IMG/VR virus record: IMGVR_UViG_3300027782_000047
Coordinates: 44,668 to 108,667 of that record
Length of the DNA stretch: 64,000 nucleotides
Direction: 5' to 3' (one strand)
Source of the DNA: a virus
Shown: positions 1 through 64,000 of the stretch, piece by piece
Layout: each line of letters opens with the position of its first letter
How positions within the stretch are numbered: the first letter of the stretch is position 1
Program-made: the position numbers and the translations under genes
The notes under the pieces: model-generated
The model's input: the letters and a program-made list of their open reading frames with translations, nothing else
Database searches by the model: none
Told to the model about the DNA's origin: nothing

Positions 1-1
1 T

Positions 2-3000
2 TTTTATCGCATAGGATATAATACAACAACAATTAATGCAAATCCATCATATAAAATTGGTATTGAATTTACAGAAACTATTGTTGATGAAGTTGACGAT
101 ACTTCTTTATTGGATCCAGCTCAAGGCGCATTTAACTATCAAGCACCAGGAGCCGAGCGTTTTGCAATTCAAACTTCACTGTCAAAGAGAACATTAGATT
201 CTGCTGATATTTCAACATTCTTTGAAATTGTTCGTCTTGTTAATGGTATAAAAACAAAAGAAATTGAATATCCAATTTATAGCGAAATTGAAAAAACTTT
301 AGCTCGCCGAACACATGATGAATCTGGAAACTATACCGTAGATCCATTTGTTATTTCTCTTGAAGAAGGAGATACAGCTAATGGTAAGTTTAGCGTAGTC
401 TTGGATCCGGGTAAAGCATATGTAAGTGGATACGAATTTGAAACTATTGCTCCAACAATTATTTCAGTTGATAGAGCAAGAGATGTTTCAAATGTTTCAA
501 GTTTTGATTTACCAACAAACTATGAAAGTAGTTTGGTTCTAGCAAACGTTCGTGGCACACTTGATATTACATCATTCCCATCTTTGGATATTCATTCCGT
601 TCCACTGACAAACATAAGTTTGTCCACAACCGCAACATATAATTCTACCAAAATTGGTACCATTTATGCAAACATGATTCGCTACAATGATTCAACACTT
701 TCATCAAATGGAAATAGTCACAGTCATATAGTGAATACGTTTGGAGCAAACACTACTCCCATCACAGGAACATTGGCCGCATCAGGTTCATCTGCTACTA
801 CAATTGCAATTCCTGCCGCATTCAATGCTGGTTTGCCATTGAATGCTTATGCAAACATGTATTTTCAAATTACCAATGGTGCTGGCGCTTCATTGTCGCC
901 AATTCTAATTACTAGTTCAAATACCGTAACTCTCAATTTAGCATCATCATTGAATTTTATTCCAGGTTCAAACACATTCACTATTCAGTCCGATATTAAA
1001 AATGCAGAATCGTTAGTTCAAAATGGTGGATCATATATTCAATTTGGTGGTAATATTGATGTAGATTCAAAAAATCCAACTACAGGATTTGTATCTATCA
1101 GTGAACCAGCAAGAACAAGTCTTGTTTTTGAAACTCCATATGAAGCTATTAAAGCTAATACAATTAGCAATATGGACTTTCAAGTTAGAAAACTATATCA
1201 GGGAACAACGGTAGGCTCTAGCGGTGTATTTACTGTGACCGCTTCTGGCACAGATACGTTCTCGTTCTCATCTGGAGTAGATCCACTTAGCAATTCGCAG
1301 ATTCAAGACAATATAATTTGTTTTGTTCGTTCTGATAGTGCAAGTAATACTCAGTATGGTATTCAACCTAATACAGTTATTAGTTTATCACAATCTGGTT
1401 TTGCTGTTACTCCGATATCAGCATCTCAGTTTTCAATTAATTTGAAAGCTACTCAAACAATCAAAGTTGATTTGCTTATAAAAACAAAAATTAATAACGC
1501 CGAAGATGGTACAAACGGTGTTACCAAGCGTAAACAATTAATACCAATTACGGGCGGAACAGATTTACACTCATTGATTCCTTATGAAATGAATACTGCT
1601 GGAACTCAAGGAACAACTGTTCTATATTCAGCAAGTACATCTGGCGAAGTAACATATTTTGCTGGTGGTGCGGTATTCAAAAGTATCGGCGCAACCAACT
1701 TTGATAACGGTACAGTATTAACAGATTTGAGGACACCAGGAAAAGCAGTTAGCTTGCAAGTTCCGGATGTATATGAAATCATTGGCATTTATGATTCTAA
1801 AAATACAGGATCAAACGTTACCTCTGCTATGTTGACAACCGCAACGAATGATATTACATCATACTATGAGTTTGACAATGGTCAACGCAAAACACATTAT
1901 GACCATGCAACAATTAAATTGAAACGTGGTTATTCTGCACCAGTTGGAAAAGTATTTGTGCAATATAGGTACTTCAAAAGTTTGTCTGGATTTGCCGGAC
2001 TATTTGATGTTGATTCATACTCAAAAGGCTCAAACATCTCTTATGATGAAATATCTAAGTTTGATAATAAAGAAGATAAAAAACTTATTCCTCTAAGAGG
2101 CGCATTTGACTTTAGACCTTACAGAGCAATTGGTGGAACATCATTATCTGGAGCATTGAATCCAGAACCACTAGAAAACATCACGATGAATTATGATTAC
2201 TACTTGCCAAGAATTGACCAAGTGGTAGTTAAATCTTCTAGAGAAATTGGAGTGTTGAAGGGACAATCAGCCGTTGTTCCAGTTCCACCTCCAGTTGATA
2301 AAAAAGATATGTTGATTTATACTTTGTATATTCCAGCATATACCGAAAGTGTTAAAGATATCCGCGCAGACTTTAAGAATCATCGCAGATATACGATGAG
2401 TGACATTCAGGCGTTTGAGGATAGAATTCGTGGACTAGAGTACTATGTTGCATTGACAACATTGGAAAAGGATGCAGCCTCAACAAAAATTCTGGACAAC
2501 AATGGTCTTGAACGCTCAAAATATGGTATTCTTGTTGATAACTTCACATCAAAAGATTCACAAGCAACATTCTCAGATGCAGATTATGATAACAGAAACT
2601 TGATTGATGCTGGAAGATTGTATCCAGCTTCTCTAATGAGAACTGTTGCATTGGAAGCAAATACATCATTAAGCACCGGTGCAACAAAAGTTGTTGGAAC
2701 TGGTACCAAAAAAGCATTGATGCTTTCATACACAACTTCTGAATTTGCAAAGCAACCTTATGCAACAAAATCTTTAGCGATTGCTGATGCAACATTTGCT
2801 AACTTTAAAGGTAAAACAAAACTGTTCCCAGAATTTACTGGAGATGTTGATACTGGTTCTACAGCGAGAGTTACACTAAATTCAACTCAGGGCATTGATA
2901 ATGCTTTCAACTTTATCAATGATGCATTTAAGTATGTTGCTGACAATAATAAACAATGGGCTGATGATAGAAATAGTCCCTTTGCTCAAATTGCTGATAG

Positions 3001-5620
3001 TAAATGGTATAAAACTTTAAGAGAAACAGATTATACTAAACAAACAACCATACATTTAGGCGGAAGAACTTTCGGTCAATATGCAGCCGTTAATGACAAC
3101 ACTTATTTGACTAAGGGCGCAGAACTAAATCAGAAACAAATTTCCACATCAACTTCACAAGTGGACGTTGGAACTTTTGTTACAGATTTGGCTATTCAAC
3201 CATACATGAAGTCAAAGCAAATTCTTTTTGCTACCGAAGGCATGAGACCTTCAACAGTAATGTATTCTTTCTTTGACGAAACTGATGTTAACAAATATAT
3301 TGTAGTGCCAAACAAAGTTACTTTGAATGCTAATACAACTTTGATTTCTGGCGAATCAGTTCTTACAGCAAACACTATTGCAGACTTGACCGCAAACTTA
3401 GTAAGTCTATTATCTGGTGGAAATTCTTTTGATGCTGGATTTGTTGTTGTAAGTGAGATTGGATCTGCTAATGTCTCTATTATTAATGAAACAGGTAAAC
3501 CTCTTTCAGGTAAATATGTTTATGGACTAGACAGCGGTAAATATTACACAGTAAGTTCCGTAAATGACCATCGTTCCGGTGTAACAAGAGGCGTTAGTGC
3601 TTCAACGATTACTCTTGCTTCCGATGCGCCAGCTTACAGCATAGTTGGAAACACGATTACTCTTATTCGTTCAACTTCATCGTTTGAAGGAGTGGGAGCA
3701 CAATTTACAGTAACATCGTATGATACTAGCACAAAGGTTGCTACCGTAAGTGGAGCAAGTGCATATGCTGGTGGAACATATGTCTATAGTTTTGGAACAA
3801 ATAGAACGAACACTTTGGGACAAGTTGGCGGTGCATTCTATATGCCAAAAGCAACGTTTCGTTCGGGTGAAAGAAACTTCCGCGTTACTGAATCTTTTAA
3901 TAATACATATGACGCAGATTCAATTTCGTTCTCAGATAAAACATACAACGCAACTGGTCTAACAGTAAGCAAAACAACTCTTGTTGATACTGTATTGAAT
4001 GTTGATGTTGATAGAAAAATTGTTGGCACACAAACTTCCGACAGATTGATTGGTTCTGTAGCATCTGGCCAAGAATTTTTATATGCGTGGTCTACTACCG
4101 ATCCACTTGCACAAACATTCTTTGTTGATCCTGTAGTATATCCACAAGGTTTGTTCTTAAGTAGTGTTGATTTATTCTTTAAAGCAAAAGATGATGGCAA
4201 TTTGCCAGTGACAATGCAAATTCGTCCAACGGTAAATGGATTCCCATCTTCTGATTACTGGTATCCAGAATCTGTTGTCACCAAGTATCCTTCTCAAATC
4301 AATGTTTCTGAAACGCCGAGTGTTGCTGATTCAAGCACATCTACTAATTTTGAATTTAGTTTCCCTGTCTATTTAAAGCCGGGTCTATACGCATTAATTG
4401 TTTTGGCTGATACTCAAGATTATATTGTTTGGGAAGCTGAAAAGGGTAGTTCAACTACCAACAATGAATATGTGGATAAACAACCATATATGGGAACTTT
4501 ATATAAATCACAAAATACCGCTGAATGGACTCCTTTTATTAATGAAGATTTGATGTTTAGGTTAAATCGTTGCGTTTTTACAACGAACACTAATGCAACA
4601 TATTACCTAAGAAATCAAGCACTACCTACTAGCACAAACTATGACAAAATAAGATTGATTACAAATTCAATTGTACCAGATGCAAAGGTTACATCGTTGA
4701 CGCATAGCATCGCAACGACTACGATTTCGGGCGCAAAAGAATCTTCATTTAGAACATTGTCTCCAGGACAAACATATGATTTTTCCGCTGATGATTTGTA
4801 TCAAGTTGGTTATCGCAGAAAGAAAATGTTCAATGCAAATGATTTTACATTGAAACTTGATATGACAACAACAAGTGATGCTGTGTCGCCAATCTTCTCA
4901 TTAGAATCTGCTTATGTTAACATGTGGGAAAACTATATTGACAATGCAGAAATTAATTCTGAAGACTTCACTATCACTGCTCCCGGCAGAGGATACAATA
5001 ACGCAAACTCAATTATTATCACAAGTTCATCTGGTACAGGAGCAAATGCAAACGTAACTGTTGATGGTAATGGTAATGTTATTGCAATTTATGTTACATC
5101 GCCAGGATCAGGCTATTTGGATGACTTTACTATTTCATATCCAGATACCGGCAATTCAACCACAGTTACATCTAATGCAGTTATTGAATTGAATAGTGAA
5201 TATGATTCTTCGGGTGGTCCATGTCTAGCACGGTACATCACTAAGCCAGTTAAGTTAGCTGATGGATATGATGCTGGTGATTTGCGTGTATTCCTTGGCG
5301 CAAACAAACCCGGATCTTCGGAAGTTTCTGTATTCTACAAAGTATTGTCCGACAGCGATGCAACACCATTTAAAGATAGACCATATCAAAAAATGGTTTG
5401 TATTAATCCTACTGTAACATCATCGCCCGATAATGAAACCTTCCGCGATTATGAGTTTCGCCCATCGGCTACAACAAATGCAATCACATACGCTGGAACA
5501 AATGGAGTAACATATAATTCATTTAAAACTTTTGCTATTAAAATTGTATTGACTTCTAGTGATCCAGCGATTGTTCCAAGTGTTAAAGACTTGCGTATCA
5601 TCGCAACTCCAGCCGAGTAA
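2..5620 (+). CDS. Giant virion structural protein, DUF4815/VrlC-like (baseplate/tail-associated); 5'-truncated
   Basis: Frame is open from base 2 (FYRIGYNTTT...SLLDPAQGAFNYQAPGA), so the TTG at 110 is not the true start. Motifs LARRTHDESGNYTV, PGKAYVSGYE, RRYTMSDI..LEYY, DPLAQTFFV and ARYITKPV..DLRIIA are typical of T4-like cyanophage/pelagiphage DUF4815 proteins. Confidence 0.8.
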   Translation, partial: FYRIGYNTTTINANPSYKIGIEFTETIVDEVDDTSLLDPAQGAFNYQAPGAERFAIQTSLSKRTLDSADISTFFEIVRLVNGIKTKEIEYPIYSEIEKTLARRTHDESGNYTVDPFVISLEEGDTANGKFSVVLDPGKAYVSGYEFETIAPTIISVDRARDVSNVSSFDLPTNYESSLVLANVRGTLDITSFPSLDIHSVPLTNISLSTTATYNSTKIGTIYANMIRYNDSTLSSNGNSHSHIVNTFGANTTPITGTLAASGSSATTIAIPAAFNAGLPLNAYANMYFQITNGAGASLSPILITSSNTVTLNLASSLNFIPGSNTFTIQSDIKNAESLVQNGGSYIQFGGNIDVDSKNPTTGFVSISEPARTSLVFETPYEAIKANTISNMDFQVRKLYQGTTVGSSGVFTVTASGTDTFSFSSGVDPLSNSQIQDNIICFVRSDSASNTQYGIQPNTVISLSQSGFAVTPISASQFSINLKATQTIKVDLLIKTKINNAEDGTNGVTKRKQLIPITGGTDLHSLIPYEMNTAGTQGTTVLYSASTSGEVTYFAGGAVFKSIGATNFDNGTVLTDLRTPGKAVSLQVPDVYEIIGIYDSKNTGSNVTSAMLTTATNDITSYYEFDNGQRKTHYDHATIKLKRGYSAPVGKVFVQYRYFKSLSGFAGLFDVDSYSKGSNISYDEISKFDNKEDKKLIPLRGAFDFRPYRAIGGTSLSGALNPEPLENITMNYDYYLPRIDQVVVKSSREIGVLKGQSAVVPVPPPVDKKDMLIYTLYIPAYTESVKDIRADFKNHRRYTMSDIQAFEDRIRGLEYYVALTTLEKDAASTKILDNNGLERSKYGILVDNFTSKDSQATFSDADYDNRNLIDAGRLYPASLMRTVALEANTSLSTGATKVVGTGTKKALMLSYTTSEFAKQPYATKSLAIADATFANFKGKTKLFPEFTGDVDTGSTARVTLNSTQGIDNAFNFINDAFKYVADNNKQWADDRNSPFAQIADSKWYKTLRETDYTKQTTIHLGGRTFGQYAAVNDNTYLTKGAELNQKQISTSTSQVDVGTFVTDLAIQPYMKSKQILFATEGMRPSTVMYSFFDETDVNKYIVVPNKVTLNANTTLISGESVLTANTIADLTANLVSLLSGGNSFDAGFVVVSEIGSANVSIINETGKPLSGKYVYGLDSGKYYTVSSVNDHRSGVTRGVSASTITLASDAPAYSIVGNTITLIRSTSSFEGVGAQFTVTSYDTSTKVATVSGASAYAGGTYVYSFGTNRTNTLGQVGGAFYMPKATFRSGERNFRVTESFNNTYDADSISFSDKTYNATGLTVSKTTLVDTVLNVDVDRKIVGTQTSDRLIGSVASGQEFLYAWSTTDPLAQTFFVDPVVYPQGLFLSSVDLFFKAKDDGNLPVTMQIRPTVNGFPSSDYWYPESVVTKYPSQINVSETPSVADSSTSTNFEFSFPVYLKPGLYALIVLADTQDYIVWEAEKGSSTTNNEYVDKQPYMGTLYKSQNTAEWTPFINEDLMFRLNRCVFTTNTNATYYLRNQALPTSTNYDKIRLITNSIVPDAKVTSLTHSIATTTISGAKESSFRTLSPGQTYDFSADDLYQVGYRRKKMFNANDFTLKLDMTTTSDAVSPIFSLESAYVNMWENYIDNAEINSEDFTITAPGRGYNNANSIIITSSSGTGANANVTVDGNGNVIAIYVTSPGSGYLDDFTISYPDTGNSTTVTSNAVIELNSEYDSSGGPCLARYITKPVKLADGYDAGDLRVFLGANKPGSSEVSVFYKVLSDSDATPFKDRPYQKMVCINPTVTSSPDNETFRDYEFRPSATTNAITYAGTNGVTYNSFKTFAIKIVLTSSDPAIVPSVKDLRIIATPAE

Positions 5621-5622
5621 TC

Positions 5623-5856
5623 ATGTTTGTGAAAGTTGAAGGTACCAATTTTATTAAAGATACTGGCACAAACGCCCTGTTGATGACTGGGCGGAATGCC
5701 TTGGCTGAAAATGAAGCGAGGAAAAAACTTGCTGATAGGATGAATGGCAAAAATAATGAGATAAATAACTTGAAGAATCAGGTAGAAGAACTATCTTCTG
5801 ATATGAAGGAAATCAAGTCCCTACTAAACGCATTGCTGAAACAGAGTAAAGAATAA
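5623..5856 (+). CDS. Small conserved protein with C-terminal coiled coil
   Basis: 77 aa, 'KVEG..FIKD..TNAL' followed by heptads; usual position after the DUF4815 gene; TAATG overlap with the next gene. Confidence 0.7.
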
Positions 5857-8800
5857 TGGCACTCAATAACATTACAAGAACAAATACAATTGATGAATGG
5901 CGCATTCAGACTAATTTGGCAGCCAATGCGCTTAATCAAATTGAGACTGGTAATTACAATAAAACTAACGGAACATTCACCATTTCTTCAAATGGTGCAT
6001 TGTCTATTATCGCACAAGGAACTGCATTATCTGTTGCCAACGGTGCATTGTTTCAGAGTAATGTTTCTATTGGTAAAGAAATTGTTTTGGGTTCTGAAGT
6101 ATCACAAACCGGCAATTTATTGGTTGGTAATGCAGTTTACATTTATGGTCAAGCAACCGCTCTTTATGTTGCGAATAATATAATTTCTAATGGTAGTATT
6201 GTTGTTCAAAATACAATTAAAACAAACAATATAACAGCAAATTCAAATGTAGTTGTTGTTGGTACAGCAAACGTAGGATATCTAGGTGTAGCAAATAGTG
6301 GTTATGTTGGCACAACTTTAACTGTTGTTGGTAACACAGCAGTGGGTAATTTGACAACAGCAAATTCTGTCTTTGCTGATAATGCTAGAATTACAACAAA
6401 CATTGCTTTTGGTAGTTTACTACAGTCATATGCTAACGCTAATGCCTATGTGTCAAACACAGGTTCCGTTGTTGCTAACAATGCTAGATTCATTGCTAAC
6501 ACTTCTATTGGAGAAGAATTAACAACCATTACGGTGAATGCAACAAATGTTAGGGTAACAGCAAATGCTAATGCCGCACATTTCACAGCTTCACAATCGG
6601 TTGTTGCAGACACTGCTAGATTTGCAACGAATGTTGCTTTTGGTAGTTCGCTACAATCATATGCTAATGGAACTTCTTTTGTCGCAAATGGTGGATCTGT
6701 TGTTGCCAACACCGCTACAATTAATGCCAACACTTCCGTCGGTGGGCATATTGTTGTAACAAACTCGGTTGTTTCGGACACTGCTAGATTTATAACTAAT
6801 GTTGCTTTTGGCAGTTCACTAGAATCATATGCTAATGGAACTTCTTTTGTCGCAAATGGTGGATCTGTTGTTGCCAACACCGCTACAATTAATGCCAACA
6901 CCAGTGTTGGTGGACATATTGTTGTAACAAACTCGGTTGTTTCGGACACTGCTAGATTTGCAACGAATGTTGCTTTTGGCAGTTCTTTACAATCATATGC
7001 TAATGGAACTTCTTTTGTCGCAAATGGTGGATCTGTTGTTGCTAATAATGCTAGAATTAACGTCAACACTTCTGTTGGTCAAGAATTAACTACAGTTACG
7101 GTTAACGCAACAAACTCAAGAGTTTCTGGAAATGCTAATGCCGCACATTTTACTACTAGTGCTGGTGGTTCTGTTGTTGCAGATAGTTTAAGAATAACAA
7201 GCGCAACTCAATCTGCCAATATCAGCGGTAATGTTATTGCCGGAAATGTAAATACGCAGGGTATGGTATACGCTGGATCTATAGTATCCACTGGTATGTT
7301 AAAATCCTTTGATATGGAAGTAGATCAGGATCTTACTGTTAATCGTAATCTAACCGTAGATGGAAATTTTGTTCTGTCTGGTGATATTGTTTATGATACA
7401 GATAATTTTACCATTAGCACAGTAACTCCAGTAACAACTACAGGTGCTGGTTATTTTGGTGTTTTTAGGGGAAATACAATTGGTGGTGTTTTTGGTCATA
7501 ACGGCCTGGTAAATACTGACGCTAATGCATATATTCGTTGGAGTGCATCTGCTAACAACTGGCAAATTCGTGATGTATTCAACCCTAGTATATCAACGTC
7601 ATATTCTAAAATACTTACTGCAAATTTAATTACTGTAAGCACTTCATCCGTAAGTAATAATGATTTTGCATCTTCATGGTTAATGAAAAACTATGTTGAT
7701 AATGCAAATACAAATTTACAGAATTATATTGATGTTGCTAACACCAGCATGAAAAGTTATGTTGACACAGCAAATACCAATTTAAAGAGTTATGTTGATA
7801 CTGCAAATACAAATGTTGTTAGATATGTTAATACACAAGTTACATCCAATGTTCTGAATTCTGGTGCCGCAGTTGTTGTCGCACAAAACTTTGCTACTGC
7901 GGTTGATGATTCTGATCCGGGCAATGGTAACTTTAAATTTAATAATGCAACGATTGCATCAGCAACTTTTGCATACATGGACAACTTGGACACATATGCA
8001 CAAACAATTACTGGAATATTGTCCACATATGGCGATTCAACCAATGCAGTAAAAGGACATTTGAGATTCTCTGTCTTTGGTTCATCAACTACAAAATTTG
8101 CAGTTTTTGCTATTACATCATCAACAGCAGCCTCTGGTTACTATAAAGTTGGTCTGACTTATGTTTCTGGCGCAGGAACATTTAGCGGTGGCGATCTCGT
8201 TATGGTTCAATATTCTAGAGCGGGCAATTTGGGCGCACAGGGACCAACAGGAGCACAGGGACCAACAGGAGCACAAGGACCACAGGGACCTCAAGGACCA
8301 CAGGGACCTCAAGGAACAAATGGTACAATAGGTGTTAATGGTGCACCGGGCGGACCTGGACCAACAGGACCGCAAGGACCAACAGGAGCGCAAGGTGCTC
8401 AAGGTGCTCAAGGCGCTCAAGGACCAACAGGACCTCAAGGACCAACAGGAGCGCAAGGGCCACTTGGACCAACAGGACCTACAGGACCACTTGGACCAAC
8501 AGGACCGCAAGGACCACTTGGACCTACAGGACCAACAGGACCACTTGGACCTACAGGACCACTTGGACCGACAGGACCAACAGGACCAACAGGACCACAA
8601 GGTCCAACTGGTGCCCAAGGTCCGACTGGTGCCCAAGGAGCCCAAGGCGCACAGGGACCATCAGGAACAATTACTAATACATCTTATCAAATGACTTCTC
8701 TTGGTGTTGGTACAGCAGCCTCGGGAACAACTGGTGAAATTCGTGCTACTGGTGCTATAACTGCTGGTTATTCTGACGATAGATTGAAAACAAGACTGGG

Positions 8801-9086
8801 TAATATTGAAAATTCTCTTATTAAAATTGCAGCCATTTCTGGATTCTATTATGAGCCTAATGAAATAGCTCAAGATTTAGGATATGAATTAAAAAGAGAA
8901 ATTGGTGTATCCGCTCAAGAAATTCAAGCAGTTCTTCCAGAAGTTGTCGTTTCTGCTCCAGTAGACGATCAATATTTAACTGTTCATTATGAAAAACTTG
9001 TTCCTTTATTAATTGAAGCTATTAAAGAATTGATTAAAGGATTCAAAGATTTGAAAGATGAAGTTGACGAATTAAAGAAGAAATAA
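5856..9086 (+). CDS. Tail fibre protein: beta-helix-like repeats, collagen segment, C-terminal peptidase S74 intramolecular chaperone
   Basis: N-terminal 'TNTIDEWR'; N/A/T-rich repeats; about 48 G-X-Y triplets; 'YSDDRLK...[16 protein letters not shown]...[17 protein letters not shown]' S74 signature. Confidence 0.85.
6590..7070 (+). repeat. About three tandem 168-bp (56-aa) intragenic repeats
   Basis: CTGCTAGATT recurs at 6613, 6781 and 6949; unit TARF(A/I)TNVAFGSSL(Q/E)[18 protein letters not shown]..., near-identical at DNA level. Confidence 0.9.
8232..8664 (+). repeat. Collagen-like G-X-Y repeat ([12 protein letters not shown])
   Basis: ggaccaacagga/ggcgcacaa 9-nt periodicity. Confidence 0.95.
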
Positions 9087-9087
9087 G

Positions 9088-9420
9088 ATGGCCGCATTTT
9101 CAGAAATCGTTATAGAGCAAGGCGCAACATTCAACACTACAATTAATGTTGAAGATACCGCTGGTGCCGCAATTAACCTTTTTGGTTATACAGCAAACTC
9201 CATGATGCGTAAATCATACTATTCATCAAGTGCAACAACAATTACATCTACAGTAACAGGTACAGCAAATGGTGAAGTAACCCTTCGTGTAACTGCGGCT
9301 AATACTGCGGCATTAACACCAGGAAGATATGTGTATGATGTTATTATTACATCTCCAACATCTGTGGTAACAAGAGTTGTTGAAGGGATTGTTACCGTCT
9401 TACCTTCAGTTACGAGGTAA
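9088..9420 (+). CDS. Small virion structural/adaptor protein
   Basis: 'IEQGATF...A.MRKSYYS...GRYVYDV...RVVEGIVTV.PSVT', a family common in T4-like aquatic phages. Confidence 0.7.
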   Translation: MAAFSEIVIEQGATFNTTINVEDTAGAAINLFGYTANSMMRKSYYSSSATTITSTVTGTANGEVTLRVTAANTAALTPGRYVYDVIITSPTSVVTRVVEGIVTVLPSVTR

Positions 9421-9422
9421 TT

Positions 9423-9677
9423 ATGGTTACAGCTAGAATCAATACTCCAGGAGTGATTGGTAAAGTTGCTGTTCGCCCAAATCAAAGAACAACAATCGCA
9501 GATCCAAAGTTTACTCCTAAACCTAATGTTGGTTTAGTTGAATTGTTTGATACCGCTATTGACCAAGCAGAGGAAGGCGACATTATTACATATGTCGCCA
9601 GCTCAGGAAAGTTTGAGAATCAGCAACTTGGAAATGTAAGTGTACAAGTTCCCAGAATAAATGGTGGGTTTTTTTGA
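9423..9677 (+). CDS. Small hypothetical fibre-associated protein ending INGGFF
   Basis: 84-aa ORF, GAGG SD upstream, tightly packed. Confidence 0.6.
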   Translation: MVTARINTPGVIGKVAVRPNQRTTIADPKFTPKPNVGLVELFDTAIDQAEEGDIITYVASSGKFENQQLGNVSVQVPRINGGFF

Positions 9678-9688
9678 TTTACCAAATT

Positions 9689-9696
9689 CATAAATA
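9689..9696 (+). promoter_or_regulatory. T4-type late promoter (CATAAATA)
   Basis: One mismatch to the gp55 consensus TATAAATA; intergenic. Confidence 0.6.
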
Positions 9697-9731
9697 GAAT
9701 AATAAGAAGATTCCACAACTAAGGAACCATA

Positions 9732-11387
9732 ATGGCAAATACAGTAATTCAGTTAAAATATTCTACCGCAACCAATAAACCGCCTACACTTAACGTAGCG
9801 GAACCAGCATATTCTAACGTATCAAGTACTCTTTGGATTGATGATGGAACGGGTGTTGTAGCAATTGGTGGTAAAGCATATACCGATAAAATTGATGCCG
9901 CTGCCTCAGCCGCGACTGCTAACGTTCTTGTTAAGAGAGATACCACAGGTAACGCATCGTTCAATTACATTACTGCTAACATTGTTGGTAGTATTTTCGG
10001 TAACGCTACAAGCGCAGATAAGTGGTTTACTCCTAGAAACATTGGTGTTTCTGGTGATGCAACAGGTATTATTTCCGTTGATGGTACAGCAAACGCTAAC
10101 ATTCCATTAGTTCTTTCCAACTCTGGCGTGGCTGCTGGAAATTATGGCGGTGCAACAAATGCCGCAGTAATTTCTGTAGATACAAAGGGTCGTGTAACAT
10201 ACGCGGCTAACGTTCCTATTTCTTCTACACTAAACTTCTCGGGTGATGTTGGTGCGGCTCCAGGAACATTATCTCTAATCTCTGATACCCTAACAATCAA
10301 GGGTAGTTTAAACGGAGGTATTAGCACCAATGCTGTTGATGCAAACAATACGGTACTTGTTAATGTTGATAATACAGTTCTTAGAAATTCTGGAAATCAA
10401 TTTATTACAGGCGACTTGTCACTAACAGGAAGTTTGTTTATTGCTGGTAATACCACAACAGTAGATACTACAACAATATCAACCTCAGACTCTTTAATTA
10501 GACTAGCCGCAAACAACAATAGTGATCTTTTAGATATCGGTTTCTATGGCGTAGCTAATTCGAATACAAATGTAACAGGTAGCACAGTATATCACGGTCT
10601 TGTTCGTAGAGCCCAAGCCAATGAGTTCTTCTTGTTCAAAGGACTAACGACAGATCCAACCTCAAATGTTTTACCAACGGGTTCAATAAGAGGATCTAAT
10701 ACAGCAACACTGATTGCGAACTTAACTGCCGGTATGATTTCTGGTCTTGCTAACACTATTGGTGTTGTTGACGGCGGTACTGGAGTAGGCACATTTGCAG
10801 TTGGTAGCATTCTAGTTGGCGATGGAACAAATTCATTAAAAATACTCGCTAATACAGGTACTGCAGGAGCATATGGTTCAGCATCTAATACATTAATTGT
10901 CACTACGGATACTTATGGTCGTGTATCAGCTATTACAAATAGTGCAATTCAAATTAATGCATCTAATATTGTATCTGGCAACTTAGCAATTAATAGAGGC
11001 GGTACAAACAACGATTCTTACACAACTGGTGCCGCAGTATTCTATGATGGTACTGCAATCAAGACATTAGCAAATACTGGTACAGCGAACACTTATGGTT
11101 CAGCATCTTATGTTCCTGTTATTACAACTGATGCATTAGGTCGTGTTTCTGGTGTAAGCAACACCGCAATCAATATTGATACAAGCGCAGTCGTTTCCGG
11201 CACACTAGGTATCGCAAGAGGCGGTTCAGGAGCATCTTCATTCTCAATTAAGGGTGTTATTGTTTCTGATGCGGCATCAACAACTGGTGCATTGTCTGCA
11301 TTGACTTCACCAACCGAAGGTCATCTATTACAAATTAACTCATCTGGAGCACCAACTTTTGCACACCTAAATGGTGGAACATTCTAA
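9732..11387 (+). CDS. Tail fibre/shaft protein
   Basis: MANTVIQLK N-terminus; repeated 'YG.A...V...D..GRV' and 'L.I.RGG.G' fibre motifs; ends LNGGTF; AAGGA SD. Confidence 0.75.
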   Translation: MANTVIQLKYSTATNKPPTLNVAEPAYSNVSSTLWIDDGTGVVAIGGKAYTDKIDAAASAATANVLVKRDTTGNASFNYITANIVGSIFGNATSADKWFTPRNIGVSGDATGIISVDGTANANIPLVLSNSGVAAGNYGGATNAAVISVDTKGRVTYAANVPISSTLNFSGDVGAAPGTLSLISDTLTIKGSLNGGISTNAVDANNTVLVNVDNTVLRNSGNQFITGDLSLTGSLFIAGNTTTVDTTTISTSDSLIRLAANNNSDLLDIGFYGVANSNTNVTGSTVYHGLVRRAQANEFFLFKGLTTDPTSNVLPTGSIRGSNTATLIANLTAGMISGLANTIGVVDGGTGVGTFAVGSILVGDGTNSLKILANTGTAGAYGSASNTLIVTTDTYGRVSAITNSAIQINASNIVSGNLAINRGGTNNDSYTTGAAVFYDGTAIKTLANTGTANTYGSASYVPVITTDALGRVSGVSNTAINIDTSAVVSGTLGIARGGSGASSFSIKGVIVSDAASTTGALSALTSPTEGHLLQINSSGAPTFAHLNGGTF

Positions 11388-11409
11388 ATTATAATGAAAG
11401 GATTTTATT

Positions 11410-11973
11410 ATGGATGTGAGATTACAAAATGCTTATGTAGAGGTTTTGCTTGGCAATTTTATGGAAGTTGTCAAGCAGAATTTAATGTTTCAAGCACAAA
11501 TTGAAGTAAATAAGAATAGTTTACAAGAAGCAGAAGATTCAGTAAGAAGATTAAAAGAAGTTTCGGACGCAAATATTAATTATCAAACTCAACTTGTTGA
11601 AAAAGATAAACTCATAAACGAGTTAACAACAGAAAGAAATAATTTAAAAAGCTCTTCAGGAAATAATGATTCTTTGAAACAAGAAAAAGATAGATTGCAA
11701 AGTGCAGTTAATGACTACATGAGGCAATTAAAATCTGCACAACAAGATGTGTTGACCGCTAAGAGTGAATCCCAAAATGTTTTAATGCAAAACAATAATC
11801 GGATTGAAGAACTCACTAAATATGTTGCAAGATTGGAAACTGTAGTTCCAGCAAACAAACTTAAAAAAGTTAAACTTGGTGAAGTTGTTCAACCTGATGC
11901 TCCAGAAATTACAGTTGAAGAACCTGTTCTTCCAATTGATGATGATACTGTAAAATCTGGCGGAACATTCTAA
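11410..11973 (+). CDS. Coiled-coil protein (possible fibre chaperone), ends KSGGTF
   Basis: Heptad-rich, E/K/Q/N composition; AAGGA SD. Confidence 0.65.
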   Translation: MDVRLQNAYVEVLLGNFMEVVKQNLMFQAQIEVNKNSLQEAEDSVRRLKEVSDANINYQTQLVEKDKLINELTTERNNLKSSSGNNDSLKQEKDRLQSAVNDYMRQLKSAQQDVLTAKSESQNVLMQNNNRIEELTKYVARLETVVPANKLKKVKLGEVVQPDAPEITVEEPVLPIDDDTVKSGGTF

Positions 11974-11983
11974 GATTCGGTAA

Positions 11984-13141
11984 ATGGCAAATACAGTAAT
12001 TCAATTAAAAAATTCGGGCGCATCAGGTAATACACCAGGTACTTTGCAACCGGGTGAATTGGCTATTAACTATGCCGATGGTAAACTGTATTATGGAAAT
12101 CAAGCAAATACGCCAGTTTTATTTGATGTTATAACTGAGCCTGGCGGTCTAAATCAAGAAATTCAATTTAATGATTCTGGTGCATTTGGCGCATCAGCAA
12201 ATCTAAAATTTGACAAGACAACAAAAACATTAACTACGAATAAAATTGTTTCGGCTAATATTGAAGTTTCATCAAACTTAGTCGCAGAAAATGTAATCGC
12301 ACATACAGCATTGTATGTTGGCATTGCAGACATTTCTCATACACCTCTAGCGAACTCATTAGGTTACTTTACAGGAAATTCTTCTCCATACGTTCAAGTA
12401 AACCTTGAAAATATTAATCCTAATGGTTCGGCTGATTGGGTTGCTACTGCTGACGTTGGTAGTGATTCAACATTCTACACTGACTTAGGTATTCAAAACT
12501 CTGCACACACTGATGGAACAATTAAACCACTAGATGGTTATTTGTTAGTGCAAGGTAACACAGGTCAAATTGGTGGTAATCTAATAATTGGTACCATTTC
12601 TGGAACACCAGGGCAAGAAATCCGTGTAGTTGTTGATGGCAATCAAGATGCGAATGTAGTCTTAAAAATTAATTCTTCTGGTTTGCAGATGGTCAGAGGT
12701 GATATCACAAGTAATATCACTACAAGAATTAGTAACGTTTCAAACTCAGCATTTGCACAAGCTAACTTAGCATACAACGCAGCCAATTCCGCGGTAACAT
12801 CAGGACAAGCTAACGTTGGTGCAGGTTTAATTGTTGTTACGGGAAGAACAAATTCAGCATTTGGACAAGCTAATTTGGCTTTTGATAAAGCAAACTCAGC
12901 TAGTGGTTTAGCACAAGCCGCATATGATTATGCTAATACCGTTTCTGTTGGAGGAGGAACTTCTTCATCAGATTATTTTCCAACTGCGCCTTATGGTTTT
13001 GTTACTGAAAGTTTGGTTGCTCTCGTTTCAGATAATACATTCATACAAGGAGAACTGGCTGGACCAGTTTATGATTGTTCAGATAATCCAATAACACCCG
13101 AAGGCTTTTATTTGGAAAAAGACCTTGGCTATTTAACCTAA
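11984..13141 (+). CDS. Tail fibre/adaptor protein
   Basis: MANTVIQLKNS..L.PGELAINYADGKLYY N-terminal domain; 'QEIQFNDSGAFGA'; one QANVGAG motif. Confidence 0.7.
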   Translation: MANTVIQLKNSGASGNTPGTLQPGELAINYADGKLYYGNQANTPVLFDVITEPGGLNQEIQFNDSGAFGASANLKFDKTTKTLTTNKIVSANIEVSSNLVAENVIAHTALYVGIADISHTPLANSLGYFTGNSSPYVQVNLENINPNGSADWVATADVGSDSTFYTDLGIQNSAHTDGTIKPLDGYLLVQGNTGQIGGNLIIGTISGTPGQEIRVVVDGNQDANVVLKINSSGLQMVRGDITSNITTRISNVSNSAFAQANLAYNAANSAVTSGQANVGAGLIVVTGRTNSAFGQANLAFDKANSASGLAQAAYDYANTVSVGGGTSSSDYFPTAPYGFVTESLVALVSDNTFIQGELAGPVYDCSDNPITPEGFYLEKDLGYLT

Positions 13142-13149
13142 CATAAATA
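13142..13149 (+). promoter_or_regulatory. T4-type late promoter (CATAAATA)
   Basis: Intergenic ATAAATA core. Confidence 0.6.
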
Positions 13150-13172
13150 GATTGATAATTTAAGGATATTAA

Positions 13173-16103
13173 ATGCCAACGCAATTACAGTTAAGAAGAG
13201 GAAATACAGCCCAAACTGCAACATTTACTGGAGCAGTGGCTGAGATTACCGTTGACACAGATAAGAAAACAGTTGTTGTCCACGATGGCACAACAGCTGG
13301 TGGTTTCGCTCTCGCTTTAGAATCAGCGCAGTTAGACCAATTTGCATTCACAAAAGCAAACTTAGCGTTTGATAGAGCAAACTCGGCATTCGCTCAAGCA
13401 AATGCAGCCTATAGTACAGCTAATACAAAATTCAATTCTGCTGGTGGTACAATTTCTGGTAATGTAATTGTAACTGGTAATGTAACTCCAACAACGGATA
13501 ATATTTATAGTTTAGGTTCGTCATCTAATCGTTGGAAAGATTTGTTTGTTGGACCAGGTTCAATTAACATTGATGGCATTGTTATTGGAAATAATGGTGG
13601 GCAGATTGTAATCTCTGGCGCATCTGATTTTGTTTTTCAATCAACAACTGGTGCACCTTCCGTATCATCATCGGCTAGTGCTAACATTGCGCTTAATGCT
13701 TTCAATCAAGCCAATCTAGCATTCAATCAAGCAAATACTTCTTACGGTTCTTTTGCACAAGCTAACTTAGCATACACACAAGCAAACTCTGGTGTTGGTA
13801 TTGCTGTTTCTGCATTTGCTCAAGCCAACTTAGCGTTTACGGCTGCAAATAATGCCGTATCTACAGGACAAGCAAACGTTGGTGCTGGATTAATTACAGT
13901 TACTAGTGCTTATCAAGTAAACGTTGGTGCTGGCTTAATTGGCGTTACCTCGGCGTATGGAGCAAACGTTGGAGCGGCTAGAATTGCAGATGTTGCTTCT
14001 GGTCAGGCTAATGTTGGCGCAAGTGTAATTACATTAAACAATAATATTGGCAATGCATTCAATCAAGCAAATTTAGCATTTACGGCTGCAAATAATGCAG
14101 TTGACACTTGGGTTAGAAATCAAGCTAATGCCGCATATAATGCCGCAAACACAGCAGTAACAACTGGTCAAGCAAACGTAGGTGCTGGACTTATTAGTGT
14201 AACATCAGCATATCAAGCAAACGTTGGTGCTGGATTAATTAGTACCAAATCTGCATATGAAGCCAATGTAGGCGTTGCTATTGCATCAGGACAAGCAAAC
14301 GTAGGTAATGCAATTACTACTGTAACATCTGCTTATCAAGCAAACGTTGGTGCAAGTATAATTACAACTACTAATGCATACCAAGCAAACGCTGGTGCTG
14401 GTTTAATTACTGAAGTAGCCGCACGGCAAGCAAACGTTGGTGCAAGTGTTATTACTTTGTCTAATAACATAACTAATGTATTTAATCAGGCTAATCTAGC
14501 ATTTACGGCTGCAAACAATGCTGTAGATACTTGGGTTAGAAATCAAGCTAACTCCGCGTATGATAGAGCAAATTCATCATTTGCACAGGCTAACTTAGCA
14601 TACACCACAGCAAATGCCGCATTACCTAAAACTGGTGGTACAATTACTGGCGACTTGACAGTTTCGGGTAACTTATTTATTTCTGGTAATACAACAACAC
14701 TTAACGTTACCTCATTGAGTGTCTCGGATACTCTTATTCATTTAGGTAATGAAAATGAATCAGATTCGTTGGATATTGGTTTTATTGGTCACTATGCTAA
14801 TACGCCAAACAATCACACAGGTTTGATTCGTAAATTTACCGATGGTAGATATTACTTGTTTGATAACCTACTAACAAATGTTGAACCAACTAATATTGTT
14901 GATATTGCAAACACAAGAGTTGCAACATTAAGCGCAAATCTAATCACGAATGTAATCACATTGCGCGGACTTGATCCATTAGATTACTCAAATACAATTT
15001 ACAGTAATGCACAAGCAAATACTGGTGCCGCAGTTATTTCATTAACTTCTGCATATCAAGCAAATACTGGTGCAGCCGCTTTAGCTGGTCAAGCAAACGT
15101 AGGTGCAGGATTAATATCTGTAACATCAGCATATCAAGCAAATGTGGGTGCCGCTAGAATTGATGCGAATACGGCTAATACAACTTTAGCGGCTAGTATT
15201 GCTTCGGGTAGACTTGCGGATAACGCTAACGTTGGTGCAAGTATAATTACAGTTACAAATGCATATCAAGCAAACGTTGGTGCTGGTAGAATTGCTGATG
15301 TTGCGTCAGGACAAGCAAACGTAGGTGCTGGTTTAATTGCTGTAACATCTGCTTATCAAGCTAACGTTGGTTCAGCTAGAATTGATGCGAATACGGCTAA
15401 TACAACTTTAGCCGCTAGTATTGTTTCTGGTAGACAAGCTGATAATGCTAATCTTGGTGCTACTATAATTACAGTTACTTCTGCATATCAATCAAACGTT
15501 GGCGCAGGTTTAATTACAGTTACTTCTGCGTATCAATCGAATGTTGGTTCTGCAATCGCTCAAGGTCAAGCTAATACAGGTGCCGCAGTTATTTCATTAA
15601 CATCTGCATATCAAGCTAACGCTGGCGCTGGTGATATTACTGTTACCAATAACTATCAAGCAAATGTCGGTGCAGTAAACATTGCTAAAGTTGCAAAAGC
15701 TGGTGATGTAATGACTGGTGCTTTGTCTACCAGCGGTGCATTGATTGGTGCAAGTTTAACATCAAACACAATAGCAACAATTAACACAAATGCAGTTTAT
15801 GAATCTACTGCTGTAACAACTGCGGCGGCTACTCAATTTACATTAGATTCATTCTCAACAACTGCATATCGTTCAGCTAAATATCTCGTTCAGATTTCTA
15901 GCGGTTCATCATATGAATTACTAGAGATGACTTTGATTCATGATGGAACGACTGTGTATTTGTCTCAGTATGGTAACATTAAAACTGGTGCAACATTGGG
16001 TGTATTTGACGCTACAATTTCAACTGGCACTTTAAGTTTGTTAGCTACACCAAACAATGCAGTAACTACATTTAAGACAGCCATAACTCTGATACCGGCA
16101 TAA
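13173..16103 (+). CDS. Long fibre protein with Mtd N-terminal-like domain and QANVGAG coiled-coil repeats
   Basis: MPTQLQLRRGNTAQ..FTGAVAEITVDTDK.TVVVHDG.TAGG (major tropism determinant N-domain-like); C-terminal 'DSFS...YRSAKYLVQI...IHDGT.VY..QYG' module. Confidence 0.75.
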   Translation: MPTQLQLRRGNTAQTATFTGAVAEITVDTDKKTVVVHDGTTAGGFALALESAQLDQFAFTKANLAFDRANSAFAQANAAYSTANTKFNSAGGTISGNVIVTGNVTPTTDNIYSLGSSSNRWKDLFVGPGSINIDGIVIGNNGGQIVISGASDFVFQSTTGAPSVSSSASANIALNAFNQANLAFNQANTSYGSFAQANLAYTQANSGVGIAVSAFAQANLAFTAANNAVSTGQANVGAGLITVTSAYQVNVGAGLIGVTSAYGANVGAARIADVASGQANVGASVITLNNNIGNAFNQANLAFTAANNAVDTWVRNQANAAYNAANTAVTTGQANVGAGLISVTSAYQANVGAGLISTKSAYEANVGVAIASGQANVGNAITTVTSAYQANVGASIITTTNAYQANAGAGLITEVAARQANVGASVITLSNNITNVFNQANLAFTAANNAVDTWVRNQANSAYDRANSSFAQANLAYTTANAALPKTGGTITGDLTVSGNLFISGNTTTLNVTSLSVSDTLIHLGNENESDSLDIGFIGHYANTPNNHTGLIRKFTDGRYYLFDNLLTNVEPTNIVDIANTRVATLSANLITNVITLRGLDPLDYSNTIYSNAQANTGAAVISLTSAYQANTGAAALAGQANVGAGLISVTSAYQANVGAARIDANTANTTLAASIASGRLADNANVGASIITVTNAYQANVGAGRIADVASGQANVGAGLIAVTSAYQANVGSARIDANTANTTLAASIVSGRQADNANLGATIITVTSAYQSNVGAGLITVTSAYQSNVGSAIAQGQANTGAAVISLTSAYQANAGAGDITVTNNYQANVGAVNIAKVAKAGDVMTGALSTSGALIGASLTSNTIATINTNAVYESTAVTTAAATQFTLDSFSTTAYRSAKYLVQISSGSSYELLEMTLIHDGTTVYLSQYGNIKTGATLGVFDATISTGTLSLLATPNNAVTTFKTAITLIPA

Positions 16104-16133
16104 TAAAATTTATCAACAAAGGGATAGTGAACT

Positions 16134-17627
16134 TTGGCATCTAATCAAGACTTCATAGTAAAGAATGGGCTAACTGTTGGCTCATCGCAAGTGATTGCCG
16201 CCAATGGTCGTTGGGTTGGTGTCAGCACTGGTTTAATAGGACCTCAAGGCGCACAGGGTGCTCAAGGTCCAACAGGAGGCACTGGACCTCAAGGTGCTCA
16301 AGGGCCTGCTGGTCCTACTGGACCTCAAGGTGCTCAGGGAGCAACAGGCGGTACTGGTCCTACTGGTCCTCAAGGAGCCCAAGGCGCACAAGGAAATTCT
16401 GGCGGTACAGGACCAACAGGACCCCAAGGCGCACAGGGACCAGCAGGACCAACTGGACCTCAAGGAGCACAGGGAACACAAGGACCAACTGGACCACCAG
16501 GAGGAACTGGCGCTCAAGGCGCACAGGGTCCAGCTGGACCAACAGGACCAACAGGACCACAGGGCGCACAAGGAGCCCAAGGCGCACAGGGAGTTGCAGG
16601 ACCAACTGGTCCATTGGGACCAACAGGTCCGACTGGCGCACAAGGCGCACAAGGCGCACAGGGACCAACAGGACCAACAGGACCTTCGGGAGCAACTATT
16701 GATAATACAAACAGAACATTAAACAGTTTGACGTTCACTGGCCAAGGTGGAAATTCTGGTAATGCACCATCAAGTTATTATTACTCATTACATCAAAAAA
16801 CTGGTCCATGGACAGGCCCATATCCAGATTTATCAATCAATTATCATACTGGCATTTCGTTTGGCGCTCTTGCAGGTTATGAAGGTTATTCTTTTTGGGA
16901 TGATGCTCCCCAAAGCACATTAGTTTTTAGAATTAATGGCTCCAGCAATTATTCATACAAATATTACTGGCAATATACAAACACAACTGGTTATTACTCA
17001 GATACAAATAGTTGGCACTTGATACCAAATACTGGTAGTTCATATGGTTCAATGCAATTACAAGGCTCAAGAAATAGCTGGCGTGGTATTCATTTTTATG
17101 ATGGCGGAAATATTCCTCATTTGATGTTTGATGGTGGCGCAAACGGTGGAATTTATTTTGAATCTGGCCGATGGGCGATGTATTATAGTTACGGAAATGC
17201 TAGTTGGGGAATTAATACATCAACAACTTCCTCTGGTGTTGCATTGTATGCATCTGGAGACATATACTCAACGGGTAACATCACAGCATATTCTGACGGA
17301 AGAAAAAAAGATAATGTAGTTGCTATAAAGAATGCATTAGATGGAGTATTAAAATTAAGAGGTGTAACATATACCTGGAATGACAAAAAAGAATCTGATA
17401 TCGGTTATGGTAAAACAGAGATTGGTGTTATTGCTCAAGAGGTTGAAAAAGTATTTCCAGAAGTTGTTAAATACATGGAAGACGTTGATGTGTATTCAGT
17501 TGCTTATGGTAACATCACAGCAATATTGATTGAAGCTATAAAAGAACAACATTCTATTATAACTAGTCAAAATGATAGATTAGAGAGAATAGAAAACTTT
17601 ATTAATAATTACTTGGAGAAAAAATAA
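16134..17627 (+). CDS. Collagen-like tail fibre paralogue 1 with S74 chaperone (TTG start)
   Basis: [14 protein letters not shown]-terminus, about 50 G-X-Y triplets, aromatic-rich tip, '[24 protein letters not shown]'. Start inferred from alignment with the paralogues. Confidence 0.85.
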
Positions 17628-18058
17628 TGGCGCTAATCAGAGATTATGAATTACCAGGAACTGGTGTAACTGTTGCTAATGCATATCATGTAGTAACAAA
17701 AGTTGATGTGGATAAAAGAACACAAGATATTTCTGCACCTCCAGATCCATCAAGACCCGGTGGCTTTACTGCTGGTCATCAAGAAGTTGGAAAAGAATTA
17801 TTTTGGAAAGCTGGTTATATTGGAACTATTTCCATCACAATATGGAAAGATGCACAAGCAAGAAATGATGGATTACAGCCTTTAGGATTTTTGGGAATGC
17901 ATCCATCAGATAATAAGTATGGTGCAAGTCTATCACAAGATGTAAAGAATTATCAACCTAGATTTTTCATTGATGTAGACTCACAAGACAATTATGTAAC
18001 TCAAGCATATGCTTATCTAAAAACAACACCGTACTATTTGAACTCAACAGAAGTTTAA
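17627..18058 (+). CDS. Hypothetical protein, probable fibre assembly/tip-associated
   Basis: TAATG-coupled to fibre 1; ends 'QAYAYLKT..Y', a pattern seen in small fibre-associated proteins. Confidence 0.6.
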   Translation: MALIRDYELPGTGVTVANAYHVVTKVDVDKRTQDISAPPDPSRPGGFTAGHQEVGKELFWKAGYIGTISITIWKDAQARNDGLQPLGFLGMHPSDNKYGASLSQDVKNYQPRFFIDVDSQDNYVTQAYAYLKTTPYYLNSTEV

Positions 18059-18065
18059 TTCTTAA

Positions 18066-19481
18066 ATGGCATCTAATCAAGACTTCATCGTAAAGAACGG
18101 CTTAACAATAGGCGGTTCGCAAGTAATTGCTGCCAATGGTCGTTGGGTTGGGGTCACCACTGGTCTTATCGGTGCCACTGGTCTTCAAGGACCCGCAGGA
18201 CCGCAAGGCGCAACAGGACCGACCGGACCTCAGGGCGCACAAGGAACTCAAGGCGCACAGGGAGTTGCAGGACCTCAAGGCGCACAAGGACCAGCCGGCG
18301 GCACTGGACCAACTGGACCACAAGGCGCTCAAGGTCCTGCTGGCGGTACAGGACCAACGGGTCCTCAAGGAGCCCAAGGTGCTCAAGGTTCTGCTGGACC
18401 TCCGGGACCGACTGGCGCTCAAGGTCCTACAGGCGCTCAAGGTCCTACTGGCGCTCAAGGGCCAACCGGTGCTACAGGACCTACTGGACCAACAGGCGGC
18501 AATTCAGGAAATGATACTTACGTTGCTTGGGGTCAATTAGAAGCACATAGCACTTATACGAATTTTAATTCATCAGTAAATTATTGGGGCTTCACTTATG
18601 TTCAAGGAAGCACTAATGCTCCAAATTCAACATCATCTCAATGGTACCGAGGAAGATTTTCCCTAGGAAATGCATATGGTAAAAATTATGGTGGTAGCGA
18701 TTATTGGTTAGAACTAGCTTGGCCAAGAGAAAATCCAACCACAGCAGGACATATGTGGAGAAGAAATGGAGAAGCTGGTGGCGTTGGCTCTTGGACACAA
18801 GTTGGTGCAAACATTATTGGTACAGGATCTGCTACATCAGATTATAGAGCACCAATCTTCTACGATTCTAATGATACCGGATATTATGTAAATCCTAATA
18901 GTGGTACAAATTTAAAGTTTCTTCAAGTTTCTGGTGCATGGGCCAGTTCGCCTTTTGGATCAGCTCATGAACAATTTACAATTCGTACAAACTATCCATC
19001 ATACACACTTCGTAATACCGATACTGGATATTATTGGTTAGTACATCACGCTGCTGATTACACTATTAATTGGTACGGTGGTGGAGGTGGCGTAGATGGA
19101 TCTTCATGGAATAGAAACTTCTACGTTGATATGAGTGGTAACATAACAGCAAGAGGAAACGTTACAGCATATTCTGATGTTAGATTAAAAATCAATATTG
19201 TGACCATCAACAATGCAATAGATAAAGTAAAACGACTAAGAGGTGTTTATTTTGATTGGATTGATTCTGGTGAGCATTCCCTAGGAATGATTGCACAGGA
19301 AGTTGAAGAAGTTCTTCCAGAATTGGTTATGACTAATACGGAATGTAAAACATTCACACAAGAAGTACTTAATGTAACAAAGTCGCTAGATTATTCCAAA
19401 ATAGTTTCAGTTTTAGTGGAAGCAATCAAAGAACAACAAAAACAAATTGAAGAACTAAGAGAGATTATTAATGGCCAGTAA
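18066..19481 (+). CDS. Collagen-like tail fibre paralogue 2 with S74 chaperone
   Basis: Same N-terminus; G-X-Y segment; W/Y-rich tip; '[24 protein letters not shown]'. Confidence 0.85.
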
Positions 19482-20934
19482 TCAAGATTTTATTATAAAG
19501 AACGGCCTTACAATAGGCAGTTCTCAAGTAATTGCCGCCAATGGTCGTTGGGTTGGAGTTAGCACTGGTCTTATTGGTCCACAAGGTCCTCAAGGAGTTG
19601 CAGGACCGCAAGGCGCACAAGGTCCGACTGGTGCTCAAGGGCCTGCTGGTCCCACTGGCGCTCAAGGACCAACAGGAGGCACTGGACCAACGGGACCGCA
19701 AGGCGCACAAGGAAATGCTGGCGGTACTGGACCCACTGGCCCTCAAGGAGCACAAGGAGTACAAGGTCCCGGTGGCGCAACAGGACCAACAGGACCTCAA
19801 GGAGCACAAGGACCAACAGGAGGCACTGGACCAACGGGACCGACAGGACCCACTGGACCTCAAGGCGCTCAAGGAGCACAGGGACCAACTGGTGCTACAG
19901 GACCTACTGGTGCTCAAGGCGCACAGGGCGCTCAAGGTGGAACAGGACCTACAGGCTCTTTTGTTGGATATAGTTTAGCAACACCAGGTGGAAGAAATCA
20001 AGATACCGGTAGAAATACATATGGTAATTTATCACATTTTTCAACATACACTTACACTAAAACACACGGTCTCACCTATCCATATCATTTACAAGTAACT
20101 AATGGTGGTCAAGGTTTCGAAATAGCCGCTGATTGGATTAATACGGGTTCAACTCCTTTACGTGTTAGAAGTTTAAGAGACTGTTGCCAAGACTGGAGTT
20201 CTTGGACAAGTATTGCTACATCAGGAGAATCATTTACTAATAACGTAGATTTAAGAGCACCAATCTTCTACGACAGCAATGATACTGGATATTACCTTGA
20301 TCCTAATACTACAAGTGATTCCGCACTAAGAATTCGCGGCGGAGCGTTGCACGGGCCGAATGTAACTTGGAATACCTATCTTTTAGTTGGTGGTGATGGA
20401 AGACAGAATTATATTAATAATAGCATCACAGCATCTGTCTGTTCAACGAACGGAAACTTGCACATGGATGCAGCCTCCGGTTTAGACATGTATTTAAATT
20501 ATTATGATGGAGCTAATATTCAATTAGGTAACGGAGCAAATGGTATTATAGGTGTTATTAGTGCCGCAGGTAATTTGACCATGAATGGTAACATTACTGC
20601 ATACTCAGATATAAGATTAAAAACTAATATTAAAACAATTCAAAATGCATTAGGTATGGTTAGTAGAATGCGCGGTGTTTATTTTGATTGGATAGAAAAC
20701 GGAAATCAGTCTATTGGATTGATTGCTCAAGAAGTGCAAGAAGTTATTCCAGAATTAGTTTTAGAGAGTGTAGTTAAAAATCCTCCATCTTTTCCTGGCG
20801 AAGAGACACCAGAAAAAACAATTTTATCAGTTGATTATGGAAAGATAACTTCTATTTTGATTGAAGCAATCAAAGAACAGCAAAAACAAATTGAAGAACA
20901 AAATAAAAGAATCGCTTTTTTAGAGAATAAATAA
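19471..20934 (+). CDS. Collagen-like tail fibre paralogue 3 with S74 chaperone
   Basis: Same N-terminus; G-X-Y segment; distinct tip; '[24 protein letters not shown]'. Confidence 0.85.
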
Positions 20935-21168
20935 ATGAAAGCCTTTATTATTGAATTTTTACTAAAAGATCCAATCGCAAAAGTATCATCTATTATGGAA
21001 GATATAAAACGTGAGGCTTTATGTGATATGGAGGAAAGAAATAGAAGATTGGAAATTTGCAATAAATGTGAAAATCTAAAAAATAATTTTTGTTTAAAGT
21101 GTTATTGTTATATGCCAGCAAAATCTTTTATTAAAAATAAAAGTTGCCCATTAAACTTACACACTTAA
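20935..21168 (+). CDS. Small Cys-rich putative metal-binding protein (DUF6171-like)
   Basis: RRLEICxxC-x7-CxxCxC-x4-K-x7-CP pattern. Confidence 0.55.
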   Translation: MKAFIIEFLLKDPIAKVSSIMEDIKREALCDMEERNRRLEICNKCENLKNNFCLKCYCYMPAKSFIKNKSCPLNLHT

Positions 21169-21203
21169 ATTTTATTAACCCGCCAACATTTTAGGAGAAA
21201 ATA

Positions 21204-21572
21204 ATGGCTATTACATATACCTGGAAAGTCACCAGTCTAAAAACTAAGAACGAAGGTGCCAATCAAAACGCAGTTGTGCAAACATACTGGCAAAAGATTG
21301 GTACCGATGAAAATGGTAACGTAGGATCATTTTCTGGCGCAACACCATTCACATCAACAACTATGCCTGAAGGAAATGTGTTTGTTCCATTTGAAGAACT
21401 AACCGAAGAAGTTGTTCTTGAATGGATTAAAGATGTTGTTACCGGCTCTTATGAAACGCATGTGAATGGAAAAATTCAAGAACAAATTGACCAACATGTT
21501 AATCCTGTTTCCGAAGCGCAGATGCCTTGGGCACCACCAGCATCCAATACATCACCGAGCATACCCGCATAA
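21204..21572 (+). CDS. Conserved phage fibre-associated protein
   Basis: 'MAITYTWKV...FVPFEELTEEVVLEWI...MPW' family; AGGAG SD. Confidence 0.65.
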   Translation: MAITYTWKVTSLKTKNEGANQNAVVQTYWQKIGTDENGNVGSFSGATPFTSTTMPEGNVFVPFEELTEEVVLEWIKDVVTGSYETHVNGKIQEQIDQHVNPVSEAQMPWAPPASNTSPSIPA

Positions 21573-21623
21573 AAGACGAGATATATATTAGATAGTTTAT
21601 TAATTCATTATAAGGAGTTTGAC

Positions 21624-21830
21624 ATGAATGATATGATGCAACCACAACAACAAGAAGAACCACAAGTTACACTAACGCTTAAAGCAAGTTGGTTAAACGT
21701 GATTATAGCTGGCTTGGAAGAAATTCCACATAAGTTCAGTAGACAAGTTATTGATTCTGTTTCTCAACAAGCAAGAGCGCAGTTAGAAAACAAACCTCAA
21801 GGACCACTGTCATCTAAAGTAATTAACTAA
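21624..21830 (+). CDS. Small hypothetical protein
   Basis: AAGGAG SD; 'L.EIPHK.S..VI..QQA..Q' motif, typical of fibre-chaperone-like small proteins. Confidence 0.6.
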   Translation: MNDMMQPQQQEEPQVTLTLKASWLNVIIAGLEEIPHKFSRQVIDSVSQQARAQLENKPQGPLSSKVIN

Positions 21831-21832
21831 TT

Positions 21833-22405
21833 ATGAACGGCGAATGGGCCTACTTCAAAAGTAGATTTACTAAAGAGCAATGTGATTTCATTTTAGAGGA
21901 AGGTTTAAAATTACCTTCTAAAAAAGCATCTATGGGTGTTTCAAATGAAATACATGATGACGAATATCGCAGAAGCGACATTCGGTTTATTCATCAAGAA
22001 CCCAAATTCCAATTTCTCTTTGATGAGATTTGGAAAATGGCAATTCAAGCAAATCACGACTTCTTCAATTTTCATATAACTAGATTAAGTTTTGTGCAAT
22101 TGGCTGAATATTCATCTGAATATCAAGGCGAATATAAAAGACACCACGATGTGTTTTGGATGAATGGTGATCCACACTTTCATAGAAAACTTACCTGTGT
22201 AATTCAGTTGACTGATCCGACAACTTATGAAGGCGGTGATTTTGAGATGTATGACTTGTCGCAAAATCCACCAGATAAGGAAGAAATACGCCAGCAAGGC
22301 ACTGCAATATTTCTTCCATCTTTCGTAAGTCATGCCGCATTGCCTGTGACAGAAGGAACAAGACATTCATTAGCAGTATGGATGGAAGGACCTAAGTGGA
22401 GATAA
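21833..22405 (+). CDS. 2OG-Fe(II) dioxygenase, prolyl-4-hydroxylase/PKHD-like
   Basis: HxD (RHHD), RKLT..IQL, YEGGDF, distal H (VSHAALPVTEGTRHSL..W) with the 2OG-binding Arg. Confidence 0.9.
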   Translation: MNGEWAYFKSRFTKEQCDFILEEGLKLPSKKASMGVSNEIHDDEYRRSDIRFIHQEPKFQFLFDEIWKMAIQANHDFFNFHITRLSFVQLAEYSSEYQGEYKRHHDVFWMNGDPHFHRKLTCVIQLTDPTTYEGGDFEMYDLSQNPPDKEEIRQQGTAIFLPSFVSHAALPVTEGTRHSLAVWMEGPKWR

Positions 22406-22406
22406 T

Positions 22407-22961
22407 ATGAAAACTAATATGATTGTGATTGATGAGTTCTATAATAATCCAAATGATGTGAGAGAGTTTGCTTTAGCACAAGAGTTTGATGTTACTGGCA
22501 ATTGGCCAGGGAATAGAACAAAAACTTTTATCAATGAAAGCACAAAAGAAACCATACAGAAAATACTGCAAGATGTATCTGGAAATGTTACAGACTGGCA
22601 AGCAAATGATGGGTATACAGGATGTTTTCAACTAACAACTTCAATGGATAGAAGTTGGATTCATGCTGATTCATATAACACTTGGGCAGGTGTTTTATAT
22701 CTTACTCCTGATGCTCCACTATCTGGCGGCACAGGAATATTCAGATACAAAAAAACTGGTAGTATGATGGAAGATGGCACAGATTTATCTGGCGTCACAC
22801 AAGACATGACCAAGTGGGAACTTGTTGATAGAGTTGGAAATGTTTACAATAGATTAGTATTGTATCGTGGAAATAACTATCATATGTCTTTAGATTATTT
22901 TGGTAAAGACAAGGAAGATGGTAGATTATTTCAACTATTTTTCATAACAACAGAATATTGA
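22407..22961 (+). CDS. 2OG-Fe(II) oxygenase-like protein (DUF6445-like)
   Basis: 'IDEFY.NP..VR', WIHAD, AGVLYL..GGT, NRLVLY..HMS, GRLFQLFF: HxD...H...R triad. Confidence 0.75.
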   Translation: MKTNMIVIDEFYNNPNDVREFALAQEFDVTGNWPGNRTKTFINESTKETIQKILQDVSGNVTDWQANDGYTGCFQLTTSMDRSWIHADSYNTWAGVLYLTPDAPLSGGTGIFRYKKTGSMMEDGTDLSGVTQDMTKWELVDRVGNVYNRLVLYRGNNYHMSLDYFGKDKEDGRLFQLFFITTEY

Positions 22962-22962
22962 T

Positions 22963-23718
22963 ATGAAAATATGCAGAGTTATCTTCTCCACAAACAGACC
23001 AGAATTCTTAATTCCAACTTTAGAATCACATCAAAAGTATATTGACTTTGGCGATCATGAGGTCTATGGCATATTCATAGATGATTATCCAAAAGATAGA
23101 AATGATAAATTGATTATAGATTTGGCTAAAAGAAGTGGTTTCAATGAAGTTGTTTTACACGAAGTAAATGAAGGATTAACACCTACTTGGACTGAGTTGT
23201 GGAATTATCTAGCAACACAAGACTATGACTACATCTGGCACCATGAAGATGATGTAGTATTTGGTGAACCAATAAAAATACAATCTCTGATAGATTTCTT
23301 AGAAGAAAATAAAGAGTTTTGCCAAATCAATCTCAAAAGAAATCCATGGTATGATTTTGAGTTGAACAAACCAGCAATAACTTGGGAAGATAAATTCTTT
23401 AAAGAATACCGGTATGATGTTAGGGATGACTATTTCTGGACAATGGCATCATTATATCCAGCTTGGGTAACAAAAGAGCCAGTAAAAGAAGTTGAAGGTT
23501 GCAATTTGGCTGAGTATCCAGTAATGAAATACTTTAGAGAGCAACACAAAATGAAGATGGCCATTCTTAAAAATCAAGATGGAAGCAATCTTGTGGAACA
23601 CATTGGTGTATACTCTCAAGGCAAAAGAGTGCTTGAAGATGAGCCTGGATGGGAAAGATTTAAGTGGTTTGATCCTAATAAAAAATATGATTCCAAGACT
23701 GGTACTTTAATAGTATAA
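22963..23718 (+). CDS. GT-A fold (family 2-like) glycosyltransferase
   Basis: 'STNRPEFL..TLES', IDD, 'YIWHHEDD' metal motif, C-terminal 'VEHIG'. Confidence 0.7.
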   Translation: MKICRVIFSTNRPEFLIPTLESHQKYIDFGDHEVYGIFIDDYPKDRNDKLIIDLAKRSGFNEVVLHEVNEGLTPTWTELWNYLATQDYDYIWHHEDDVVFGEPIKIQSLIDFLEENKEFCQINLKRNPWYDFELNKPAITWEDKFFKEYRYDVRDDYFWTMASLYPAWVTKEPVKEVEGCNLAEYPVMKYFREQHKMKMAILKNQDGSNLVEHIGVYSQGKRVLEDEPGWERFKWFDPNKKYDSKTGTLIV

Positions 23719-23721
23719 ATA
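23714..23721 (+). promoter_or_regulatory. T4 late promoter TATAAATA
   Basis: Exact consensus upstream of gp13. Confidence 0.75.
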
Positions 23722-23747
23722 GATAATAAAACTATTGGGAACTATAA

Positions 23748-24704
23748 ATGGCTAAACCCACAACTAGAGCAACTTTCAAAGACTACTGCCTACGCAGATT
23801 AGGTCATCCAGTAATCCAAATCAATGTGGATGATGACCAAGTTGAAGATAGAATTGATGATGCACTACAATTCTTTGAAGACTATCATTTTGATGGTTGC
23901 GAACAAATGTATATGAAGCATCAAATCACTCAAGCTGATATTGATCGCAGATGGATTTATTGCCCAGATCCAGTAATTTTTGTTACTGGAATCATACCAT
24001 TTGACCAGTCATCTTCCTCAGTCAATATGTTTGACTTGCGTTATCAGCTACGATTGCATGATTTGTATGACTTTACCTCAGTGTCTTATGTGTCATATGA
24101 AATTACCATGCAACACATTCGCACATTGAATCTGTTGTTCTCTGGTACACCATTGTTCAGATTCAATCGTAAACAAAATAGAATTTTCTTAGATATTGAT
24201 TGGTCTAGAGATTTACAGGTTGGTCAGTATGTTGTTGTAGAATGCTATCGTGCGATGCGCCCAGATACAGTTACTTTGACTGGTACAATAACCGGCACAA
24301 CAAGTAACAATACTTTGACTGGAACAGGAACAATATTTGACCAAGAAGTTATTGAAAACGACTTCATCACACTATCTAGTGGTCAAGAAGTTCAAATTCG
24401 TACAATCAATTCTCCAACAAGTATTACTATTGCAAGTAGTTTAACAACAAACATTACAGCTAACACAGCAACAAAAGCTGGTGTTACGGATGTTTGGAAT
24501 GATAAGTTTTTGAAGACTTATGCCACAGCTAAAATTAAATATCAATGGGGTACCAATCTTTCTAAGTTTGCTGGCATTCAAATGCCTGGTGGTGTAACAT
24601 TAGATGGTCCAAGAATAATGCAAGAAGCACAAGCTGAGTTGGACAAACTAGAAGAAGAAATGTATACCATCAGCAGTATGCCTAGCGAAATCTTTGTGGG
24701 CTAA
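23748..24704 (+). CDS. gp13: Neck protein gp13
   Basis: 'YCLRRLG.PVIQINVDDDQVEDRID.ALQ', 'QWGTNLSKF.G.QMPGGVTLDG'. Confidence 0.92.
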   Translation: MAKPTTRATFKDYCLRRLGHPVIQINVDDDQVEDRIDDALQFFEDYHFDGCEQMYMKHQITQADIDRRWIYCPDPVIFVTGIIPFDQSSSSVNMFDLRYQLRLHDLYDFTSVSYVSYEITMQHIRTLNLLFSGTPLFRFNRKQNRIFLDIDWSRDLQVGQYVVVECYRAMRPDTVTLTGTITGTTSNNTLTGTGTIFDQEVIENDFITLSSGQEVQIRTINSPTSITIASSLTTNITANTATKAGVTDVWNDKFLKTYATAKIKYQWGTNLSKFAGIQMPGGVTLDGPRIMQEAQAELDKLEEEMYTISSMPSEIFVG

Positions 24705-24706
24705 AC

Positions 24707-25615
24707 ATGCCAACGAATTTTTATTTTAATAATTTTCCACAACACCAAATAACTAGTGAGCAATTACTAGTAGAAGATTTGGTGATTGAAGCTATGCAAA
24801 TTCATGGCATGGATGTTTATTATCTTCCACAAACCACAAGAGACCAAGTGGATATGCTCTACGGTGAAGATACATTAAAAGAATTTCGCACAGCTTACGG
24901 AATTGAAATGTATTTGGAAAATGTTAGTGGAATGGATGGCGAAGGCGATTTCATCTCTAAATTTGGTTTAGAGATTAGAGATGAAGTAACACTACTAATG
25001 TCACGCAGAAGATTTGCATCCTTAGGTACATCGTTGACTAGACCTAGAGAGGGCGACTTAGTTTATATTCCTCTATTACAAAATTTCTTTGAGATATCAT
25101 TTGTGGAACATGAAAACAATCAAGCAATGTTTTACACATTAGGTCGTGGTCGCGGCGGTAATGTTTATGTGTATGCTTTGAAGTTGAAACAGTTTGTCTT
25201 TAGTGAAGAAATTATTTCCACTGGTGTTGATGAAATTGATGACCAGATACTTGATAGCTACAAACGTGCATCATTGCCTCTTGCAAATACAACAGTGTTT
25301 CCTGCAGGAACCGGTTCTTTTGTTCCTGGAGAAATCATATATCAAGGTTCTTCATTAGCGACAGCAAATGCACAAGCTATTGTTTATTCTTATACCGCAC
25401 ATTCATCAGTTGACATTATTCGTGTAAAAGGTTCTTTTGTTACGGGTAATGTTCGCGGTAATACAAGTAATACATTGAGAAGGTCTATATCATACAATGA
25501 TGATTCACAAGTTGGTAATAGTATATTTGAAGATATCGCAGACAATGTTAGAATAGAAACTGAAGCTGATGGAATATTAGACTTCACGGAAAATAATCCT
25601 TTTGGTGAAGCCTAA
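24707..25615 (+). CDS. gp14: Neck protein gp14
   Basis: 'EQLLVEDLVIE..QIHG.DVYYLP', 'SKFGLEIRDE', 'RPREGDLVY', ends 'DFTENNPFG'. Confidence 0.92.
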   Translation: MPTNFYFNNFPQHQITSEQLLVEDLVIEAMQIHGMDVYYLPQTTRDQVDMLYGEDTLKEFRTAYGIEMYLENVSGMDGEGDFISKFGLEIRDEVTLLMSRRRFASLGTSLTRPREGDLVYIPLLQNFFEISFVEHENNQAMFYTLGRGRGGNVYVYALKLKQFVFSEEIISTGVDEIDDQILDSYKRASLPLANTTVFPAGTGSFVPGEIIYQGSSLATANAQAIVYSYTAHSSVDIIRVKGSFVTGNVRGNTSNTLRRSISYNDDSQVGNSIFEDIADNVRIETEADGILDFTENNPFGEA

Positions 25616-26616
25616 TGTTAAATAATTCACATTTTTATAATAGAACAATTCGTAAAGTAGTAGTTGCTTTTGGCACACTATTCAATGATTTGTTATTGGT
25701 AAGATACAATAAAGCTGGAACAATTGAGCATGAGAGAATGCGTGTTCCTCTTTCCTATGGCGCAAAAGAAAAGTATGTTACCAGATTGATATCTGATCCA
25801 ACACTAACTAAATCTATCGCAACATCTGTACCAAGAATTTCTTTTGATTTGGTTGGATTAGAATACGATTCATCCAGAAAATTTAATACTATAAACAGAA
25901 ACTTCTCAACGAATGCTACGACTGGTGCAGTATCTGGGCAGTATGCACCAATACCATATAACTTTGAATTTGAGTTGGCTATCTATGTTAGAAACACGGA
26001 AGATGGTACACAAATTCTTGAACAGATATTGCCATACTTCACACCAGACTTTACTGTGACTGTAGATTTAATACCCACATTAGGTAGAAAATATGATATG
26101 CCAGTTATTCTTAATTCTGTGACACCACAAACAGAATATGAAGGTGATATGTCTACGACTAGACTTATCATTTGGAACTTATCTTTTACCGTAAAAGGAT
26201 ACATCTTCCCACCAGTAAGTACAGTTGGTTTAATTGAACAAGCAAACACAAACATCTACACCGATTCAAGAAGCACTCTGTCACAAAAAGTATATGTTGA
26301 TTATGCTAATGGTTCTGGTGTTTTAGTTACGGGTGAAGTTGTTAGAAGTTCGTCCAAAAACAAAACAGGAACTGTCGTATACTTTGCAAATAATAGCGGA
26401 GGCACATTAGTTGTGTCAGACTTAAATGATTTGCTTGAAGAAGATGATGTGATTGTTGGTGATTATTCTAATGCTACATATACAATAAATACCGTAGATT
26501 TGAATCCATTAAAAACAGTTGCAATTATAACTGTGCCCGATCCAGTATCAGCAAACTCGGATGAAGATTTTGGATTCACAGAAACGATTACAGAATTTCC
26601 AAGTACTTTGACTTAA
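25615..26616 (+). CDS. gp15: Tail sheath stabiliser/terminator gp15
   Basis: 'HFYNRTIRKVVVAFGTLFN', 'VPLSYG.KEK', 'QILEQILPYFTP'. Confidence 0.92.
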   Translation: MLNNSHFYNRTIRKVVVAFGTLFNDLLLVRYNKAGTIEHERMRVPLSYGAKEKYVTRLISDPTLTKSIATSVPRISFDLVGLEYDSSRKFNTINRNFSTNATTGAVSGQYAPIPYNFEFELAIYVRNTEDGTQILEQILPYFTPDFTVTVDLIPTLGRKYDMPVILNSVTPQTEYEGDMSTTRLIIWNLSFTVKGYIFPPVSTVGLIEQANTNIYTDSRSTLSQKVYVDYANGSGVLVTGEVVRSSSKNKTGTVVYFANNSGGTLVVSDLNDLLEEDDVIVGDYSNATYTINTVDLNPLKTVAIITVPDPVSANSDEDFGFTETITEFPSTLT

Positions 26617-26630
26617 AATAGGAAGTCTAA

Positions 26631-27728
26631 ATGGCAAAAAAGCTATCTCAATTAACCGCTATCTCTAATGTTGGAAATATACCAGCAAACATTATATTTG
26701 GAATTTCCAACACAGCAAGCGGAACATCAAACACTATATCACTGTTATCATTAACAACACATCTCGATTCAACATTTGCTACTGATATTGCTTCATTGGC
26801 AAACGTGGGTGCTGGACTTATATCAACTAAAGCCGCTTATGAAGCGAATGTCGGCGTTGAAGTAGCCGCAAGGTCAGCAAACGTAGGAGTTGCTAGAATT
26901 ACTGATGTTGCATCAGGACAAGCAAACGTGGGTGCAGGTATTATTACAGTAACGTCTGCTTATCAAGCAAATACTGGTGCAGCCGCATTAGCCGGTCAAG
27001 CAAACGTTGGCGTTGGTTTAATTAATGCTAAATCAATATCGGAAGCAAATGTAGGTGTTGCTATTGCATCAGGTCAAGCTAACGTTGGTGTAGGATTAAT
27101 TACAATTACTGGTGCATATCAAGCAAACGTAGGCGCTGGGCTTATAACAACTAAAGCCTCTTATGAAGCAAATGTAGGTGTTGCTATTGCATCAGGACAA
27201 GCTAACGTTGTTGTTGCTATTGCATCTGGACAAGCTAACGTGGGTGCTGGATTATTATCTACTAAATCAGCATACGAAGCTAATGTTGGTGTAGAAGTGG
27301 CAAATAGGGCAGCAAACGTAGGTGCAGTTGTTATCACATTAACAAATAATATTAACAATGCCTACGAACAAGCCAATAGTGCATACACAGCCGCTAATAC
27401 TGCATTGAATATATCACAAAATATTCAAATACAAGATTACACATTGCAGTTGACAGATCGTGGAAAACATATCTATAGCACAAATACACAAATTCAAAAA
27501 ATTACAATTCCAAACGCTGGCGTTGTTGCATGGCCAACGGGCACAGTAATTGATATTGTTCTTAATGGCACTGGAAGAATTAACGTTGCTACATCAAATG
27601 ATGTTACCCTTTATGTTGCTAACAATTCTACAGTAAGAGGATATGCAAATGTGTATCCTCGAGGTTGGGCTACACTATTGTATGTTAGTGGAAATACTTG
27701 GTATATCAAAGGGCAAGGTGTAGATTGA
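26631..27728 (+). CDS. Fibre/whisker-like protein with QANVG coiled-coil repeats
   Basis: MAKKLSQL N-terminus; more than 15 (Q/E)ANVG repeats; C-terminal 'YTLQLTDRGK..P.GT.I..ATL......W.I.G' domain. Confidence 0.7.
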   Translation: MAKKLSQLTAISNVGNIPANIIFGISNTASGTSNTISLLSLTTHLDSTFATDIASLANVGAGLISTKAAYEANVGVEVAARSANVGVARITDVASGQANVGAGIITVTSAYQANTGAAALAGQANVGVGLINAKSISEANVGVAIASGQANVGVGLITITGAYQANVGAGLITTKASYEANVGVAIASGQANVVVAIASGQANVGAGLLSTKSAYEANVGVEVANRAANVGAVVITLTNNINNAYEQANSAYTAANTALNISQNIQIQDYTLQLTDRGKHIYSTNTQIQKITIPNAGVVAWPTGTVIDIVLNGTGRINVATSNDVTLYVANNSTVRGYANVYPRGWATLLYVSGNTWYIKGQGVD

Positions 27729-28108
27729 AAACTAATGAAAATCTATCCAACATCTTTGGAGTTCAACCACTAGCAGAAGACGAATCTTCTATAGTTGAAA
27801 TTGTTCCAACAGATGTGGATTCGGATTTTGAATTTGCAAGAAATAATATTCGTGAGTTAGCAGAAAAAGGTAGAGTTGCTGTAGACAATATTCTTATGGT
27901 AGCAAAAGCAACGGATCATCCAAGAGCATATGAAGTTGCAGCCACGCTAATTAAAAATATGTCTGACATTAATAAAGATTTACTTGAGTTGCAAAAGAGA
28001 AAAAGAGATTTGTCACCAGTTAAAGAACAGACTGTGGTGAATGTGGACAAAGCTGTATTCGTAGGCTCAACAAGAGATTTAATTAAACAAATTAAACAAG
28101 TAGGATAA
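27725..28108 (+). CDS. gp16: Terminase small subunit gp16 (probable TTG start)
   Basis: 'DFEFARNNI', 'HPRAYEVAATLIK', 'AVFVGST.DL'; TTG overlaps the upstream TGA. Confidence 0.9.
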   Translation: MKTNENLSNIFGVQPLAEDESSIVEIVPTDVDSDFEFARNNIRELAEKGRVAVDNILMVAKATDHPRAYEVAATLIKNMSDINKDLLELQKRKRDLSPVKEQTVVNVDKAVFVGSTRDLIKQIKQVG

Positions 28109-28109
28109 A

Positions 28110-28544
28110 ATGGAACAACTAATTCAACAACTAAAAGTAATCTTGGGTACCAATTTTGCTCTGTATCTAAAATCACATGGCTTCCATTGGAATATTGAGG
28201 GCGCTAATTTTCCACAATATCACGATTTTCTTAATGGATTCTACACCGAAGTTTTCAATCAAAACGATTCTATTGCGGAACACATCCGTCAATTAGACAG
28301 TTATGCTCCAGGATCATTAGAAAGAATGTTGGAATTGGCTGACTTGGAAGAATCACAAAATATTCCAATGGCACTTGCTATGATGGCTGAATTGAAACGT
28401 GATAACGATAGATACATAATTCATCTCCGTGCTGGTATTGTTGCAGCCGAACAAGCCGATGAGCCAGCGATTGGTAACTTTTTGCAAGAACTTTTGGGCG
28501 CTCACCAAAAGAAAGCATGGATGTTAAGAAGTATTATTAAATAA
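28110..28544 (+). CDS. dps: Dps/ferritin-like DNA-protection protein
   Basis: 'SHGFHWNIEG.NF.QYH.F....Y.E.....D.IAE.IR', 'HQK.AWML'; ferroxidase residues intact. Confidence 0.9.
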   Translation: MEQLIQQLKVILGTNFALYLKSHGFHWNIEGANFPQYHDFLNGFYTEVFNQNDSIAEHIRQLDSYAPGSLERMLELADLEESQNIPMALAMMAELKRDNDRYIIHLRAGIVAAEQADEPAIGNFLQELLGAHQKKAWMLRSIIK

Positions 28545-30178
28545 TGTCAATCGGTGGTTATTTAGGTAATCCAAAGTTAAAGCGGTCTGGCGTACAAGTA
28601 GAGTATACCAATGACCAGCTGATTGAGATTACTCGGTGCATTAAAGATCCAGTCTACTTCATTAAAAATTATGTAAAGATTGTTAACGTAGACTTGGGTT
28701 TAATTCCTTTTGATATGTGGAACTTTCAAGAGGAGATGGTTCGTGGTTTCCACAGCAATCGTTTCTCTATTGCTAAGATGCCACGACAAGTTGGTAAAAC
28801 AACCACCACAGCAGGTTACATGCTTTGGGCTGTTTTGTTTACAGATGACTACAAGATTGCGATTTTAGCAAACAAAGGCGACTTAGCCCGTGACATTCTT
28901 GGTCGTATCAAATACTCATATGAATATCTTCCATTGTGGATGCAACAAGGCATTATGGAATGGAACAAGGGCAACATCGTTCTTGAGAATGGTTCTGAGA
29001 TTTCCGCTTACGCAACAAACGCATCTGGTGTTCGTGGAGGAACATACAATCTAGTATTCTTGGATGAGTTTGCTTTCGTTCCACAAAACATTGCAGCCGA
29101 ATTCTTTACTTCCACTTATCCGGTAATCTCGTCCGGTAAAACCACAAAAGTTATTATCGTTTCAACGCCACATGGATTGAATCAGTTTTACAAGATGTGG
29201 ACAGATGCAGTTGAACAGCGTTCATTATATGTGCCATTTGAAGTTCATTGGTCTATGGTACCTGGGCGAGATGCCGCATGGCGTGAAGAAACGATTAGAA
29301 ACACCAGTGAAGAACAGTTCAGGCAAGAGTTTGAAACCGAGTTTATTGGTTCATCAGCAACATTGATTCCTGGCGCTAAACTCAAGATGCTTACGTTTAA
29401 CAATCCAGTAGAAAAAGAAGAATACTTAGACATTTACGAATTACCAAAACCAGGTCATACTTACATAGCCATTGTGGATTGTGCGGAAGGCGTTGGACTA
29501 GACTATTCAGTATGCTCAATTATTGACGTTACCGAGATACCATACAAACATGTGGCTAAGTTTAGAGACAATAAACTATCAGCATTTATCTTTCCAACAT
29601 ATGTTTATAATCTTGCTAACAGATACAATCGTGCTTGGATATTGGTAGAAACTAATAGCGTTGGGCAACAAGTGGTTGACATTTTACATTATGATTTGGA
29701 GTATGAAAACATCTTTCGTATTGAAAGCCATGATATTAAAGGTCAGCACATTGCCAGTGGATTCAAGAAGGGTGCAGCCTATGGTGTCAAAACATCCAAG
29801 ACTGTCAAAAAGATTGGCTGTTCCAATCTAAAAACTTTGATAGAAACTGACAAACTCACTACTACAGACTTTGACACCATTGCGGAGCTAAATACTTTCG
29901 TAAGAGATAAAGATTCTTATAAAGCCGAAGAGGGCAACAATGATGATATCGTGATGACTTTGGTGCTTTTTTCATGGTTGTCAGCACAAAGTTTTTTCAA
30001 AGAGATAACAAATTCCGATGTTAGACAAAGACTTTTGGAAGAAAGAAACATCCAAATGGAAGAAGAATCGCTACCTATAGGCATTTTGGATGACGGCTTA
30101 GAAGAAGAAAAGCATTTTGACGGAGAAGACCTTTGGACGGCAGCAAAGCGCAAAGGTTATCTATCGTCAACTTTGTAA
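28544..30178 (+). CDS. gp17: Terminase large subunit gp17
   Basis: YLGNP.LK, PRQVGKTT (Walker A), FLDEFAF (Walker B), STPHG, QEFE, nuclease DCAEG..DYS and NDDIVM. Confidence 0.97.
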   Translation: MSIGGYLGNPKLKRSGVQVEYTNDQLIEITRCIKDPVYFIKNYVKIVNVDLGLIPFDMWNFQEEMVRGFHSNRFSIAKMPRQVGKTTTTAGYMLWAVLFTDDYKIAILANKGDLARDILGRIKYSYEYLPLWMQQGIMEWNKGNIVLENGSEISAYATNASGVRGGTYNLVFLDEFAFVPQNIAAEFFTSTYPVISSGKTTKVIIVSTPHGLNQFYKMWTDAVEQRSLYVPFEVHWSMVPGRDAAWREETIRNTSEEQFRQEFETEFIGSSATLIPGAKLKMLTFNNPVEKEEYLDIYELPKPGHTYIAIVDCAEGVGLDYSVCSIIDVTEIPYKHVAKFRDNKLSAFIFPTYVYNLANRYNRAWILVETNSVGQQVVDILHYDLEYENIFRIESHDIKGQHIASGFKKGAAYGVKTSKTVKKIGCSNLKTLIETDKLTTTDFDTIAELNTFVRDKDSYKAEEGNNDDIVMTLVLFSWLSAQSFFKEITNSDVRQRLLEERNIQMEEESLPIGILDDGLEEEKHFDGEDLWTAAKRKGYLSSTL

Positions 30179-30181
30179 AAA

Positions 30182-30189
30182 CATAAATA
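30182..30189 (+). promoter_or_regulatory. T4-type late promoter (CATAAATA)
   Basis: Intergenic, upstream of gp18. Confidence 0.65.
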
Positions 30190-30233
30190 GATAATACGAT
30201 TTAGTTCTATAATAATAAAAAGGAGAACACAAA

Positions 30234-31901
30234 ATGGCTTTCCAATTATCACCAGGAGTTAATATCTCCGAAGTAGATTTGACAACAGTTGTTCCTTCTG
30301 TTGCAACTACGATTGGTGGTTTAGCCGGCGCTTTTACATGGGGTCCTGTTAATGAAATTACTATCATTAGCAACGAAACGCAACTTGTAGATAGATTCGG
30401 CGAACCAGACGCAAATACATACCAAACATTCTTTACCGCAGCCAATTTCTTATCATATGGAAGCGATTTGAGAGTTGTACGTGCTGTTGGTACAGGTGCT
30501 AAAAATGCATCTTCAAATACATCAAACACAGTATTGATTGAAACTGAAACAGACTACGAACAAAATCATTCTGCAAACAGTAGTGTCGTTTTTCATGCTA
30601 GGTGGCCTGGCGCTTTAGGTAACTCTATTCGTGTTGAAATGGCAGACGCTAATACATATTCAACTTGGAATTCATACAAAGCTGAATTTGATTCTGCTCC
30701 AGCAACTTCTACATATGCTTCTCAACGAGGCGCATCAAATGATGAATTGCATATTATTGTTATTGATACAACAGGTAAAATTTCAGGCACTGCTAATACA
30801 ATTATTGAAAAATGGGGTTATGTTTCTAAAGCAAGTGATGCTAAGAATTCAGACGGAACAAGCAACTACTATAAAGATGTTTTAAACTCTAAATCCAAAT
30901 ATATTTGGTGGGGTGGTCACCTAACAGCAAACGCAGGAGTTGCTACAGCTAATGCCCTTTCATATGGTAATTTAGTGTCTACTTTTGCAACAACCTTTAC
31001 TGGTGGTGTTGATGCTACTCCAACCGCAGCTAACATAAACACGGGATATGGCAAATTTGCAAATCCTGATGCAGTAGACGTTTCTCTATTGATGGCAGGA
31101 GCAACAACAGGCACAACAATTCCAAACTTTTTGATTGCTCTTGCTGAGACACGTAAAGATTGTATGGTATTTGTTTCTCCTGAACAAGATGATGTTGTAA
31201 ACAATTCTGGCTCAGAATCCGCAACAGTGATTGCAGCCGCAGCCACATATACAAAGTCTTCATATGCAGTTATGGATTCTGGCTACAAGTATCAGTACGA
31301 CAAGTACAATGACGTATATCGTTGGGTGCCATTGAACGGTGATATTGCTGGTCTATGTGTTCGAACAGACAGTGAGCGTGATCCATGGTTCTCACCAGCT
31401 GGTCTAAATCGTGGCGTTATCAAGAACGTTGTTAGACTTGCTTGGAACCCAACCAAAGCTGAACGTGATGAAATGTACAAAGCTGGTGTAAATTCAGTTG
31501 TTACATTCCCAGGTGAAGGCACAATACTATACGGAGACAAAACTCTATTGAATCGCCCAAGTGCATTTGATAGAATCAATGTTCGCCGCTTGTTTATCGT
31601 TCTAGAAAAGTCTATTGCTAAAGCAGCCCGTTCTTCATTGTTTGAATTCAATGACGAATTCACAAGAGCCGCTTTTGTTAATATTGTAGAACCCTTCTTG
31701 CGTGATGTACAAGGTCGCCGCGGCATCTATGATTACCGTGTTGTTGCTGATACCACAAATAATACAGCACAAGTTATTGACCAGAATCAATTTGTTGGTG
31801 ATATTTACATCAAACCCGCTCGTTCTATCAACTTCATTCAATTGAATTTCACCGCTGTTCGCACTGGTGTAGCATTTGAAGAAATTGTTGGAAGAGTTTA
31901 A
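30234..31901 (+). CDS. gp18: Tail sheath protein gp18
   Basis: 'LSPGVNISEVDLT', 'PWFSPAG.NRG', 'FDRINVRRLF', 'IKPARSINFI.LNF'. Confidence 0.97.
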   Translation: MAFQLSPGVNISEVDLTTVVPSVATTIGGLAGAFTWGPVNEITIISNETQLVDRFGEPDANTYQTFFTAANFLSYGSDLRVVRAVGTGAKNASSNTSNTVLIETETDYEQNHSANSSVVFHARWPGALGNSIRVEMADANTYSTWNSYKAEFDSAPATSTYASQRGASNDELHIIVIDTTGKISGTANTIIEKWGYVSKASDAKNSDGTSNYYKDVLNSKSKYIWWGGHLTANAGVATANALSYGNLVSTFATTFTGGVDATPTAANINTGYGKFANPDAVDVSLLMAGATTGTTIPNFLIALAETRKDCMVFVSPEQDDVVNNSGSESATVIAAAATYTKSSYAVMDSGYKYQYDKYNDVYRWVPLNGDIAGLCVRTDSERDPWFSPAGLNRGVIKNVVRLAWNPTKAERDEMYKAGVNSVVTFPGEGTILYGDKTLLNRPSAFDRINVRRLFIVLEKSIAKAARSSLFEFNDEFTRAAFVNIVEPFLRDVQGRRGIYDYRVVADTTNNTAQVIDQNQFVGDIYIKPARSINFIQLNFTAVRTGVAFEEIVGRV

Positions 31902-31927
31902 TAAATAGAGAGATAGGAGAAACTTAA

Positions 31928-32473
31928 ATGGCATTTAACATTAACGAATTCCGCTCTCAGATGCAGGGAGATGGAGCACGCCCAAATTTATTTGAGGTTA
32001 CGCTTCCATTCCCAGCATTCTCATTGCCAGGAACTGCACAAAATAAATTAAGTTTTATGTGCAGGACTGCTCAACTACCCGGTTCAACAATCGGTACTGT
32101 GCCAGTTCAATACTTTGGTCGTGAATTAAAGTTTGCGGGAAATAGAACCTTTCAAGATTGGTCTATTACAATTATCAATGACGAAGATTTTGTCATTCGT
32201 AATGCATTTGAACGTTGGATGAATGGCATTAATAGCCATAATCTAAACGTTCGTAATCCAGCGGCGGCTACTCAACTAGGCTATAGCGTAGATGGCGAAG
32301 TTCGTCAGTATGGTAAATCTGGTTCCATTTTGAAGAAGTACAAGTTCATTGGTGTGTTCCCAACCGATCTTTCATCAATTGATGTTGATTGGAGTGCTAA
32401 TGACACAATTGAAGAATTTACTGTAAATCTTACCTATCAATGGTGGGAATCAGTAGAGGACCTAGTAGTCTAA
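31928..32473 (+). CDS. gp19: Tail tube protein gp19
   Basis: 'GARPNLFEV', 'GRELKFAGNRTF.DW', 'IEEFTV.L.YQWW'. Confidence 0.96.
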   Translation: MAFNINEFRSQMQGDGARPNLFEVTLPFPAFSLPGTAQNKLSFMCRTAQLPGSTIGTVPVQYFGRELKFAGNRTFQDWSITIINDEDFVIRNAFERWMNGINSHNLNVRNPAAATQLGYSVDGEVRQYGKSGSILKKYKFIGVFPTDLSSIDVDWSANDTIEEFTVNLTYQWWESVEDLVV

Positions 32474-32476
32474 GTA

Positions 32477-32505
32477 AGGGGGGAGCCCAGGCTCTCCTCT
32501 TTTTT
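32477..32505 (+). terminator. Rho-independent terminator after gp19
   Basis: AGGGGGGAGC-CCAG-GCTCTCCTCT hairpin followed by a T-run. Confidence 0.8.
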
Positions 32506-32526
32506 ATAATGTAAAGGAAAATCAAA

Positions 32527-34194
32527 GTGGCTATAAAACTATTTGGCTTCACAATCGGTGAAAAAGATATTGTTCAGAAGGAAAATCCTGAACAGGCTTC
32601 GTTCGCCCTTCCAACGGAAGCATTGGATGATGGCGCTGTTACGATTACCCAAAATGCTCACTATGGTACATATGTTGACTTAGAAGGCGCAGTTCGCAAC
32701 GAACTAGAATTAATTACTCGCTATCGTGAAATGTCCAATCACCCAGAGTGTGATATGGCAATTACTGAGATTGTAGATGAAGCAATCAGTCACGATGATA
32801 AAGGTAAAGTTGTTGATATCGTTCTTGATGATTTGAAGCAACCAGAATCAATTAAGAAAAAAATCAGAGAAGAATTTGATAATGTTTTATCAATGTTAAA
32901 CTTCTCAAACTTAGCAGATGATATCTTCCGTCGTTGGTATATTGATGGAAGAATTTATTTTCATATTATCGTAAACGAATCTAATCCTAAAGAAGGTATT
33001 CAAGAGTTACGATACATTGATCCACGCAAAATTCGCAAAGTGCGTGAAGTGCAAAAAGGTCGTGATTTAAAAACAGGTGCAGACATTATCAAATCAATGG
33101 CTGAATACTATGTCTACAACGACAAAGGCACAACTGCACAAAATTATACAGCAAGCGTTAATTCTGGACTAAGAATTGCACCAGATGCAATTGTAAATGT
33201 TAATTCTGGAATGATGGATGCAAAGAACACATTTGTTATTTCTTATCTACACAAAGCAATTAAGCCACTCAATCAATTACGTATGATTGAAGATGCGATT
33301 GTTATCTATCGTGTATCGAGAGCACCAGAGCGTAGAGTATTTTACATTGACGTAGGTAATTTACCAAAGGGTAAAGCTGAACAATACTTGCGTGATGTTA
33401 TGGTTAAGTATAAAAACAAAGTTGTTTATGATGCTAACACTGGCGAATTGCGTGATGACCGTAAACACATGTCTATGCTTGAAGACTTTTGGTTACCTCG
33501 CCGTGAAGGTGGTAAAGGTACAGAGATTACTACATTGCCAGCTGGTCAAAATCTTGGTCAAATGGAAGACGTACAATACTTTCAAAAGAAATTATTACAG
33601 TCATTGAATGTTCCTTACTCAAGACTTGAGCCACAAGGTGGTGGTCTGGTTGGTCTTGGTAGAACAACTGAAGTTACCCGTGATGAATTAAAATTTAATA
33701 AGTTTGTTGTTAAACTACGCAACAAATTTTCTCAAATATTTGACCACGCACTTAAGATACAACTATCACTAAAAGGTATTTGTTCACAGGAAGAATGGGA
33801 AACATTTAGAGAAGATGTTTTCTATGACTATAGAAAAGATAATAATTTTACAGAATTGCGTGATGCCGAATTGCTATCACAAAGATTACAAACACTTGGA
33901 CAAATTGATCCATATGTTGGCCGTTATTACTCACAAGAGTGGGTAAAGAAAAATGTATTGCATTTGACGGACGATGAAGTAGAAGAAATGCAAAAGCAAA
34001 TTGATTCTGCTCCTGAAACACAACAACTTGGTCCAGATGGTCAACCAATGCAACAAGATATGCAACAACCAGACCAAGCTACGCCAGCACAATTTCCACC
34101 AGAAGATAACGTGACAGAAACAGGATCAGAAGAATCTTCAACACCAGAATTAGATAGTGTTGTAAAGAGATTTGGAAGAGTTATAAATAGGTAA
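32527..34194 (+). CDS. gp20: Portal protein gp20 (GTG start)
   Basis: 'LFGF', 'WYIDGR', 'YRVSRAPERRVFYIDVGNLPK.KAEQY', 'EDFWLPRREGGKGTEITTLP'. Confidence 0.97.
   Translation: MAIKLFGFTIGEKDIVQKENPEQASFALPTEALDDGAVTITQNAHYGTYVDLEGAVRNELELITRYREMSNHPECDMAITEIVDEAISHDDKGKVVDIVLDDLKQPESIKKKIREEFDNVLSMLNFSNLADDIFRRWYIDGRIYFHIIVNESNPKEGIQELRYIDPRKIRKVREVQKGRDLKTGADIIKSMAEYYVYNDKGTTAQNYTASVNSGLRIAPDAIVNVNSGMMDAKNTFVISYLHKAIKPLNQLRMIEDAIVIYRVSRAPERRVFYIDVGNLPKGKAEQYLRDVMVKYKNKVVYDANTGELRDDRKHMSMLEDFWLPRREGGKGTEITTLPAGQNLGQMEDVQYFQKKLLQSLNVPYSRLEPQGGGLVGLGRTTEVTRDELKFNKFVVKLRNKFSQIFDHALKIQLSLKGICSQEEWETFREDVFYDYRKDNNFTELRDAELLSQRLQTLGQIDPYVGRYYSQEWVKKNVLHLTDDEVEEMQKQIDSAPETQQLGPDGQPMQQDMQQPDQATPAQFPPEDNVTETGSEESSTPELDSVVKRFGRVINR
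34182..34189 (+). promoter_or_regulatory. T4 late promoter TATAAATA
   Basis: Exact consensus at the end of gp20. Confidence 0.7.
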
Positions 34195-34207
34195 TAAAGG
34201 AGTAATT

Positions 34208-34387
34208 ATGGACACAAGACAATTTATAGATTTGCTTGGCGCTGGTGAAAGTGCCGAAGCTAAGAATGCTTTAGAAGAATTGATTTCTGCAAAAGCATTT
34301 GAAGCATTAGACGCAAAGAAACAAGAAATTGGTTCAACACTATTTAATGGTAGAGAACAAGAAGTAGAAACGCAAGAAGAACAATGA
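34208..34387 (+). CDS. gp67: Prohead core protein gp67-like (59 aa; below the ORF-track cutoff)
   Basis: Translated by hand: MDTRQFIDLLGAGESAEAKNALEELISAKAFEALDAKKQEIGSTLFNGREQEVETQEEQ; AAGGAG SD; synteny after portal. Confidence 0.75.
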   Translation: MDTRQFIDLLGAGESAEAKNALEELISAKAFEALDAKKQEIGSTLFNGREQEVETQEEQ

Positions 34388-35280
34388 AGTCTTTACAAGA
34401 ATTTAAAACTGTCGTTGAAGAAGAAAAGCAAGACTTTACAAAGTTTGATGCACTAGTACGTGCAGGCTTGGCTAACAAAGCACAACTTCAAAGACTACAC
34501 CAAATTCTTGGTAAAATGTCAGAGGAGAAGCCAAACTTTTCTCCTGCTGACCGTGCTATCATTCAAAACATGTTTACTAAAATGGTAGATATGATTACGA
34601 ATAATCCACAGATGTATCGCACTGCACGTAAAGCAGTATCAGAAGGTTTGTTAGATACATCAGATTTCAAACTTGACATTCTTGGTAGAAAAGTAAAAGC
34701 ACACAGAGTTAAAGTTGGTGATGATGCTTTGAATACATTACCAGCAGATAACATTAAAGAAGAAATAGAAATGATTGGTGAGGATCTTCGGAATGAGCCT
34801 CCATTCGTATTGCTTCTAAAAAGAACAGCGGTGCGTTTGTATCCTGGTAATGTTAGAGTTGCAACGTATCACAATCAAAAGTTGAATAGAGATTTTGCTA
34901 TTCCATTTTCAATAACCGGCACCGGTGATATTCAGTCCGAAGAAGTTAGCAATGATGAATTCAAAGACCAGATTAAAAAAGCACAAGATAAGTCTACAGG
35001 TAAAATAAAAGCCAATGTAGCTAAAGGCGCAGTTCAATCGGTATCAATTGAAGAAGCAGTTATGGATACACTTCACAAGATTGTTGCTGGTAAGTCTGCA
35101 CAGTCGGTAAAGTTTGCAACTGGTGAAACTCGTAAAGTTGACCACTTCACAGCATCAGCTTTGACACAAGTGCATAAAGCATTGAATGACGAAAACAAAA
35201 AGAAGTTTGCTGATATGGTACATAAGTCACCCGCACATTTTTCTAAAGCGTCAGACTTTGCGTTCAGTAAAGCTAAATGA
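34384..35280 (+). CDS. Hypothetical protein, probable internal head/prohead core component
   Basis: ATGA overlaps at both ends; several (L/I/V)-x-E motifs resembling gp21 cleavage sites. Confidence 0.6.
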   Translation: MKSLQEFKTVVEEEKQDFTKFDALVRAGLANKAQLQRLHQILGKMSEEKPNFSPADRAIIQNMFTKMVDMITNNPQMYRTARKAVSEGLLDTSDFKLDILGRKVKAHRVKVGDDALNTLPADNIKEEIEMIGEDLRNEPPFVLLLKRTAVRLYPGNVRVATYHNQKLNRDFAIPFSITGTGDIQSEEVSNDEFKDQIKKAQDKSTGKIKANVAKGAVQSVSIEEAVMDTLHKIVAGKSAQSVKFATGETRKVDHFTASALTQVHKALNDENKKKFADMVHKSPAHFSKASDFAFSKAK

Positions 35281-35708
35281 AATTAATTGATTTAATTTTT
35301 GAAGGTAAACTTGTAGAAGCGAAAGAAGAACTTTTTACTCGCTTGAATGAAGTTGCTTCTAAAAGATTAGAAGAAATAAAGCGTACCGTTGCAGCCGATA
35401 TATATGAAGAAGTGGAAGTAATTGATGAAGCAAACGTTCAACGTATGGGTAGAATCCAAAAGATTCGCCGTAGAATTAGACGCAACGCAAAGGGTAGAAT
35501 TATTGTTCAACGCAATGTAAGACGTTCAGCAATAAAAGGATTTAGAATTTCTGGTAATACAGTTAAAAGAATTCCTGCAATGGCAAGAATTCAAAAGTCA
35601 AGAAAGTTAAAGAGATATTGGAAAACTAAAGGTAGAGCAAAGTTGAATAGAACATTACTGAAAAGAAAAATGTCTTTGCGCCGCCGCACTTCAATGGGAA
35701 TAAAATAA
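35277..35708 (+). CDS. gp68: Prohead core protein gp68-like
   Basis: Acidic N-half, very Arg/Lys-rich C-half ending 'KRKMSLRRR..MG'; synteny. Confidence 0.75.
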   Translation: MKLIDLIFEGKLVEAKEELFTRLNEVASKRLEEIKRTVAADIYEEVEVIDEANVQRMGRIQKIRRRIRRNAKGRIIVQRNVRRSAIKGFRISGNTVKRIPAMARIQKSRKLKRYWKTKGRAKLNRTLLKRKMSLRRRTSMGIK

Positions 35709-35709
35709 A

Positions 35710-36078
35710 ATGGCATTCGAAATAACAAACCAACTAAGAAGCCCAAGTATTATTAGGGTAGAAGGTCCTTCAACAGTAAATGTTAATATAAGTCAATTAT
35801 CAACAAATACTGCTTTAGAAACTGTTCTGTCTGCAAATATTAAACGTATTGCTTGGTCAACAGGCGGTAGTATATCTGTTGGCAGACATGGAGCAAGTAA
35901 TACGTTGATAACTTTAGCCACATTATTTAACAGTGGGCAGATAAATCTTGATGAACTGGGCACTAGTTTAGCCAACACTAATACAGGTAATGTTACAGTT
36001 ACCATCGCAACTAGCGGTACTGTTTTCTTGGAAGTGTCTAAAACTGCAACATATTCAACAGATTTGGATAGAACATAA
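35710..36078 (+). CDS. Hypothetical head-region protein
   Basis: 122-aa beta-rich ORF between gp68 and gp21. Confidence 0.6.
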   Translation: MAFEITNQLRSPSIIRVEGPSTVNVNISQLSTNTALETVLSANIKRIAWSTGGSISVGRHGASNTLITLATLFNSGQINLDELGTSLANTNTGNVTVTIATSGTVFLEVSKTATYSTDLDRT

Positions 36079-36079
36079 A

Positions 36080-36730
36080 ATGAAATTAATTACAGAAACA
36101 ATTGAAGACGTTCAGTATATTACTGAAGTAAAAGAAAACGGAAAGAAAAACCTTTTTATTGAAGGAGTCTTTCTAGTTGGAGAACAAGCTAACAAGAATC
36201 GTAGAATGTACAAGATGGATACACTACGAGAAGAAGTTGGCCGATATAACCAAGAGTACATTATGACAAATCGTGCTTTGGGAGAATTAGGTCATCCAGA
36301 CACACCAACATTAAATTTAGAACGTGTCTCACATAAAATCATTTCTCTTAAAGAAAATGGTAATGTTTTTATTGGTAAAGCACAAATTCTTGAGACACCA
36401 TACGGCAACATTGTAAAGAACTTTATTGATTCTGGAGTTAGTCTAGGTGTTTCCTCAAGAGGCATGGGTTCTTTGATTCCTGGTGAAGACGGAATTAACA
36501 TTGTTGGTGGTGATTTTCGTTTGGCTACGGCCGCAGATATTGTTGCTGATCCTTCAGCACCAGGTGCATTCGTAAACGGCATTATGGAAAACAAAGAATG
36601 GTTATTTGTTGAAGGACGTTTTGTTGAAGTTGATATTGACAGAACGAAACAAGCAATTCAAAGAGCCCCAAGAAAAGATGTTGAAAAAGTGGCTATTCGC
36701 CTCTTTGAAAATTTTCTATCAAAACTTTAA
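36080..36730 (+). CDS. gp21: Prohead protease gp21
   Basis: MKLITE start; 'NKNRRMY', 'ALGELGHP', 'LGVSSRGMGS', 'ADIVADPSAP.AFV'. Confidence 0.96.
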   Translation: MKLITETIEDVQYITEVKENGKKNLFIEGVFLVGEQANKNRRMYKMDTLREEVGRYNQEYIMTNRALGELGHPDTPTLNLERVSHKIISLKENGNVFIGKAQILETPYGNIVKNFIDSGVSLGVSSRGMGSLIPGEDGINIVGGDFRLATAADIVADPSAPGAFVNGIMENKEWLFVEGRFVEVDIDRTKQAIQRAPRKDVEKVAIRLFENFLSKL

Positions 36731-36734
36731 TTAT

Positions 36735-36742
36735 TATAAATA
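36735..36742 (+). promoter_or_regulatory. T4 late promoter TATAAATA
   Basis: Exact consensus upstream of gp22. Confidence 0.75.
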
Positions 36743-36766
36743 AATATACACAAAAGGAGATTCCTA

Positions 36767-37783
36767 ATGGCTACAAATAAACTTTTTGAGGCGGCTGCTG
36801 AGATTCTTGCATCAGGCAAGGGTAAGAATGCTATGCCTCCAGAAAAGCTACCTGGCGAACAAGTTGATGCTGGCGGTCCAACCCCAATGAATGCCAAGCA
36901 AGACGATGACTCGCACAAAATTACACCAGCTACAAAGAGCGCAACCGCTCCTACTACTAAACCTTCTGCCGCTTCTGCTAAACAAGAAGAAGTAGAAGTT
37001 GAGGGCGAAGTTGTTTCAGAAGAACAAATTGAAGAAGTTGAATTAAATCTTTCCGAAGATATCAACGCTTTGTTTGCTGATGACAACACAATCTCAGAAG
37101 AATTCAAACAAAAAGTTACCACAATTTTTGAAGCCCGTGTCCTTGACCGTGTTAAACAAATTGAGGAAGAAACTGAATCTCGCTACGCATTTATGCTAGA
37201 AGAAGCAGTTGAAGCAGTTAAAGAAGACTTGACCGAAAAAGTAAATGACTATATTGCTTATGTGGTTGAGCAGTGGATGGCAGACAATGAAATCGCAATT
37301 GAAAAAGGCATTCGTGCTGAATTGACAGAAGATTTCATCTCTGGTCTCCGTAACCTATTCGCAGAACACTACATTGATGTTCCTGCAGAGAAAGTTGACC
37401 TCGTTGACGAAATGGCTACCAAGATTGATGAATTGGAAGGCAAGTTAAACGAGGAAGTTGAGCGTTCAGTACAGTATCGTAAAGAACTTGTTGAAGCTCA
37501 CAAAGTAGAAGTTACCCGTGAAGTATGTGAAGGTTTGACCGACACTCAAGTTGAAAAAATTAAAACACTTGCAGAGAGTGTAGAGTTCTCCACAGAGGAA
37601 GAATACAAACAAAAACTTGAGACAATTCGTGAGAATTATTTCCCTTCTGGTGTAAAGAAGGCCGATGGAGCCCAACTTCACGAACAAATGAATGAAGATG
37701 TTGAAGACAAGAAACCACAAGTTTCTAGCGATGCATTCGTTAATTCAATTGTTCAATCAATTTCAAAAACAAACAGATTTTAA
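36767..37783 (+). CDS. gp22: Prohead scaffolding protein gp22
   Basis: Acidic coiled coil; 'SEEFK.K..TIFEA', 'YVVEQW', 'LF.EHYIDVP.EK'. Confidence 0.93.
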   Translation: MATNKLFEAAAEILASGKGKNAMPPEKLPGEQVDAGGPTPMNAKQDDDSHKITPATKSATAPTTKPSAASAKQEEVEVEGEVVSEEQIEEVELNLSEDINALFADDNTISEEFKQKVTTIFEARVLDRVKQIEEETESRYAFMLEEAVEAVKEDLTEKVNDYIAYVVEQWMADNEIAIEKGIRAELTEDFISGLRNLFAEHYIDVPAEKVDLVDEMATKIDELEGKLNEEVERSVQYRKELVEAHKVEVTREVCEGLTDTQVEKIKTLAESVEFSTEEEYKQKLETIRENYFPSGVKKADGAQLHEQMNEDVEDKKPQVSSDAFVNSIVQSISKTNRF

Positions 37784-37806
37784 TTTAAACCCAAGGAGAA
37801 CTCTAA

Positions 37807-39141
37807 ATGTATCTTTCCGAAGACCTACAAAAAAAATGGGCGCCTGTTCTAGAACATAGCGACCTACCAAAAATTTCTGATCCATACAAACGTGCTGTTA
37901 CAGCATTGGTACTTGAGAACCAAGTACAAGCTATGGCTAAAGAAAATGGCTATCTAACAGAAGCGTCACCAACCAACTCAGCTGGTACTGGTGGTTTCGG
38001 TAGCGGTGCGCTTGCTACTGGTGCTGTTGCTGGTTTTGACCCAATCCTTATCAGCTTGGTTCGCCGTTCATTGCCTAACCTAATTGCTTATGATATCTGC
38101 GGTGTTCAGCCTATGACTGGACCAACAGGTATGATTTTCGCAATGCGTTCAATCTATGGTACCAACACTCAGCCATCAGGTACAAATGAAGCCTTCTACA
38201 ACGAAGCTAATACTAACTTCTCGGCTGCTGGTGCTTCCCTAGCACAACAAACCTTTGCTATGAAGTCTGCTACATCTGATCGTCCATATGGCGTGTTTGA
38301 TGCTAACACTTCTACAGGTTTGACCACAGCTTCTGGTGAAGGCGATGCTCTACAAGAAATGGGCTTCTCAATTGAGAAAGTTACTGTTACTGCACGTACT
38401 CGTCAATTGAAAGCAGAATACTCAATGGAATTGGCACAAGACTTGAAAGCAGTTCATGGTCTTGACGCTGAAACCGAATTGAGCAACATTCTTTCTTCTG
38501 AGATTCTTGCTGAAATCAACCGTGAAGTTCTACGTACAATCTATACAGTTGCTAAAGTTGGCTGTAAAGTTGGTACAACCACAGTTGGTACTTTTGACCT
38601 TGACACCGATTCTAACGGTCGTTGGATGGTTGAAAAAGTTAAAGGCTTGGCATTCCAATTGGAACGTGAAGCTAACACCATTGCTAAGACAACCCGTCGT
38701 GGTAAAGGTAACGTGATGATTTGTTCTTCTGATGTAGCTTCTGCTCTTGCAATGGCTGGCATCCTAGACTATTCATCAGCACTACAAGGTCAAGTTAACC
38801 TAACAGTTGATGATACCGGTAACACCTTTGCTGGTACATTGTTCGGTCGTATCAAAGTGTACATTGATCCATATTTCGGCGCTAACTCTACTTCTGAGTT
38901 CGCAGTTATGGGCTTCAAAGGTTCTAACGCTTATGATGCTGGTCTATTCTACTGCCCATACGTTCCTCTACAAATGGTTCGTGCAGTTGATACCACAACC
39001 TTCCAGCCAAAAATTGGCTTCAAGACCCGCTACGGTCTAGTTGCTAACCCATTTGCTGAAGGCGCAACTCAAGGTCAAGGTGCTTTGACTGTAGGTGGAA
39101 ACTTCTACTACCGTGGTTTCAAGATTACTAACATTATGTAA
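37807..39141 (+). CDS. gp23: Major capsid protein gp23
   Basis: 'KWAPVL', 'LISLVRR..PNLIAYDICGVQPMTGPTG', 'KAEYSMELAQDLKAVHGLDAE', 'FQPKIGFKTRYG'. Confidence 0.98.
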   Translation: MYLSEDLQKKWAPVLEHSDLPKISDPYKRAVTALVLENQVQAMAKENGYLTEASPTNSAGTGGFGSGALATGAVAGFDPILISLVRRSLPNLIAYDICGVQPMTGPTGMIFAMRSIYGTNTQPSGTNEAFYNEANTNFSAAGASLAQQTFAMKSATSDRPYGVFDANTSTGLTTASGEGDALQEMGFSIEKVTVTARTRQLKAEYSMELAQDLKAVHGLDAETELSNILSSEILAEINREVLRTIYTVAKVGCKVGTTTVGTFDLDTDSNGRWMVEKVKGLAFQLEREANTIAKTTRRGKGNVMICSSDVASALAMAGILDYSSALQGQVNLTVDDTGNTFAGTLFGRIKVYIDPYFGANSTSEFAVMGFKGSNAYDAGLFYCPYVPLQMVRAVDTTTFQPKIGFKTRYGLVANPFAEGATQGQGALTVGGNFYYRGFKITNIM

Positions 39142-39169
39142 TCTAAGCCTCCATTAAGAGGGGTACTTT

Positions 39170-39198
39170 AAAGGGGAACAGAAATGTTCCCCTTTTTT
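39170..39198 (+). terminator. Rho-independent terminator after gp23
   Basis: AAAGGGGAACA-GAAA-TGTTCCCCTTT hairpin with GNRA loop and T-run. Confidence 0.9.
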
Positions 39199-39202
39199 CG
39201 TT

Positions 39203-39210
39203 TATAAATA
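39203..39210 (+). promoter_or_regulatory. T4 late promoter TATAAATA
   Basis: Exact consensus 5 nt before the gp3 ATG; no SD. Confidence 0.7.
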
Positions 39211-39215
39211 TACAT

Positions 39216-39755
39216 ATGGCAACTACACCAACATCAAGCACTCCACTAAATCAGAATTTTTTACACCCAAATAAGTTTCAATTAACTTTTTCACGGGTGC
39301 CAAACATTCAGTATTTCTGTCAAGCGGTATCAGTACCTGGTATCTCTATGGGAGAAGTACCAGTGTCTACACCATTCGTAGAGAAATATTCTCCTGGTGA
39401 AAAAGCAATCTATGATTTACTTAACGTTACATTTGCTATTGATGAAGAAATGCGTTCATGGATTGAGATACACGATTGGATTCGTGCTATGACATTTCCA
39501 GAAGACTTTGAACAATATCGTGAATTGCCTAGACTATCTAAAAATTTTGGTAATCCAAAGACGCCACAATTTTCTGATGCAACACTTACCATATACTCAT
39601 CTGCATTTACACCACTATACAGATTTAAGTTTGTAGATGTATTTCCAACATCTCTAGCATCATTTATGTTAGCTTCACAAGATACACCAGAAAATGTTCT
39701 AACATCTGATGCATCTTTCAGATATACCTACTACACTATTGACAAAATGTTTTAA
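39216..39755 (+). CDS. gp3: Tail completion/tube terminator gp3-like
   Basis: 'NFL.PNKF', 'YFCQ.V.VPGIS', 'F.IDEEM..W.EIH.W', 'F.DVFPTSL'. Confidence 0.85.
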   Translation: MATTPTSSTPLNQNFLHPNKFQLTFSRVPNIQYFCQAVSVPGISMGEVPVSTPFVEKYSPGEKAIYDLLNVTFAIDEEMRSWIEIHDWIRAMTFPEDFEQYRELPRLSKNFGNPKTPQFSDATLTIYSSAFTPLYRFKFVDVFPTSLASFMLASQDTPENVLTSDASFRYTYYTIDKMF

Positions 39756-39767
39756 TTGATGTATACT
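39739..39767 (+). promoter_or_regulatory. Sigma70-type promoter for uvsY
   Basis: TTGACA-17 nt-TATACT. Confidence 0.8.
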
Positions 39768-39786
39768 CCTACAAGGAGGAATTGTA

Positions 39787-40221
39787 ATGACTAAACTTGA
39801 AGAATTGATGAATGAGTGGAATAAAGATTCCAAAATTGATAGAACAGAGCCTGGTAAAGCACTAATTGATATACCACAGCTTCACAGTAAGTATCTGAAC
39901 ATTCTATCACACCATAAGTTGCTTTGTAAAGATGCTGACTTCAAATATTCCCGGATGAAGAAAATTAAATGGGAATACTATACAGGTAAGATGGGCGATG
40001 ATGATTTGAGAAAGTATGGTTGGGCACCATTTCCATTCACTATCAAGTCTGAAATTACCACATACATGGAAGCAGATGAAGACTTGAATAAATTTATTGC
40101 ATCTAGAATGATGCATGAAGAAATCGTCAGTTGCTGTGAGTTGATTTTGAAAGAACTACATAGTAGAACATTTCAACTTAAATCATTTATTGATTGGGAA
40201 CGGTTCGTACAGGGTGTCTGA
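39787..40221 (+). CDS. uvsY: Recombination mediator UvsY
   Basis: 'W.KDSKID', 'IPQLHSKYL', 'KWEYYTGK', 'R.FQ.K..IDW..F'. Confidence 0.9.
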   Translation: MTKLEELMNEWNKDSKIDRTEPGKALIDIPQLHSKYLNILSHHKLLCKDADFKYSRMKKIKWEYYTGKMGDDDLRKYGWAPFPFTIKSEITTYMEADEDLNKFIASRMMHEEIVSCCELILKELHSRTFQLKSFIDWERFVQGV

Positions 40222-41680
40222 TTTAATTATTAGTAAGGTCAATGAGGCTTATATAAAGTTAGAGTGTGAAAAAAGCCTCGCTCAAGAAATATCTGACCAT
40301 TTCACATTTCATGTTCCTGGATATCAATTTACACCAGCATACAAGAATAGGTTATGGGATGGAAAGATACGTCTTCTTGATTTAAGAACATACTGCATGT
40401 ACTATGGTTTGATACCGTACATTCAAAAGTTTTGTGATGATAGAAACTACAAAGTATATTATTATCCAGAAGTTAACTTAACAAACAATTTTTCAGTTAA
40501 AGAAGCTGAACAGTTTATTGAGACTTTGAATTTACCTATTGTACCAAGAGATTATCAACTATCTTCTTTTGTTCATGCAATAAGAAACAAACGCTCACTA
40601 CTACTTTCGCCAACAGCATCTGGCAAATCTCTCATTCTTTATTTGATTCTCCGCAAGATACAAGATGAAGACCTTAAGAAAGGTTTGTTGATTGTACCAA
40701 CAACATCTTTGGTAGAACAGATGTATTCAGATTTCAAATCATACGGATATGATTCTGAAACAAACTGCCACAAACAATACGCAGGTAAAGATAAAAACAC
40801 AGACAAGTTTTTAACTATTACTACCTGGCAATCTATCTACAATCGTGAGCCAGAATACTTTGAACAATTTGATTTTGTTCTTGGTGATGAAGCGCATCAA
40901 TTTAAAGCTAAGTCGTTGGCTACAATTATGAGTGGTCTTACAGAAACGAAGTATCGTATAGGTTGTACTGGTACTCTTGATGGCACACAAACACACAAAC
41001 TTGTTCTTGAGGGTTTGTTTGGTGCTGTATTAAAAGTAATAACTACCAAAGAATTGATTGACAACAAACAACTTGCAGATTTCAAAATAAAATGTCTGAT
41101 ACTGAAACATTCAGAAGAAGCGTGTAAACAAGCTAGGTCTTGGGACTATCAATCCGAGATAGAATACATAGTTATGAATGCACAAAGAAATGCATTTATT
41201 AAAAATCTAGTTTTGTCATTAAAAGGAAACTCTCTAGTTCTCTTTCAATTGGTTGAGAAACACGGTAAAGAATTGTTTAAGTTGATAGACGCTGAAAAAG
41301 GAAATCGTAAAGTATTTTTTGTTTACGGAGATACAGATGTTGAAGTCCGAGAATCAATTCGTGCTATTACAGAAGAAGAAAATGATGCTATTATTGTGGC
41401 ATCTTATGGCACTTTTAGCACTGGCGTTAACATTCGCAACCTACACAATGTCATCTTTGCTTCTCCATCTAAATCTCGCATTCGCAATTTGCAGTCCATT
41501 GGTCGTGGATTACGAAAGGGCGACAACAAAGAATCAGCAGTCTTATTTGACATTTCAGACGATTTTAGAATAGGCAAGTTTACCAACTTTACCTTGAAAC
41601 ATTTTGTTGAACGTGTTAAAATATATGAAGAAGAAAAGTTCTCCTACAAGTTTTACAACATAGAGTTAAAAAATGCATAA
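40214..41680 (+). CDS. uvsW: SF2 DNA helicase UvsW (probable GTG start)
   Basis: WDGKIRL, PRDYQ, SPTASGKS, DEAH, TGT, STGVNI, QSIGRGLR. Confidence 0.95.
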   Translation: MSDLIISKVNEAYIKLECEKSLAQEISDHFTFHVPGYQFTPAYKNRLWDGKIRLLDLRTYCMYYGLIPYIQKFCDDRNYKVYYYPEVNLTNNFSVKEAEQFIETLNLPIVPRDYQLSSFVHAIRNKRSLLLSPTASGKSLILYLILRKIQDEDLKKGLLIVPTTSLVEQMYSDFKSYGYDSETNCHKQYAGKDKNTDKFLTITTWQSIYNREPEYFEQFDFVLGDEAHQFKAKSLATIMSGLTETKYRIGCTGTLDGTQTHKLVLEGLFGAVLKVITTKELIDNKQLADFKIKCLILKHSEEACKQARSWDYQSEIEYIVMNAQRNAFIKNLVLSLKGNSLVLFQLVEKHGKELFKLIDAEKGNRKVFFVYGDTDVEVRESIRAITEEENDAIIVASYGTFSTGVNIRNLHNVIFASPSKSRIRNLQSIGRGLRKGDNKESAVLFDISDDFRIGKFTNFTLKHFVERVKIYEEEKFSYKFYNIELKNA

Positions 41681-42092
41681 CGAAATAAAAATTCTAAGAT
41701 TACAAGATGGCGAAGATATCATTGCATCTTATCATATAGATGAGGTTAGTAAGATGGTTGTGATGAACAATCCAATGACTTTGTTTTTTAAACGAATCAG
41801 TAGTGGTAAATCCATGGTTATGATGGCACCATGGTTGCCTTTAGAGTTGATTGGTGAGAATACAGCTAAGGTATATGAGACTAGCGTTCTTACGATGATT
41901 GAACCTAAGAAGTCGCTCGTTGATTACTACTTGAGTGCTGTTGAAGAATCTAATGAGTTGATTCAGATGAGTGCAGACGCTATTGATGAAGCGTTGCTTA
42001 ATGAGTGTGACGATGATTATGATGAAGACGATGCTGAGTTTGAGCAAGTTCAAGAGTCAATTAAAGAAACCAAGAAGAACTTATTACATTAA
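41673..42092 (+). CDS. Conserved hypothetical protein (Sm-like fold) between uvsW and gp55
   Basis: 'ILRL.DGEDII', 'PWLP', acidic tail ending LLH; synteny. Confidence 0.7.
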   Translation: MHNEIKILRLQDGEDIIASYHIDEVSKMVVMNNPMTLFFKRISSGKSMVMMAPWLPLELIGENTAKVYETSVLTMIEPKKSLVDYYLSAVEESNELIQMSADAIDEALLNECDDDYDEDDAEFEQVQESIKETKKNLLH

Positions 42093-42112
42093 TTGAAGAC
42101 CCCACAGGGTGT

Positions 42113-42141
42113 ATTGTACGCACGACACTGGCGGTTGTCAA
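42113..42141 (-). promoter_or_regulatory. Antisense sigma70-type promoter upstream of gp55, pointing left
   Basis: Minus strand reads TTGACA-ACCGCCAGTGTCGTGCG (17 nt)-TACAAT. Confidence 0.65.
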
Positions 42142-42159
42142 GTGTTATTTTAGGAAATA

Positions 42160-42723
42160 ATGATGAAAGAGAAACACTATGTTAACAATGCCGATTTTTT
42201 GAAGGCATTGATAGACTATAAAACTGCATGTGATGCAGCCAAAGCAGAAGGTAAGGATGATCCTATAGTACCAAACTATATCGGTGAATGCTTCCTAAAA
42301 ATTGCTAACCATCTATCTCGCAAACCAAACTTCATATCATATTCTTTCCGAGAAGAGATGGTATGTGATGGTATTGAAAATTGCATTATGTATTTTCGGA
42401 ACTTTGATCCAATCAAGTCTTCCAACCCATTCGCATACTTTACTCAAATCATATACTTTGCTTTTCTAAGGCGTATTCAAAAAGAGAAGAAACAATTGTA
42501 TGTGAAGTACAAAGCTACCGAACAGTTTGGTCTTCTTGATGAAGGTGAAATGTATGAAGATTCGGAAGGTAACATGAAACAGTTTGTCTTGTATGACAAT
42601 CTTTCCGAATTCATTCAAACATTTGAGGCAAAGAAAAACGAAAAGAAGAAAACTAAACTAAAAGTCTTGGATAAATTCCTAGAAGAAGATATCATAGACG
42701 AACAATTACCCGACAAACTTTAA
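42160..42723 (+). CDS. gp55: Late-transcription sigma factor gp55
   Basis: 'HYVNN.DF', 'YIGECFLKIA.HLS.KPNF..Y', 'NPFAYFTQI.YFAFLRRI.KEK.Q'. Confidence 0.96.
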   Translation: MMKEKHYVNNADFLKALIDYKTACDAAKAEGKDDPIVPNYIGECFLKIANHLSRKPNFISYSFREEMVCDGIENCIMYFRNFDPIKSSNPFAYFTQIIYFAFLRRIQKEKKQLYVKYKATEQFGLLDEGEMYEDSEGNMKQFVLYDNLSEFIQTFEAKKNEKKKTKLKVLDKFLEEDIIDEQLPDKL

Positions 42724-42736
42724 TTTATGGAGTATA

Positions 42737-43189
42737 ATGATGCTAGTGTTGCCTGATAATATGATTGGTAAGCCTGTTGGTTTTACTTGTTCCACTTTTG
42801 ACTTGCTTCATGCTGGTCACATTTTGATGCTGGCCGAAGCAAAATCAATATGTGATTACCTAATTGTTGCATTACAGATGGATCCATCAATTGATAGACC
42901 AGAATCTAAAAACAAACCAGTTCAGTCTATTGTTGAACGATATGTCCAGCTTTCGGCTGTTAAATTTGTAGACGAAATTATTGTGTACCAAACAGAGAAA
43001 GACCTTGAAGACATGTTGATGTTCTTACCAATCACAATACGAATTATTGGTGAAGAATACAAAGACAAAGATTTCACTGGTAAACAAATTTGTGAAGACA
43101 GAGGAATTAAAATTTTCTACAACCAACGCAAACATAGTTTTTCAACAACTGAATTACGTAAGAGAGTAGCTAATAAAAGTACACTATGA
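42737..43189 (+). CDS. Cytidylyltransferase, TagD (glycerol-3-phosphate cytidylyltransferase)-like
   Basis: 'FDLLHAGH' HxGH motif, 'ER...L.AVKFVDEI', 'R.HSFSTT.LR'. Confidence 0.85.
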   Translation: MMLVLPDNMIGKPVGFTCSTFDLLHAGHILMLAEAKSICDYLIVALQMDPSIDRPESKNKPVQSIVERYVQLSAVKFVDEIIVYQTEKDLEDMLMFLPITIRIIGEEYKDKDFTGKQICEDRGIKIFYNQRKHSFSTTELRKRVANKSTL

Positions 43190-44256
43190 AGATTGCTTTA
43201 ATTAATGATACACATGCTGGCGCACGTGGTGATAGTTTATTGTTCAATGAGTTTTTCTTTAAGTTTTGGGAAGGTACTTTCTTTCCATATCTAAAAGAAA
43301 ACAACATAACTCAGATTGTGCATCTTGGTGATGTGGTTGATAGACGCAAATTTATCAACTATGTCATTTTGAATTCATGGCGCAAACGATTCTTTGATGT
43401 GCTTGAAAGAGAAAACATCAAGATGGATGTTATCGTTGGTAACCATGATGTAACATACAAGAACACAAACGAAATTAATGCCATGCATGAATTGTTTGAT
43501 AGGTATGACAACATCAATGTGTATATTGATCCTGTTGAAAGAACCTATGACGGTCTTCCAATAACATTAATGCCATGGATCAACTCATCCAACTACGAAA
43601 ATTCACTTCAATTTTTGCAAGACACCAAGTCGGAAATTGTGTTCGGGCACTTTGAAATTTCTGGCTTTGAGATGGACAGAGGTAATGTTTGTCATGCTGG
43701 ACTAGATAAGAAAATCTTTGATAGATTTGATATGGTTCTATCTGGACACTTTCACCACAAGTCATCCGATGGTACAATTCACTATCTTGGTAATCAATAT
43801 GAAATTACCTGGACTGACTTCAATGATCCGAGAGGCTTTCATGTCTTTGATACCGAGACAAGAGAGTTGACATTCGTTTCAAATCCATGTAGAATGTTCT
43901 ATAAGATTAGCTATGATGATGAATCACAATCGTTTGAGTACTGGAAAGCATATGACTTCTCGGTACACAAAGACACTTATGTCAAAGTGGTTGTGGTAAA
44001 CAAAACAAATGCTTATCTTTTTGATTATGTGCTTGAGCAATTGAACAAAGCTGGTGTAGCCGATGTTGCTGTGGTAGAAGATTTTTCTGATACTACAATA
44101 GATGATGACCAGGAATTAATTGACCAAGCGGAAGATACCATGACTATTCTTTCCAAGTATATTGATGGGTTGACACTTGATGTAGATTCTGATAAACTAA
44201 AGAATCTAATGCGTGAATTATACGTTGAATCTTTGAATGTTGAAGTGACTGAATGA
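43186..44256 (+). CDS. gp47: Recombination endonuclease gp47 (Mre11-like)
   Basis: DTH, GDVVDRR, GNHD, GHFE, SGHFH. Confidence 0.95.
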   Translation: MKIALINDTHAGARGDSLLFNEFFFKFWEGTFFPYLKENNITQIVHLGDVVDRRKFINYVILNSWRKRFFDVLERENIKMDVIVGNHDVTYKNTNEINAMHELFDRYDNINVYIDPVERTYDGLPITLMPWINSSNYENSLQFLQDTKSEIVFGHFEISGFEMDRGNVCHAGLDKKIFDRFDMVLSGHFHHKSSDGTIHYLGNQYEITWTDFNDPRGFHVFDTETRELTFVSNPCRMFYKISYDDESQSFEYWKAYDFSVHKDTYVKVVVVNKTNAYLFDYVLEQLNKAGVADVAVVEDFSDTTIDDDQELIDQAEDTMTILSKYIDGLTLDVDSDKLKNLMRELYVESLNVEVTE

Positions 44257-45965
44257 TTTTTTTCAAATCAATAAAATTTAAAAACTTTCTCTCTACTGGT
44301 AATTACTTCACAGAAATTAATCTGTGTAACAGTTCAAACACACTGGTAGTAGGAACAAACGGTGCAGGCAAGTCTACCTTGCTTGATGCGCTGTGCTTTG
44401 TGCTGTTCGGAAAACCATTTCGTTCAATCAATAAACCGCAATTGGTAAACTCAATCAATCAAAAAGATTGTGTCGTTGAGTGTGAGTTTGATATTGGAAA
44501 CAAGAAATTCAAAATCATTCGTGGTATCAAACCAAACATCTTTGAGATTTATGTTGATGGCGAAATGTTGAATCAAGATGCCGCTGTAAGAGACTATCAA
44601 GAACACCTAGAGAAATTCATTCTCAAATTAAATTACAAATCTTTCACACAAATTGTCATTCTCGGTTCAGCTTCTTTTGTGCCATTCATGCAACTCTCTG
44701 CGGCTGATCGCAGAGCAATCATTGAAGACTTGTTAGACATTCAAATCTTTTCCACAATGAATGGTCTATTAAGAGACAAACATTCAATCAATAAAGAAAA
44801 CATTCAGTCTAACAAACATGAATTGGATTTGTGTTCCAATCAACACAAATTGGTAGAAGAACACACAGAAAAAATTAAGAAGAATACCGATGAATTGATT
44901 GTGAGCAAAGAATTGGAAGTAGCCAATGTTTGGCTTGAGATTGATTTGGTGCAAACAGAAATCAATTCCATGAACACAGCTATTTCTGACCTTCAGAAAG
45001 AGATAGAAGACAAGTCTATTGTAAACGATAAATTGAAAAAGCTAAATCAATTTGAAACACAGATTGAAACCAACTTGTCAAAGTATCGTAAAGACGTAAA
45101 CTTTTTCCTAAATAATGATGATTGCCCAACTTGTCGCCAAAGCATCCAGTTGGAATTTAAAGAAAAACAAATAACAGATTTGAATGATAAAGTTGAGAAG
45201 TGTACTCACGGTTTGACAAAACTTGAATCTGACATTCTAGTGCAACAAAATCGGCTAAATGATATTACAAAAATTTCTAATGCGATTCAGGTTAAACAAG
45301 TTGCTGTTGCATCCAACAATTCAACCATCATTGAATTGAATAAGTACATAGGAAAATTGCAGAAAGAGATAGGAGTATTGTCATCATCCAAGGAAAACTT
45401 GTCCTCGGAGACCAATAAACTTCTCGCATTGCAAACACAATTAGCAGAGTTAGAATCCAAAAAGAAATCGTTAATAGAAGAAAAGACATATCTTGAAGCT
45501 GCCTCTCTGTTGTTAAAAGATACTGGAATCAAAACAAAAATCATTAAGCAATATTTGCCTATCATAAACAAGATGGTAAATAAGTATCTAGCATCGCTGG
45601 ATTTCTTTGTGAATTTTAATCTTGATGAATCTTTCAAAGAAACAATCAAGTCACGCCATCGTGATGAATTCAGTTACGCATCTTTTAGTGAAGGTGAGAA
45701 ACAAAGAATTGATATGGCACTTATGTTGACTTGGAGAGCAGTAGCAAAACTTAAGAATTCCACAAATACCAATTTGTTGATTCTAGATGAAGTGTTTGAT
45801 AGTAGCCTAGATAATAATGGAACTGAGTACTTGATGACAATTCTACAGATGCTTGAAGATGTAAATCTGTTTGTGATATCACACAAGGGTGACATACTGC
45901 AAGATAAGTTCCGAAACTTAATTCGGTTTGAGAAGGTAAATAATTTTTCAAGGATAGTAAAATGA
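44253..45965 (+). CDS. gp46: Recombination ATPase gp46 (Rad50-like)
   Basis: GTNGAGKST, CPTC hook, FSEGEK, LDEVFD, ISH. Confidence 0.96.
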   Translation: MIFFKSIKFKNFLSTGNYFTEINLCNSSNTLVVGTNGAGKSTLLDALCFVLFGKPFRSINKPQLVNSINQKDCVVECEFDIGNKKFKIIRGIKPNIFEIYVDGEMLNQDAAVRDYQEHLEKFILKLNYKSFTQIVILGSASFVPFMQLSAADRRAIIEDLLDIQIFSTMNGLLRDKHSINKENIQSNKHELDLCSNQHKLVEEHTEKIKKNTDELIVSKELEVANVWLEIDLVQTEINSMNTAISDLQKEIEDKSIVNDKLKKLNQFETQIETNLSKYRKDVNFFLNNDDCPTCRQSIQLEFKEKQITDLNDKVEKCTHGLTKLESDILVQQNRLNDITKISNAIQVKQVAVASNNSTIIELNKYIGKLQKEIGVLSSSKENLSSETNKLLALQTQLAELESKKKSLIEEKTYLEAASLLLKDTGIKTKIIKQYLPIINKMVNKYLASLDFFVNFNLDESFKETIKSRHRDEFSYASFSEGEKQRIDMALMLTWRAVAKLKNSTNTNLLILDEVFDSSLDNNGTEYLMTILQMLEDVNLFVISHKGDILQDKFRNLIRFEKVNNFSRIVK

Positions 45966-46549
45966 ATGATAATGATATTTTAGTTATTAATACGGAGACT
46001 AAATCTCCAACCAAAGTCGTAGAAGAAAAAATTCTACCATTACCTATTCTGACAGAAGGTAATCCGTTACTAAGAACACCAGTTGAAGAATTTGATATGT
46101 CGCAAATCATGCAACCAGAGATTCAAAAATTTATCAAACAATTGAAATTGACAATGCATACCTATAATGGTGTTGGGCTGTCAGCTAATCAGTGTGGATT
46201 TAAATTCAGAATGTTTGTGATTGGTACAGACCAATTTCAAATGGTTTGCGTCAATCCAAAAATCATTGATGTTGATGGTGATCCAAAACTAATGCGTGAA
46301 GGTTGCTTGTCGTATCCAGCATTGTTTGTTGGTGTACCTAGATATGAAGGTGTTCTTGTAAATTACTATGATGAATATTCACAGCCAAAAGAGTTGTGGT
46401 TGCGTGGTATAACAGCACAATGCTTTCAGCATGAACTAGAACATCTTGATGGCAAAGTGTTTATTGAGAAAGTTAAACCTCTTGCTATGCAGATGGCAAG
46501 AAAACGTCAAACTAAGTTAATTAAGAAAATTGTGAGGAATTCAAAATGA
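45962..46549 (+). CDS. def: Peptide deformylase
   Basis: GVGLSANQ, EGCLS, QHELEH motifs. Confidence 0.95.
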   Translation: MNDNDILVINTETKSPTKVVEEKILPLPILTEGNPLLRTPVEEFDMSQIMQPEIQKFIKQLKLTMHTYNGVGLSANQCGFKFRMFVIGTDQFQMVCVNPKIIDVDGDPKLMREGCLSYPALFVGVPRYEGVLVNYYDEYSQPKELWLRGITAQCFQHELEHLDGKVFIEKVKPLAMQMARKRQTKLIKKIVRNSK

Positions 46550-46917
46550 GCGATGTGAAGGTTAATGAAACTACCGAGTATGAGAGTTGTCTTGATTTTG
46601 AGAGTGATGAAATCAATGATGTTTCTAAATTCATGGATGGTGAACAAACACAAGAACAAAAACTTCCTGTAGATGATGTTGATGATTCATTGCTTACCAG
46701 AGACCAATTCTTTAAGAAGTATTGGAAAGGTATGCCAACTTTTGACCAGAATGATAATCCTCCATGGAAACAACTGTATGTGAACTTCCGAAACAAAGCA
46801 GACTATGATGCTTTTGCTAAGTTGATTGAACAAGACATAACTGAAAAGAGTAAAAGTATTTGGTATCCAAAACTTGACATTGAAGAAAACTCCTTGAATC
46901 GTTGGATTGTAGAATGA
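46546..46917 (+). CDS. Hypothetical protein coupled to the glycosyltransferase
   Basis: 'W.GMP.F.Q....P...L.V.F.......F..LI.Q.IT.K.KSIWYP'; overlaps both neighbours. Confidence 0.65.
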   Translation: MSDVKVNETTEYESCLDFESDEINDVSKFMDGEQTQEQKLPVDDVDDSLLTRDQFFKKYWKGMPTFDQNDNPPWKQLYVNFRNKADYDAFAKLIEQDITEKSKSIWYPKLDIEENSLNRWIVE

Positions 46918-47819
46918 TTAACCCTAAGTATCCAGTTTATATTATATCTAAGGGTCGGCATGAATCCATGTTGACTTCCCGCTCACTCGCTCGTATGAAA
47001 GTTCCTCATTACATTGCGATTGAGCCACAAGACTTAGACAACTATGAAAAAGCACTGGATGAATTTAAGATTCGCCCATATGTTACATTGCTAGTTGCAC
47101 CATTCAGTAATCATGGTGATGGACCAGGTCGTGCTAGAAATTGGTGTTGGGATCATGCGATTGAAATTGGTACCGAAAAGCATTGGGTACTAGATGATAA
47201 TATCTCTGACTTCTATAGATTAAATCAGAACAAACGCTATCGTGTTGAATCTGGTGCTATCTTCCGAGCCGCAGAAGATTTCATTGACCGCTTTGAGAAT
47301 GTACCAATCTCTGGCTTTCAGTATCGGTTCTTCATTGCACCAAATTCAAAGTATCCACCATTCGTAACTAACACACGAATCTATTCCTGTTTGCTAATCT
47401 CCAATGATTGTAAACATCGTTGGCGTGGTAGATACAATGAAGATACCGATATCTGTCTCCGCGTGTTGAAAGATGGTGATTGTACCATTCAGTTCAATGC
47501 ATTCTTGCAAGGCAAGGCGGCTACACAGACAGTTAAGGGTGGTAACACCGAAGAATTCTATCATAAAGAATTTGCAGATGCTGATGAAAACTTTAAGAAG
47601 ACTGGTTATAACAGTAGCGGTACAATCAACAAATCACAGATGCTTGCAGATATGCATCCAGATGTTGCAAGAGTTGTTTGGCGTTATGGTCGTTGGCATC
47701 ATTATGTTGACTACAATCCATTCAAAGTAAACAAGTTGCGAATGAAACCTGATGCAATAGTTCCAGAAGGCAACAACGAATATGGAATGAAGTTGATTCG
47801 TAATTGGAAACCAGATTGA
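46914..47819 (+). CDS. GREB1/TET-associated (TAGT)-like glycosyltransferase, probable DNA base modification
   Basis: 'YPVYIISKGR', 'ARN..WDH', 'W.LDDNI', 'RIYSC.LI', 'WRGRYNEDTD...R', 'GGNT'. Confidence 0.75.
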   Translation: MINPKYPVYIISKGRHESMLTSRSLARMKVPHYIAIEPQDLDNYEKALDEFKIRPYVTLLVAPFSNHGDGPGRARNWCWDHAIEIGTEKHWVLDDNISDFYRLNQNKRYRVESGAIFRAAEDFIDRFENVPISGFQYRFFIAPNSKYPPFVTNTRIYSCLLISNDCKHRWRGRYNEDTDICLRVLKDGDCTIQFNAFLQGKAATQTVKGGNTEEFYHKEFADADENFKKTGYNSSGTINKSQMLADMHPDVARVVWRYGRWHHYVDYNPFKVNKLRMKPDAIVPEGNNEYGMKLIRNWKPD

Positions 47820-48673
47820 TGAGTATTGTTGATGAAATAGGCAAAGAGAGTCTAAAGCGGTATCTTGAAAACTGCGCTAAGGTTGCAGACATAGATATTG
47901 AGGCGGCATTCAAAGTCACATTGAATTGTATGAAAGCGCATGATGGGGCAATCATACCCGATGATGATATGCGTCAGATGAAAGACCTTGAGAATAGATG
48001 GTATGCATCATTGGAAACAGGAACGCCAGACTATTCTGTTTACTCTGATGCTTATTATTTCTGCGAAGTATGGATGTGTTGGTCAAAATACTCTAGAAGG
48101 TATCTCAAAGAAATCAATTCACCGAAGTCCATGTTTGGTAAAAGTATAGTTGAGTACATTGGTAATGTTGACAATGTGGTTGACTTGGGATGCGGTTTCG
48201 GTTATACTACAGTTGGTATGAAAGAATTGTTTCCGAACTCAAATGTCTATGGTACAAATCTAAAAGATAGTTACCAGTATAAGATGGCAACAGAGTTGGG
48301 CGACAAACACAATTTCAAAATCATTGAAAATCTTACACAAGTTGAAAAGCCAGGAACAAGTTTGTTTTTTGCTTCCGAATACTTTGAACACTTTGACAGA
48401 CCGATTGAGCATTTGATTGATGTGATTGAACAAGGGTCACCAACATATATGTTGATTGCTAACACATTCAACGGAAGAGCCATTGGTCACTTCAATCAAT
48501 ACAAAGATGGTACCGAAGTCTATGATGGAAAACAAATGGGAAGATTGTTCGGAAAGACACTCAGAAAATATGGATACGAAAGTGTTACCACAGATTGTTG
48601 GAATAATAGACCCGCATTTTGGCAGAAGAAAGATAGTTGTTTTTTGACAACACAATACTTTAGTAGTACTTGA
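47819..48673 (+). CDS. Class I SAM-dependent methyltransferase
   Basis: Motif I VVDLGCGFG; 'SEYFEH'; TGATG overlap with the GT gene. Confidence 0.75.
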   Translation: MSIVDEIGKESLKRYLENCAKVADIDIEAAFKVTLNCMKAHDGAIIPDDDMRQMKDLENRWYASLETGTPDYSVYSDAYYFCEVWMCWSKYSRRYLKEINSPKSMFGKSIVEYIGNVDNVVDLGCGFGYTTVGMKELFPNSNVYGTNLKDSYQYKMATELGDKHNFKIIENLTQVEKPGTSLFFASEYFEHFDRPIEHLIDVIEQGSPTYMLIANTFNGRAIGHFNQYKDGTEVYDGKQMGRLFGKTLRKYGYESVTTDCWNNRPAFWQKKDSCFLTTQYFSST

Positions 48674-48697
48674 CATTCGTTCTGGTCCTGATATACT
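48670..48697 (+). promoter_or_regulatory. Sigma70-type early promoter
   Basis: TTGACA-16 nt-TATACT with extended -10 TG. Confidence 0.7.
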
Positions 48698-48722
48698 TGT
48701 ATCTGTAGTTAGAAGGAACACC

Positions 48723-51044
48723 ATGCAGTTTACTCAAGAATCCAAATCCCAATTAGCCAAGTTGATGGCTACCGAAAACCTCACCGTTGAGCACCGCAAA
48801 GTATCCACGGCTTCTTTTAATCTTAAAGACCGTGTTCTTACCCTTCCAGTCTGGAAAGATATGTCTGGCGAAATGTATGATTTGCTGACAGGTCACGAAG
48901 TTGGTCACGCATTAGAAACGCCAGAAGAAGGTTGGCACAATGCAGTTATGGGCACTGGCAAATTTAATAAGAATTTCAAAAACTTCTTGAATGTGGTTGA
49001 AGATGCCCGCATTGAGAAAAAAGTCAAACGCCGTTTCCCTGGCCTACGTCAATCGTTTGTCAAAGCATACGGTCAACTATTAGAAAAAGATTTTTTCGGT
49101 ATCAAGTACCGAAATGTCAATGCTTTGCCTTTCATTGACCGCTTGAACCTTTACACTAAAGGTGGTGTCTCACTCGGTATTCAATTCAACAATGAAGAAA
49201 CCAAAATGTTAGCCGATGTTGAATCGTGCGAAACGTGGGAAGATGTTGTCCGTATTACCGAAGCAATTTTTGACTATTCAAAAACCGAACAAAAAGAAAT
49301 CCAAGATAGTAAACTTAACCAATTGAATTCATTCTATGATGATGAAGATGGTGATTATGAAACGGACATGGACGGCAATGATGATTCTTCTAATGATGAA
49401 GAAGAAAATCAGGAAGATGGCCAACCTCAAGATGGCAAAACTGAAAAAGAATCATCCGATGGTGAAGATACAAAAAAATCTGAATCTGGTAAATCTGATT
49501 CCGATTCCGAAGAAACCTCGGAAGAACAGCCAGAAGAAAGCAATACAATTGAACGTGATAAAGAATCACACAATAGTATCAGTGAAGATGAAGACTTTGA
49601 ACCAGTTTGTGAAACCGATGAAAAGTACCGTGAAAACGAAAGCCAATTGTTGGACAAATCATGCAAAGAATATTTGTATGTGAATTTGCCAACTCCAATT
49701 TATTCTGAGATTCTTACTCCATACAAACGGGTACATGAATTGATGGAAATGTATTGGGCTGACCGGTTTGATTCATATAAAGATACTCAGAATGTTTTGC
49801 TCCGTGAATTCAAAAATCGGAATGACCGTTACATTTCTCTGCTTGCGAAAGAATTTGAAATGCGTAAAGCCGCATCAAAATATTCCAAACAGAAAATTTC
49901 TGAGACTGGTGATATTGATGTTAACCGCATCTACAAATACCAAGTTGATGACAATATTTTCCGCAAAGCAACCTTTGTACCAAAAGGCAAATCGCATGGT
50001 TTAGTTTTGTTGCTTGACCGTTCGGGTTCAATGCAAAACAATATGGAATCATCATGGGAACAAATTTTGGTTCTCGCAATGTTCTGCCGCAAAGTGAATA
50101 TTCCTTTTGTTGTTTATGGTTTTGGCAATGATACCGGTGCTTTTCAACTTGACCACGGCCGTGAAAATAATCGTTCATTCACCAAAAACCTCCACGAATT
50201 AAGTGGCTCAGATGTTTTCTTGCGTGAGTATTTGAATTCAAAAATGAGTGCAAGTGAATTTACCCGGTGCTCTAAAAATATCATGGCTTTGTCTGGTAGT
50301 TATAGTTATCGTGGCAATCGTAAATTTTCAACACCTAAGACTGAGAATTTGTCAAATACTCCTATGACCGAAGCAATGATTGCCTTGAAGCCGCTTGTTG
50401 AGCAATTCCGCAAAGTGAACAATCTTGATATTGTGAACACGGTTATCATGCACGATGGTGATGCAGACAGAATTACCGCCATAATTGGTGAGCGTGTAGA
50501 TTACAAAGGTCAATCTTACTCTAGCACGGTAGGTATCGGTCACGGCCAGTACAATCTTGTTTTGCGTGATACGAAAAATAAATTTGAAGAATTGATGGTT
50601 GATGATGATGAATGTCCTGTGCGTAAATCAGTTTTCAATTGGTATCGCAAAACTACAGGTTCTAAGATTATCGGTTTCTTCATTGCTGGAACTGGTGCTG
50701 GTCTCCGTGCTGGCATTGAGCGCCGTTACATCAACGAAAAAGGTGAATCGTTGCGCCAAGTTTATGAGGGTCACTCTAATGATTCTTACTATCAAAGAAA
50801 AGAAGCGACTAAACAACTTGCACAAATCATCAAAGTCGAAAGATTCCTAGAATCTAAAAATTCTGGATACAATAAATTCTTTATTATTCCTGGTGGCGAT
50901 GACCTTGACATTGAAAACGAAAGTTTACATGTTGATGGTGCAGTTACTGCTGGTAAACTAAAGAATGCATTTATGAAAATGAATAAGAAGAAACAAGTAA
51001 GCCGTGTTTTGGTAAATCGTTTCATTGGCGAGATTGCTCTGTGA
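48723..51044 (+). CDS. CobT-like protein: HExxH metallopeptidase-like domain, acidic linker, vWA domain
   Basis: 'GHEVGHAL', 'NVVEDARIE', D/E-rich linker, MIDAS 'LDRSGSM', 'TP', 'HDG'. Confidence 0.8.
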   Translation: MQFTQESKSQLAKLMATENLTVEHRKVSTASFNLKDRVLTLPVWKDMSGEMYDLLTGHEVGHALETPEEGWHNAVMGTGKFNKNFKNFLNVVEDARIEKKVKRRFPGLRQSFVKAYGQLLEKDFFGIKYRNVNALPFIDRLNLYTKGGVSLGIQFNNEETKMLADVESCETWEDVVRITEAIFDYSKTEQKEIQDSKLNQLNSFYDDEDGDYETDMDGNDDSSNDEEENQEDGQPQDGKTEKESSDGEDTKKSESGKSDSDSEETSEEQPEESNTIERDKESHNSISEDEDFEPVCETDEKYRENESQLLDKSCKEYLYVNLPTPIYSEILTPYKRVHELMEMYWADRFDSYKDTQNVLLREFKNRNDRYISLLAKEFEMRKAASKYSKQKISETGDIDVNRIYKYQVDDNIFRKATFVPKGKSHGLVLLLDRSGSMQNNMESSWEQILVLAMFCRKVNIPFVVYGFGNDTGAFQLDHGRENNRSFTKNLHELSGSDVFLREYLNSKMSASEFTRCSKNIMALSGSYSYRGNRKFSTPKTENLSNTPMTEAMIALKPLVEQFRKVNNLDIVNTVIMHDGDADRITAIIGERVDYKGQSYSSTVGIGHGQYNLVLRDTKNKFEELMVDDDECPVRKSVFNWYRKTTGSKIIGFFIAGTGAGLRAGIERRYINEKGESLRQVYEGHSNDSYYQRKEATKQLAQIIKVERFLESKNSGYNKFFIIPGGDDLDIENESLHVDGAVTAGKLKNAFMKMNKKKQVSRVLVNRFIGEIAL

Positions 51045-51064
51045 CATTTTTACAACACCACCTA

Positions 51065-51093
51065 TTGACAAAGTGGTGTTTCCCTGTTATAAT
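51065..51093 (+). promoter_or_regulatory. Sigma70 consensus promoter, -35 inside an 8-bp inverted repeat
   Basis: TTGACA-17 nt-TATAAT; AACACCAC/GTGGTGTT arms at 51054-51061 and 51073-51080. Confidence 0.85.
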
Positions 51094-51127
51094 TATTGTA
51101 TTGATTGATTGAAATGGAGTTTATATT

Positions 51128-52309
51128 ATGCGTAAAGTGAATGTTTCCGCCCGTGAGAAGTTTATTTCTTTGGCTCTTGCTACAGGCAAAAGCACTTTGA
51201 ATGTTGAAGATATCTGGGCAATTTGTAATGAGGCCGACCTAAAATATCCACAATGGTTCACAAAAGATCCAGAAAATCGTGCTGGTCGTGGGCTATATAA
51301 ACTACCAACTAATGTTTCCACAGTTGATTTATCTGCTCAAGTTTTACCTATGAAGAAAACCGAAATCGCACCTGTTGCACCTGTTGCACAAAATCGAATT
51401 GCTAATGTATCTACTGACCTTGAGACTGGAAATCTAATTCCTCAAGTATACAAAAATTATGTGCCATTTGGCAACTATGAAGATTTGCTGGCTATCGTAA
51501 ACAGTAAACAATTCTTTCCTATCTTTATCACTGGTCAATCTGGCAACGGTAAAACAATGTCCGTTGAACAAGCCTGTGCCAAAGCAAAACGCAAATTCGT
51601 TTGTATCTCAATGACACCAGAAACCGATGAAGGCGATTTGCTCGGTAACTTTGTTTTGATTAACGGTCAGATGGAATGGCGTGACGGTCCCGTTACTACA
51701 GCCGCACGACAAGGTGCCGTTTTGTGTATTGATGAAATTGACTACGGCGCACAAAACTTGTCCTGCTTGCAAAGGGTACTAGAAGGTAAGCCTTTCATGT
51801 TGAAGAAAAAAGGTGAAGTTGTTTACCCAGCCGAAGGCTTTACGATTGTTGCCACTGCAAATACAAAAGGTAAAGGCTCAGAAGATGGTCGTTACATGTT
51901 CACCAACGTATTGAACGAAGCCTTCTTGGAACGTTTCTTGAATACATATGAACAAGAATATCCTCCTGTTGCAGTTGAACGTAAAATCATCAAAAAAGAA
52001 TTGACCTCCGCTGGTCGTACCGATGATGAATTTGCCGAGAAACTTGTTACTTGGGCTGATGTAATTCGCAAAACCTTCTCCGAAGGTGGTGTTGATGAAA
52101 TTATCTCCACTCGCCGTCTGGTACACATTTGCAAAACATATGGTGTGCATGGTGATCGAATGAAAGCGGTATCATTGTGTTTGAATCGTTTTGATACCGA
52201 TACCAAAATGTCTTTCCTTGACTTGTATACCAAACTTGATGCACCAGCCAAAGAAGAAGATCCTGTTACAGTGAATGTACCTTCACATATTGAAGAAGTA
52301 CCATTTTAA
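51128..52309 (+). CDS. cobS: CobS/MoxR-like AAA+ ATPase
   Basis: GQSGNGKT, CIDEID, TANTKGKGS.DGR, 'NEAFLERF', 'STRRLVHI'. Confidence 0.88.
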   Translation: MRKVNVSAREKFISLALATGKSTLNVEDIWAICNEADLKYPQWFTKDPENRAGRGLYKLPTNVSTVDLSAQVLPMKKTEIAPVAPVAQNRIANVSTDLETGNLIPQVYKNYVPFGNYEDLLAIVNSKQFFPIFITGQSGNGKTMSVEQACAKAKRKFVCISMTPETDEGDLLGNFVLINGQMEWRDGPVTTAARQGAVLCIDEIDYGAQNLSCLQRVLEGKPFMLKKKGEVVYPAEGFTIVATANTKGKGSEDGRYMFTNVLNEAFLERFLNTYEQEYPPVAVERKIIKKELTSAGRTDDEFAEKLVTWADVIRKTFSEGGVDEIISTRRLVHICKTYGVHGDRMKAVSLCLNRFDTDTKMSFLDLYTKLDAPAKEEDPVTVNVPSHIEEVPF

Positions 52310-52333
52310 TTGATACATTTACCACTAAGAGTA

Positions 52334-52362
52334 TTGACTTACTCTTAGTGGTTTGTTATAAT
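52334..52362 (+). promoter_or_regulatory. Sigma70 promoter whose -35 is the loop of a perfect 13-bp inverted repeat
   Basis: TTGACT-17 nt-TATAAT; ACCACTAAGAGTA/TACTCTTAGTGGT at 52321-52352. Confidence 0.85.
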
Positions 52363-52430
52363 TATGAATCTTGAGAATGACCACCTCTCAAGTGTATTAT
52401 TAAAGTGTGGTTTTATTATGGAGTTTTACT

Positions 52431-52712
52431 ATGTCTAAGATGACTACTAAAGAAAAAATGCTTGCCGCTTTGAGCAAGACTGATGGCTACAACACCTTCA
52501 CCACTGCTCAGGCTCGGGCACGTTTTGGTATTGTCAACGTTGCCGCACGTATCAACGAATTGCGTGAAGATGGCCATGCAATTTACACCAACAGCAAAAC
52601 TCTTGCTAATGGTCGTAAAATCTCCTTCTACCGCCTTGGTCAGCCAACCAAGCGCATGGTTGCAGAAGGTATCAAAGCCCTACGTGCAAAGGGTGTTAGC
52701 ACTTTTGCCTAA
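52431..52712 (+). CDS. Winged helix-turn-helix protein
   Basis: 'T..QARARFGI.NVAARINELREDGHAI...YRL'; GGAG SD before ATG 52431. Confidence 0.75.
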   Translation: MSKMTTKEKMLAALSKTDGYNTFTTAQARARFGIVNVAARINELREDGHAIYTNSKTLANGRKISFYRLGQPTKRMVAEGIKALRAKGVSTFA

Positions 52713-52730
52713 TCCCTAGGCGATTGCTAA

Positions 52731-52770
52731 GAAGGATGTGATATATACTTGTATCGCATCCTCTTTTTTT
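52731..52770 (+). terminator. Probable intrinsic terminator
   Basis: AGGATGTGATA..TATCGCATCCT hairpin followed by T7. Confidence 0.65.
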
Positions 52771-52781
52771 ATGGATAAATT

Positions 52782-53597
52782 ATGGAAATAAAAGTTAAAA
52801 TTGAAGACTTGAAGAAGCATAAATTGTTTGTTGCGACACCAATGTATGGTGGCATGGCACACGGCATGTATGTTAAGGCTTGCCTTGACTTGCAAGCAGT
52901 CATGTCTAAATATGGCGTTGAAACACGATTTTCGTTTTTGTTCAATGAATCGTTAATCACACGGGCTAGAAATTATTTGGTAGATGAATTTCTCCGCTCC
53001 GAATGTACCCATCTACTGTTTATTGATTCTGATGTTCACTATAATCCACAAGATGTAGTCGCACTTCTAGCACTTGATAAAGATGTTATTGGTGGTCCTT
53101 ATCCCAAGAAGGCTATCAACTGGAACAATATCGCACTGGCCGCACGTAAACATCCAGACTTAGCACCACAAGAATTAGAAAATCTTGTTGGTGATTATGT
53201 GTTTAACGTTGTTAAAGGCACTCAACAATTCTCCGTGACTGAACCTCTAGAAGTTTTGGAGATTGGTACTGGCTACATGATGGTCAAGCGAGAAGTGTTT
53301 CCAATCTTGGAAGAAAAATATCCCCAATTGCGTTACAAACCTGACCACGTTGGGCAAGCACACTTTGATGGTTCAAGGTACATTCATGCGTATTTTGATA
53401 CCGTGATTGATACACTTGATAGCGCAACAGGAGGTGGTTCTGAAAGATACCTAAGTGAAGACTATATGTTTTGTCAACTATGGCGCAAAACTGGAGGTTC
53501 TATCTTCTTGTGCCCATGGATGAAAACACAACATATCGGTACATATCCTTTCACGGGTAACCTATCTAAGATTGCTGAATTGACGGGTAAACTGTAA
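52782..53597 (+). CDS. GT-A fold glycosyltransferase-like protein
   Basis: 'ATPMYGG', 'ESLITRARN', 'FIDSD', 'GTGYMM..R', 'LSEDY.FC', 'HIG'. Confidence 0.75.
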   Translation: MEIKVKIEDLKKHKLFVATPMYGGMAHGMYVKACLDLQAVMSKYGVETRFSFLFNESLITRARNYLVDEFLRSECTHLLFIDSDVHYNPQDVVALLALDKDVIGGPYPKKAINWNNIALAARKHPDLAPQELENLVGDYVFNVVKGTQQFSVTEPLEVLEIGTGYMMVKREVFPILEEKYPQLRYKPDHVGQAHFDGSRYIHAYFDTVIDTLDSATGGGSERYLSEDYMFCQLWRKTGGSIFLCPWMKTQHIGTYPFTGNLSKIAELTGKL

Positions 53598-53953
53598 TGG
53601 CAAATGTCTGGGAAGCACAACTTGATGCTATTACAGCATCACAGACTGCTACTACAGGCGGTCGTAAGTTTGACGGAAACAAACTAGAATATGGTTTGAT
53701 TCCGCCTCTTGCTCAACAAGAAATGGTAAGGGTTCTTACTTTTGGTGCTCAGAAGTATGAAAGAGATAACTGGAAAAGAGTTCCCGATTCCAAACGCAGA
53801 TACTTTGATGCACTGGAACGCCATATATGGGCATGGAAAATGGGTGAGCAACTAGACCCAGAATCAGGTATACATCACCTAGCCCATGCTATGTGTTGTC
53901 TATCATTTTTATTTGAGCATGATGTTAAGTATTCGCTTGACAATGCTGAATGA
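53597..53953 (+). CDS. dATP/dGTP diphosphohydrolase-like protein (DUF5664)
   Basis: 'GRKFD..K..Y.L.P', 'VLTFGAQKY...NW', 'RH...W..GE..DPESG.HHLAHA'. Confidence 0.85.
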   Translation: MANVWEAQLDAITASQTATTGGRKFDGNKLEYGLIPPLAQQEMVRVLTFGAQKYERDNWKRVPDSKRRYFDALERHIWAWKMGEQLDPESGIHHLAHAMCCLSFLFEHDVKYSLDNAE

Positions 53954-53965
53954 ATGTTGTATAAT
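53937..53965 (+). promoter_or_regulatory. Sigma70 consensus promoter for gp45
   Basis: TTGACA-17 nt-TATAAT. Confidence 0.85.
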
Positions 53966-53988
53966 TAAATTTTTTTGGAGAGTATATT

Positions 53989-54672
53989 ATGAAATTGTCT
54001 AAAGACACCTTGAGTGTATTGAAAAACTTTGCATCTATCAATGATGGAATTATGTTCCGTAAGGGTAGCGTATTGCGTACTTGTGACGCACAACGACAAG
54101 TATTGGCTGAAACTACAATCGCAGAAACGATTGATGAAGATTTTGGTATTTATGACTTGAATAAGTTTCTGGCCGCATTGAGTTTGCATCCGGATGATTC
54201 CCAACTTCACCTTGATATGGCAACAAGTTCCGCTATCATCAATGATAGTAGTGGTCGTAAAACAAGTAACTATCGTATCTGTGATGCCGGCATGATTAAA
54301 AATGCAACTGACAAATCGGTTAAAATGCCTGATGTGGAAGTTAAATTTACACTCACCCAAGAAGACCTTGAATATAGTCTACGGGCATCTTCTATTCTTG
54401 GAACACCACACATTGCAATAAAATCTGACGGAAATAAAATATTTCTTTCAGCCTTTGATGACAAAAACACATCTACCCATAGCAATCAACTTGAAGTCGC
54501 TGATGGTAATGGTAAGAAATACAAGATGCTTTTCAAGACTGAGAATATGAAAATGATTCCTGGTTCTTATGAAGTTTCTATTTCTTTCAAAGGTATTGCA
54601 CACTTTAAGAACACCACAAAGCCATTGCAATATTGGGTTGCTACTGAACTTGGCTCAACCAACGAAGGTTGA
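53989..54672 (+). CDS. gp45: Sliding clamp gp45
   Basis: 'MKLSKDTL.VLKNFASIN', 'FGIYDLN.FL', 'YWVA.E'. Confidence 0.93.
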   Translation: MKLSKDTLSVLKNFASINDGIMFRKGSVLRTCDAQRQVLAETTIAETIDEDFGIYDLNKFLAALSLHPDDSQLHLDMATSSAIINDSSGRKTSNYRICDAGMIKNATDKSVKMPDVEVKFTLTQEDLEYSLRASSILGTPHIAIKSDGNKIFLSAFDDKNTSTHSNQLEVADGNGKKYKMLFKTENMKMIPGSYEVSISFKGIAHFKNTTKPLQYWVATELGSTNEG

Positions 54673-54701
54673 TTTTTTGAATTTTTTATTATGGAGTTTC
54701 T

Positions 54702-55634
54702 ATGCAACATTTATTGTGGACCGAAGCACATCGTCCCAAAACTATTGAGGAGTGTATTCTACCAGAACGTCTGAAAAAGCCGTTTCAAGAATATGTAAAC
54801 TCAGAAAAGATTCCACACCTGTTACTATCTGGCGGTGCAGGTGTAGGAAAGACCACTGTTGCTAAGGCAATGTGTAATCAAATTGATGCTGATTACATTA
54901 TGATTAACGGTTCAGATGAATCAGGCATTGATGTTTTTCGTACCAAGATTAAAGACTTTGCCTCGTCAATGTCATTCACTGGTGGTCGTAAAGTTATCAT
55001 CATTGATGAAGCTGACTATCTGAATCCAAATTCAACACAACCAGCTTTGCGTAATGCAATGGAAGAATTTGCATCCAACTGTTCTTTCATCTTTACATGT
55101 AATTTCAAGAATCGCATCATTGATCCACTACACAGTCGGTGTGCGGTTGTTGACTTTACATTAAAGAATGATGAAAAGACAAAGATGGCGGCGCAGTTTT
55201 TTAAACGCATCCAGTCAATTTTGCAAAGTGAAAATGTTGAGTATGAAGACAAGGTAATTGCTGAATTAGTCAAGAAACACTTTCCAGACTTTCGGCGAAT
55301 TTTGAATGAGTTGCAACGCTACTCACAGTTTGGTAAAATTGATGTTGGTATTCTCGCACAGATTGGTGACATATCAATTGCAGAAATCACCAAACACTTG
55401 AAGAACAAAGACTTTGGTGCAATTCGTAAATGGGTTGCTACTGCTGACTTTGATGCCGCAACATTGTATCGTAAACTGTATGATAGTCTCTATGAAGTAT
55501 TGCAACCACAAAGCATACCTCAAGCGGTTATTATTCTAGCCGACTATCAATATAAGCAAGCATTCGTTGCTGATGCTGAGATTAACACCGTCGCATGTTT
55601 GACTGAGTTGATGGTGAGTGTGGAGTTTGTATGA
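54702..55634 (+). CDS. gp44: Clamp loader large subunit gp44
   Basis: 'RPKTIEECILP', G.GKTT, IIDEAD, 'PLHSRC', 'FPDFRR'. Confidence 0.96.
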   Translation: MQHLLWTEAHRPKTIEECILPERLKKPFQEYVNSEKIPHLLLSGGAGVGKTTVAKAMCNQIDADYIMINGSDESGIDVFRTKIKDFASSMSFTGGRKVIIIDEADYLNPNSTQPALRNAMEEFASNCSFIFTCNFKNRIIDPLHSRCAVVDFTLKNDEKTKMAAQFFKRIQSILQSENVEYEDKVIAELVKKHFPDFRRILNELQRYSQFGKIDVGILAQIGDISIAEITKHLKNKDFGAIRKWVATADFDAATLYRKLYDSLYEVLQPQSIPQAVIILADYQYKQAFVADAEINTVACLTELMVSVEFV

Positions 55635-55816
55635 GTGATTTTGAAGTACATCCAATTGGAACATATACTGAGATTAAATATTCTCGGGAATTAGTTAAAG
55701 CGATTGAGCAGATTACATACCAATATGGAGAAGGTATCGTGCCTAAGTCTGTTTTCAATGCATACTTGAAACTAAAACACCACCATGATGTTAAACTTGA
55801 ATCGGAAAATCTATGA
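55631..55816 (+). CDS. Hypothetical protein
   Basis: ATGA overlaps at both ends; GGAG SD. Confidence 0.6.
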   Translation: MSDFEVHPIGTYTEIKYSRELVKAIEQITYQYGEGIVPKSVFNAYLKLKHHHDVKLESENL

Positions 55817-56103
55817 TATTAGATTTATTTAAACCCACATTTGATTGGATCAAAGATGACTTTAAGTCTAATCGCATTCGCTTTGTTGCCGAGCTTCTTG
55901 CTTGGATTATTAGTATTGGGTGTAGCATTACAATGGCACTTACCGTACCAAATCCTCCCCTCTTGGCTCTTTATCCTGTGTGGATTACTGGCTGTGCTAT
56001 CTATGCTTGGGCTGCTTATACTAGGAAATCATTTGGCATGCTTGCTAACTACATGCTTCTAGTGTGTATTGATATGGTTGGTTTGATTAGGATGTTAACA
56101 TGA
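55813..56103 (+). CDS. Small membrane protein (about 3 TM helices)
   Basis: Hydrophobic segments; ATGA overlaps. Confidence 0.65.
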   Translation: MILDLFKPTFDWIKDDFKSNRIRFVAELLAWIISIGCSITMALTVPNPPLLALYPVWITGCAIYAWAAYTRKSFGMLANYMLLVCIDMVGLIRMLT

Positions 56104-56684
56104 GTTATCTATATGATGATGGCGGTAAATCTCTTGGATGGTTTACACAACAAGAAGTAAAAGAACGAAGAAATCACATTTCTGCGGCTGTATATGCGTT
56201 TACTTTTGCTGAAGAAAAACCAAGCGAAAAAGTTTTGCCTTATGAATTAGAAGATACATTCTACATAGGAATGTCTGGCGGCACGGCTTTTGAATATACT
56301 TACGATAGCAACAAAGGCAAATACTTCACGGCTTTTGGATACAGACAAAAAACTCATTGGCGACATTTAATAAAAATAAATGATACTTTTGATATGAAAT
56401 ATCTTCCATTCCATGAAAAATATTTGCCCGAAGAAAATACACACAAAACTATCTTTATGAATATTTGTATTCCTGGCGATTTATTACAAAAACAGAATGT
56501 TAGAGGATATTTAAGTGTTGTTGAGCAAGAGTTTATTTACTTGTATCAAAGACGTTGGAATGGTCCACCGCTATTAAATCTTGCTGAAAATACAACAACA
56601 AGAAAGACTGGCAATGATGCATCTAATTCTGGTAAGTTGAGAGAATTCTCACGAAAAAATAATCTTAATAAATTTTATGAGTAA
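56100..56684 (+). CDS. Divergent GIY-YIG-superfamily nuclease-like protein
   Basis: 'AVYAF..FYIGMSG..R..H..E..I..P.LN' follows the order of the GIY-YIG catalytic motifs. Confidence 0.5.
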   Translation: MSYLYDDGGKSLGWFTQQEVKERRNHISAAVYAFTFAEEKPSEKVLPYELEDTFYIGMSGGTAFEYTYDSNKGKYFTAFGYRQKTHWRHLIKINDTFDMKYLPFHEKYLPEENTHKTIFMNICIPGDLLQKQNVRGYLSVVEQEFIYLYQRRWNGPPLLNLAENTTTRKTGNDASNSGKLREFSRKNNLNKFYE

Positions 56685-57063
56685 TCCATTTGACTATGTA
56701 AATCAGATCCTGCAGGGTAAAAAGCAGTTGATTGTAGATGATGTTACAGAGAAATCCTATGAACCATTTCTAGTGAATCGTGCGCTTTCCTATCATAAGG
56801 ATTGTATCATATACGCCAATGAAATGAATCGTAGGTCTCTCCTAGACAAGAAACTGCAAAATGACTATTTACTAAATATAGTTAGGTCCAAGAAAAGACC
56901 TTTCAATAAGTGGGTTAAGGCTGAAAAAAGTGAAGATATAGCATGTGTAAAGACATACTTCGGTCTATCCGATTCTAAAGCCCGTGAAGCCTTGCGCTTA
57001 CTTAGCGATGAACAAATCCAAGAATTAAAAGAAAAAACCGATATCGGTGGATTAAGGAAATGA
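56677..57063 (+). CDS. gp62: Clamp loader small subunit gp62
   Basis: 'PF.VNRALSY..D....ANEMN', 'KRPF.KW.K', 'Y...S..KA.EAL..L', ends GG. Confidence 0.92.
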   Translation: MSNPFDYVNQILQGKKQLIVDDVTEKSYEPFLVNRALSYHKDCIIYANEMNRRSLLDKKLQNDYLLNIVRSKKRPFNKWVKAEKSEDIACVKTYFGLSDSKAREALRLLSDEQIQELKEKTDIGGLRK

Positions 57064-57064
57064 A

Positions 57065-57466
57065 ATGGTCGACTTATCAACCTTTGTTGAGGTGACGCTA
57101 AACGAACACGATGATTTTTTAAAAGTGAGAGAAACGCTAACCAGAATTGGTGTATCCTCACGCAAAGAACGGGTTCTATACCAGTCTTGCCACATCTTAC
57201 ACAAACGCGGACAGTATTATATTGTCCACTTTAAAGAATTATTCGCACTAGACGGAAAACCATCTAGCATCATAGATAACGATATTGAAAGGCGAAACGC
57301 AATAGCTAAACTCCTAGAAGAATGGGGTCTAGTTAAGATTGTTAATCCTGACATTATGGTAGACAAGATTGCTCCGATTCATCAAATTAAGATTATATCT
57401 TACAAAGAAAAAGATGAATGGGAACTAGTCAGCAAGTATAACATCGGAAAGAAATCTCAAGAATGA
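57065..57466 (+). CDS. regA: Translational repressor RegA
   Basis: 'DDFLKVRETLTRIG', 'LYQSCHILHK.G.YYIVHFKELF.LDG'. Confidence 0.97.
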   Translation: MVDLSTFVEVTLNEHDDFLKVRETLTRIGVSSRKERVLYQSCHILHKRGQYYIVHFKELFALDGKPSSIIDNDIERRNAIAKLLEEWGLVKIVNPDIMVDKIAPIHQIKIISYKEKDEWELVSKYNIGKKSQE

Positions 57467-57486
57467 TTGAGGCTTTTGCAAAGTTG

Positions 57487-57494
57487 TATAAATA
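57487..57494 (+). promoter_or_regulatory. T4 late promoter TATAAATA ahead of the structured leader
   Basis: Exact consensus in the regA-hsp20 intergenic region. Confidence 0.7.
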
Positions 57495-57499
57495 ATTGT

Positions 57500-57620
57500 T
57501 CCCACCTTAGGGCTGTTTGATGCTACGGTATAAGGCGTCCGTGTAATTACACCTCCGACACGATAGTTCGGACCAGTATAAGGTAAGCTGGAAGTTATGC
57601 CTTCGGGGTAACATTTTTTT
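57500..57620 (+). ncRNA. Candidate structured RNA / hsp20 leader
   Basis: Five short hairpins, two potential pseudoknots, terminal C(UUCG)G hairpin + T7; folded by eye only. Confidence 0.5.
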
Positions 57621-57644
57621 AACTTGCTTTTAAAGGAGAACTTT

Positions 57645-58091
57645 ATGACAACATTAAGATTCACACATCTATACCCTTCCGTTGTTGGCTTTGACCGACT
57701 ACTTGACACATTTGATACCATGCTAACGGAAAAACCTACCACTTTCCCTCCACACAACATTGTTAAAGTTGATGATAATAATTATCTTGTTGAACTTGCT
57801 GTTGCTGGATTCGCAGAAAGTGAAATCACTATTGAGGTGTTGAAAAATACTTTGACTATCAAAGGTGAAAAAAGCCTTGATGACACCAGAAACTATTTAC
57901 ATCGTGGTATTGGCACACGTTCGTTTAAGAAAACTGTAACGTTGGCTGATACTGTGCAAGTTGATGGTGCAAGTTTGGATAATGGTGTTCTTACAGTAAA
58001 ACTTATCAATATTGTACCAGTTGAAAAACAACCGGTTAAAATTGCTATCAATACAGTAAGTAAACCACAATTACTCCAAGAAAAAGTTTAA
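57645..58091 (+). CDS. Small heat-shock protein (Hsp20/IbpA-like)
   Basis: 'VGFDRL', 'FPPHNI', 'ELAVAGF', 'YLHRGI..RSF', 'L.NGVL'; AAGGAG SD before ATG 57645. Confidence 0.93.
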   Translation: MTTLRFTHLYPSVVGFDRLLDTFDTMLTEKPTTFPPHNIVKVDDNNYLVELAVAGFAESEITIEVLKNTLTIKGEKSLDDTRNYLHRGIGTRSFKKTVTLADTVQVDGASLDNGVLTVKLINIVPVEKQPVKIAINTVSKPQLLQEKV

Positions 58092-58153
58092 TTATTACCT
58101 AAAAAATCTGCCTTCTTGTGTTATAATAAGCACTTGAAGGCAGAAAGTAAACT

Positions 58154-59008
58154 ATGAAAATTGCTCTAGCATCCGACGTACACCTTGAATTTGGTGAAAT
58201 ATCTTTTGAGAATACCGAGAACGCTGATGTTCTTATTCTCTCTGGAGATATTTGTGTGGCCGCAGACTTGATGGTAAAAGATGATATTGGATTCTTTGAT
58301 AAAAATGTTCGCTCTGAAAAATATCATAAATTCTTTCAAGAATGTGGTGAAAGATTTCCGCATGTCATTTATGTTATGGGAAACCATGAACACTATAACG
58401 GTGATTATCGGAACACTATTACAACTTTGCGTGATAGGCTTTCTTATATACGCAACCTCCGTATCTTAGATAAAGATGTTTTTGTTGTTGATGATGTAAC
58501 ATTCATCGGTGGTACTTTGTGGACAGATATGAACAAAGAAGATCCAATTACTCTGATGCAAATGTCAGGTATGATGAATGACTTCCGTTGTGTTCAAAAT
58601 AGTAATCGGGTGACAATCTTTAAAGATGAAGATGGTAAATTCCATGAACGCAAAAGTCGTTTCACACCAGAAGATGCTGTGGAAGACCACAAGCAAATGA
58701 TGGATTATATTCGCATTATGACTGAAGGCAAGTTTGACCAAAAGTTTGTTGTCGTTGGGCATCATTCTCCAAGCAAACAGTCAACACATCCTCGGTATAA
58801 AGAAGAAGTGGTTATGAATGGTGGTTATAGTTCCGATTTGAATGATTTCATTATGGATCATCCACAAATTAAACTATGGACTCATGGGCATACACATGAA
58901 GACTTTGATTACATGATTGGTAGCACAAGAATCGTTTGTAATCCACGTGGTTACATTAATTATGAAAACCGTGCTGATAGATTTGAACTTAAATTTTTGG
59001 AGATTTGA
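58154..59008 (+). CDS. Calcineurin-like metallophosphoesterase
   Basis: SDVHLEF, GDI, GNHEHY, HHSP, WTHGHTH, NPRGY. Confidence 0.9.
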   Translation: MKIALASDVHLEFGEISFENTENADVLILSGDICVAADLMVKDDIGFFDKNVRSEKYHKFFQECGERFPHVIYVMGNHEHYNGDYRNTITTLRDRLSYIRNLRILDKDVFVVDDVTFIGGTLWTDMNKEDPITLMQMSGMMNDFRCVQNSNRVTIFKDEDGKFHERKSRFTPEDAVEDHKQMMDYIRIMTEGKFDQKFVVVGHHSPSKQSTHPRYKEEVVMNGGYSSDLNDFIMDHPQIKLWTHGHTHEDFDYMIGSTRIVCNPRGYINYENRADRFELKFLEI

Positions 59009-59009
59009 T

Positions 59010-59180
59010 ATGAAACCAGGTGCTAATTTTAAAATTAATCGTAGTGTTAAACGCCGTATGGCTACTATCGTTAATCCATTTGAGCGACATTCGTATAAGA
59101 ATGCAATGATTCAAGCGCAACTTATTGGCAATAAGCCTGTTGTGCATGAAAAGAAAAACAAAAACAAAAACGGAGAATGA
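59010..59180 (+). CDS. Small basic hypothetical protein
   Basis: MKPGANFKINRSVKRRMA...; GGAG SD; overlaps the next gene. Confidence 0.55.
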   Translation: MKPGANFKINRSVKRRMATIVNPFERHSYKNAMIQAQLIGNKPVVHEKKNKNKNGE

Positions 59181-59704
59181 TTCTTGTGAAAGAAAAATTT
59201 CGTGATGCATATATGAAGGTGGCAGAGACTTTTGCAGAATTGTCTTCCGCTAAACGCCTTCATGTTGGTGCCATTGTAGTCAAAGAAGATAGAATCATAT
59301 CTATTGGTTACAATGGTATGCCCGCAGGATGGGACAACAATTGTGAAGATAAAGAATATATGGACCAAACCGCAGGTGGTTGGTTGTCACCTGAAGAAAT
59401 TAAAGAACAGTGGCCATGGAGTGAACAACAGTTACCAAAAACTGAAGACCTTCCGTGGCTTCGTTATCGTTTAAAAACCAAACCTGAGGTACTTCATGCT
59501 GAAACAAATGCGATTGCCAAGTTGGCTAAATCTACCGAATCTGGTATGGGTGCTACTATGTTTATTACCCATGCTCCATGTTTGGAGTGTGCCAAACTTA
59601 TCTACCAAAGTGGTATTAACAGTGTTCTATATCGGAACTCTTATCGTAGCGATGATGGTATCAAGTTTTTGGAAAAAGCGTCCGTAGAGGTTGAAAAAAT
59701 ATGA
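59177..59704 (+). CDS. cd: dCMP deaminase
   Basis: 'VGAIVV', GYNG, HAETNAI, 'THAPCLECAK.I'. Confidence 0.92.
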   Translation: MILVKEKFRDAYMKVAETFAELSSAKRLHVGAIVVKEDRIISIGYNGMPAGWDNNCEDKEYMDQTAGGWLSPEEIKEQWPWSEQQLPKTEDLPWLRYRLKTKPEVLHAETNAIAKLAKSTESGMGATMFITHAPCLECAKLIYQSGINSVLYRNSYRSDDGIKFLEKASVEVEKI

Positions 59705-59919
59705 GTAAAGTTTACACATCAAAAGTTATTGAAATCTGTGAAAACGGCGATGCAATAATTGAATTGCCTAAAGAACTTATGGAAGATATGGGTTGGAAAA
59801 CAAACGACCTGTTAGACATTGACTATGTTAATGGCGAACTTATCATTAAAAAGATTGAAGAAACACGTATGAAAAGATACTGGAGAATCTTCAAATCTTT
59901 TTTTCAGAAAACTAAATAA
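59701..59919 (+). CDS. AbrB/MazE/SpoVT-type DNA-binding domain protein
   Basis: 'ENGDAIIELPKELMEDMGWK..D.L.I....GELII.K', swapped-hairpin pattern. Confidence 0.7.
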   Translation: MSKVYTSKVIEICENGDAIIELPKELMEDMGWKTNDLLDIDYVNGELIIKKIEETRMKRYWRIFKSFFQKTK

Positions 59920-59925
59920 AACAAC

Positions 59926-59999
59926 CGCGGGATAGTAAAACGGTATTACAGAGGACTCATAATCCTCAGTTCTTGGTTCGATTCCAGGTCCCGCAACCA
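59926..59999 (+). tRNA. tRNA-Met(CAT), initiator-like acceptor stem, encoded CCA
   Basis: CGCGGGA/TCCCGCA acceptor (C1xA72), D-stem GTAA/TTAC, anticodon arm GAGGA-CTCATAA-TCCTC, T-loop TTCGATT, ACCA end. Confidence 0.93.
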
Positions 60000-60011
60000 A
60001 TAGGATATATT

Positions 60012-60371
60012 ATGACTGATATGAATAAAGACGTTAATATTTTTATTGACGCTTGTGACCAAGTTCCTTCTATAGAGAACATTAGTCTTTACCGTAATCT
60101 TATCAATGAAGAATACTGGGAATTCCAAGACGCACTTAAAGCCAAAGATGATGTAGAACAACTAGATGCATGTATGGACATGATTTGGGTTATTTTAGGT
60201 TACTGCCGCATGAAAGGCTTTGAAGTACCTGGTGCTTGGGCTGAGGTAGCACGTAGCAATCTATGCAAGATTGATTCTGTGACTGGTAAAGTTATTAAGA
60301 ATGAATCGGGTAAAGTTATGAAACCTGAAGGATGGACTGCTCCAGTGCTTGCACCTTTTGTTAAACTGTGA
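60012..60371 (+). CDS. MazG-like/PRA-PH-like NTP pyrophosphatase
   Basis: 'LINEEY.EF', 'LDAC.D..WV..G', 'EV.RSN..K', 'GKVMKP..W..P'; ATG 60012 (the track start lies inside the tRNA). Confidence 0.8.
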   Translation: MTDMNKDVNIFIDACDQVPSIENISLYRNLINEEYWEFQDALKAKDDVEQLDACMDMIWVILGYCRMKGFEVPGAWAEVARSNLCKIDSVTGKVIKNESGKVMKPEGWTAPVLAPFVKL

Positions 60372-60377
60372 TATAAT
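60349..60377 (+). promoter_or_regulatory. Sigma70-type promoter predicting a leaderless mRNA
   Basis: TTGCAC-17 nt-TATAAT with extended TG; ATG 7 nt downstream. Confidence 0.6.
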
Positions 60378-60383
60378 ATCGTT

Positions 60384-60662
60384 ATGGATGAAGATACAAG
60401 AGAAATTCTATTAATTCTGCAAGAAGAATGTGCGGAAGTTATTCAAGCAATAAGCAAATGTTTTCGTTTCGGTCCTGACCAATTAAAACCCGGTAAAGAC
60501 AAAACGAACATTCAAATGTTGCAGGAAGAATTGGGTGACCTTCTGGCTATGATTGATTTGCTTGTGAAGAAAGATGTTGGTGTCAATTGGAAAGAATTGA
60601 TGTTAGCAAAGCAAAACAAATTTTTAAAACTTAAACAATGGAGTAATATTGAAATTGATTAA
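60384..60662 (+). CDS. MazG-like nucleotide pyrophosphohydrolase
   Basis: 'LQEECAEVIQAISK..RFG', 'LQEELGDL'. Confidence 0.8.
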   Translation: MDEDTREILLILQEECAEVIQAISKCFRFGPDQLKPGKDKTNIQMLQEELGDLLAMIDLLVKKDVGVNWKELMLAKQNKFLKLKQWSNIEID

Positions 60663-60885
60663 TATCAATACATCAAAACTCGCCTATCATATGGCAGTTG
60701 AAAACAAACTCCAGGCATACAAGTATGACCTGGTTCTGCGTGAGTTTGACAATATGGTTGAACTTATTGGTCTAGTTAATGACCCAACCCAAGACATGGC
60801 CGACTTCCGCGGTCGTGAAATGTTGTTCCCCAAGAAGTGGGTAACATTGAAAACCTTTTTTGCCGAAGAAAGGATTAAAGTATGA
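60649..60885 (+). CDS. Hypothetical protein
   Basis: GGAG SD before TTG 60649; overlaps both neighbours. Confidence 0.55.
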   Translation: MKLININTSKLAYHMAVENKLQAYKYDLVLREFDNMVELIGLVNDPTQDMADFRGREMLFPKKWVTLKTFFAEERIKV

Positions 60886-61178
60886 GTTTGAAACTTATTA
60901 CTTTCAAAACAAACCAAACCATTCTTGGTGAAGTTGAGTATAGCGGTGGTGTATACACCGTAAAGAAACCTGTGCAGGTTATTGTACAGCCAACTAAAGA
61001 TGGTCCAATGATGGGCTTCTCTCCATTCTTAGATTACTGTCTAGAGTTTTCCACTGGAATTGAATTCGTATCTTCGGATATTCTAACTGTAACTACACCA
61101 GCGATTGAATTGTCAAATCAATACAATCAAGTCTTTGGTTCTGGTATTCAAATCGCATCTTCTATTCCTAGATTTTAA
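60882..61178 (+). CDS. Conserved Sm-like hypothetical protein upstream of gp43
   Basis: 'LITFKT...ILGE', 'P...L..QYNQ.FGSGI'; TAATG-coupled to gp43. Confidence 0.7.
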   Translation: MSLKLITFKTNQTILGEVEYSGGVYTVKKPVQVIVQPTKDGPMMGFSPFLDYCLEFSTGIEFVSSDILTVTTPAIELSNQYNQVFGSGIQIASSIPRF

Positions 61179-63712
61179 TGAGTAATTTTTACACTAATGT
61201 AATTTGTGTTGGCAACAACATTCTTTACAGAGGCGTAGAAAACGGTAGGCGTGTAAAACTCCGCGTGGGTTACACGCCTACAATGTTTTTGCCTTCCCAA
61301 AAAGAAACGAAATGGAAAACTCTCCATGGTGAATACCTGGATGAGATTAAACTTGGATCTATTCGTGAATGTAGAGACTTCATTAAGCGATATGAAGATG
61401 TTGAGAACTTTAAGATTTATGGTAACACAAGATATGAATATGCCTATATTGCTGATGAATTCAAAGGCGCAATTGATTGGGACCAAGCCAAAATTAATAT
61501 TGCAGTCATTGATATTGAAGTCGGTTCAGAAAATGGCTTTCCTGACCCATACAAAGCAAATGAGCCAATCACAGCGATTGCGATAAAGACGCTTGATGGT
61601 GATATGAAGGTTTATGGTTGCGGTAATTTTAATAACAGCCGTGATGATGTTACTTACATAAAGTGCAGAGATGAATATGACCTCTGCAAGAGATTCCTAG
61701 AAGATTGGAAATACGATACACCAGATATCATTACTGGTTGGAACACTCGCTTCTTTGATATTCCATATTTGGTTAATCGCTTTGTTAAGATTCTTGGTGA
61801 AGATGAAATGAAGAATCTTTCACCGTGGGGAATTGTACAAGAACGTAAGACCAACATCAAAGGTCGTGAATTAATCTCGTATGAAATCTATGGCATTTCA
61901 TCGCTAGACTATATTGAATTGTATAAGTGGTTTGCTCCTGGTGGTAAGTCACAAGATTCATATCGCTTGGACAACATTGCTAACATTGAATTGGGTAAGC
62001 AAAAACTTTCTTATGATGAATTTGAAAACTTGCACCAATTGTATAAGTTAAACTATCAAAAGTTTATTGAGTACAACATCGTTGACGTTGAATTGATTGT
62101 TGAATTGGAAGCTAAGTTAAAGCTGATTGAATTATCTTTGACACTTTCATATGATACCAAGTCTAACTATGGTGATGTGTTTACACAAACTAGAATGTGG
62201 GACGCTATCATCTATAACTATTTGCTTGAACGAAACATCGTTGTGCCTCCTAATGAGACAAGTGTTAAAGATGGTGCGTTTGAGGGTGCGTATGTAAAAG
62301 ATCCACAAATTGGTGTGCATGATTACGTTGCATCGTTTGACTTGAATAGTTTGTATCCACATTTGATGATGCAGTATAACATTTCGCCTGAAACAATTAT
62401 TGAGGTCAAAGATTATGATGACAACATGCGTCAGATTATTTCCGATGGTGTTAATGTTGATAAGATGTTGAGCAAAGAAGTTGATACTTCAAAACTACAA
62501 GGTGTTACCATTACACCCAATGGTCAATTCTTCCGAACAACCGAACAAGGTTTCTTGCCTAAGATGTTGGAAGAAATGTATGAAGACCGCAAAAAGTTTA
62601 AGAAGCTGATGCTTTCCGCTAAACAGGAATATGAAAAAGAAACAGATGCCAATAAGAAGTATGAATTGAAAAAGAAGATTGCACGATATGACAATCTGCA
62701 ACTTGCTAAAAAAGTTTCATTGAATTCAGCTTATGGTGCGATGGGTTCACAATACTTCCGATTTTATGATTTGCGTCTAGCACTTGGTGTTACTTCGGCA
62801 GGTCAACTTTCAATTCGTTGGATTGAAGAAAAGATTAATAAGTATATGAACGACTTGTTAAAAACGAATGGTGTAGATTATGTTATTGCCTCAGACACAG
62901 ATTCAATTTATCTCCGTCTTGGTGAGTTGGTTGATAAAGTGTATTCAAAGAAAACGGATGTTAATCAACTTATCTCCTTCATGGACCGTGTCTGTGAAGA
63001 TAAGATTCAACCATACATTGATAACTCTTATCAAGAACTTGCTACGTATGTCAACGCATATTCCCAAAAAATGCAAATGAAACGTGAAGGGTTGTCTAAC
63101 AAAGGTATCTGGACAGCAAAGAAGCGGTACATTTTGAATGTATATAACAACGAAGGTGTTCAGTATGCCGAGCCTCAGATGAAAGTCATGGGTCTTGAAA
63201 TGGTAAAGTCTTCTACTCCATCTTCCATTCGTGATAAGATGAAAGAAGTTATCAAGTTGATGGTAACTGGTACAGAAGACGATGTGCAAGAATTCATTGC
63301 CAACTTCCGCAAAGAGTTTAGAACATTGCCGATTGAAGAAATATCTTTTCCTCGTTCTGTCAATGGTTTGAAGACATACACAGACAAAGCGCAAATATAT
63401 ACTAAGGGTACACCGATTCATGTTAAGGGTGCGTTGCTGTATAATTACCTGTTGGATAAACATAACTTATCAAACAAGTACCCTAAGGTTCAAGAAGGTG
63501 AGAAATTAAAGTTTACATACCTGATTCAACCTAACCCAATCAACGATACGGTAATATCGTATCCAACACGCTTGCCAACTGAATTTGGACTTGACGAATA
63601 CATTGATTATGAGTTACAATTTGAGAAAGCGTTTCTTGATCCAATCAAAATCATTCTTGATTGTATTGATTGGCAAGTTGAGAAAACAAGTTCACTGGCA
63701 GATTTTTTCTAA
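61178..63712 (+). CDS. gp43: Family B DNA polymerase gp43
   Basis: DIEV (ExoI), GWN..FFDIPY, YNIVDV, SFDLNSLYP, K..LNSAYG, SDTDS, KKRY. Confidence 0.98.
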   Translation: MSNFYTNVICVGNNILYRGVENGRRVKLRVGYTPTMFLPSQKETKWKTLHGEYLDEIKLGSIRECRDFIKRYEDVENFKIYGNTRYEYAYIADEFKGAIDWDQAKINIAVIDIEVGSENGFPDPYKANEPITAIAIKTLDGDMKVYGCGNFNNSRDDVTYIKCRDEYDLCKRFLEDWKYDTPDIITGWNTRFFDIPYLVNRFVKILGEDEMKNLSPWGIVQERKTNIKGRELISYEIYGISSLDYIELYKWFAPGGKSQDSYRLDNIANIELGKQKLSYDEFENLHQLYKLNYQKFIEYNIVDVELIVELEAKLKLIELSLTLSYDTKSNYGDVFTQTRMWDAIIYNYLLERNIVVPPNETSVKDGAFEGAYVKDPQIGVHDYVASFDLNSLYPHLMMQYNISPETIIEVKDYDDNMRQIISDGVNVDKMLSKEVDTSKLQGVTITPNGQFFRTTEQGFLPKMLEEMYEDRKKFKKLMLSAKQEYEKETDANKKYELKKKIARYDNLQLAKKVSLNSAYGAMGSQYFRFYDLRLALGVTSAGQLSIRWIEEKINKYMNDLLKTNGVDYVIASDTDSIYLRLGELVDKVYSKKTDVNQLISFMDRVCEDKIQPYIDNSYQELATYVNAYSQKMQMKREGLSNKGIWTAKKRYILNVYNNEGVQYAEPQMKVMGLEMVKSSTPSSIRDKMKEVIKLMVTGTEDDVQEFIANFRKEFRTLPIEEISFPRSVNGLKTYTDKAQIYTKGTPIHVKGALLYNYLLDKHNLSNKYPKVQEGEKLKFTYLIQPNPINDTVISYPTRLPTEFGLDEYIDYELQFEKAFLDPIKIILDCIDWQVEKTSSLADFF

Positions 63713-63721
63713 AGGATAATT

Positions 63722-64000
63722 ATGAGTTTATTGGACAAAATTAAAAAGAATTCTACAATCAAAGATAGTGCAATTCTATCTAAATCAAAATTCTTTACTG
63801 AGAAAGACATGATACCAACATCCATTCCTATGGTGAATGTTGCTCTTTCAGGTAAATTAGAGGGCGGCCTAACTCCTGGTCTTACAATGTGGGCTGGTCC
63901 ATCAAAGCACTTTAAGACTGCATTTAGTTTGTTGATGGCTAAATCTTACATGGACAAATACGATGAAGCAGTTCTTATCTTCTACGATTCAGAGTTTGGT
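63722..64000 (+). CDS. uvsX: RecA-like recombinase UvsX (3'-truncated; absent from the ORF track)
   Basis: Translated by hand: MSLLDKIKKNS...PMVNVALSG...GLTMWAGPSKHFKTAF...FYDSEFG. Confidence 0.93.
   Translation, partial: MSLLDKIKKNSTIKDSAILSKSKFFTEKDMIPTSIPMVNVALSGKLEGGLTPGLTMWAGPSKHFKTAFSLLMAKSYMDKYDEAVLIFYDSEFG

Follow-up and report, generated by a model that had tools for sequence, protein, structure and literature searches.

A candidate late-expressed tailoring unit for the collagen-like tail fibres of a T4-like phage

Collagen-like fibres are common among phages and bacteria, and viruses are enriched in threonine-containing triplets such as Gly-Pro-Thr. PMC11923368, citing Bann 2000, describes (Gly-Pro-Thr)10 as requiring glycosylated threonines in order to fold; since GPT model peptides are unfolded when unmodified, the question arises of how such helices are stabilised. 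We examined a locus that bears on this question in a window of 64,000 nucleotides (positions 44,668 to 108,667 of IMG/VR record IMGVR_UViG_3300027782_000047), taken from a T4-like phage genome that is 62% complete. In this window, collagen fibre genes are followed by genes for two 2OG/Fe(II) oxygenases and a glycosyltransferase, or GT (Table 1). From sequence comparison, it appeared likely that these genes form a unit, expressed late, that tailors the phage's own collagen-like tail fibres.

Table 1. Features of the collagen fibre and enzyme locus, in window coordinates.
Feature	Position	Strand	Remarks
Fourth collagen-containing fibre	5856..9086	+	1076 aa; 50 triplets, residues 790-939; tail-fibre C-terminus
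Late-promoter-like motif CATAAATAG	13142..13150	+	upstream of fibre gene run
976-aa repeat-rich fibre protein	13173..16103	+	first gene of late run; phrog_9648 tail protein (N-terminus)
Collagen fibre 1	16134..17627	+	shared N-terminal anchor, 52 triplets, head domain, S74 intramolecular chaperone
Small conserved fibre-associated protein	17627..18058	+	143 aa; kept in relatives
Collagen fibre 2	18066..19481	+	38 triplets and S74
Collagen fibre 3	19471..20934	+	44 triplets and S74
ATAAATA late-promoter-like motif	20927..20933	+	end of fibre 3
DUF6171 Cys-rich small ORF	20935..21168	+	present in this genome
DUF7936 protein	21204..21572	+	opens conserved enzyme unit
Intergenic stretch GATATATATTAGATAGTTTATTAATTCATTATAAGGAG	21573..21623	+	almost invariant among close relatives
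68-aa ORF (orf68)	21624..21830	+	conserved together with enzyme unit; without family match
PF13640 2OG-FeII_Oxy_3 (prolyl-hydroxylase-type) oxygenase	21833..22405	+	Pfam E 3e-14
DUF6445 (PF20043) 2OG/Fe(II) oxygenase	22407..22961	+	Pfam E 4e-13
GT-A glycosyltransferase (GT2-like)	22963..23718	+	Glycos_transf_2, weak match
Perfect T4-type late promoter TATAAATA for gp13	23714..23721	+	overlaps GT stop codon
gp13-type head-tail adaptor	23748..24704	+	downstream limit of module; phrog_211, E 4e-42

The original prediction of three collagen fibre genes, with a fourth at 5856, was borne out by the open reading frames, and fibres 1 to 3 are made up of PF01391 (collagen) and Peptidase_S74 by Pfam. 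Among the 184 triplets of the four fibre proteins, GPT (n = 52), GAQ (n = 48), and GPQ (n = 27) lead as had been predicted, but together they comprise 69% of the triplets rather than almost all of them. Pro is indeed frequent at X (97 of 184), and GPT is the commonest triplet; however, the commonest residue at Y is Gln (n = 79), which had been missed, and not the predicted Thr (n = 69). Pro at Y, the site of canonical collagen prolyl 4-hydroxylation (X-Pro-Gly), was confirmed to be rare (4 of 184 triplets), and Lys, the Y residue of LH3/COLGALT1-type modification, occupied that position in none of the 184. The earlier caveat that any chemistry here would be non-canonical was well founded.

The enzyme genes are as tightly packed as predicted, with gaps of 2, 1, and 1 nt before the PF13640, DUF6445, and GT genes; gp13, 14, and 15 come after the GT gene (PHROGs), and catalytic motifs are intact in all three enzymes. 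The PF13640 oxygenase scored 54.3 bits in Pfam (gathering cut-off 27), and its H104-x-D106...H167...R177 residues, comprising the iron triad and the basic 2OG-binding residue, were invariant in 10 sequences. Its best sequence match in the PDB was PhyA (6t8m), a weak one (E = 0.019). The DUF6445 oxygenase scored 50.3 bits (gathering cut-off 24) with H86-x-D88...H159...R173 invariant in the alignment, and each oxygenase is the only member of its family in the 108.7 kb of the record. The AF2 model of DUF6445 (pLDDT 93.3) adopts a double-stranded beta-helix (DSBH) fold, and this predicted model was closest to protein prolyl hydroxylases (OGFOD1, Z 14.3; PHDs, 13.9; PBCV-1 collagen P4H, 13.1) along a shallow gradient on which sugar- and small-molecule oxygenases stand at Z about 12; vCPH and PhyA were among its top matches. 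The GT matched Glycos_transf_2 weakly (25.7 bits against a cut-off of 23.3), and its AF2 model (pLDDT 96.7) has a GT-A fold that Foldseek matched to SpsA, TarS, and GnT-I (probability 1.0; TM about 0.55). Its D40-D41, E95-D96-D97 (the DxD metal/nucleotide-sugar motif), and H213 residues were invariant in 24 sequences. No match to the GT was found in the PDB by sequence, and Pfam detected no lysyl-hydroxylase, GT25, or PLOD-GT domain in the trio.

The gene order of variable collagen fibres, DUF7936, orf68, oxygenase, DUF6445, GT, and gp13 was constant in 31 related contigs. Enzyme identity among the closest relatives is 90-99%, while the fibres range from 28 to 91% identity and vary in number. 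The 143-aa protein has a homologue behind the collagen fibre of S-CAM9 (35% identity, E = 2e-25, to positions 6019-6393 of locus L096); the DUF6171 ORF had no match in any of the related loci L014-L044. Late-promoter motifs flank the enzyme unit, with TATAAATA or ATAAATA found immediately 5' of it in relatives and, in this genome, at 20927 and 23714. The equivalent of the 20927 motif lies ~35 nt 5' of DUF7936 in relatives and is a perfect TATAAATA in L033, while the form of CATAAATAG also precedes the genes starting at 9732, 23748, 30234, and 31928.

PF13640 orthologues (55-69% identity) were dereplicated to 36 groups, and a collagen ORF was found within four genes of the orthologue in 26 of these, in at least five different gene orders. 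The remaining 10 groups had no collagen nearby, 4 of them being on truncated contigs. The link between PF13640 and Pro at X is not clean, because one complete genome (G001) has GPQ collagen and no PF13640 orthologue. Of 27 informative GT groups, 22 have the GT and DUF6445 genes side by side and one has them fused; the GT-A partners in DUF6445 fusions come from two unrelated families, with a TPR linker in one case. Three enzymes that are catalytically intact by motif are genetically tied to collagen and S74 fibres in many phages, and DUF6445 is tied to collagen-like proteins in bacteria too.

A pattern beyond the original prediction is that the enzyme set tracks the residue at Y, with DUF6445 accompanying Gln, GT1 accompanying Thr, and LH3-like enzymes accompanying Lys. 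The Gln fraction at Y was 0.23-0.90 in 17 contigs with a window-type DUF6445 and 0.00-0.23 in 13 without it (p = 2e-6), and seven lineages separated completely from four, the lineages being set by gene order and not by tree. The association also held in seven contigs whose enzymes lie far from the fibres. DUF6445 was absent throughout nine Thr-type contigs, one of them 92% complete, and phages with nearly pure Thr-type collagen carried a GT1-type enzyme without DUF6445. Hosts may differ between the Thr-type and the Gln-type phages, a point on which psbA gave no guidance. In bacteria, eleven Pandoraea loci and Roseateles terrae encode a (Gly-X-Gln)n protein 1.3-2 kb upstream of DUF6445, with Gln at 95-100% of Y positions, and in Thiothrix a DUF6445 gene, a GT2-methyltransferase, and a collagen protein form an island between dnaE and rnhB-lpxB. 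From these comparisons, the DUF6445 and GT pair is apparently specific for Gly-X-Gln collagen.

In the cultured cyanophages S-CAM9, S-PRM1, and S-8S55, a PF13640 orthologue (44-46%) lies between a Lys-rich collagen/S74 fibre and an unannotated trifunctional protein in which COLGALT1-like, LH3-GT-like, and L230 lysyl-hydroxylase-like domains are combined; S-CAM9 gp218 carries the lysyl-hydroxylase/GT25/PLOD-GT-type domains. Fibre and enzyme are paired again in the podophage CRP-6. The closest known systems are animal LH3/PLOD3 with COLGALT1 and mimivirus L230/R699, in which a 2OG/Fe(II) hydroxylase acts on the Y residue and a GT-A enzyme glycosylates, the same scheme as is proposed here. The likeness includes GT-to-oxygenase fusions of the same domain order for DUF6445 and a true homologue adjoining the orthologous PF13640 oxygenase in relatives (S-CAM9 and others). 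In contrast to the LH3/L230 systems, the window collagens are without Lys, the two oxygenases are not homologous to lysyl hydroxylases, the GT falls outside the GT25 and PLOD-GT families, and the partner residue is apparently Gln.

Small soluble PF13640-type/PHD-like oxygenases modify cytoplasmic proteins, and in Skp1 a GT-A enzyme acts next. PBCV-1 vCPH and Dictyostelium PhyA with Gnt1 (Skp1 hydroxyproline glycosylation) are similar in oxygenase type with marginal sequence similarity, but the canonical Y-position Pro of these prolyl 4-hydroxylases is almost absent here. Mycobacteriophage glycosyltransferases modify the phages' own virion proteins (capsid and tail-tube C-termini); a phage GT acting on its own structural proteins is likewise proposed here, whereas the targets differ and that system has neither an oxygenase step nor collagen. 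For the GPT-rich collagens without hydroxyproline, Bacillus BclA (GPT repeats) and Riftia cuticle collagen/(Gly-Pro-Thr)10, PMC11923368 attributes helix stabilisation to Thr glycosylation; these need no oxygenase, whereas two conserved ones are present here. Iyer et al. 2010 (PMC2938197) proposed co-encoded collagen-like or tail-collar proteins as substrates of linked 2OG oxygenases in predicted bacterial operons. Its subject was beta-hydroxylase and PhyH families associated with sulfotransferases, and the cyanophage arrays were interpreted there as secondary metabolism; a combination of DUF6445 and GT, or any link to Gln-type collagen, is not described in it.

A different substrate was also considered, namely a host surface glycan (LPS, O-antigen, or another envelope polysaccharide) that the enzymes would remodel, their position near the fibres being due to genome organisation alone. 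In S-SSM7 and Sf-FS3, distant DUF6445 homologues are found within clusters of sugar genes that include UDP-glucose dehydrogenase, GT11, and GT25; neither genome has a real collagen gene, so dedication to collagen does not extend to the entire family. Further distant homologues come from Methylophilaceae and actinomycetes that lack collagen. The pair is found in many contigs beside psbA/psbD with further GT2s and a methyltransferase, and such clusters have been read as cell-wall synthesis or modification (PMC12801897). Nevertheless, the same psbA-side enzyme set lies directly 3' of three collagen fibres in other phages, late-promoter motifs occur at the unit, and the direct and TPR-linked fusions resemble the protein-modifying LH3. 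With enzyme content also predictable from collagen composition when the genes are far apart, and with bacterial islands holding little besides the enzymes and a collagen-like protein, action on host glycans appeared unlikely.

We gave still less credence to three genes with unrelated jobs whose neighbourhood is inherited synteny of the variable region upstream of gp13. The majority of PF13640 orthologues and of fibres do have gp13 nearby; a degree of adjacency is therefore to be expected and may partly be inherited synteny, and many scattered 2OG oxygenases occur in cyanophages. However, the linkage outlasts changes of order, partner GT, and genomic position (the S-CAM9 PF13640 locus is next to uvsW), two GT::DUF6445 fusions are independent, and the genes are linked in bacterial contexts too. 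Tailoring of a small molecule or sugar, such as a secondary metabolite or nucleotide-sugar derivative, seemed just as improbable, although it has been proposed for the tandem dioxygenase arrays of Syn9 (Iyer et al. 2010, PMC2938197), whose gp52 is a DUF6445 homologue, and the DUF6445 model matches the sugar-tailoring oxygenases HygX, EvdO, AviO1, KanJ, and PolD at Z 10.6-12.4. Biosynthetic scaffold genes are absent beside the trio, and the top structural matches to protein prolyl hydroxylases, the TPR fusion, and the covariation with collagen composition count against this reading. Hypermodification of phage DNA in the TET/JBP-plus-glycosyltransferase style is very improbable, for although some phages carry the GT-DUF6445 pair beside nucleotide-metabolism genes (a thymidylate-synthase-like gene and C5 DNA methylase in L076, dCMP deaminase in L088), no Tet_JBP domain was found by Pfam, NgTET1 (Z 10.8) and AlkB homologues (Z 10.8-11.2) fall below the prolyl hydroxylases against the DUF6445 model, replication-coupled DNA modification in T4-like phages would be at odds with late-promoter timing, and the collagen covariation and bacterial operons count against it.

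Under the preferred reading, in which the phage tailors its own fibres, fibre chains and enzymes would be made together late in infection. Gly-X-Y side chains would be hydroxylated by the oxygenases, with Fe(II), 2-oxoglutarate, and O2, before or during the trimerisation that the C-terminal S74 chaperone nucleates; Gly-X-Gln triplets (most simply Gln itself) would be the DUF6445 target and Pro at X the probable target of the PF13640 enzyme. The DxD glycosyltransferase would then glycosylate the new hydroxyl, Thr at Y, or both, with a nucleotide sugar as donor. The likely benefit would be a stable, hydrated triple helix in a collagen without Pro and Lys at Y, and effects on adsorption or shielding are possible. 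The originally predicted modification of the phage's own fibres has comparative support of several independent kinds, namely linkage kept through rearrangements, late-promoter motifs, the LH3-like neighbour, fusions, covariation, and bacterial operons. The chemistries first suggested (X-Pro 3-hydroxylation, Thr glycosylation, or sugar tailoring) omit Gly-X-Gln, to which the DUF6445 and GT data point. The chemistry is probably neither the classical Pro/Lys route nor the Thr route alone, because the enzyme set tracks the Y residue and bacterial DUF6445 lies beside (Gly-X-Gln)n.

A more tentative idea, which we regard as possible though doubtful, is that DUF6445 is a peptidyl-glutamine hydroxylase for Gly-X-Gln repeats whose partner GT-A enzyme glycosylates hydroxyglutamine, within a rule of Y-matched enzymes across phage and bacterial collagens (DUF6445 with GT-A/GT2 for Gln, GT1 for Thr, LH3-like for Lys). 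If true, this would be a third collagen hydroxylate-then-glycosylate chemistry, beside those of hydroxylysine and hydroxyproline. Comparable modules were not found in the searchable literature, nor was the name DUF6445 found in any paper there. A function is proposed for an uncharacterised family, with a possible new glutamine protein modification, and functions are suggested for hypothetical proteins of cultured cyanophages. The module and the pairing of Y residue with enzyme make helix stabilisation directly testable by experiment, with the (Gly-X-Gln)n operon of Pandoraea as a simple model in bacteria. These findings are relevant to engineered recombinant collagens, and for the phages themselves, fibre decoration could influence host recognition.

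We found that the predicted arrangement of collagen fibres followed by an oxygenase-oxygenase-glycosyltransferase trio and then gp13 was borne out by the open reading frame (ORF) positions and domain matches. The surrounding viral contig spans 108.7 kb at an estimated completeness of 62% and derives from a T4-like myovirus, with gp13, gp14, gp15, both terminase subunits and the major head protein recognisable, and the window proteins are distant from those of cyanomyoviruses (identity at most 46%). Because psbA was not found in the 108.7-kb contig DNA, no host was assigned from it. The genes of the module region are tightly packed on the plus strand, with the trio enzymes spaced 1 nt from one another. 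It was also noted that a small Cys-rich DUF6171 ORF separates a late-promoter-like motif from the enzyme unit and had no match in any of the related loci L014-L044. A Dps-like DNA-binding protein is encoded between the small and large terminase genes, and it may be speculated that iron handling could matter to a phage encoding Fe(II) oxygenases. Two proteins on either side of the fibre-to-gp15 block have long QANVGAG-type repeat arrays in common.

Coordinates of features in the window and in related loci
Feature	Location	Strand	Remarks
Fourth collagen fibre	start 5856	+	
Late-promoter motifs	13143, 20927, 23714		
Repeat-array proteins	13173-16103, 26631-27728		
Three paralogous fibres	start 16134, 18066, 19471	+	Each with shared N-terminus, collagen tract, variable head and Peptidase_S74 intramolecular chaperone
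Small protein	17627-18058		Common to S-CAM9-type cassette
DUF6171 ORF	20935-21168	+	Between fibre 3 and DUF7936
DUF7936	21204-21572	+	
Conserved intergenic stretch	21573-21623		5' of orf68
orf68 (68-aa ORF)	21624-21830	+	
PF13640 2OG/Fe(II) oxygenase	21833-22405	+	
DUF6445 oxygenase	22407-22961	+	
GT-A glycosyltransferase (GT)	22963-23718	+	
gp13	23748-24704	+	
Dps-like protein	28110-28544		
GT match	L082:5563-6315		Upstream of gp13
S-CAM9 gp218	L096:7555-9396		LH3-like
PF13640-like match	G002, about 104.1-104.3 kb		Weak
Pandoraea (Gly-X-Gln)n operon	L193:8407-12111, L202:7856-12146		Nine more loci among L194-L205
Thiolinea island	L216:8934-14308		179-aa ORF, DUF6445, GT2-methyltransferase, 165-aa ORF, 524-aa collagen protein; related Thiothrix loci

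The order of variable collagen fibres, DUF7936, orf68, oxygenase, DUF6445, GT and gp13 was invariant in 31 related viral contigs. Among the closest relatives, the enzymes were 90-99% identical whereas the fibres were only 28-91% identical and also varied in number. T4-type late-promoter motifs were encountered immediately 5' of the unit in relatives, including a perfect TATAAATA in L033 and ATAAATAG ahead of orf68 in L034 and L037, and by T4 biology these motifs would predict co-expression of the unit with virion proteins and not with replication. Scans for sigma-70 promoters and terminators stayed at background level. The intergenic stretch 5' of orf68, near-invariant in close relatives with no fit to the late-promoter consensus, may act in regulation or form a structured leader.

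The collagen composition was then compared with enzyme content. The original prediction described the window triplets as almost all GPT, GPQ and GAQ and stressed Thr at Y; these account for only 69% of the 184 triplets, and Gln is the commonest Y residue (79), exceeding Thr (69), while the stated rarity of Y-position Pro held (4 of 184) and Lys was absent. Across related loci, the sequences yield a new result, that enzyme content tracks the collagen Y residue. Collagens beside oxygenase and GT1 modules carried Thr at 53-91% of Y positions and Gln at no more than 6%, those beside DUF6445-containing modules carried 37-70% Gln, and a GT::DUF6445 fusion in L077 lies downstream of a collagen with 90% Gln at Y. 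None of nine Thr-type contigs, of which one is 92% complete, contained DUF6445 anywhere. The Gln fraction at Y was 0.23-0.90 with window-type DUF6445 (n = 17) and 0.00-0.23 without it (n = 13; Mann-Whitney test; p = 2e-6), and seven versus four lineages, set by gene order and not by a tree, were fully separated (p = 0.003). Host differences could contribute to this association; psbA proved uninformative as a cyanophage marker for separating host lineages. G017, L131 and L144 seemed to break the Gln rule, but these contigs are only 2-27% complete and were uninformative.

DUF6445 homologues of 42-45% identity were identified in Pandoraea and Roseateles terrae. A near-pure (Gly-X-Gln)n collagen-like gene lies 1.3-2 kb upstream of DUF6445 on the same strand in Roseateles and in each of the eleven Pandoraea loci whose upstream sequence extends far enough, with Gln at 95-100% of Y positions and a PF01391 match for the Roseateles protein (E = 5e-25). 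In the two loci annotated, the genes after it are, in order, a weak match to PP-loop ATPases, DUF6445, a small ORF and one for a radical SAM enzyme, and the Pandoraea chromosomal operon looks like a peptide-modification operon. Its X residues are mostly V, M, P and A, and a LysR regulator adjoins it in L202. Thiothrix and Thiolinea carry, between dnaE and rnhB-lpxB, an island that includes a collagen protein together with DUF6445 and a GT2-methyltransferase; the DUF6445 of this island is longer by about 150 N-terminal residues. The closest cultured DUF6445 belongs to phage DSL-LC02, where a collagen-like protein (Y: 43% Gln, 47% Thr, 1% Pro) on one side and a tail fibre on the other flank the DUF6445 gene, a transferase-like gene and a gene for a methyltransferase/radical-SAM protein. 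The bacterial loci appear to provide independent support for the DUF6445-collagen link, and because Gly is constant in all collagens and DUF6445 follows only Gln-rich ones, Gln would be its simplest candidate target. More distant members cannot all act on collagen, and their contexts differ: a real collagen gene is missing from S-SSM7 and Sf-FS3, and no collagen was found near the Methylophilaceae and actinomycete loci.

Conserved residues were noted in the PF13640 enzyme (H104-x-D106, H167 and R177 in all aligned orthologues), DUF6445 (H86-x-D88, H159 and R173) and GT (D40-D41, E95-D96-D97 and H213), and the trio enzymes look active. The DUF6445 model (pLDDT 93.3) is a double-stranded beta-helix nearest to protein prolyl hydroxylases (Z = 14.3 for OGFOD1, 13.9 for a PHD, 13.8 for a bacterial P4H and 13.1 for the PBCV-1 collagen P4H), whereas small-molecule and sugar oxygenases scored from about 12.4 down, AlkB homologues 10.8-11.2 and TET 10.8; because this gradient is shallow, the likeness is a lead and not proof. 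The GT model (pLDDT 96.7) has a generic GT-A fold, and its Foldseek matches were rejected as an acceptor clue because the acceptor is not readable from that fold. When the GT and DUF6445 alignments were used as profiles to search PDB sequences, no useful match was returned.

Against 50,697 phage records, megablast of the region found no match and tblastn of GT found no homologue in cultured phages; the GT family has many metagenome homologues and is known from uncultured contigs only. DUF6445 was adjacent in 22 of 28 GT groups, fused in one and missing in four (one uninformative), and by gene neighbourhood the two are a coupled pair. Fusions to the window GT family occur in L052 and L077, and in 572-aa proteins a TPR linker connects DUF6445 to a GT2 domain of another family, which has no detectable relationship to the window GT. 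TPR units are typical peptide binders, and the GT::DUF6445 fusions share the GT-to-oxygenase domain order of LH3. In L082, tblastn gave a full-length GT match (46% identity) in which no open frame of at least 50 aa was found, and this copy may be disrupted.

In many contigs the pair lies away from fibres, beside psbA/psbD with more GT2s, another PF13640 enzyme and a methyltransferase, and in others it adjoins nucleotide-metabolism genes; rival readings were therefore considered. Neither the PF13640 oxygenases of the psbA-side clusters nor the second one of S-CAM9 is closely related to the window enzyme. As a prediction check, seven contigs with the pair far from fibres were examined, and 13 of their 15 collagen ORFs had 38-72% Gln at Y, the other two being Y-Pro-rich. 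Remodelling of host glycans, which the GT2 and methyltransferase neighbours could suggest, is unlikely; unrelated functions linked by synteny and the tailoring of small molecules or sugars are both still less probable. DNA hypermodification, raised by the contexts of L076 and L088, is very improbable.

The best cultured PF13640 orthologues (44-46% identity; S-CAM9, S-PRM1 and S-8S53/55/56) sit directly 3' of giant tail fibres with a collagen tract and S74 chaperone, beside a second PF13640 enzyme. An alignment-based scan of viral contigs identified 313 relatives. The 63 new loci formed 36 groups at 85% identity, 26 with a collagen ORF at most four genes away; four of the ten others lie on contigs that begin no more than about 1.3 kb 5' of the oxygenase. 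Several arrangements and sets of partners occur: fibres, oxygenase, DUF6445 and GT (the window type); oxygenase, GT1 and fibres; fibres, oxygenase, second PF13640 enzyme, GT2-TPR-DUF6445 fusion and GT2-methyltransferase; or fibre, oxygenase and gp13. Tracking of X-position Pro by this enzyme was not clean: GPQ collagen is present in the complete genome G001, which lacks an orthologue, and the link is therefore weak. Y-position Pro is the classical P4H substrate type. On G002, the contig of L071, two collagen ORFs at about 98-107 kb (L174, L175) have Pro at 47-57% of Y (GTP, GSP, GPP) with a PF13640-like match between them, which may represent a fourth residue/enzyme pairing.

The next gene in the S-CAM9-type cassettes, annotated as hypothetical in S-CAM9 (gp218) and also present in S-PRM1 and S-8S53/55/56, encodes three joined domains resembling COLGALT1 (E = 1e-19), the LH3 glucosyltransferase/mimivirus R699 (E about 1e-32) and the mimivirus L230 lysyl hydroxylase (E = 1e-8). 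The fibres of these cassettes carry Lys at 37-44% of Y positions, and in the unrelated Roseobacter podophage CRP-6 the same enzyme (gp58) is encoded after a collagen fibre that contains 26 G-x-K triplets. The protein appears to be a complete enzyme for collagen-lysine tailoring, encoded by cultured phages. Next to the orthologous PF13640 oxygenase, relatives thus have a collagen-lysine tailoring system that can be recognised as such. No paper on a cyanophage lysyl hydroxylase system was found in the literature search.

Taken together, the trio is probably a late fibre-tailoring unit, in which DUF6445 and GT would act on Gly-X-Gln triplets, the PF13640 enzyme would probably act on X-position Pro, and Thr might also be glycosylated. 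A stabilising role is plausible because (Gly-Pro-Thr)10 folds only if glycosylated, as stated in PMC11923368, citing Bann 2000. Precedents for the general idea include LH3 with COLGALT1, mimivirus L230 and R699, the PBCV-1 P4H, BclA and the predictions of Iyer et al. 2010 (PMC2938197). The literature search turned up neither a mention of DUF6445 nor a precedent for hydroxyglutamine in ribosomal proteins; Gln hydroxylation, if real, would be new chemistry.

Follow-up and report, generated by a model that had tools for sequence, protein, structure and literature searches.

Phages have few noncoding RNAs whose folds are both complex and conserved, and most of these are of unexplained function. 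In T4, the small stable RNAs encoded in the tRNA cluster have lacked a functional explanation for about 50 years, and two of them, rnaC and rnaD (species 1 and 2), located at the end of the cluster, are tRNA-sized RNAs that are not tRNAs and lie only 1 to 6 nt from their neighbors. The leader of the gene 32 mRNA in T2 and T4 contains a classical H-type pseudoknot, and the put RNAs of HK022 are cis-acting antitermination RNAs. In bacterial ROSE elements, a U(U/C)GCU motif paired imperfectly with the Shine-Dalgarno (SD) sequence is the defining feature, and stabilizing and folding roles of their hairpin I have been discussed (PMC3669281). On comparative sequence evidence, the gap between regA and hsp20 of an uncultured phage contains an RNA of about 95 bases that is real, conserved, and pseudoknotted, is followed by a unit of the ROSE type, and recurs in other genomic settings, including the tRNA arrays of other phages.

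The window analyzed here, a stretch of 64,000 nt, comes from a 108.7-kb record of an uncultured virus, a freshwater (lake) phage, and contains T4-like genes for the clamp loader proteins gp44 and gp62 and for RegA, followed by one for Hsp20. The gene for the T4-type translational repressor RegA (57065 to 57466, plus strand; Pfam PF01818, E of 4.8e-47) and that for the small heat shock protein (57645 to 58091, plus strand; PF00011, E of 4.2e-17), whose ATG is at 57645, are separated by 178 nt (57467 to 57644). An earlier note, made from the letters of this DNA alone, had placed a compact pseudoknotted RNA in this gap, between a late promoter and a terminator, and all of the motifs and positions that it listed are present in the sequence. 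The element directly follows TATAAATA (57487 to 57494, plus strand), a T4-type late-promoter box like those found ahead of other genes in the window, in keeping with the earlier claim that the RNA lies downstream of such a box. The promoter activity of this putative box is deduced from its position ahead of an ORF: the start of an ORF comes shortly after each of the five plus-strand TATAAATA boxes in the window, at 150 nt for the hsp20 leader and at 13 to 202 nt, to the next listed ORF (60 amino acids or longer), for the other four. The motif is not significantly enriched in the window (6 found versus 5.4 expected), and it is thus the positions of the boxes alone, and not their count, that are suggestive of a promoter role. 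The four other plus-strand boxes, at 23714, 34182, 36735, and 39203, each have an AUG within about 40 nt, as judged by eye, and are probably late promoters. An xTAAATAx box also heads the hsp20 leader in relatives. The late transcript would be expected to start at around 57500, which would put the first hairpin of the element, P1, at its 5' end.

Two further features of the surroundings deserve mention. Positions 57463 to 57495 contain a 10-codon ORF (MIEAFAKLYK*) that overlaps the regA stop codon (ATGA) and is the C-terminal remnant of a 55- to 68-amino-acid ORF (ending in AAFVKVAK*) found between regA and the leader in most relatives; that gene has been deleted in the window phage, and its remaining end has the late-promoter box embedded in it. 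A tRNA-Met gene (CAT anticodon, 59926 to 59999, 60.5 bits) lies 2.3 kb downstream of the element.

The conserved part of the gap is a core of 95 nt (57501 to 57595), for which conservation sets in abruptly at P1 and ends at P5. Among 80 RegA-anchored loci from IMG/VR, the sequence corresponding to 57501 to 57640 is kept at 77 to 98% identity in 28, compared to an identity of only about 80% for RegA itself. Two scans by pattern gave at least 120 matches each in viral contigs, and a third gave at least 119 stretches in metagenomes; as all were tied to a pattern, these counts undersample divergent members and other contexts. Among the matches listed, there were 85 distinct homologues, from uncultured freshwater phages, scoring 51 to 121 bits with a covariance model (R1) built on the nested helices. 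The core is present as a single copy in its own virus record. The earlier proposal of a structured RNA outside Rfam agrees with our comparison of the core with Rfam 15, which gave no match at the gathering thresholds and none at E values of up to 10. There was also no blastn match to the core in 50,697 records or genomes of isolated phages, and among 185,579 prokaryotic species, each represented by one genome, there was no true match, as the 10 pattern hits were all due to chance (one of them, for example, lies inside a coding region that reads by eye like rpoB). No description of the 95-nt element was found in the literature.

Several other identities were considered for this region. A weak match to DUF2815-RNA inside regA (E of 0.2) is a chance match, and a tRNA or tmRNA can be set aside, with ARAGORN reporting only the tRNA-Met at 59926. 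A small protein encoded on either strand, such as the minus-strand ORFs of 35 and 111 amino acids, is rejected because the homologues carry indels of 1 to 2 nt together with compensatory changes in paired positions.

Folding of the single sequence was no better than that of shuffled sequences, with z scores of -1.16 for the whole gap and -0.44 for the core (-1.04 in another run), and covariation supports a fold other than the one of minimum energy. Since this comparison with shuffles is uninformative, the case for structure rests on the comparison of homologues. In our alignment of the 85 homologues (A3), 95.5% of the cells are paired, compared to 22 to 46% after a shift of the partners by one to three columns, and changes on both sides are seen at 17 pairs. 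The five hairpins proposed in the earlier note, here called P1 to P5, all show compensatory changes in these homologues, which are fewer but consistent in P1 and P2. All parts of the predicted fold lie on the plus strand. P1 (57501 to 57512) has a CCC/GGG stem whose outer pair is CG in 58 sequences, UA in 9, and AU in 1, and its near-invariant loop reads ACCUUA in 71 of the 85. It is followed by an H-type pseudoknot (57513 to 57539) with covariation in both stems, the first of which (P2) pairs 57513 to 57516 with 57525 to 57528 and the second of which (PK1) pairs 57519 to 57524 with 57534 to 57539, leaving UU as loop 1 and UAUAA as loop 3; in some relatives, loop 3 contains an extra hairpin. 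The earlier pairing of GATGC (57519 to 57523) with GCGTC (57535 to 57539) is therefore borne out by covariation, and it extends to six pairs and forms the H-type knot together with P2. The informative variants of PK1 include GAUGU/AUAUC (L048 and L203), an intermediate, GAUGU/GCGUC (L211), and GGUGCC/GGCGUC (L205), and in L206, the pair 57524-57534 is U-A. Over the alignment, 57523-57535 occurs as CG, UG, and UA, 57524-57534 occurs as UG, UA, and CG, and 57521-57537 occurs as UG, CG, and UA, with 57520-57538 being mismatched in 25 of the 85, often as U.U.

The 3' half of the core consists of three hairpins. P3 (57541 to 57552) has a GUGU/ACAC stem and an AAUU loop; its inner pair is UA in 53 sequences, CG in 25, and AU in 6, and the pair below it is G.A in 20. 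P4 (57554 to 57572) has six pairs, all of which change on both sides and which are paired in 99% of cases, a bulged base at 57567 that is U in 82 of the 85 sequences, and a loop, ACGNNA, of which ACG and the final A are kept. P5 (57573 to 57591) has five pairs, four of them changing on both sides and 100% being paired, and a 9-nt loop, AUAARGUAA, which reads AUAAGGUAA in 49 sequences (47 as AUAAGGUAA and 2 aligned as AUAAGGUAAC) and AUAAAGUAA in 36. The junction base between P3 and P4, C57553, covaries perfectly with G57582 in the P5 loop, being CG in 49 and UA in 36 sequences and unpaired in none, which points to a tertiary Watson-Crick pair; the pair takes the U-A form in two or more separate backgrounds, one of them that of L227. 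In all, about 40 unpaired bases of the element are invariant.

The same base, G57582, decides against the kissing loop that the earlier note had drawn between ACCUUA in P1 and UAAGGU in P5. The central pair of that interaction, 57506-57582, is unpaired in 36 of the 85 homologues, without compensation: when G57582 changes to A, C57506 never changes, while 57553 goes from C to U each time. The other pairs of the proposed interaction are uninformative, with three never varying and two varying on one side only and staying paired. A conformational switch through the second TATAAGG (57529 to 57535) is likewise not upheld, since UAUAAGG is present in only 29 of the 85. The most conserved loop of the element, ACCUUA, is therefore left with no supported pairing partner. 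Two other candidate pairings failed in the alignment, namely, that of CCUUA in the P1 loop with UAAGG in the linker, where the linker varies (AUAGG, ACAGG, and AAAAU) and its two G's belong to PK1, and that of CGUGU (57540 to 57544) with ACACG (57558 to 57562), which would cross P4 and where 57544 changes uncompensated and P3 covaries. We also observed four divergent relatives with scores of 18 to 47 bits (L026:1905-1995, L028:2085-2170, L031:2133-2200, and L018:2101-2217), which retain CACCUUAGG, a loop reading ACGAUA, and a P5 loop with the pattern A-NNNN-GUAA and diverge in the intervening parts; L028 has a local pairing of CUUAG with CUAAG. These relatives may reveal the partner of the ACCUUA loop.

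The 3' part of the gap is of a different nature. The earlier note could not match the region to ROSE by eye, but 57591 to 57650, searched alone, aligns end to end with all 69 positions of ROSE_3 (RF02523), although at 18.6 bits (E of 0.029, 68 nt) against an Rfam gathering threshold of 43, and a homologous copy in L076 scores 52.7 bits, above this threshold. Twelve other relatives have copies scoring 21.7 to 34.5 bits, all of full length. By sequence and predicted fold, this stretch is a putative RNA thermometer of the ROSE_3 type. As in ROSE_3 of Pseudomonas ibpA (PMC3669281), hairpin I has AUGCC and GGGU strands with one G bulged, the spacer that follows is rich in U, and ACU(U/C)GCU pairs imperfectly with AGGAG immediately ahead of the AUG of a small heat shock gene. 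Hairpin I (57594 to 57612, with bulged G57599 and a UUCG loop), which is followed by an A and seven U's up to 57620, occupies model positions 1 to 30, and in 48 relatives, four of its seven pairs show compensatory changes and all are paired (100%). In hairpin II (57623 to 57638), the anti-SD CUUGCU (57623 to 57628, with bulged G57626) faces the SD sequence AGGAG (57634 to 57638), and both ACUYGCU and AGGAG are invariant in the 48 relatives. The U(U/C)GCU/SD pairing in the 3'-proximal hairpin, hairpin I with a single-stranded spacer, and the location in the 5' untranslated region of a small heat shock gene are thus all found here. The window copy differs from bacterial ROSE in its low score, in being phage encoded and seemingly driven by a late promoter, and in being preceded by a 95-nt module that is absent from bacterial ROSE. 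In some relatives (L097, L106, L154, L192, and others), a protein of 72 to 75 amino acids (MLSAINQSID...) directly follows the ROSE unit in the place of hsp20, and the unit is therefore probably not strictly tied to hsp20.

This assignment changes the reading of the terminator proposed at 57594 to 57620. The hairpin and the U7 run are there as described, but because of the end-to-end alignment with ROSE_3 and the homologous copy above the threshold, the hairpin is ROSE hairpin I; it is bulged and weak (-6.6 kcal/mol), and a terminator scan makes no call. Two contigs from lake metatranscriptomes (X1, matching 57512 to 57865, and X2, matching 57517 to 58065) cross hairpin I into hsp20, although carryover of DNA is possible. 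As these are assembled contigs, they carry no information on RNA ends, and the contig starts near 57512 and the depth are uninterpretable since the depth is summed over strains and the contigs break at variable sites.

Comparison of the leaders indicates that the core is an optional module. In most relatives, the basal hsp20 leader consists of the xTAAATAx box, the ROSE unit, and hsp20, and the slot between box and ROSE holds zero, one, or several folded modules, which may be a 5' cap hairpin, other H-type pseudoknots, or the 95-nt element. In many relatives with the regA-hsp20 arrangement, there is nothing but promoter, ROSE, and hsp20, or the slot is taken by other pseudoknot modules. These other modules, seen in the hsp20 leaders of L012 (2090-2200), L048 (490-540), L086, and many others, comprise a 5' cap hairpin with the sequence AUCCC-N3-GGGAU and GGGAAC after it, as well as H-type pseudoknots whose loop 3 is A rich, such as CUAGG-C-GGCA-CCCUAG-UAAAUAAC-UGCC, and they are combined in varying orders with the 95-nt element. 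In L044-type genomes, the element begins 4 nt after the regA stop codon, with no promoter box, and in L115, L162, L113, L102/L252, and L256, it precedes genes other than hsp20, without ROSE; these genes include one for a 278-amino-acid protein and, named by eye, a carbamoyltransferase-like gene. For several of these non-hsp20 copies, the stretch from P5 to the next start codon lacks a terminator. Leaders of mRNAs account for about 98% of the copies among the matches listed, with the downstream gene always nearby and in the same orientation.

The remaining copies lie on the tRNA strand inside tRNA gene arrays, at six loci of other phage types (two of them, L265 and L284, near identical). The order is tRNA-Gly, element, and tRNA-Tyr in L227; Leu, Glu, Asp, Ser, Cys, Tyr, and element in L265 and L284; element, Asn, and Gln in L354; a tRNA, element, Asn, Gln, and Thr, and then a permuted tmRNA in L341; and Asp, element, and Asn in L361. 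The element follows the upstream tRNA by at most 2 to 3 nt and precedes the next one by at most 3 to 9 nt (L227, L341, L354, and L361); in L265 and L284, it is followed by about 240 nt of noncoding sequence instead of a tRNA. The phage of L284 encodes ClpP, rubrerythrin, an NAD-dependent ligase, and a sigma-like protein, and because of the ClpP, NAD-dependent ligase, and sigma-like genes, the phages with array copies are not of the regA/hsp20 type. All conserved loops are retained in the array copies, as is the U:A form of the tertiary pair, while the stems of these copies differ and covary. An extra hairpin in pseudoknot loop 3 is found in the L284-type copies (L265, L284, L341, and L354) but not in L227. 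Array copies are scarce, with about two phage groups represented. These loci also contain other RNA features. The permuted tmRNA of L341 (389-816; RF04321, 111.8 bits) is phage encoded and belongs to the same RNA gene array as the element, lying about 210 to 260 nt downstream of it, past the three tRNA genes. The roughly 240 nt between the element and a ClpP-like gene in L284 (1319-1560) are free of ORFs and have no Rfam match at gathering thresholds, and this stretch may be another RNA. The small phage contig of L227, with the element between tRNA-Gly and tRNA-Tyr, has a group I intron on the minus strand (3728-3952, 73.2 bits).

In their position on the tRNA strand within a phage tRNA array, the copies in L227, L265/L284, L341, L354, and L361 resemble T4 rnaC and rnaD, whereas the window copy differs from these in belonging to an mRNA leader and not to an array. 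The best score of rnaC and rnaD with the covariance model was 6.5 bits, showing no similarity to the element in sequence or in structure, and they are its nearest analogues by position without being homologous. The P2 and PK1 part resembles the gene 32 leader of T2 and T4 in being an H-type pseudoknot, here with stems of 4 and 6 bp, a loop 1 of 2 nt, and an A-rich loop 3 of 5 nt, and in lying near the 5' end of a T4-like phage mRNA, but it is only one part of a five-helix domain and has no sequence relation to the gene 32 pseudoknot.

We propose that the leader in the window is a composite of three parts, namely, a late-promoter box, a 95-nt module that would fold independently, and a two-hairpin thermometer of the ROSE_3 type. 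The module would consist of a 5' hairpin with the ACCUUA loop, the H-type pseudoknot, and P3 to P5, whose loops are invariant, with P5 being tied to the P3/P4 junction by the tertiary C:G pair. In the ROSE part, the U(U/C)GCU motif is predicted to mask the SD sequence of hsp20 and so control translation. The function of the module would be independent of hsp20 and of the ROSE hairpins, and the module most likely exists as a stable small RNA, either made as such or released by processing, whose approximately 40 invariant unpaired bases would act on a protein or RNA partner. In the window phage, late transcription would proceed from TATAAATA and either end at hairpin I and its U7 run, giving an RNA of about 120 nt, or continue into the hsp20 mRNA. 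The fold, the family, the modular presence or absence of the element, and the relationship to ROSE are established by comparison of sequences. We consider it an even call that the element is a self-contained module with an RNA role of its own, probably as a stable small RNA that is processed or terminated and is coexpressed late with the ROSE-controlled hsp20. A stable RNA is favored because the module is optional and portable and occurs in tRNA arrays and because a passive stabilizer would leave the invariant unpaired bases unexplained. Against this reading, the location of about 98% of the listed copies in mRNA leaders fits a cis role equally well, and release of a small RNA from several of the non-hsp20 copies would need processing since no terminator follows P5. 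The suggestion in the earlier note of an undescribed small RNA comes close to the reading that we prefer, and the part placing it outside the described families holds for the core, while its release as an RNA is what we infer.

A purely cis-acting role strikes us as rather unlikely, but it explains a good deal. The module could form a compact and nuclease-resistant 5' domain that counters the 5'-end-dependent decay by RNase E or RNase J, an insulator for the folding of the marginally stable ROSE hairpin, or both. A role in shielding and insulation has been proposed for upstream hairpins in classical ROSE elements, the late transcript would have P1 at its very 5' end, and the module is always upstream of, and co-oriented with, a gene. 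The RNA contigs bridge the element to hsp20, and the stringing together of several modules and a 5' cap hairpin in the same slot in relatives suggests additive roles. However, a passive shield has no need for some 40 invariant unpaired bases, all loops are retained inside tRNA arrays, where there is no mRNA 5' end to protect, and in the L044-type genomes, the element just past the regA stop codon has no promoter and hence is not 5' terminal. Processing of polycistronic precursors at the border of the element, by an undescribed self-cleaving ribozyme or a target of a host RNase that would define the 5' end of the hsp20 mRNA and the ends of the tRNAs, would fit all three contexts, i.e., intercistronic after regA, in a leader, and between tRNAs, as well as the unconstrained upstream sequence and the many invariant bases, which are typical of catalytic cores. 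We find this improbable, given that no ribozyme family in Rfam was matched even at an E value of 10 and that the serial hairpins with one H-type knot are unlike HDV, twister, pistol, hatchet, and hammerhead ribozymes.

The two remaining explanations turn on the hairpin downstream of the core. The element resembles HK022 put in being a folded RNA of 70 to 100 nt that lies just downstream of a phage promoter, with a terminator-like site after it, and a nascent RNA of this kind could act in cis on RNA polymerase by binding it and so take it past hairpin I and the U7 run or through long, untranslated tRNA arrays. The position just after the promoter, the copies in untranslated arrays, and the contigs that read through hairpin I are in line with such processive antitermination, but we regard it as very improbable: the fold differs from that of put, relatives without the module have hairpin I and the U run directly after the promoter and must thus be read through without the element, hairpin I is weak, and several copies have no terminator downstream. 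Even less credence can be given to the ligand- or temperature-sensing riboswitch or attenuator envisaged in the earlier note, in which two alternative partners of ACCUUA would control termination before hsp20. Loop conservation of the kind seen in aptamers and the hairpin with U7 that follows the core speak for it. On the other side, the alternative partner and the kissing pair fail in the alignment (present in only 29 and broken in 36 of the 85, respectively), and the hairpin belongs to the ROSE unit, which exists without the element. Dedication to hsp20 is also contradicted, as the core is absent from many hsp20 relatives that keep ROSE and is found before other genes without the hairpin and inside tRNA arrays. 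The comparative sequence data largely refute such a switch.

In conclusion, the element is widespread in lake phages and strongly constrained, and its newness lies with the 95-nt core, as the 3' third of the interval described in the earlier note, the ROSE unit, is of an already-known type. T4-like phages appear, as judged from the sequences, to have adopted the bacterial ROSE thermometer for a heat shock gene of their own and to have fused it to new RNA modules. More tentatively, and with slightly less than even confidence, the core may represent a new class of small stable phage RNA, an RNA "gene" that would travel between unrelated phages, be expressed from tRNA/tmRNA arrays or from the late hsp20 leader, and act in trans through its invariant loops on the translation or RNA decay machinery of the host or on a defense nuclease. 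The portability of the element between mRNA leaders and tRNA arrays makes a test of cis versus trans action straightforward.
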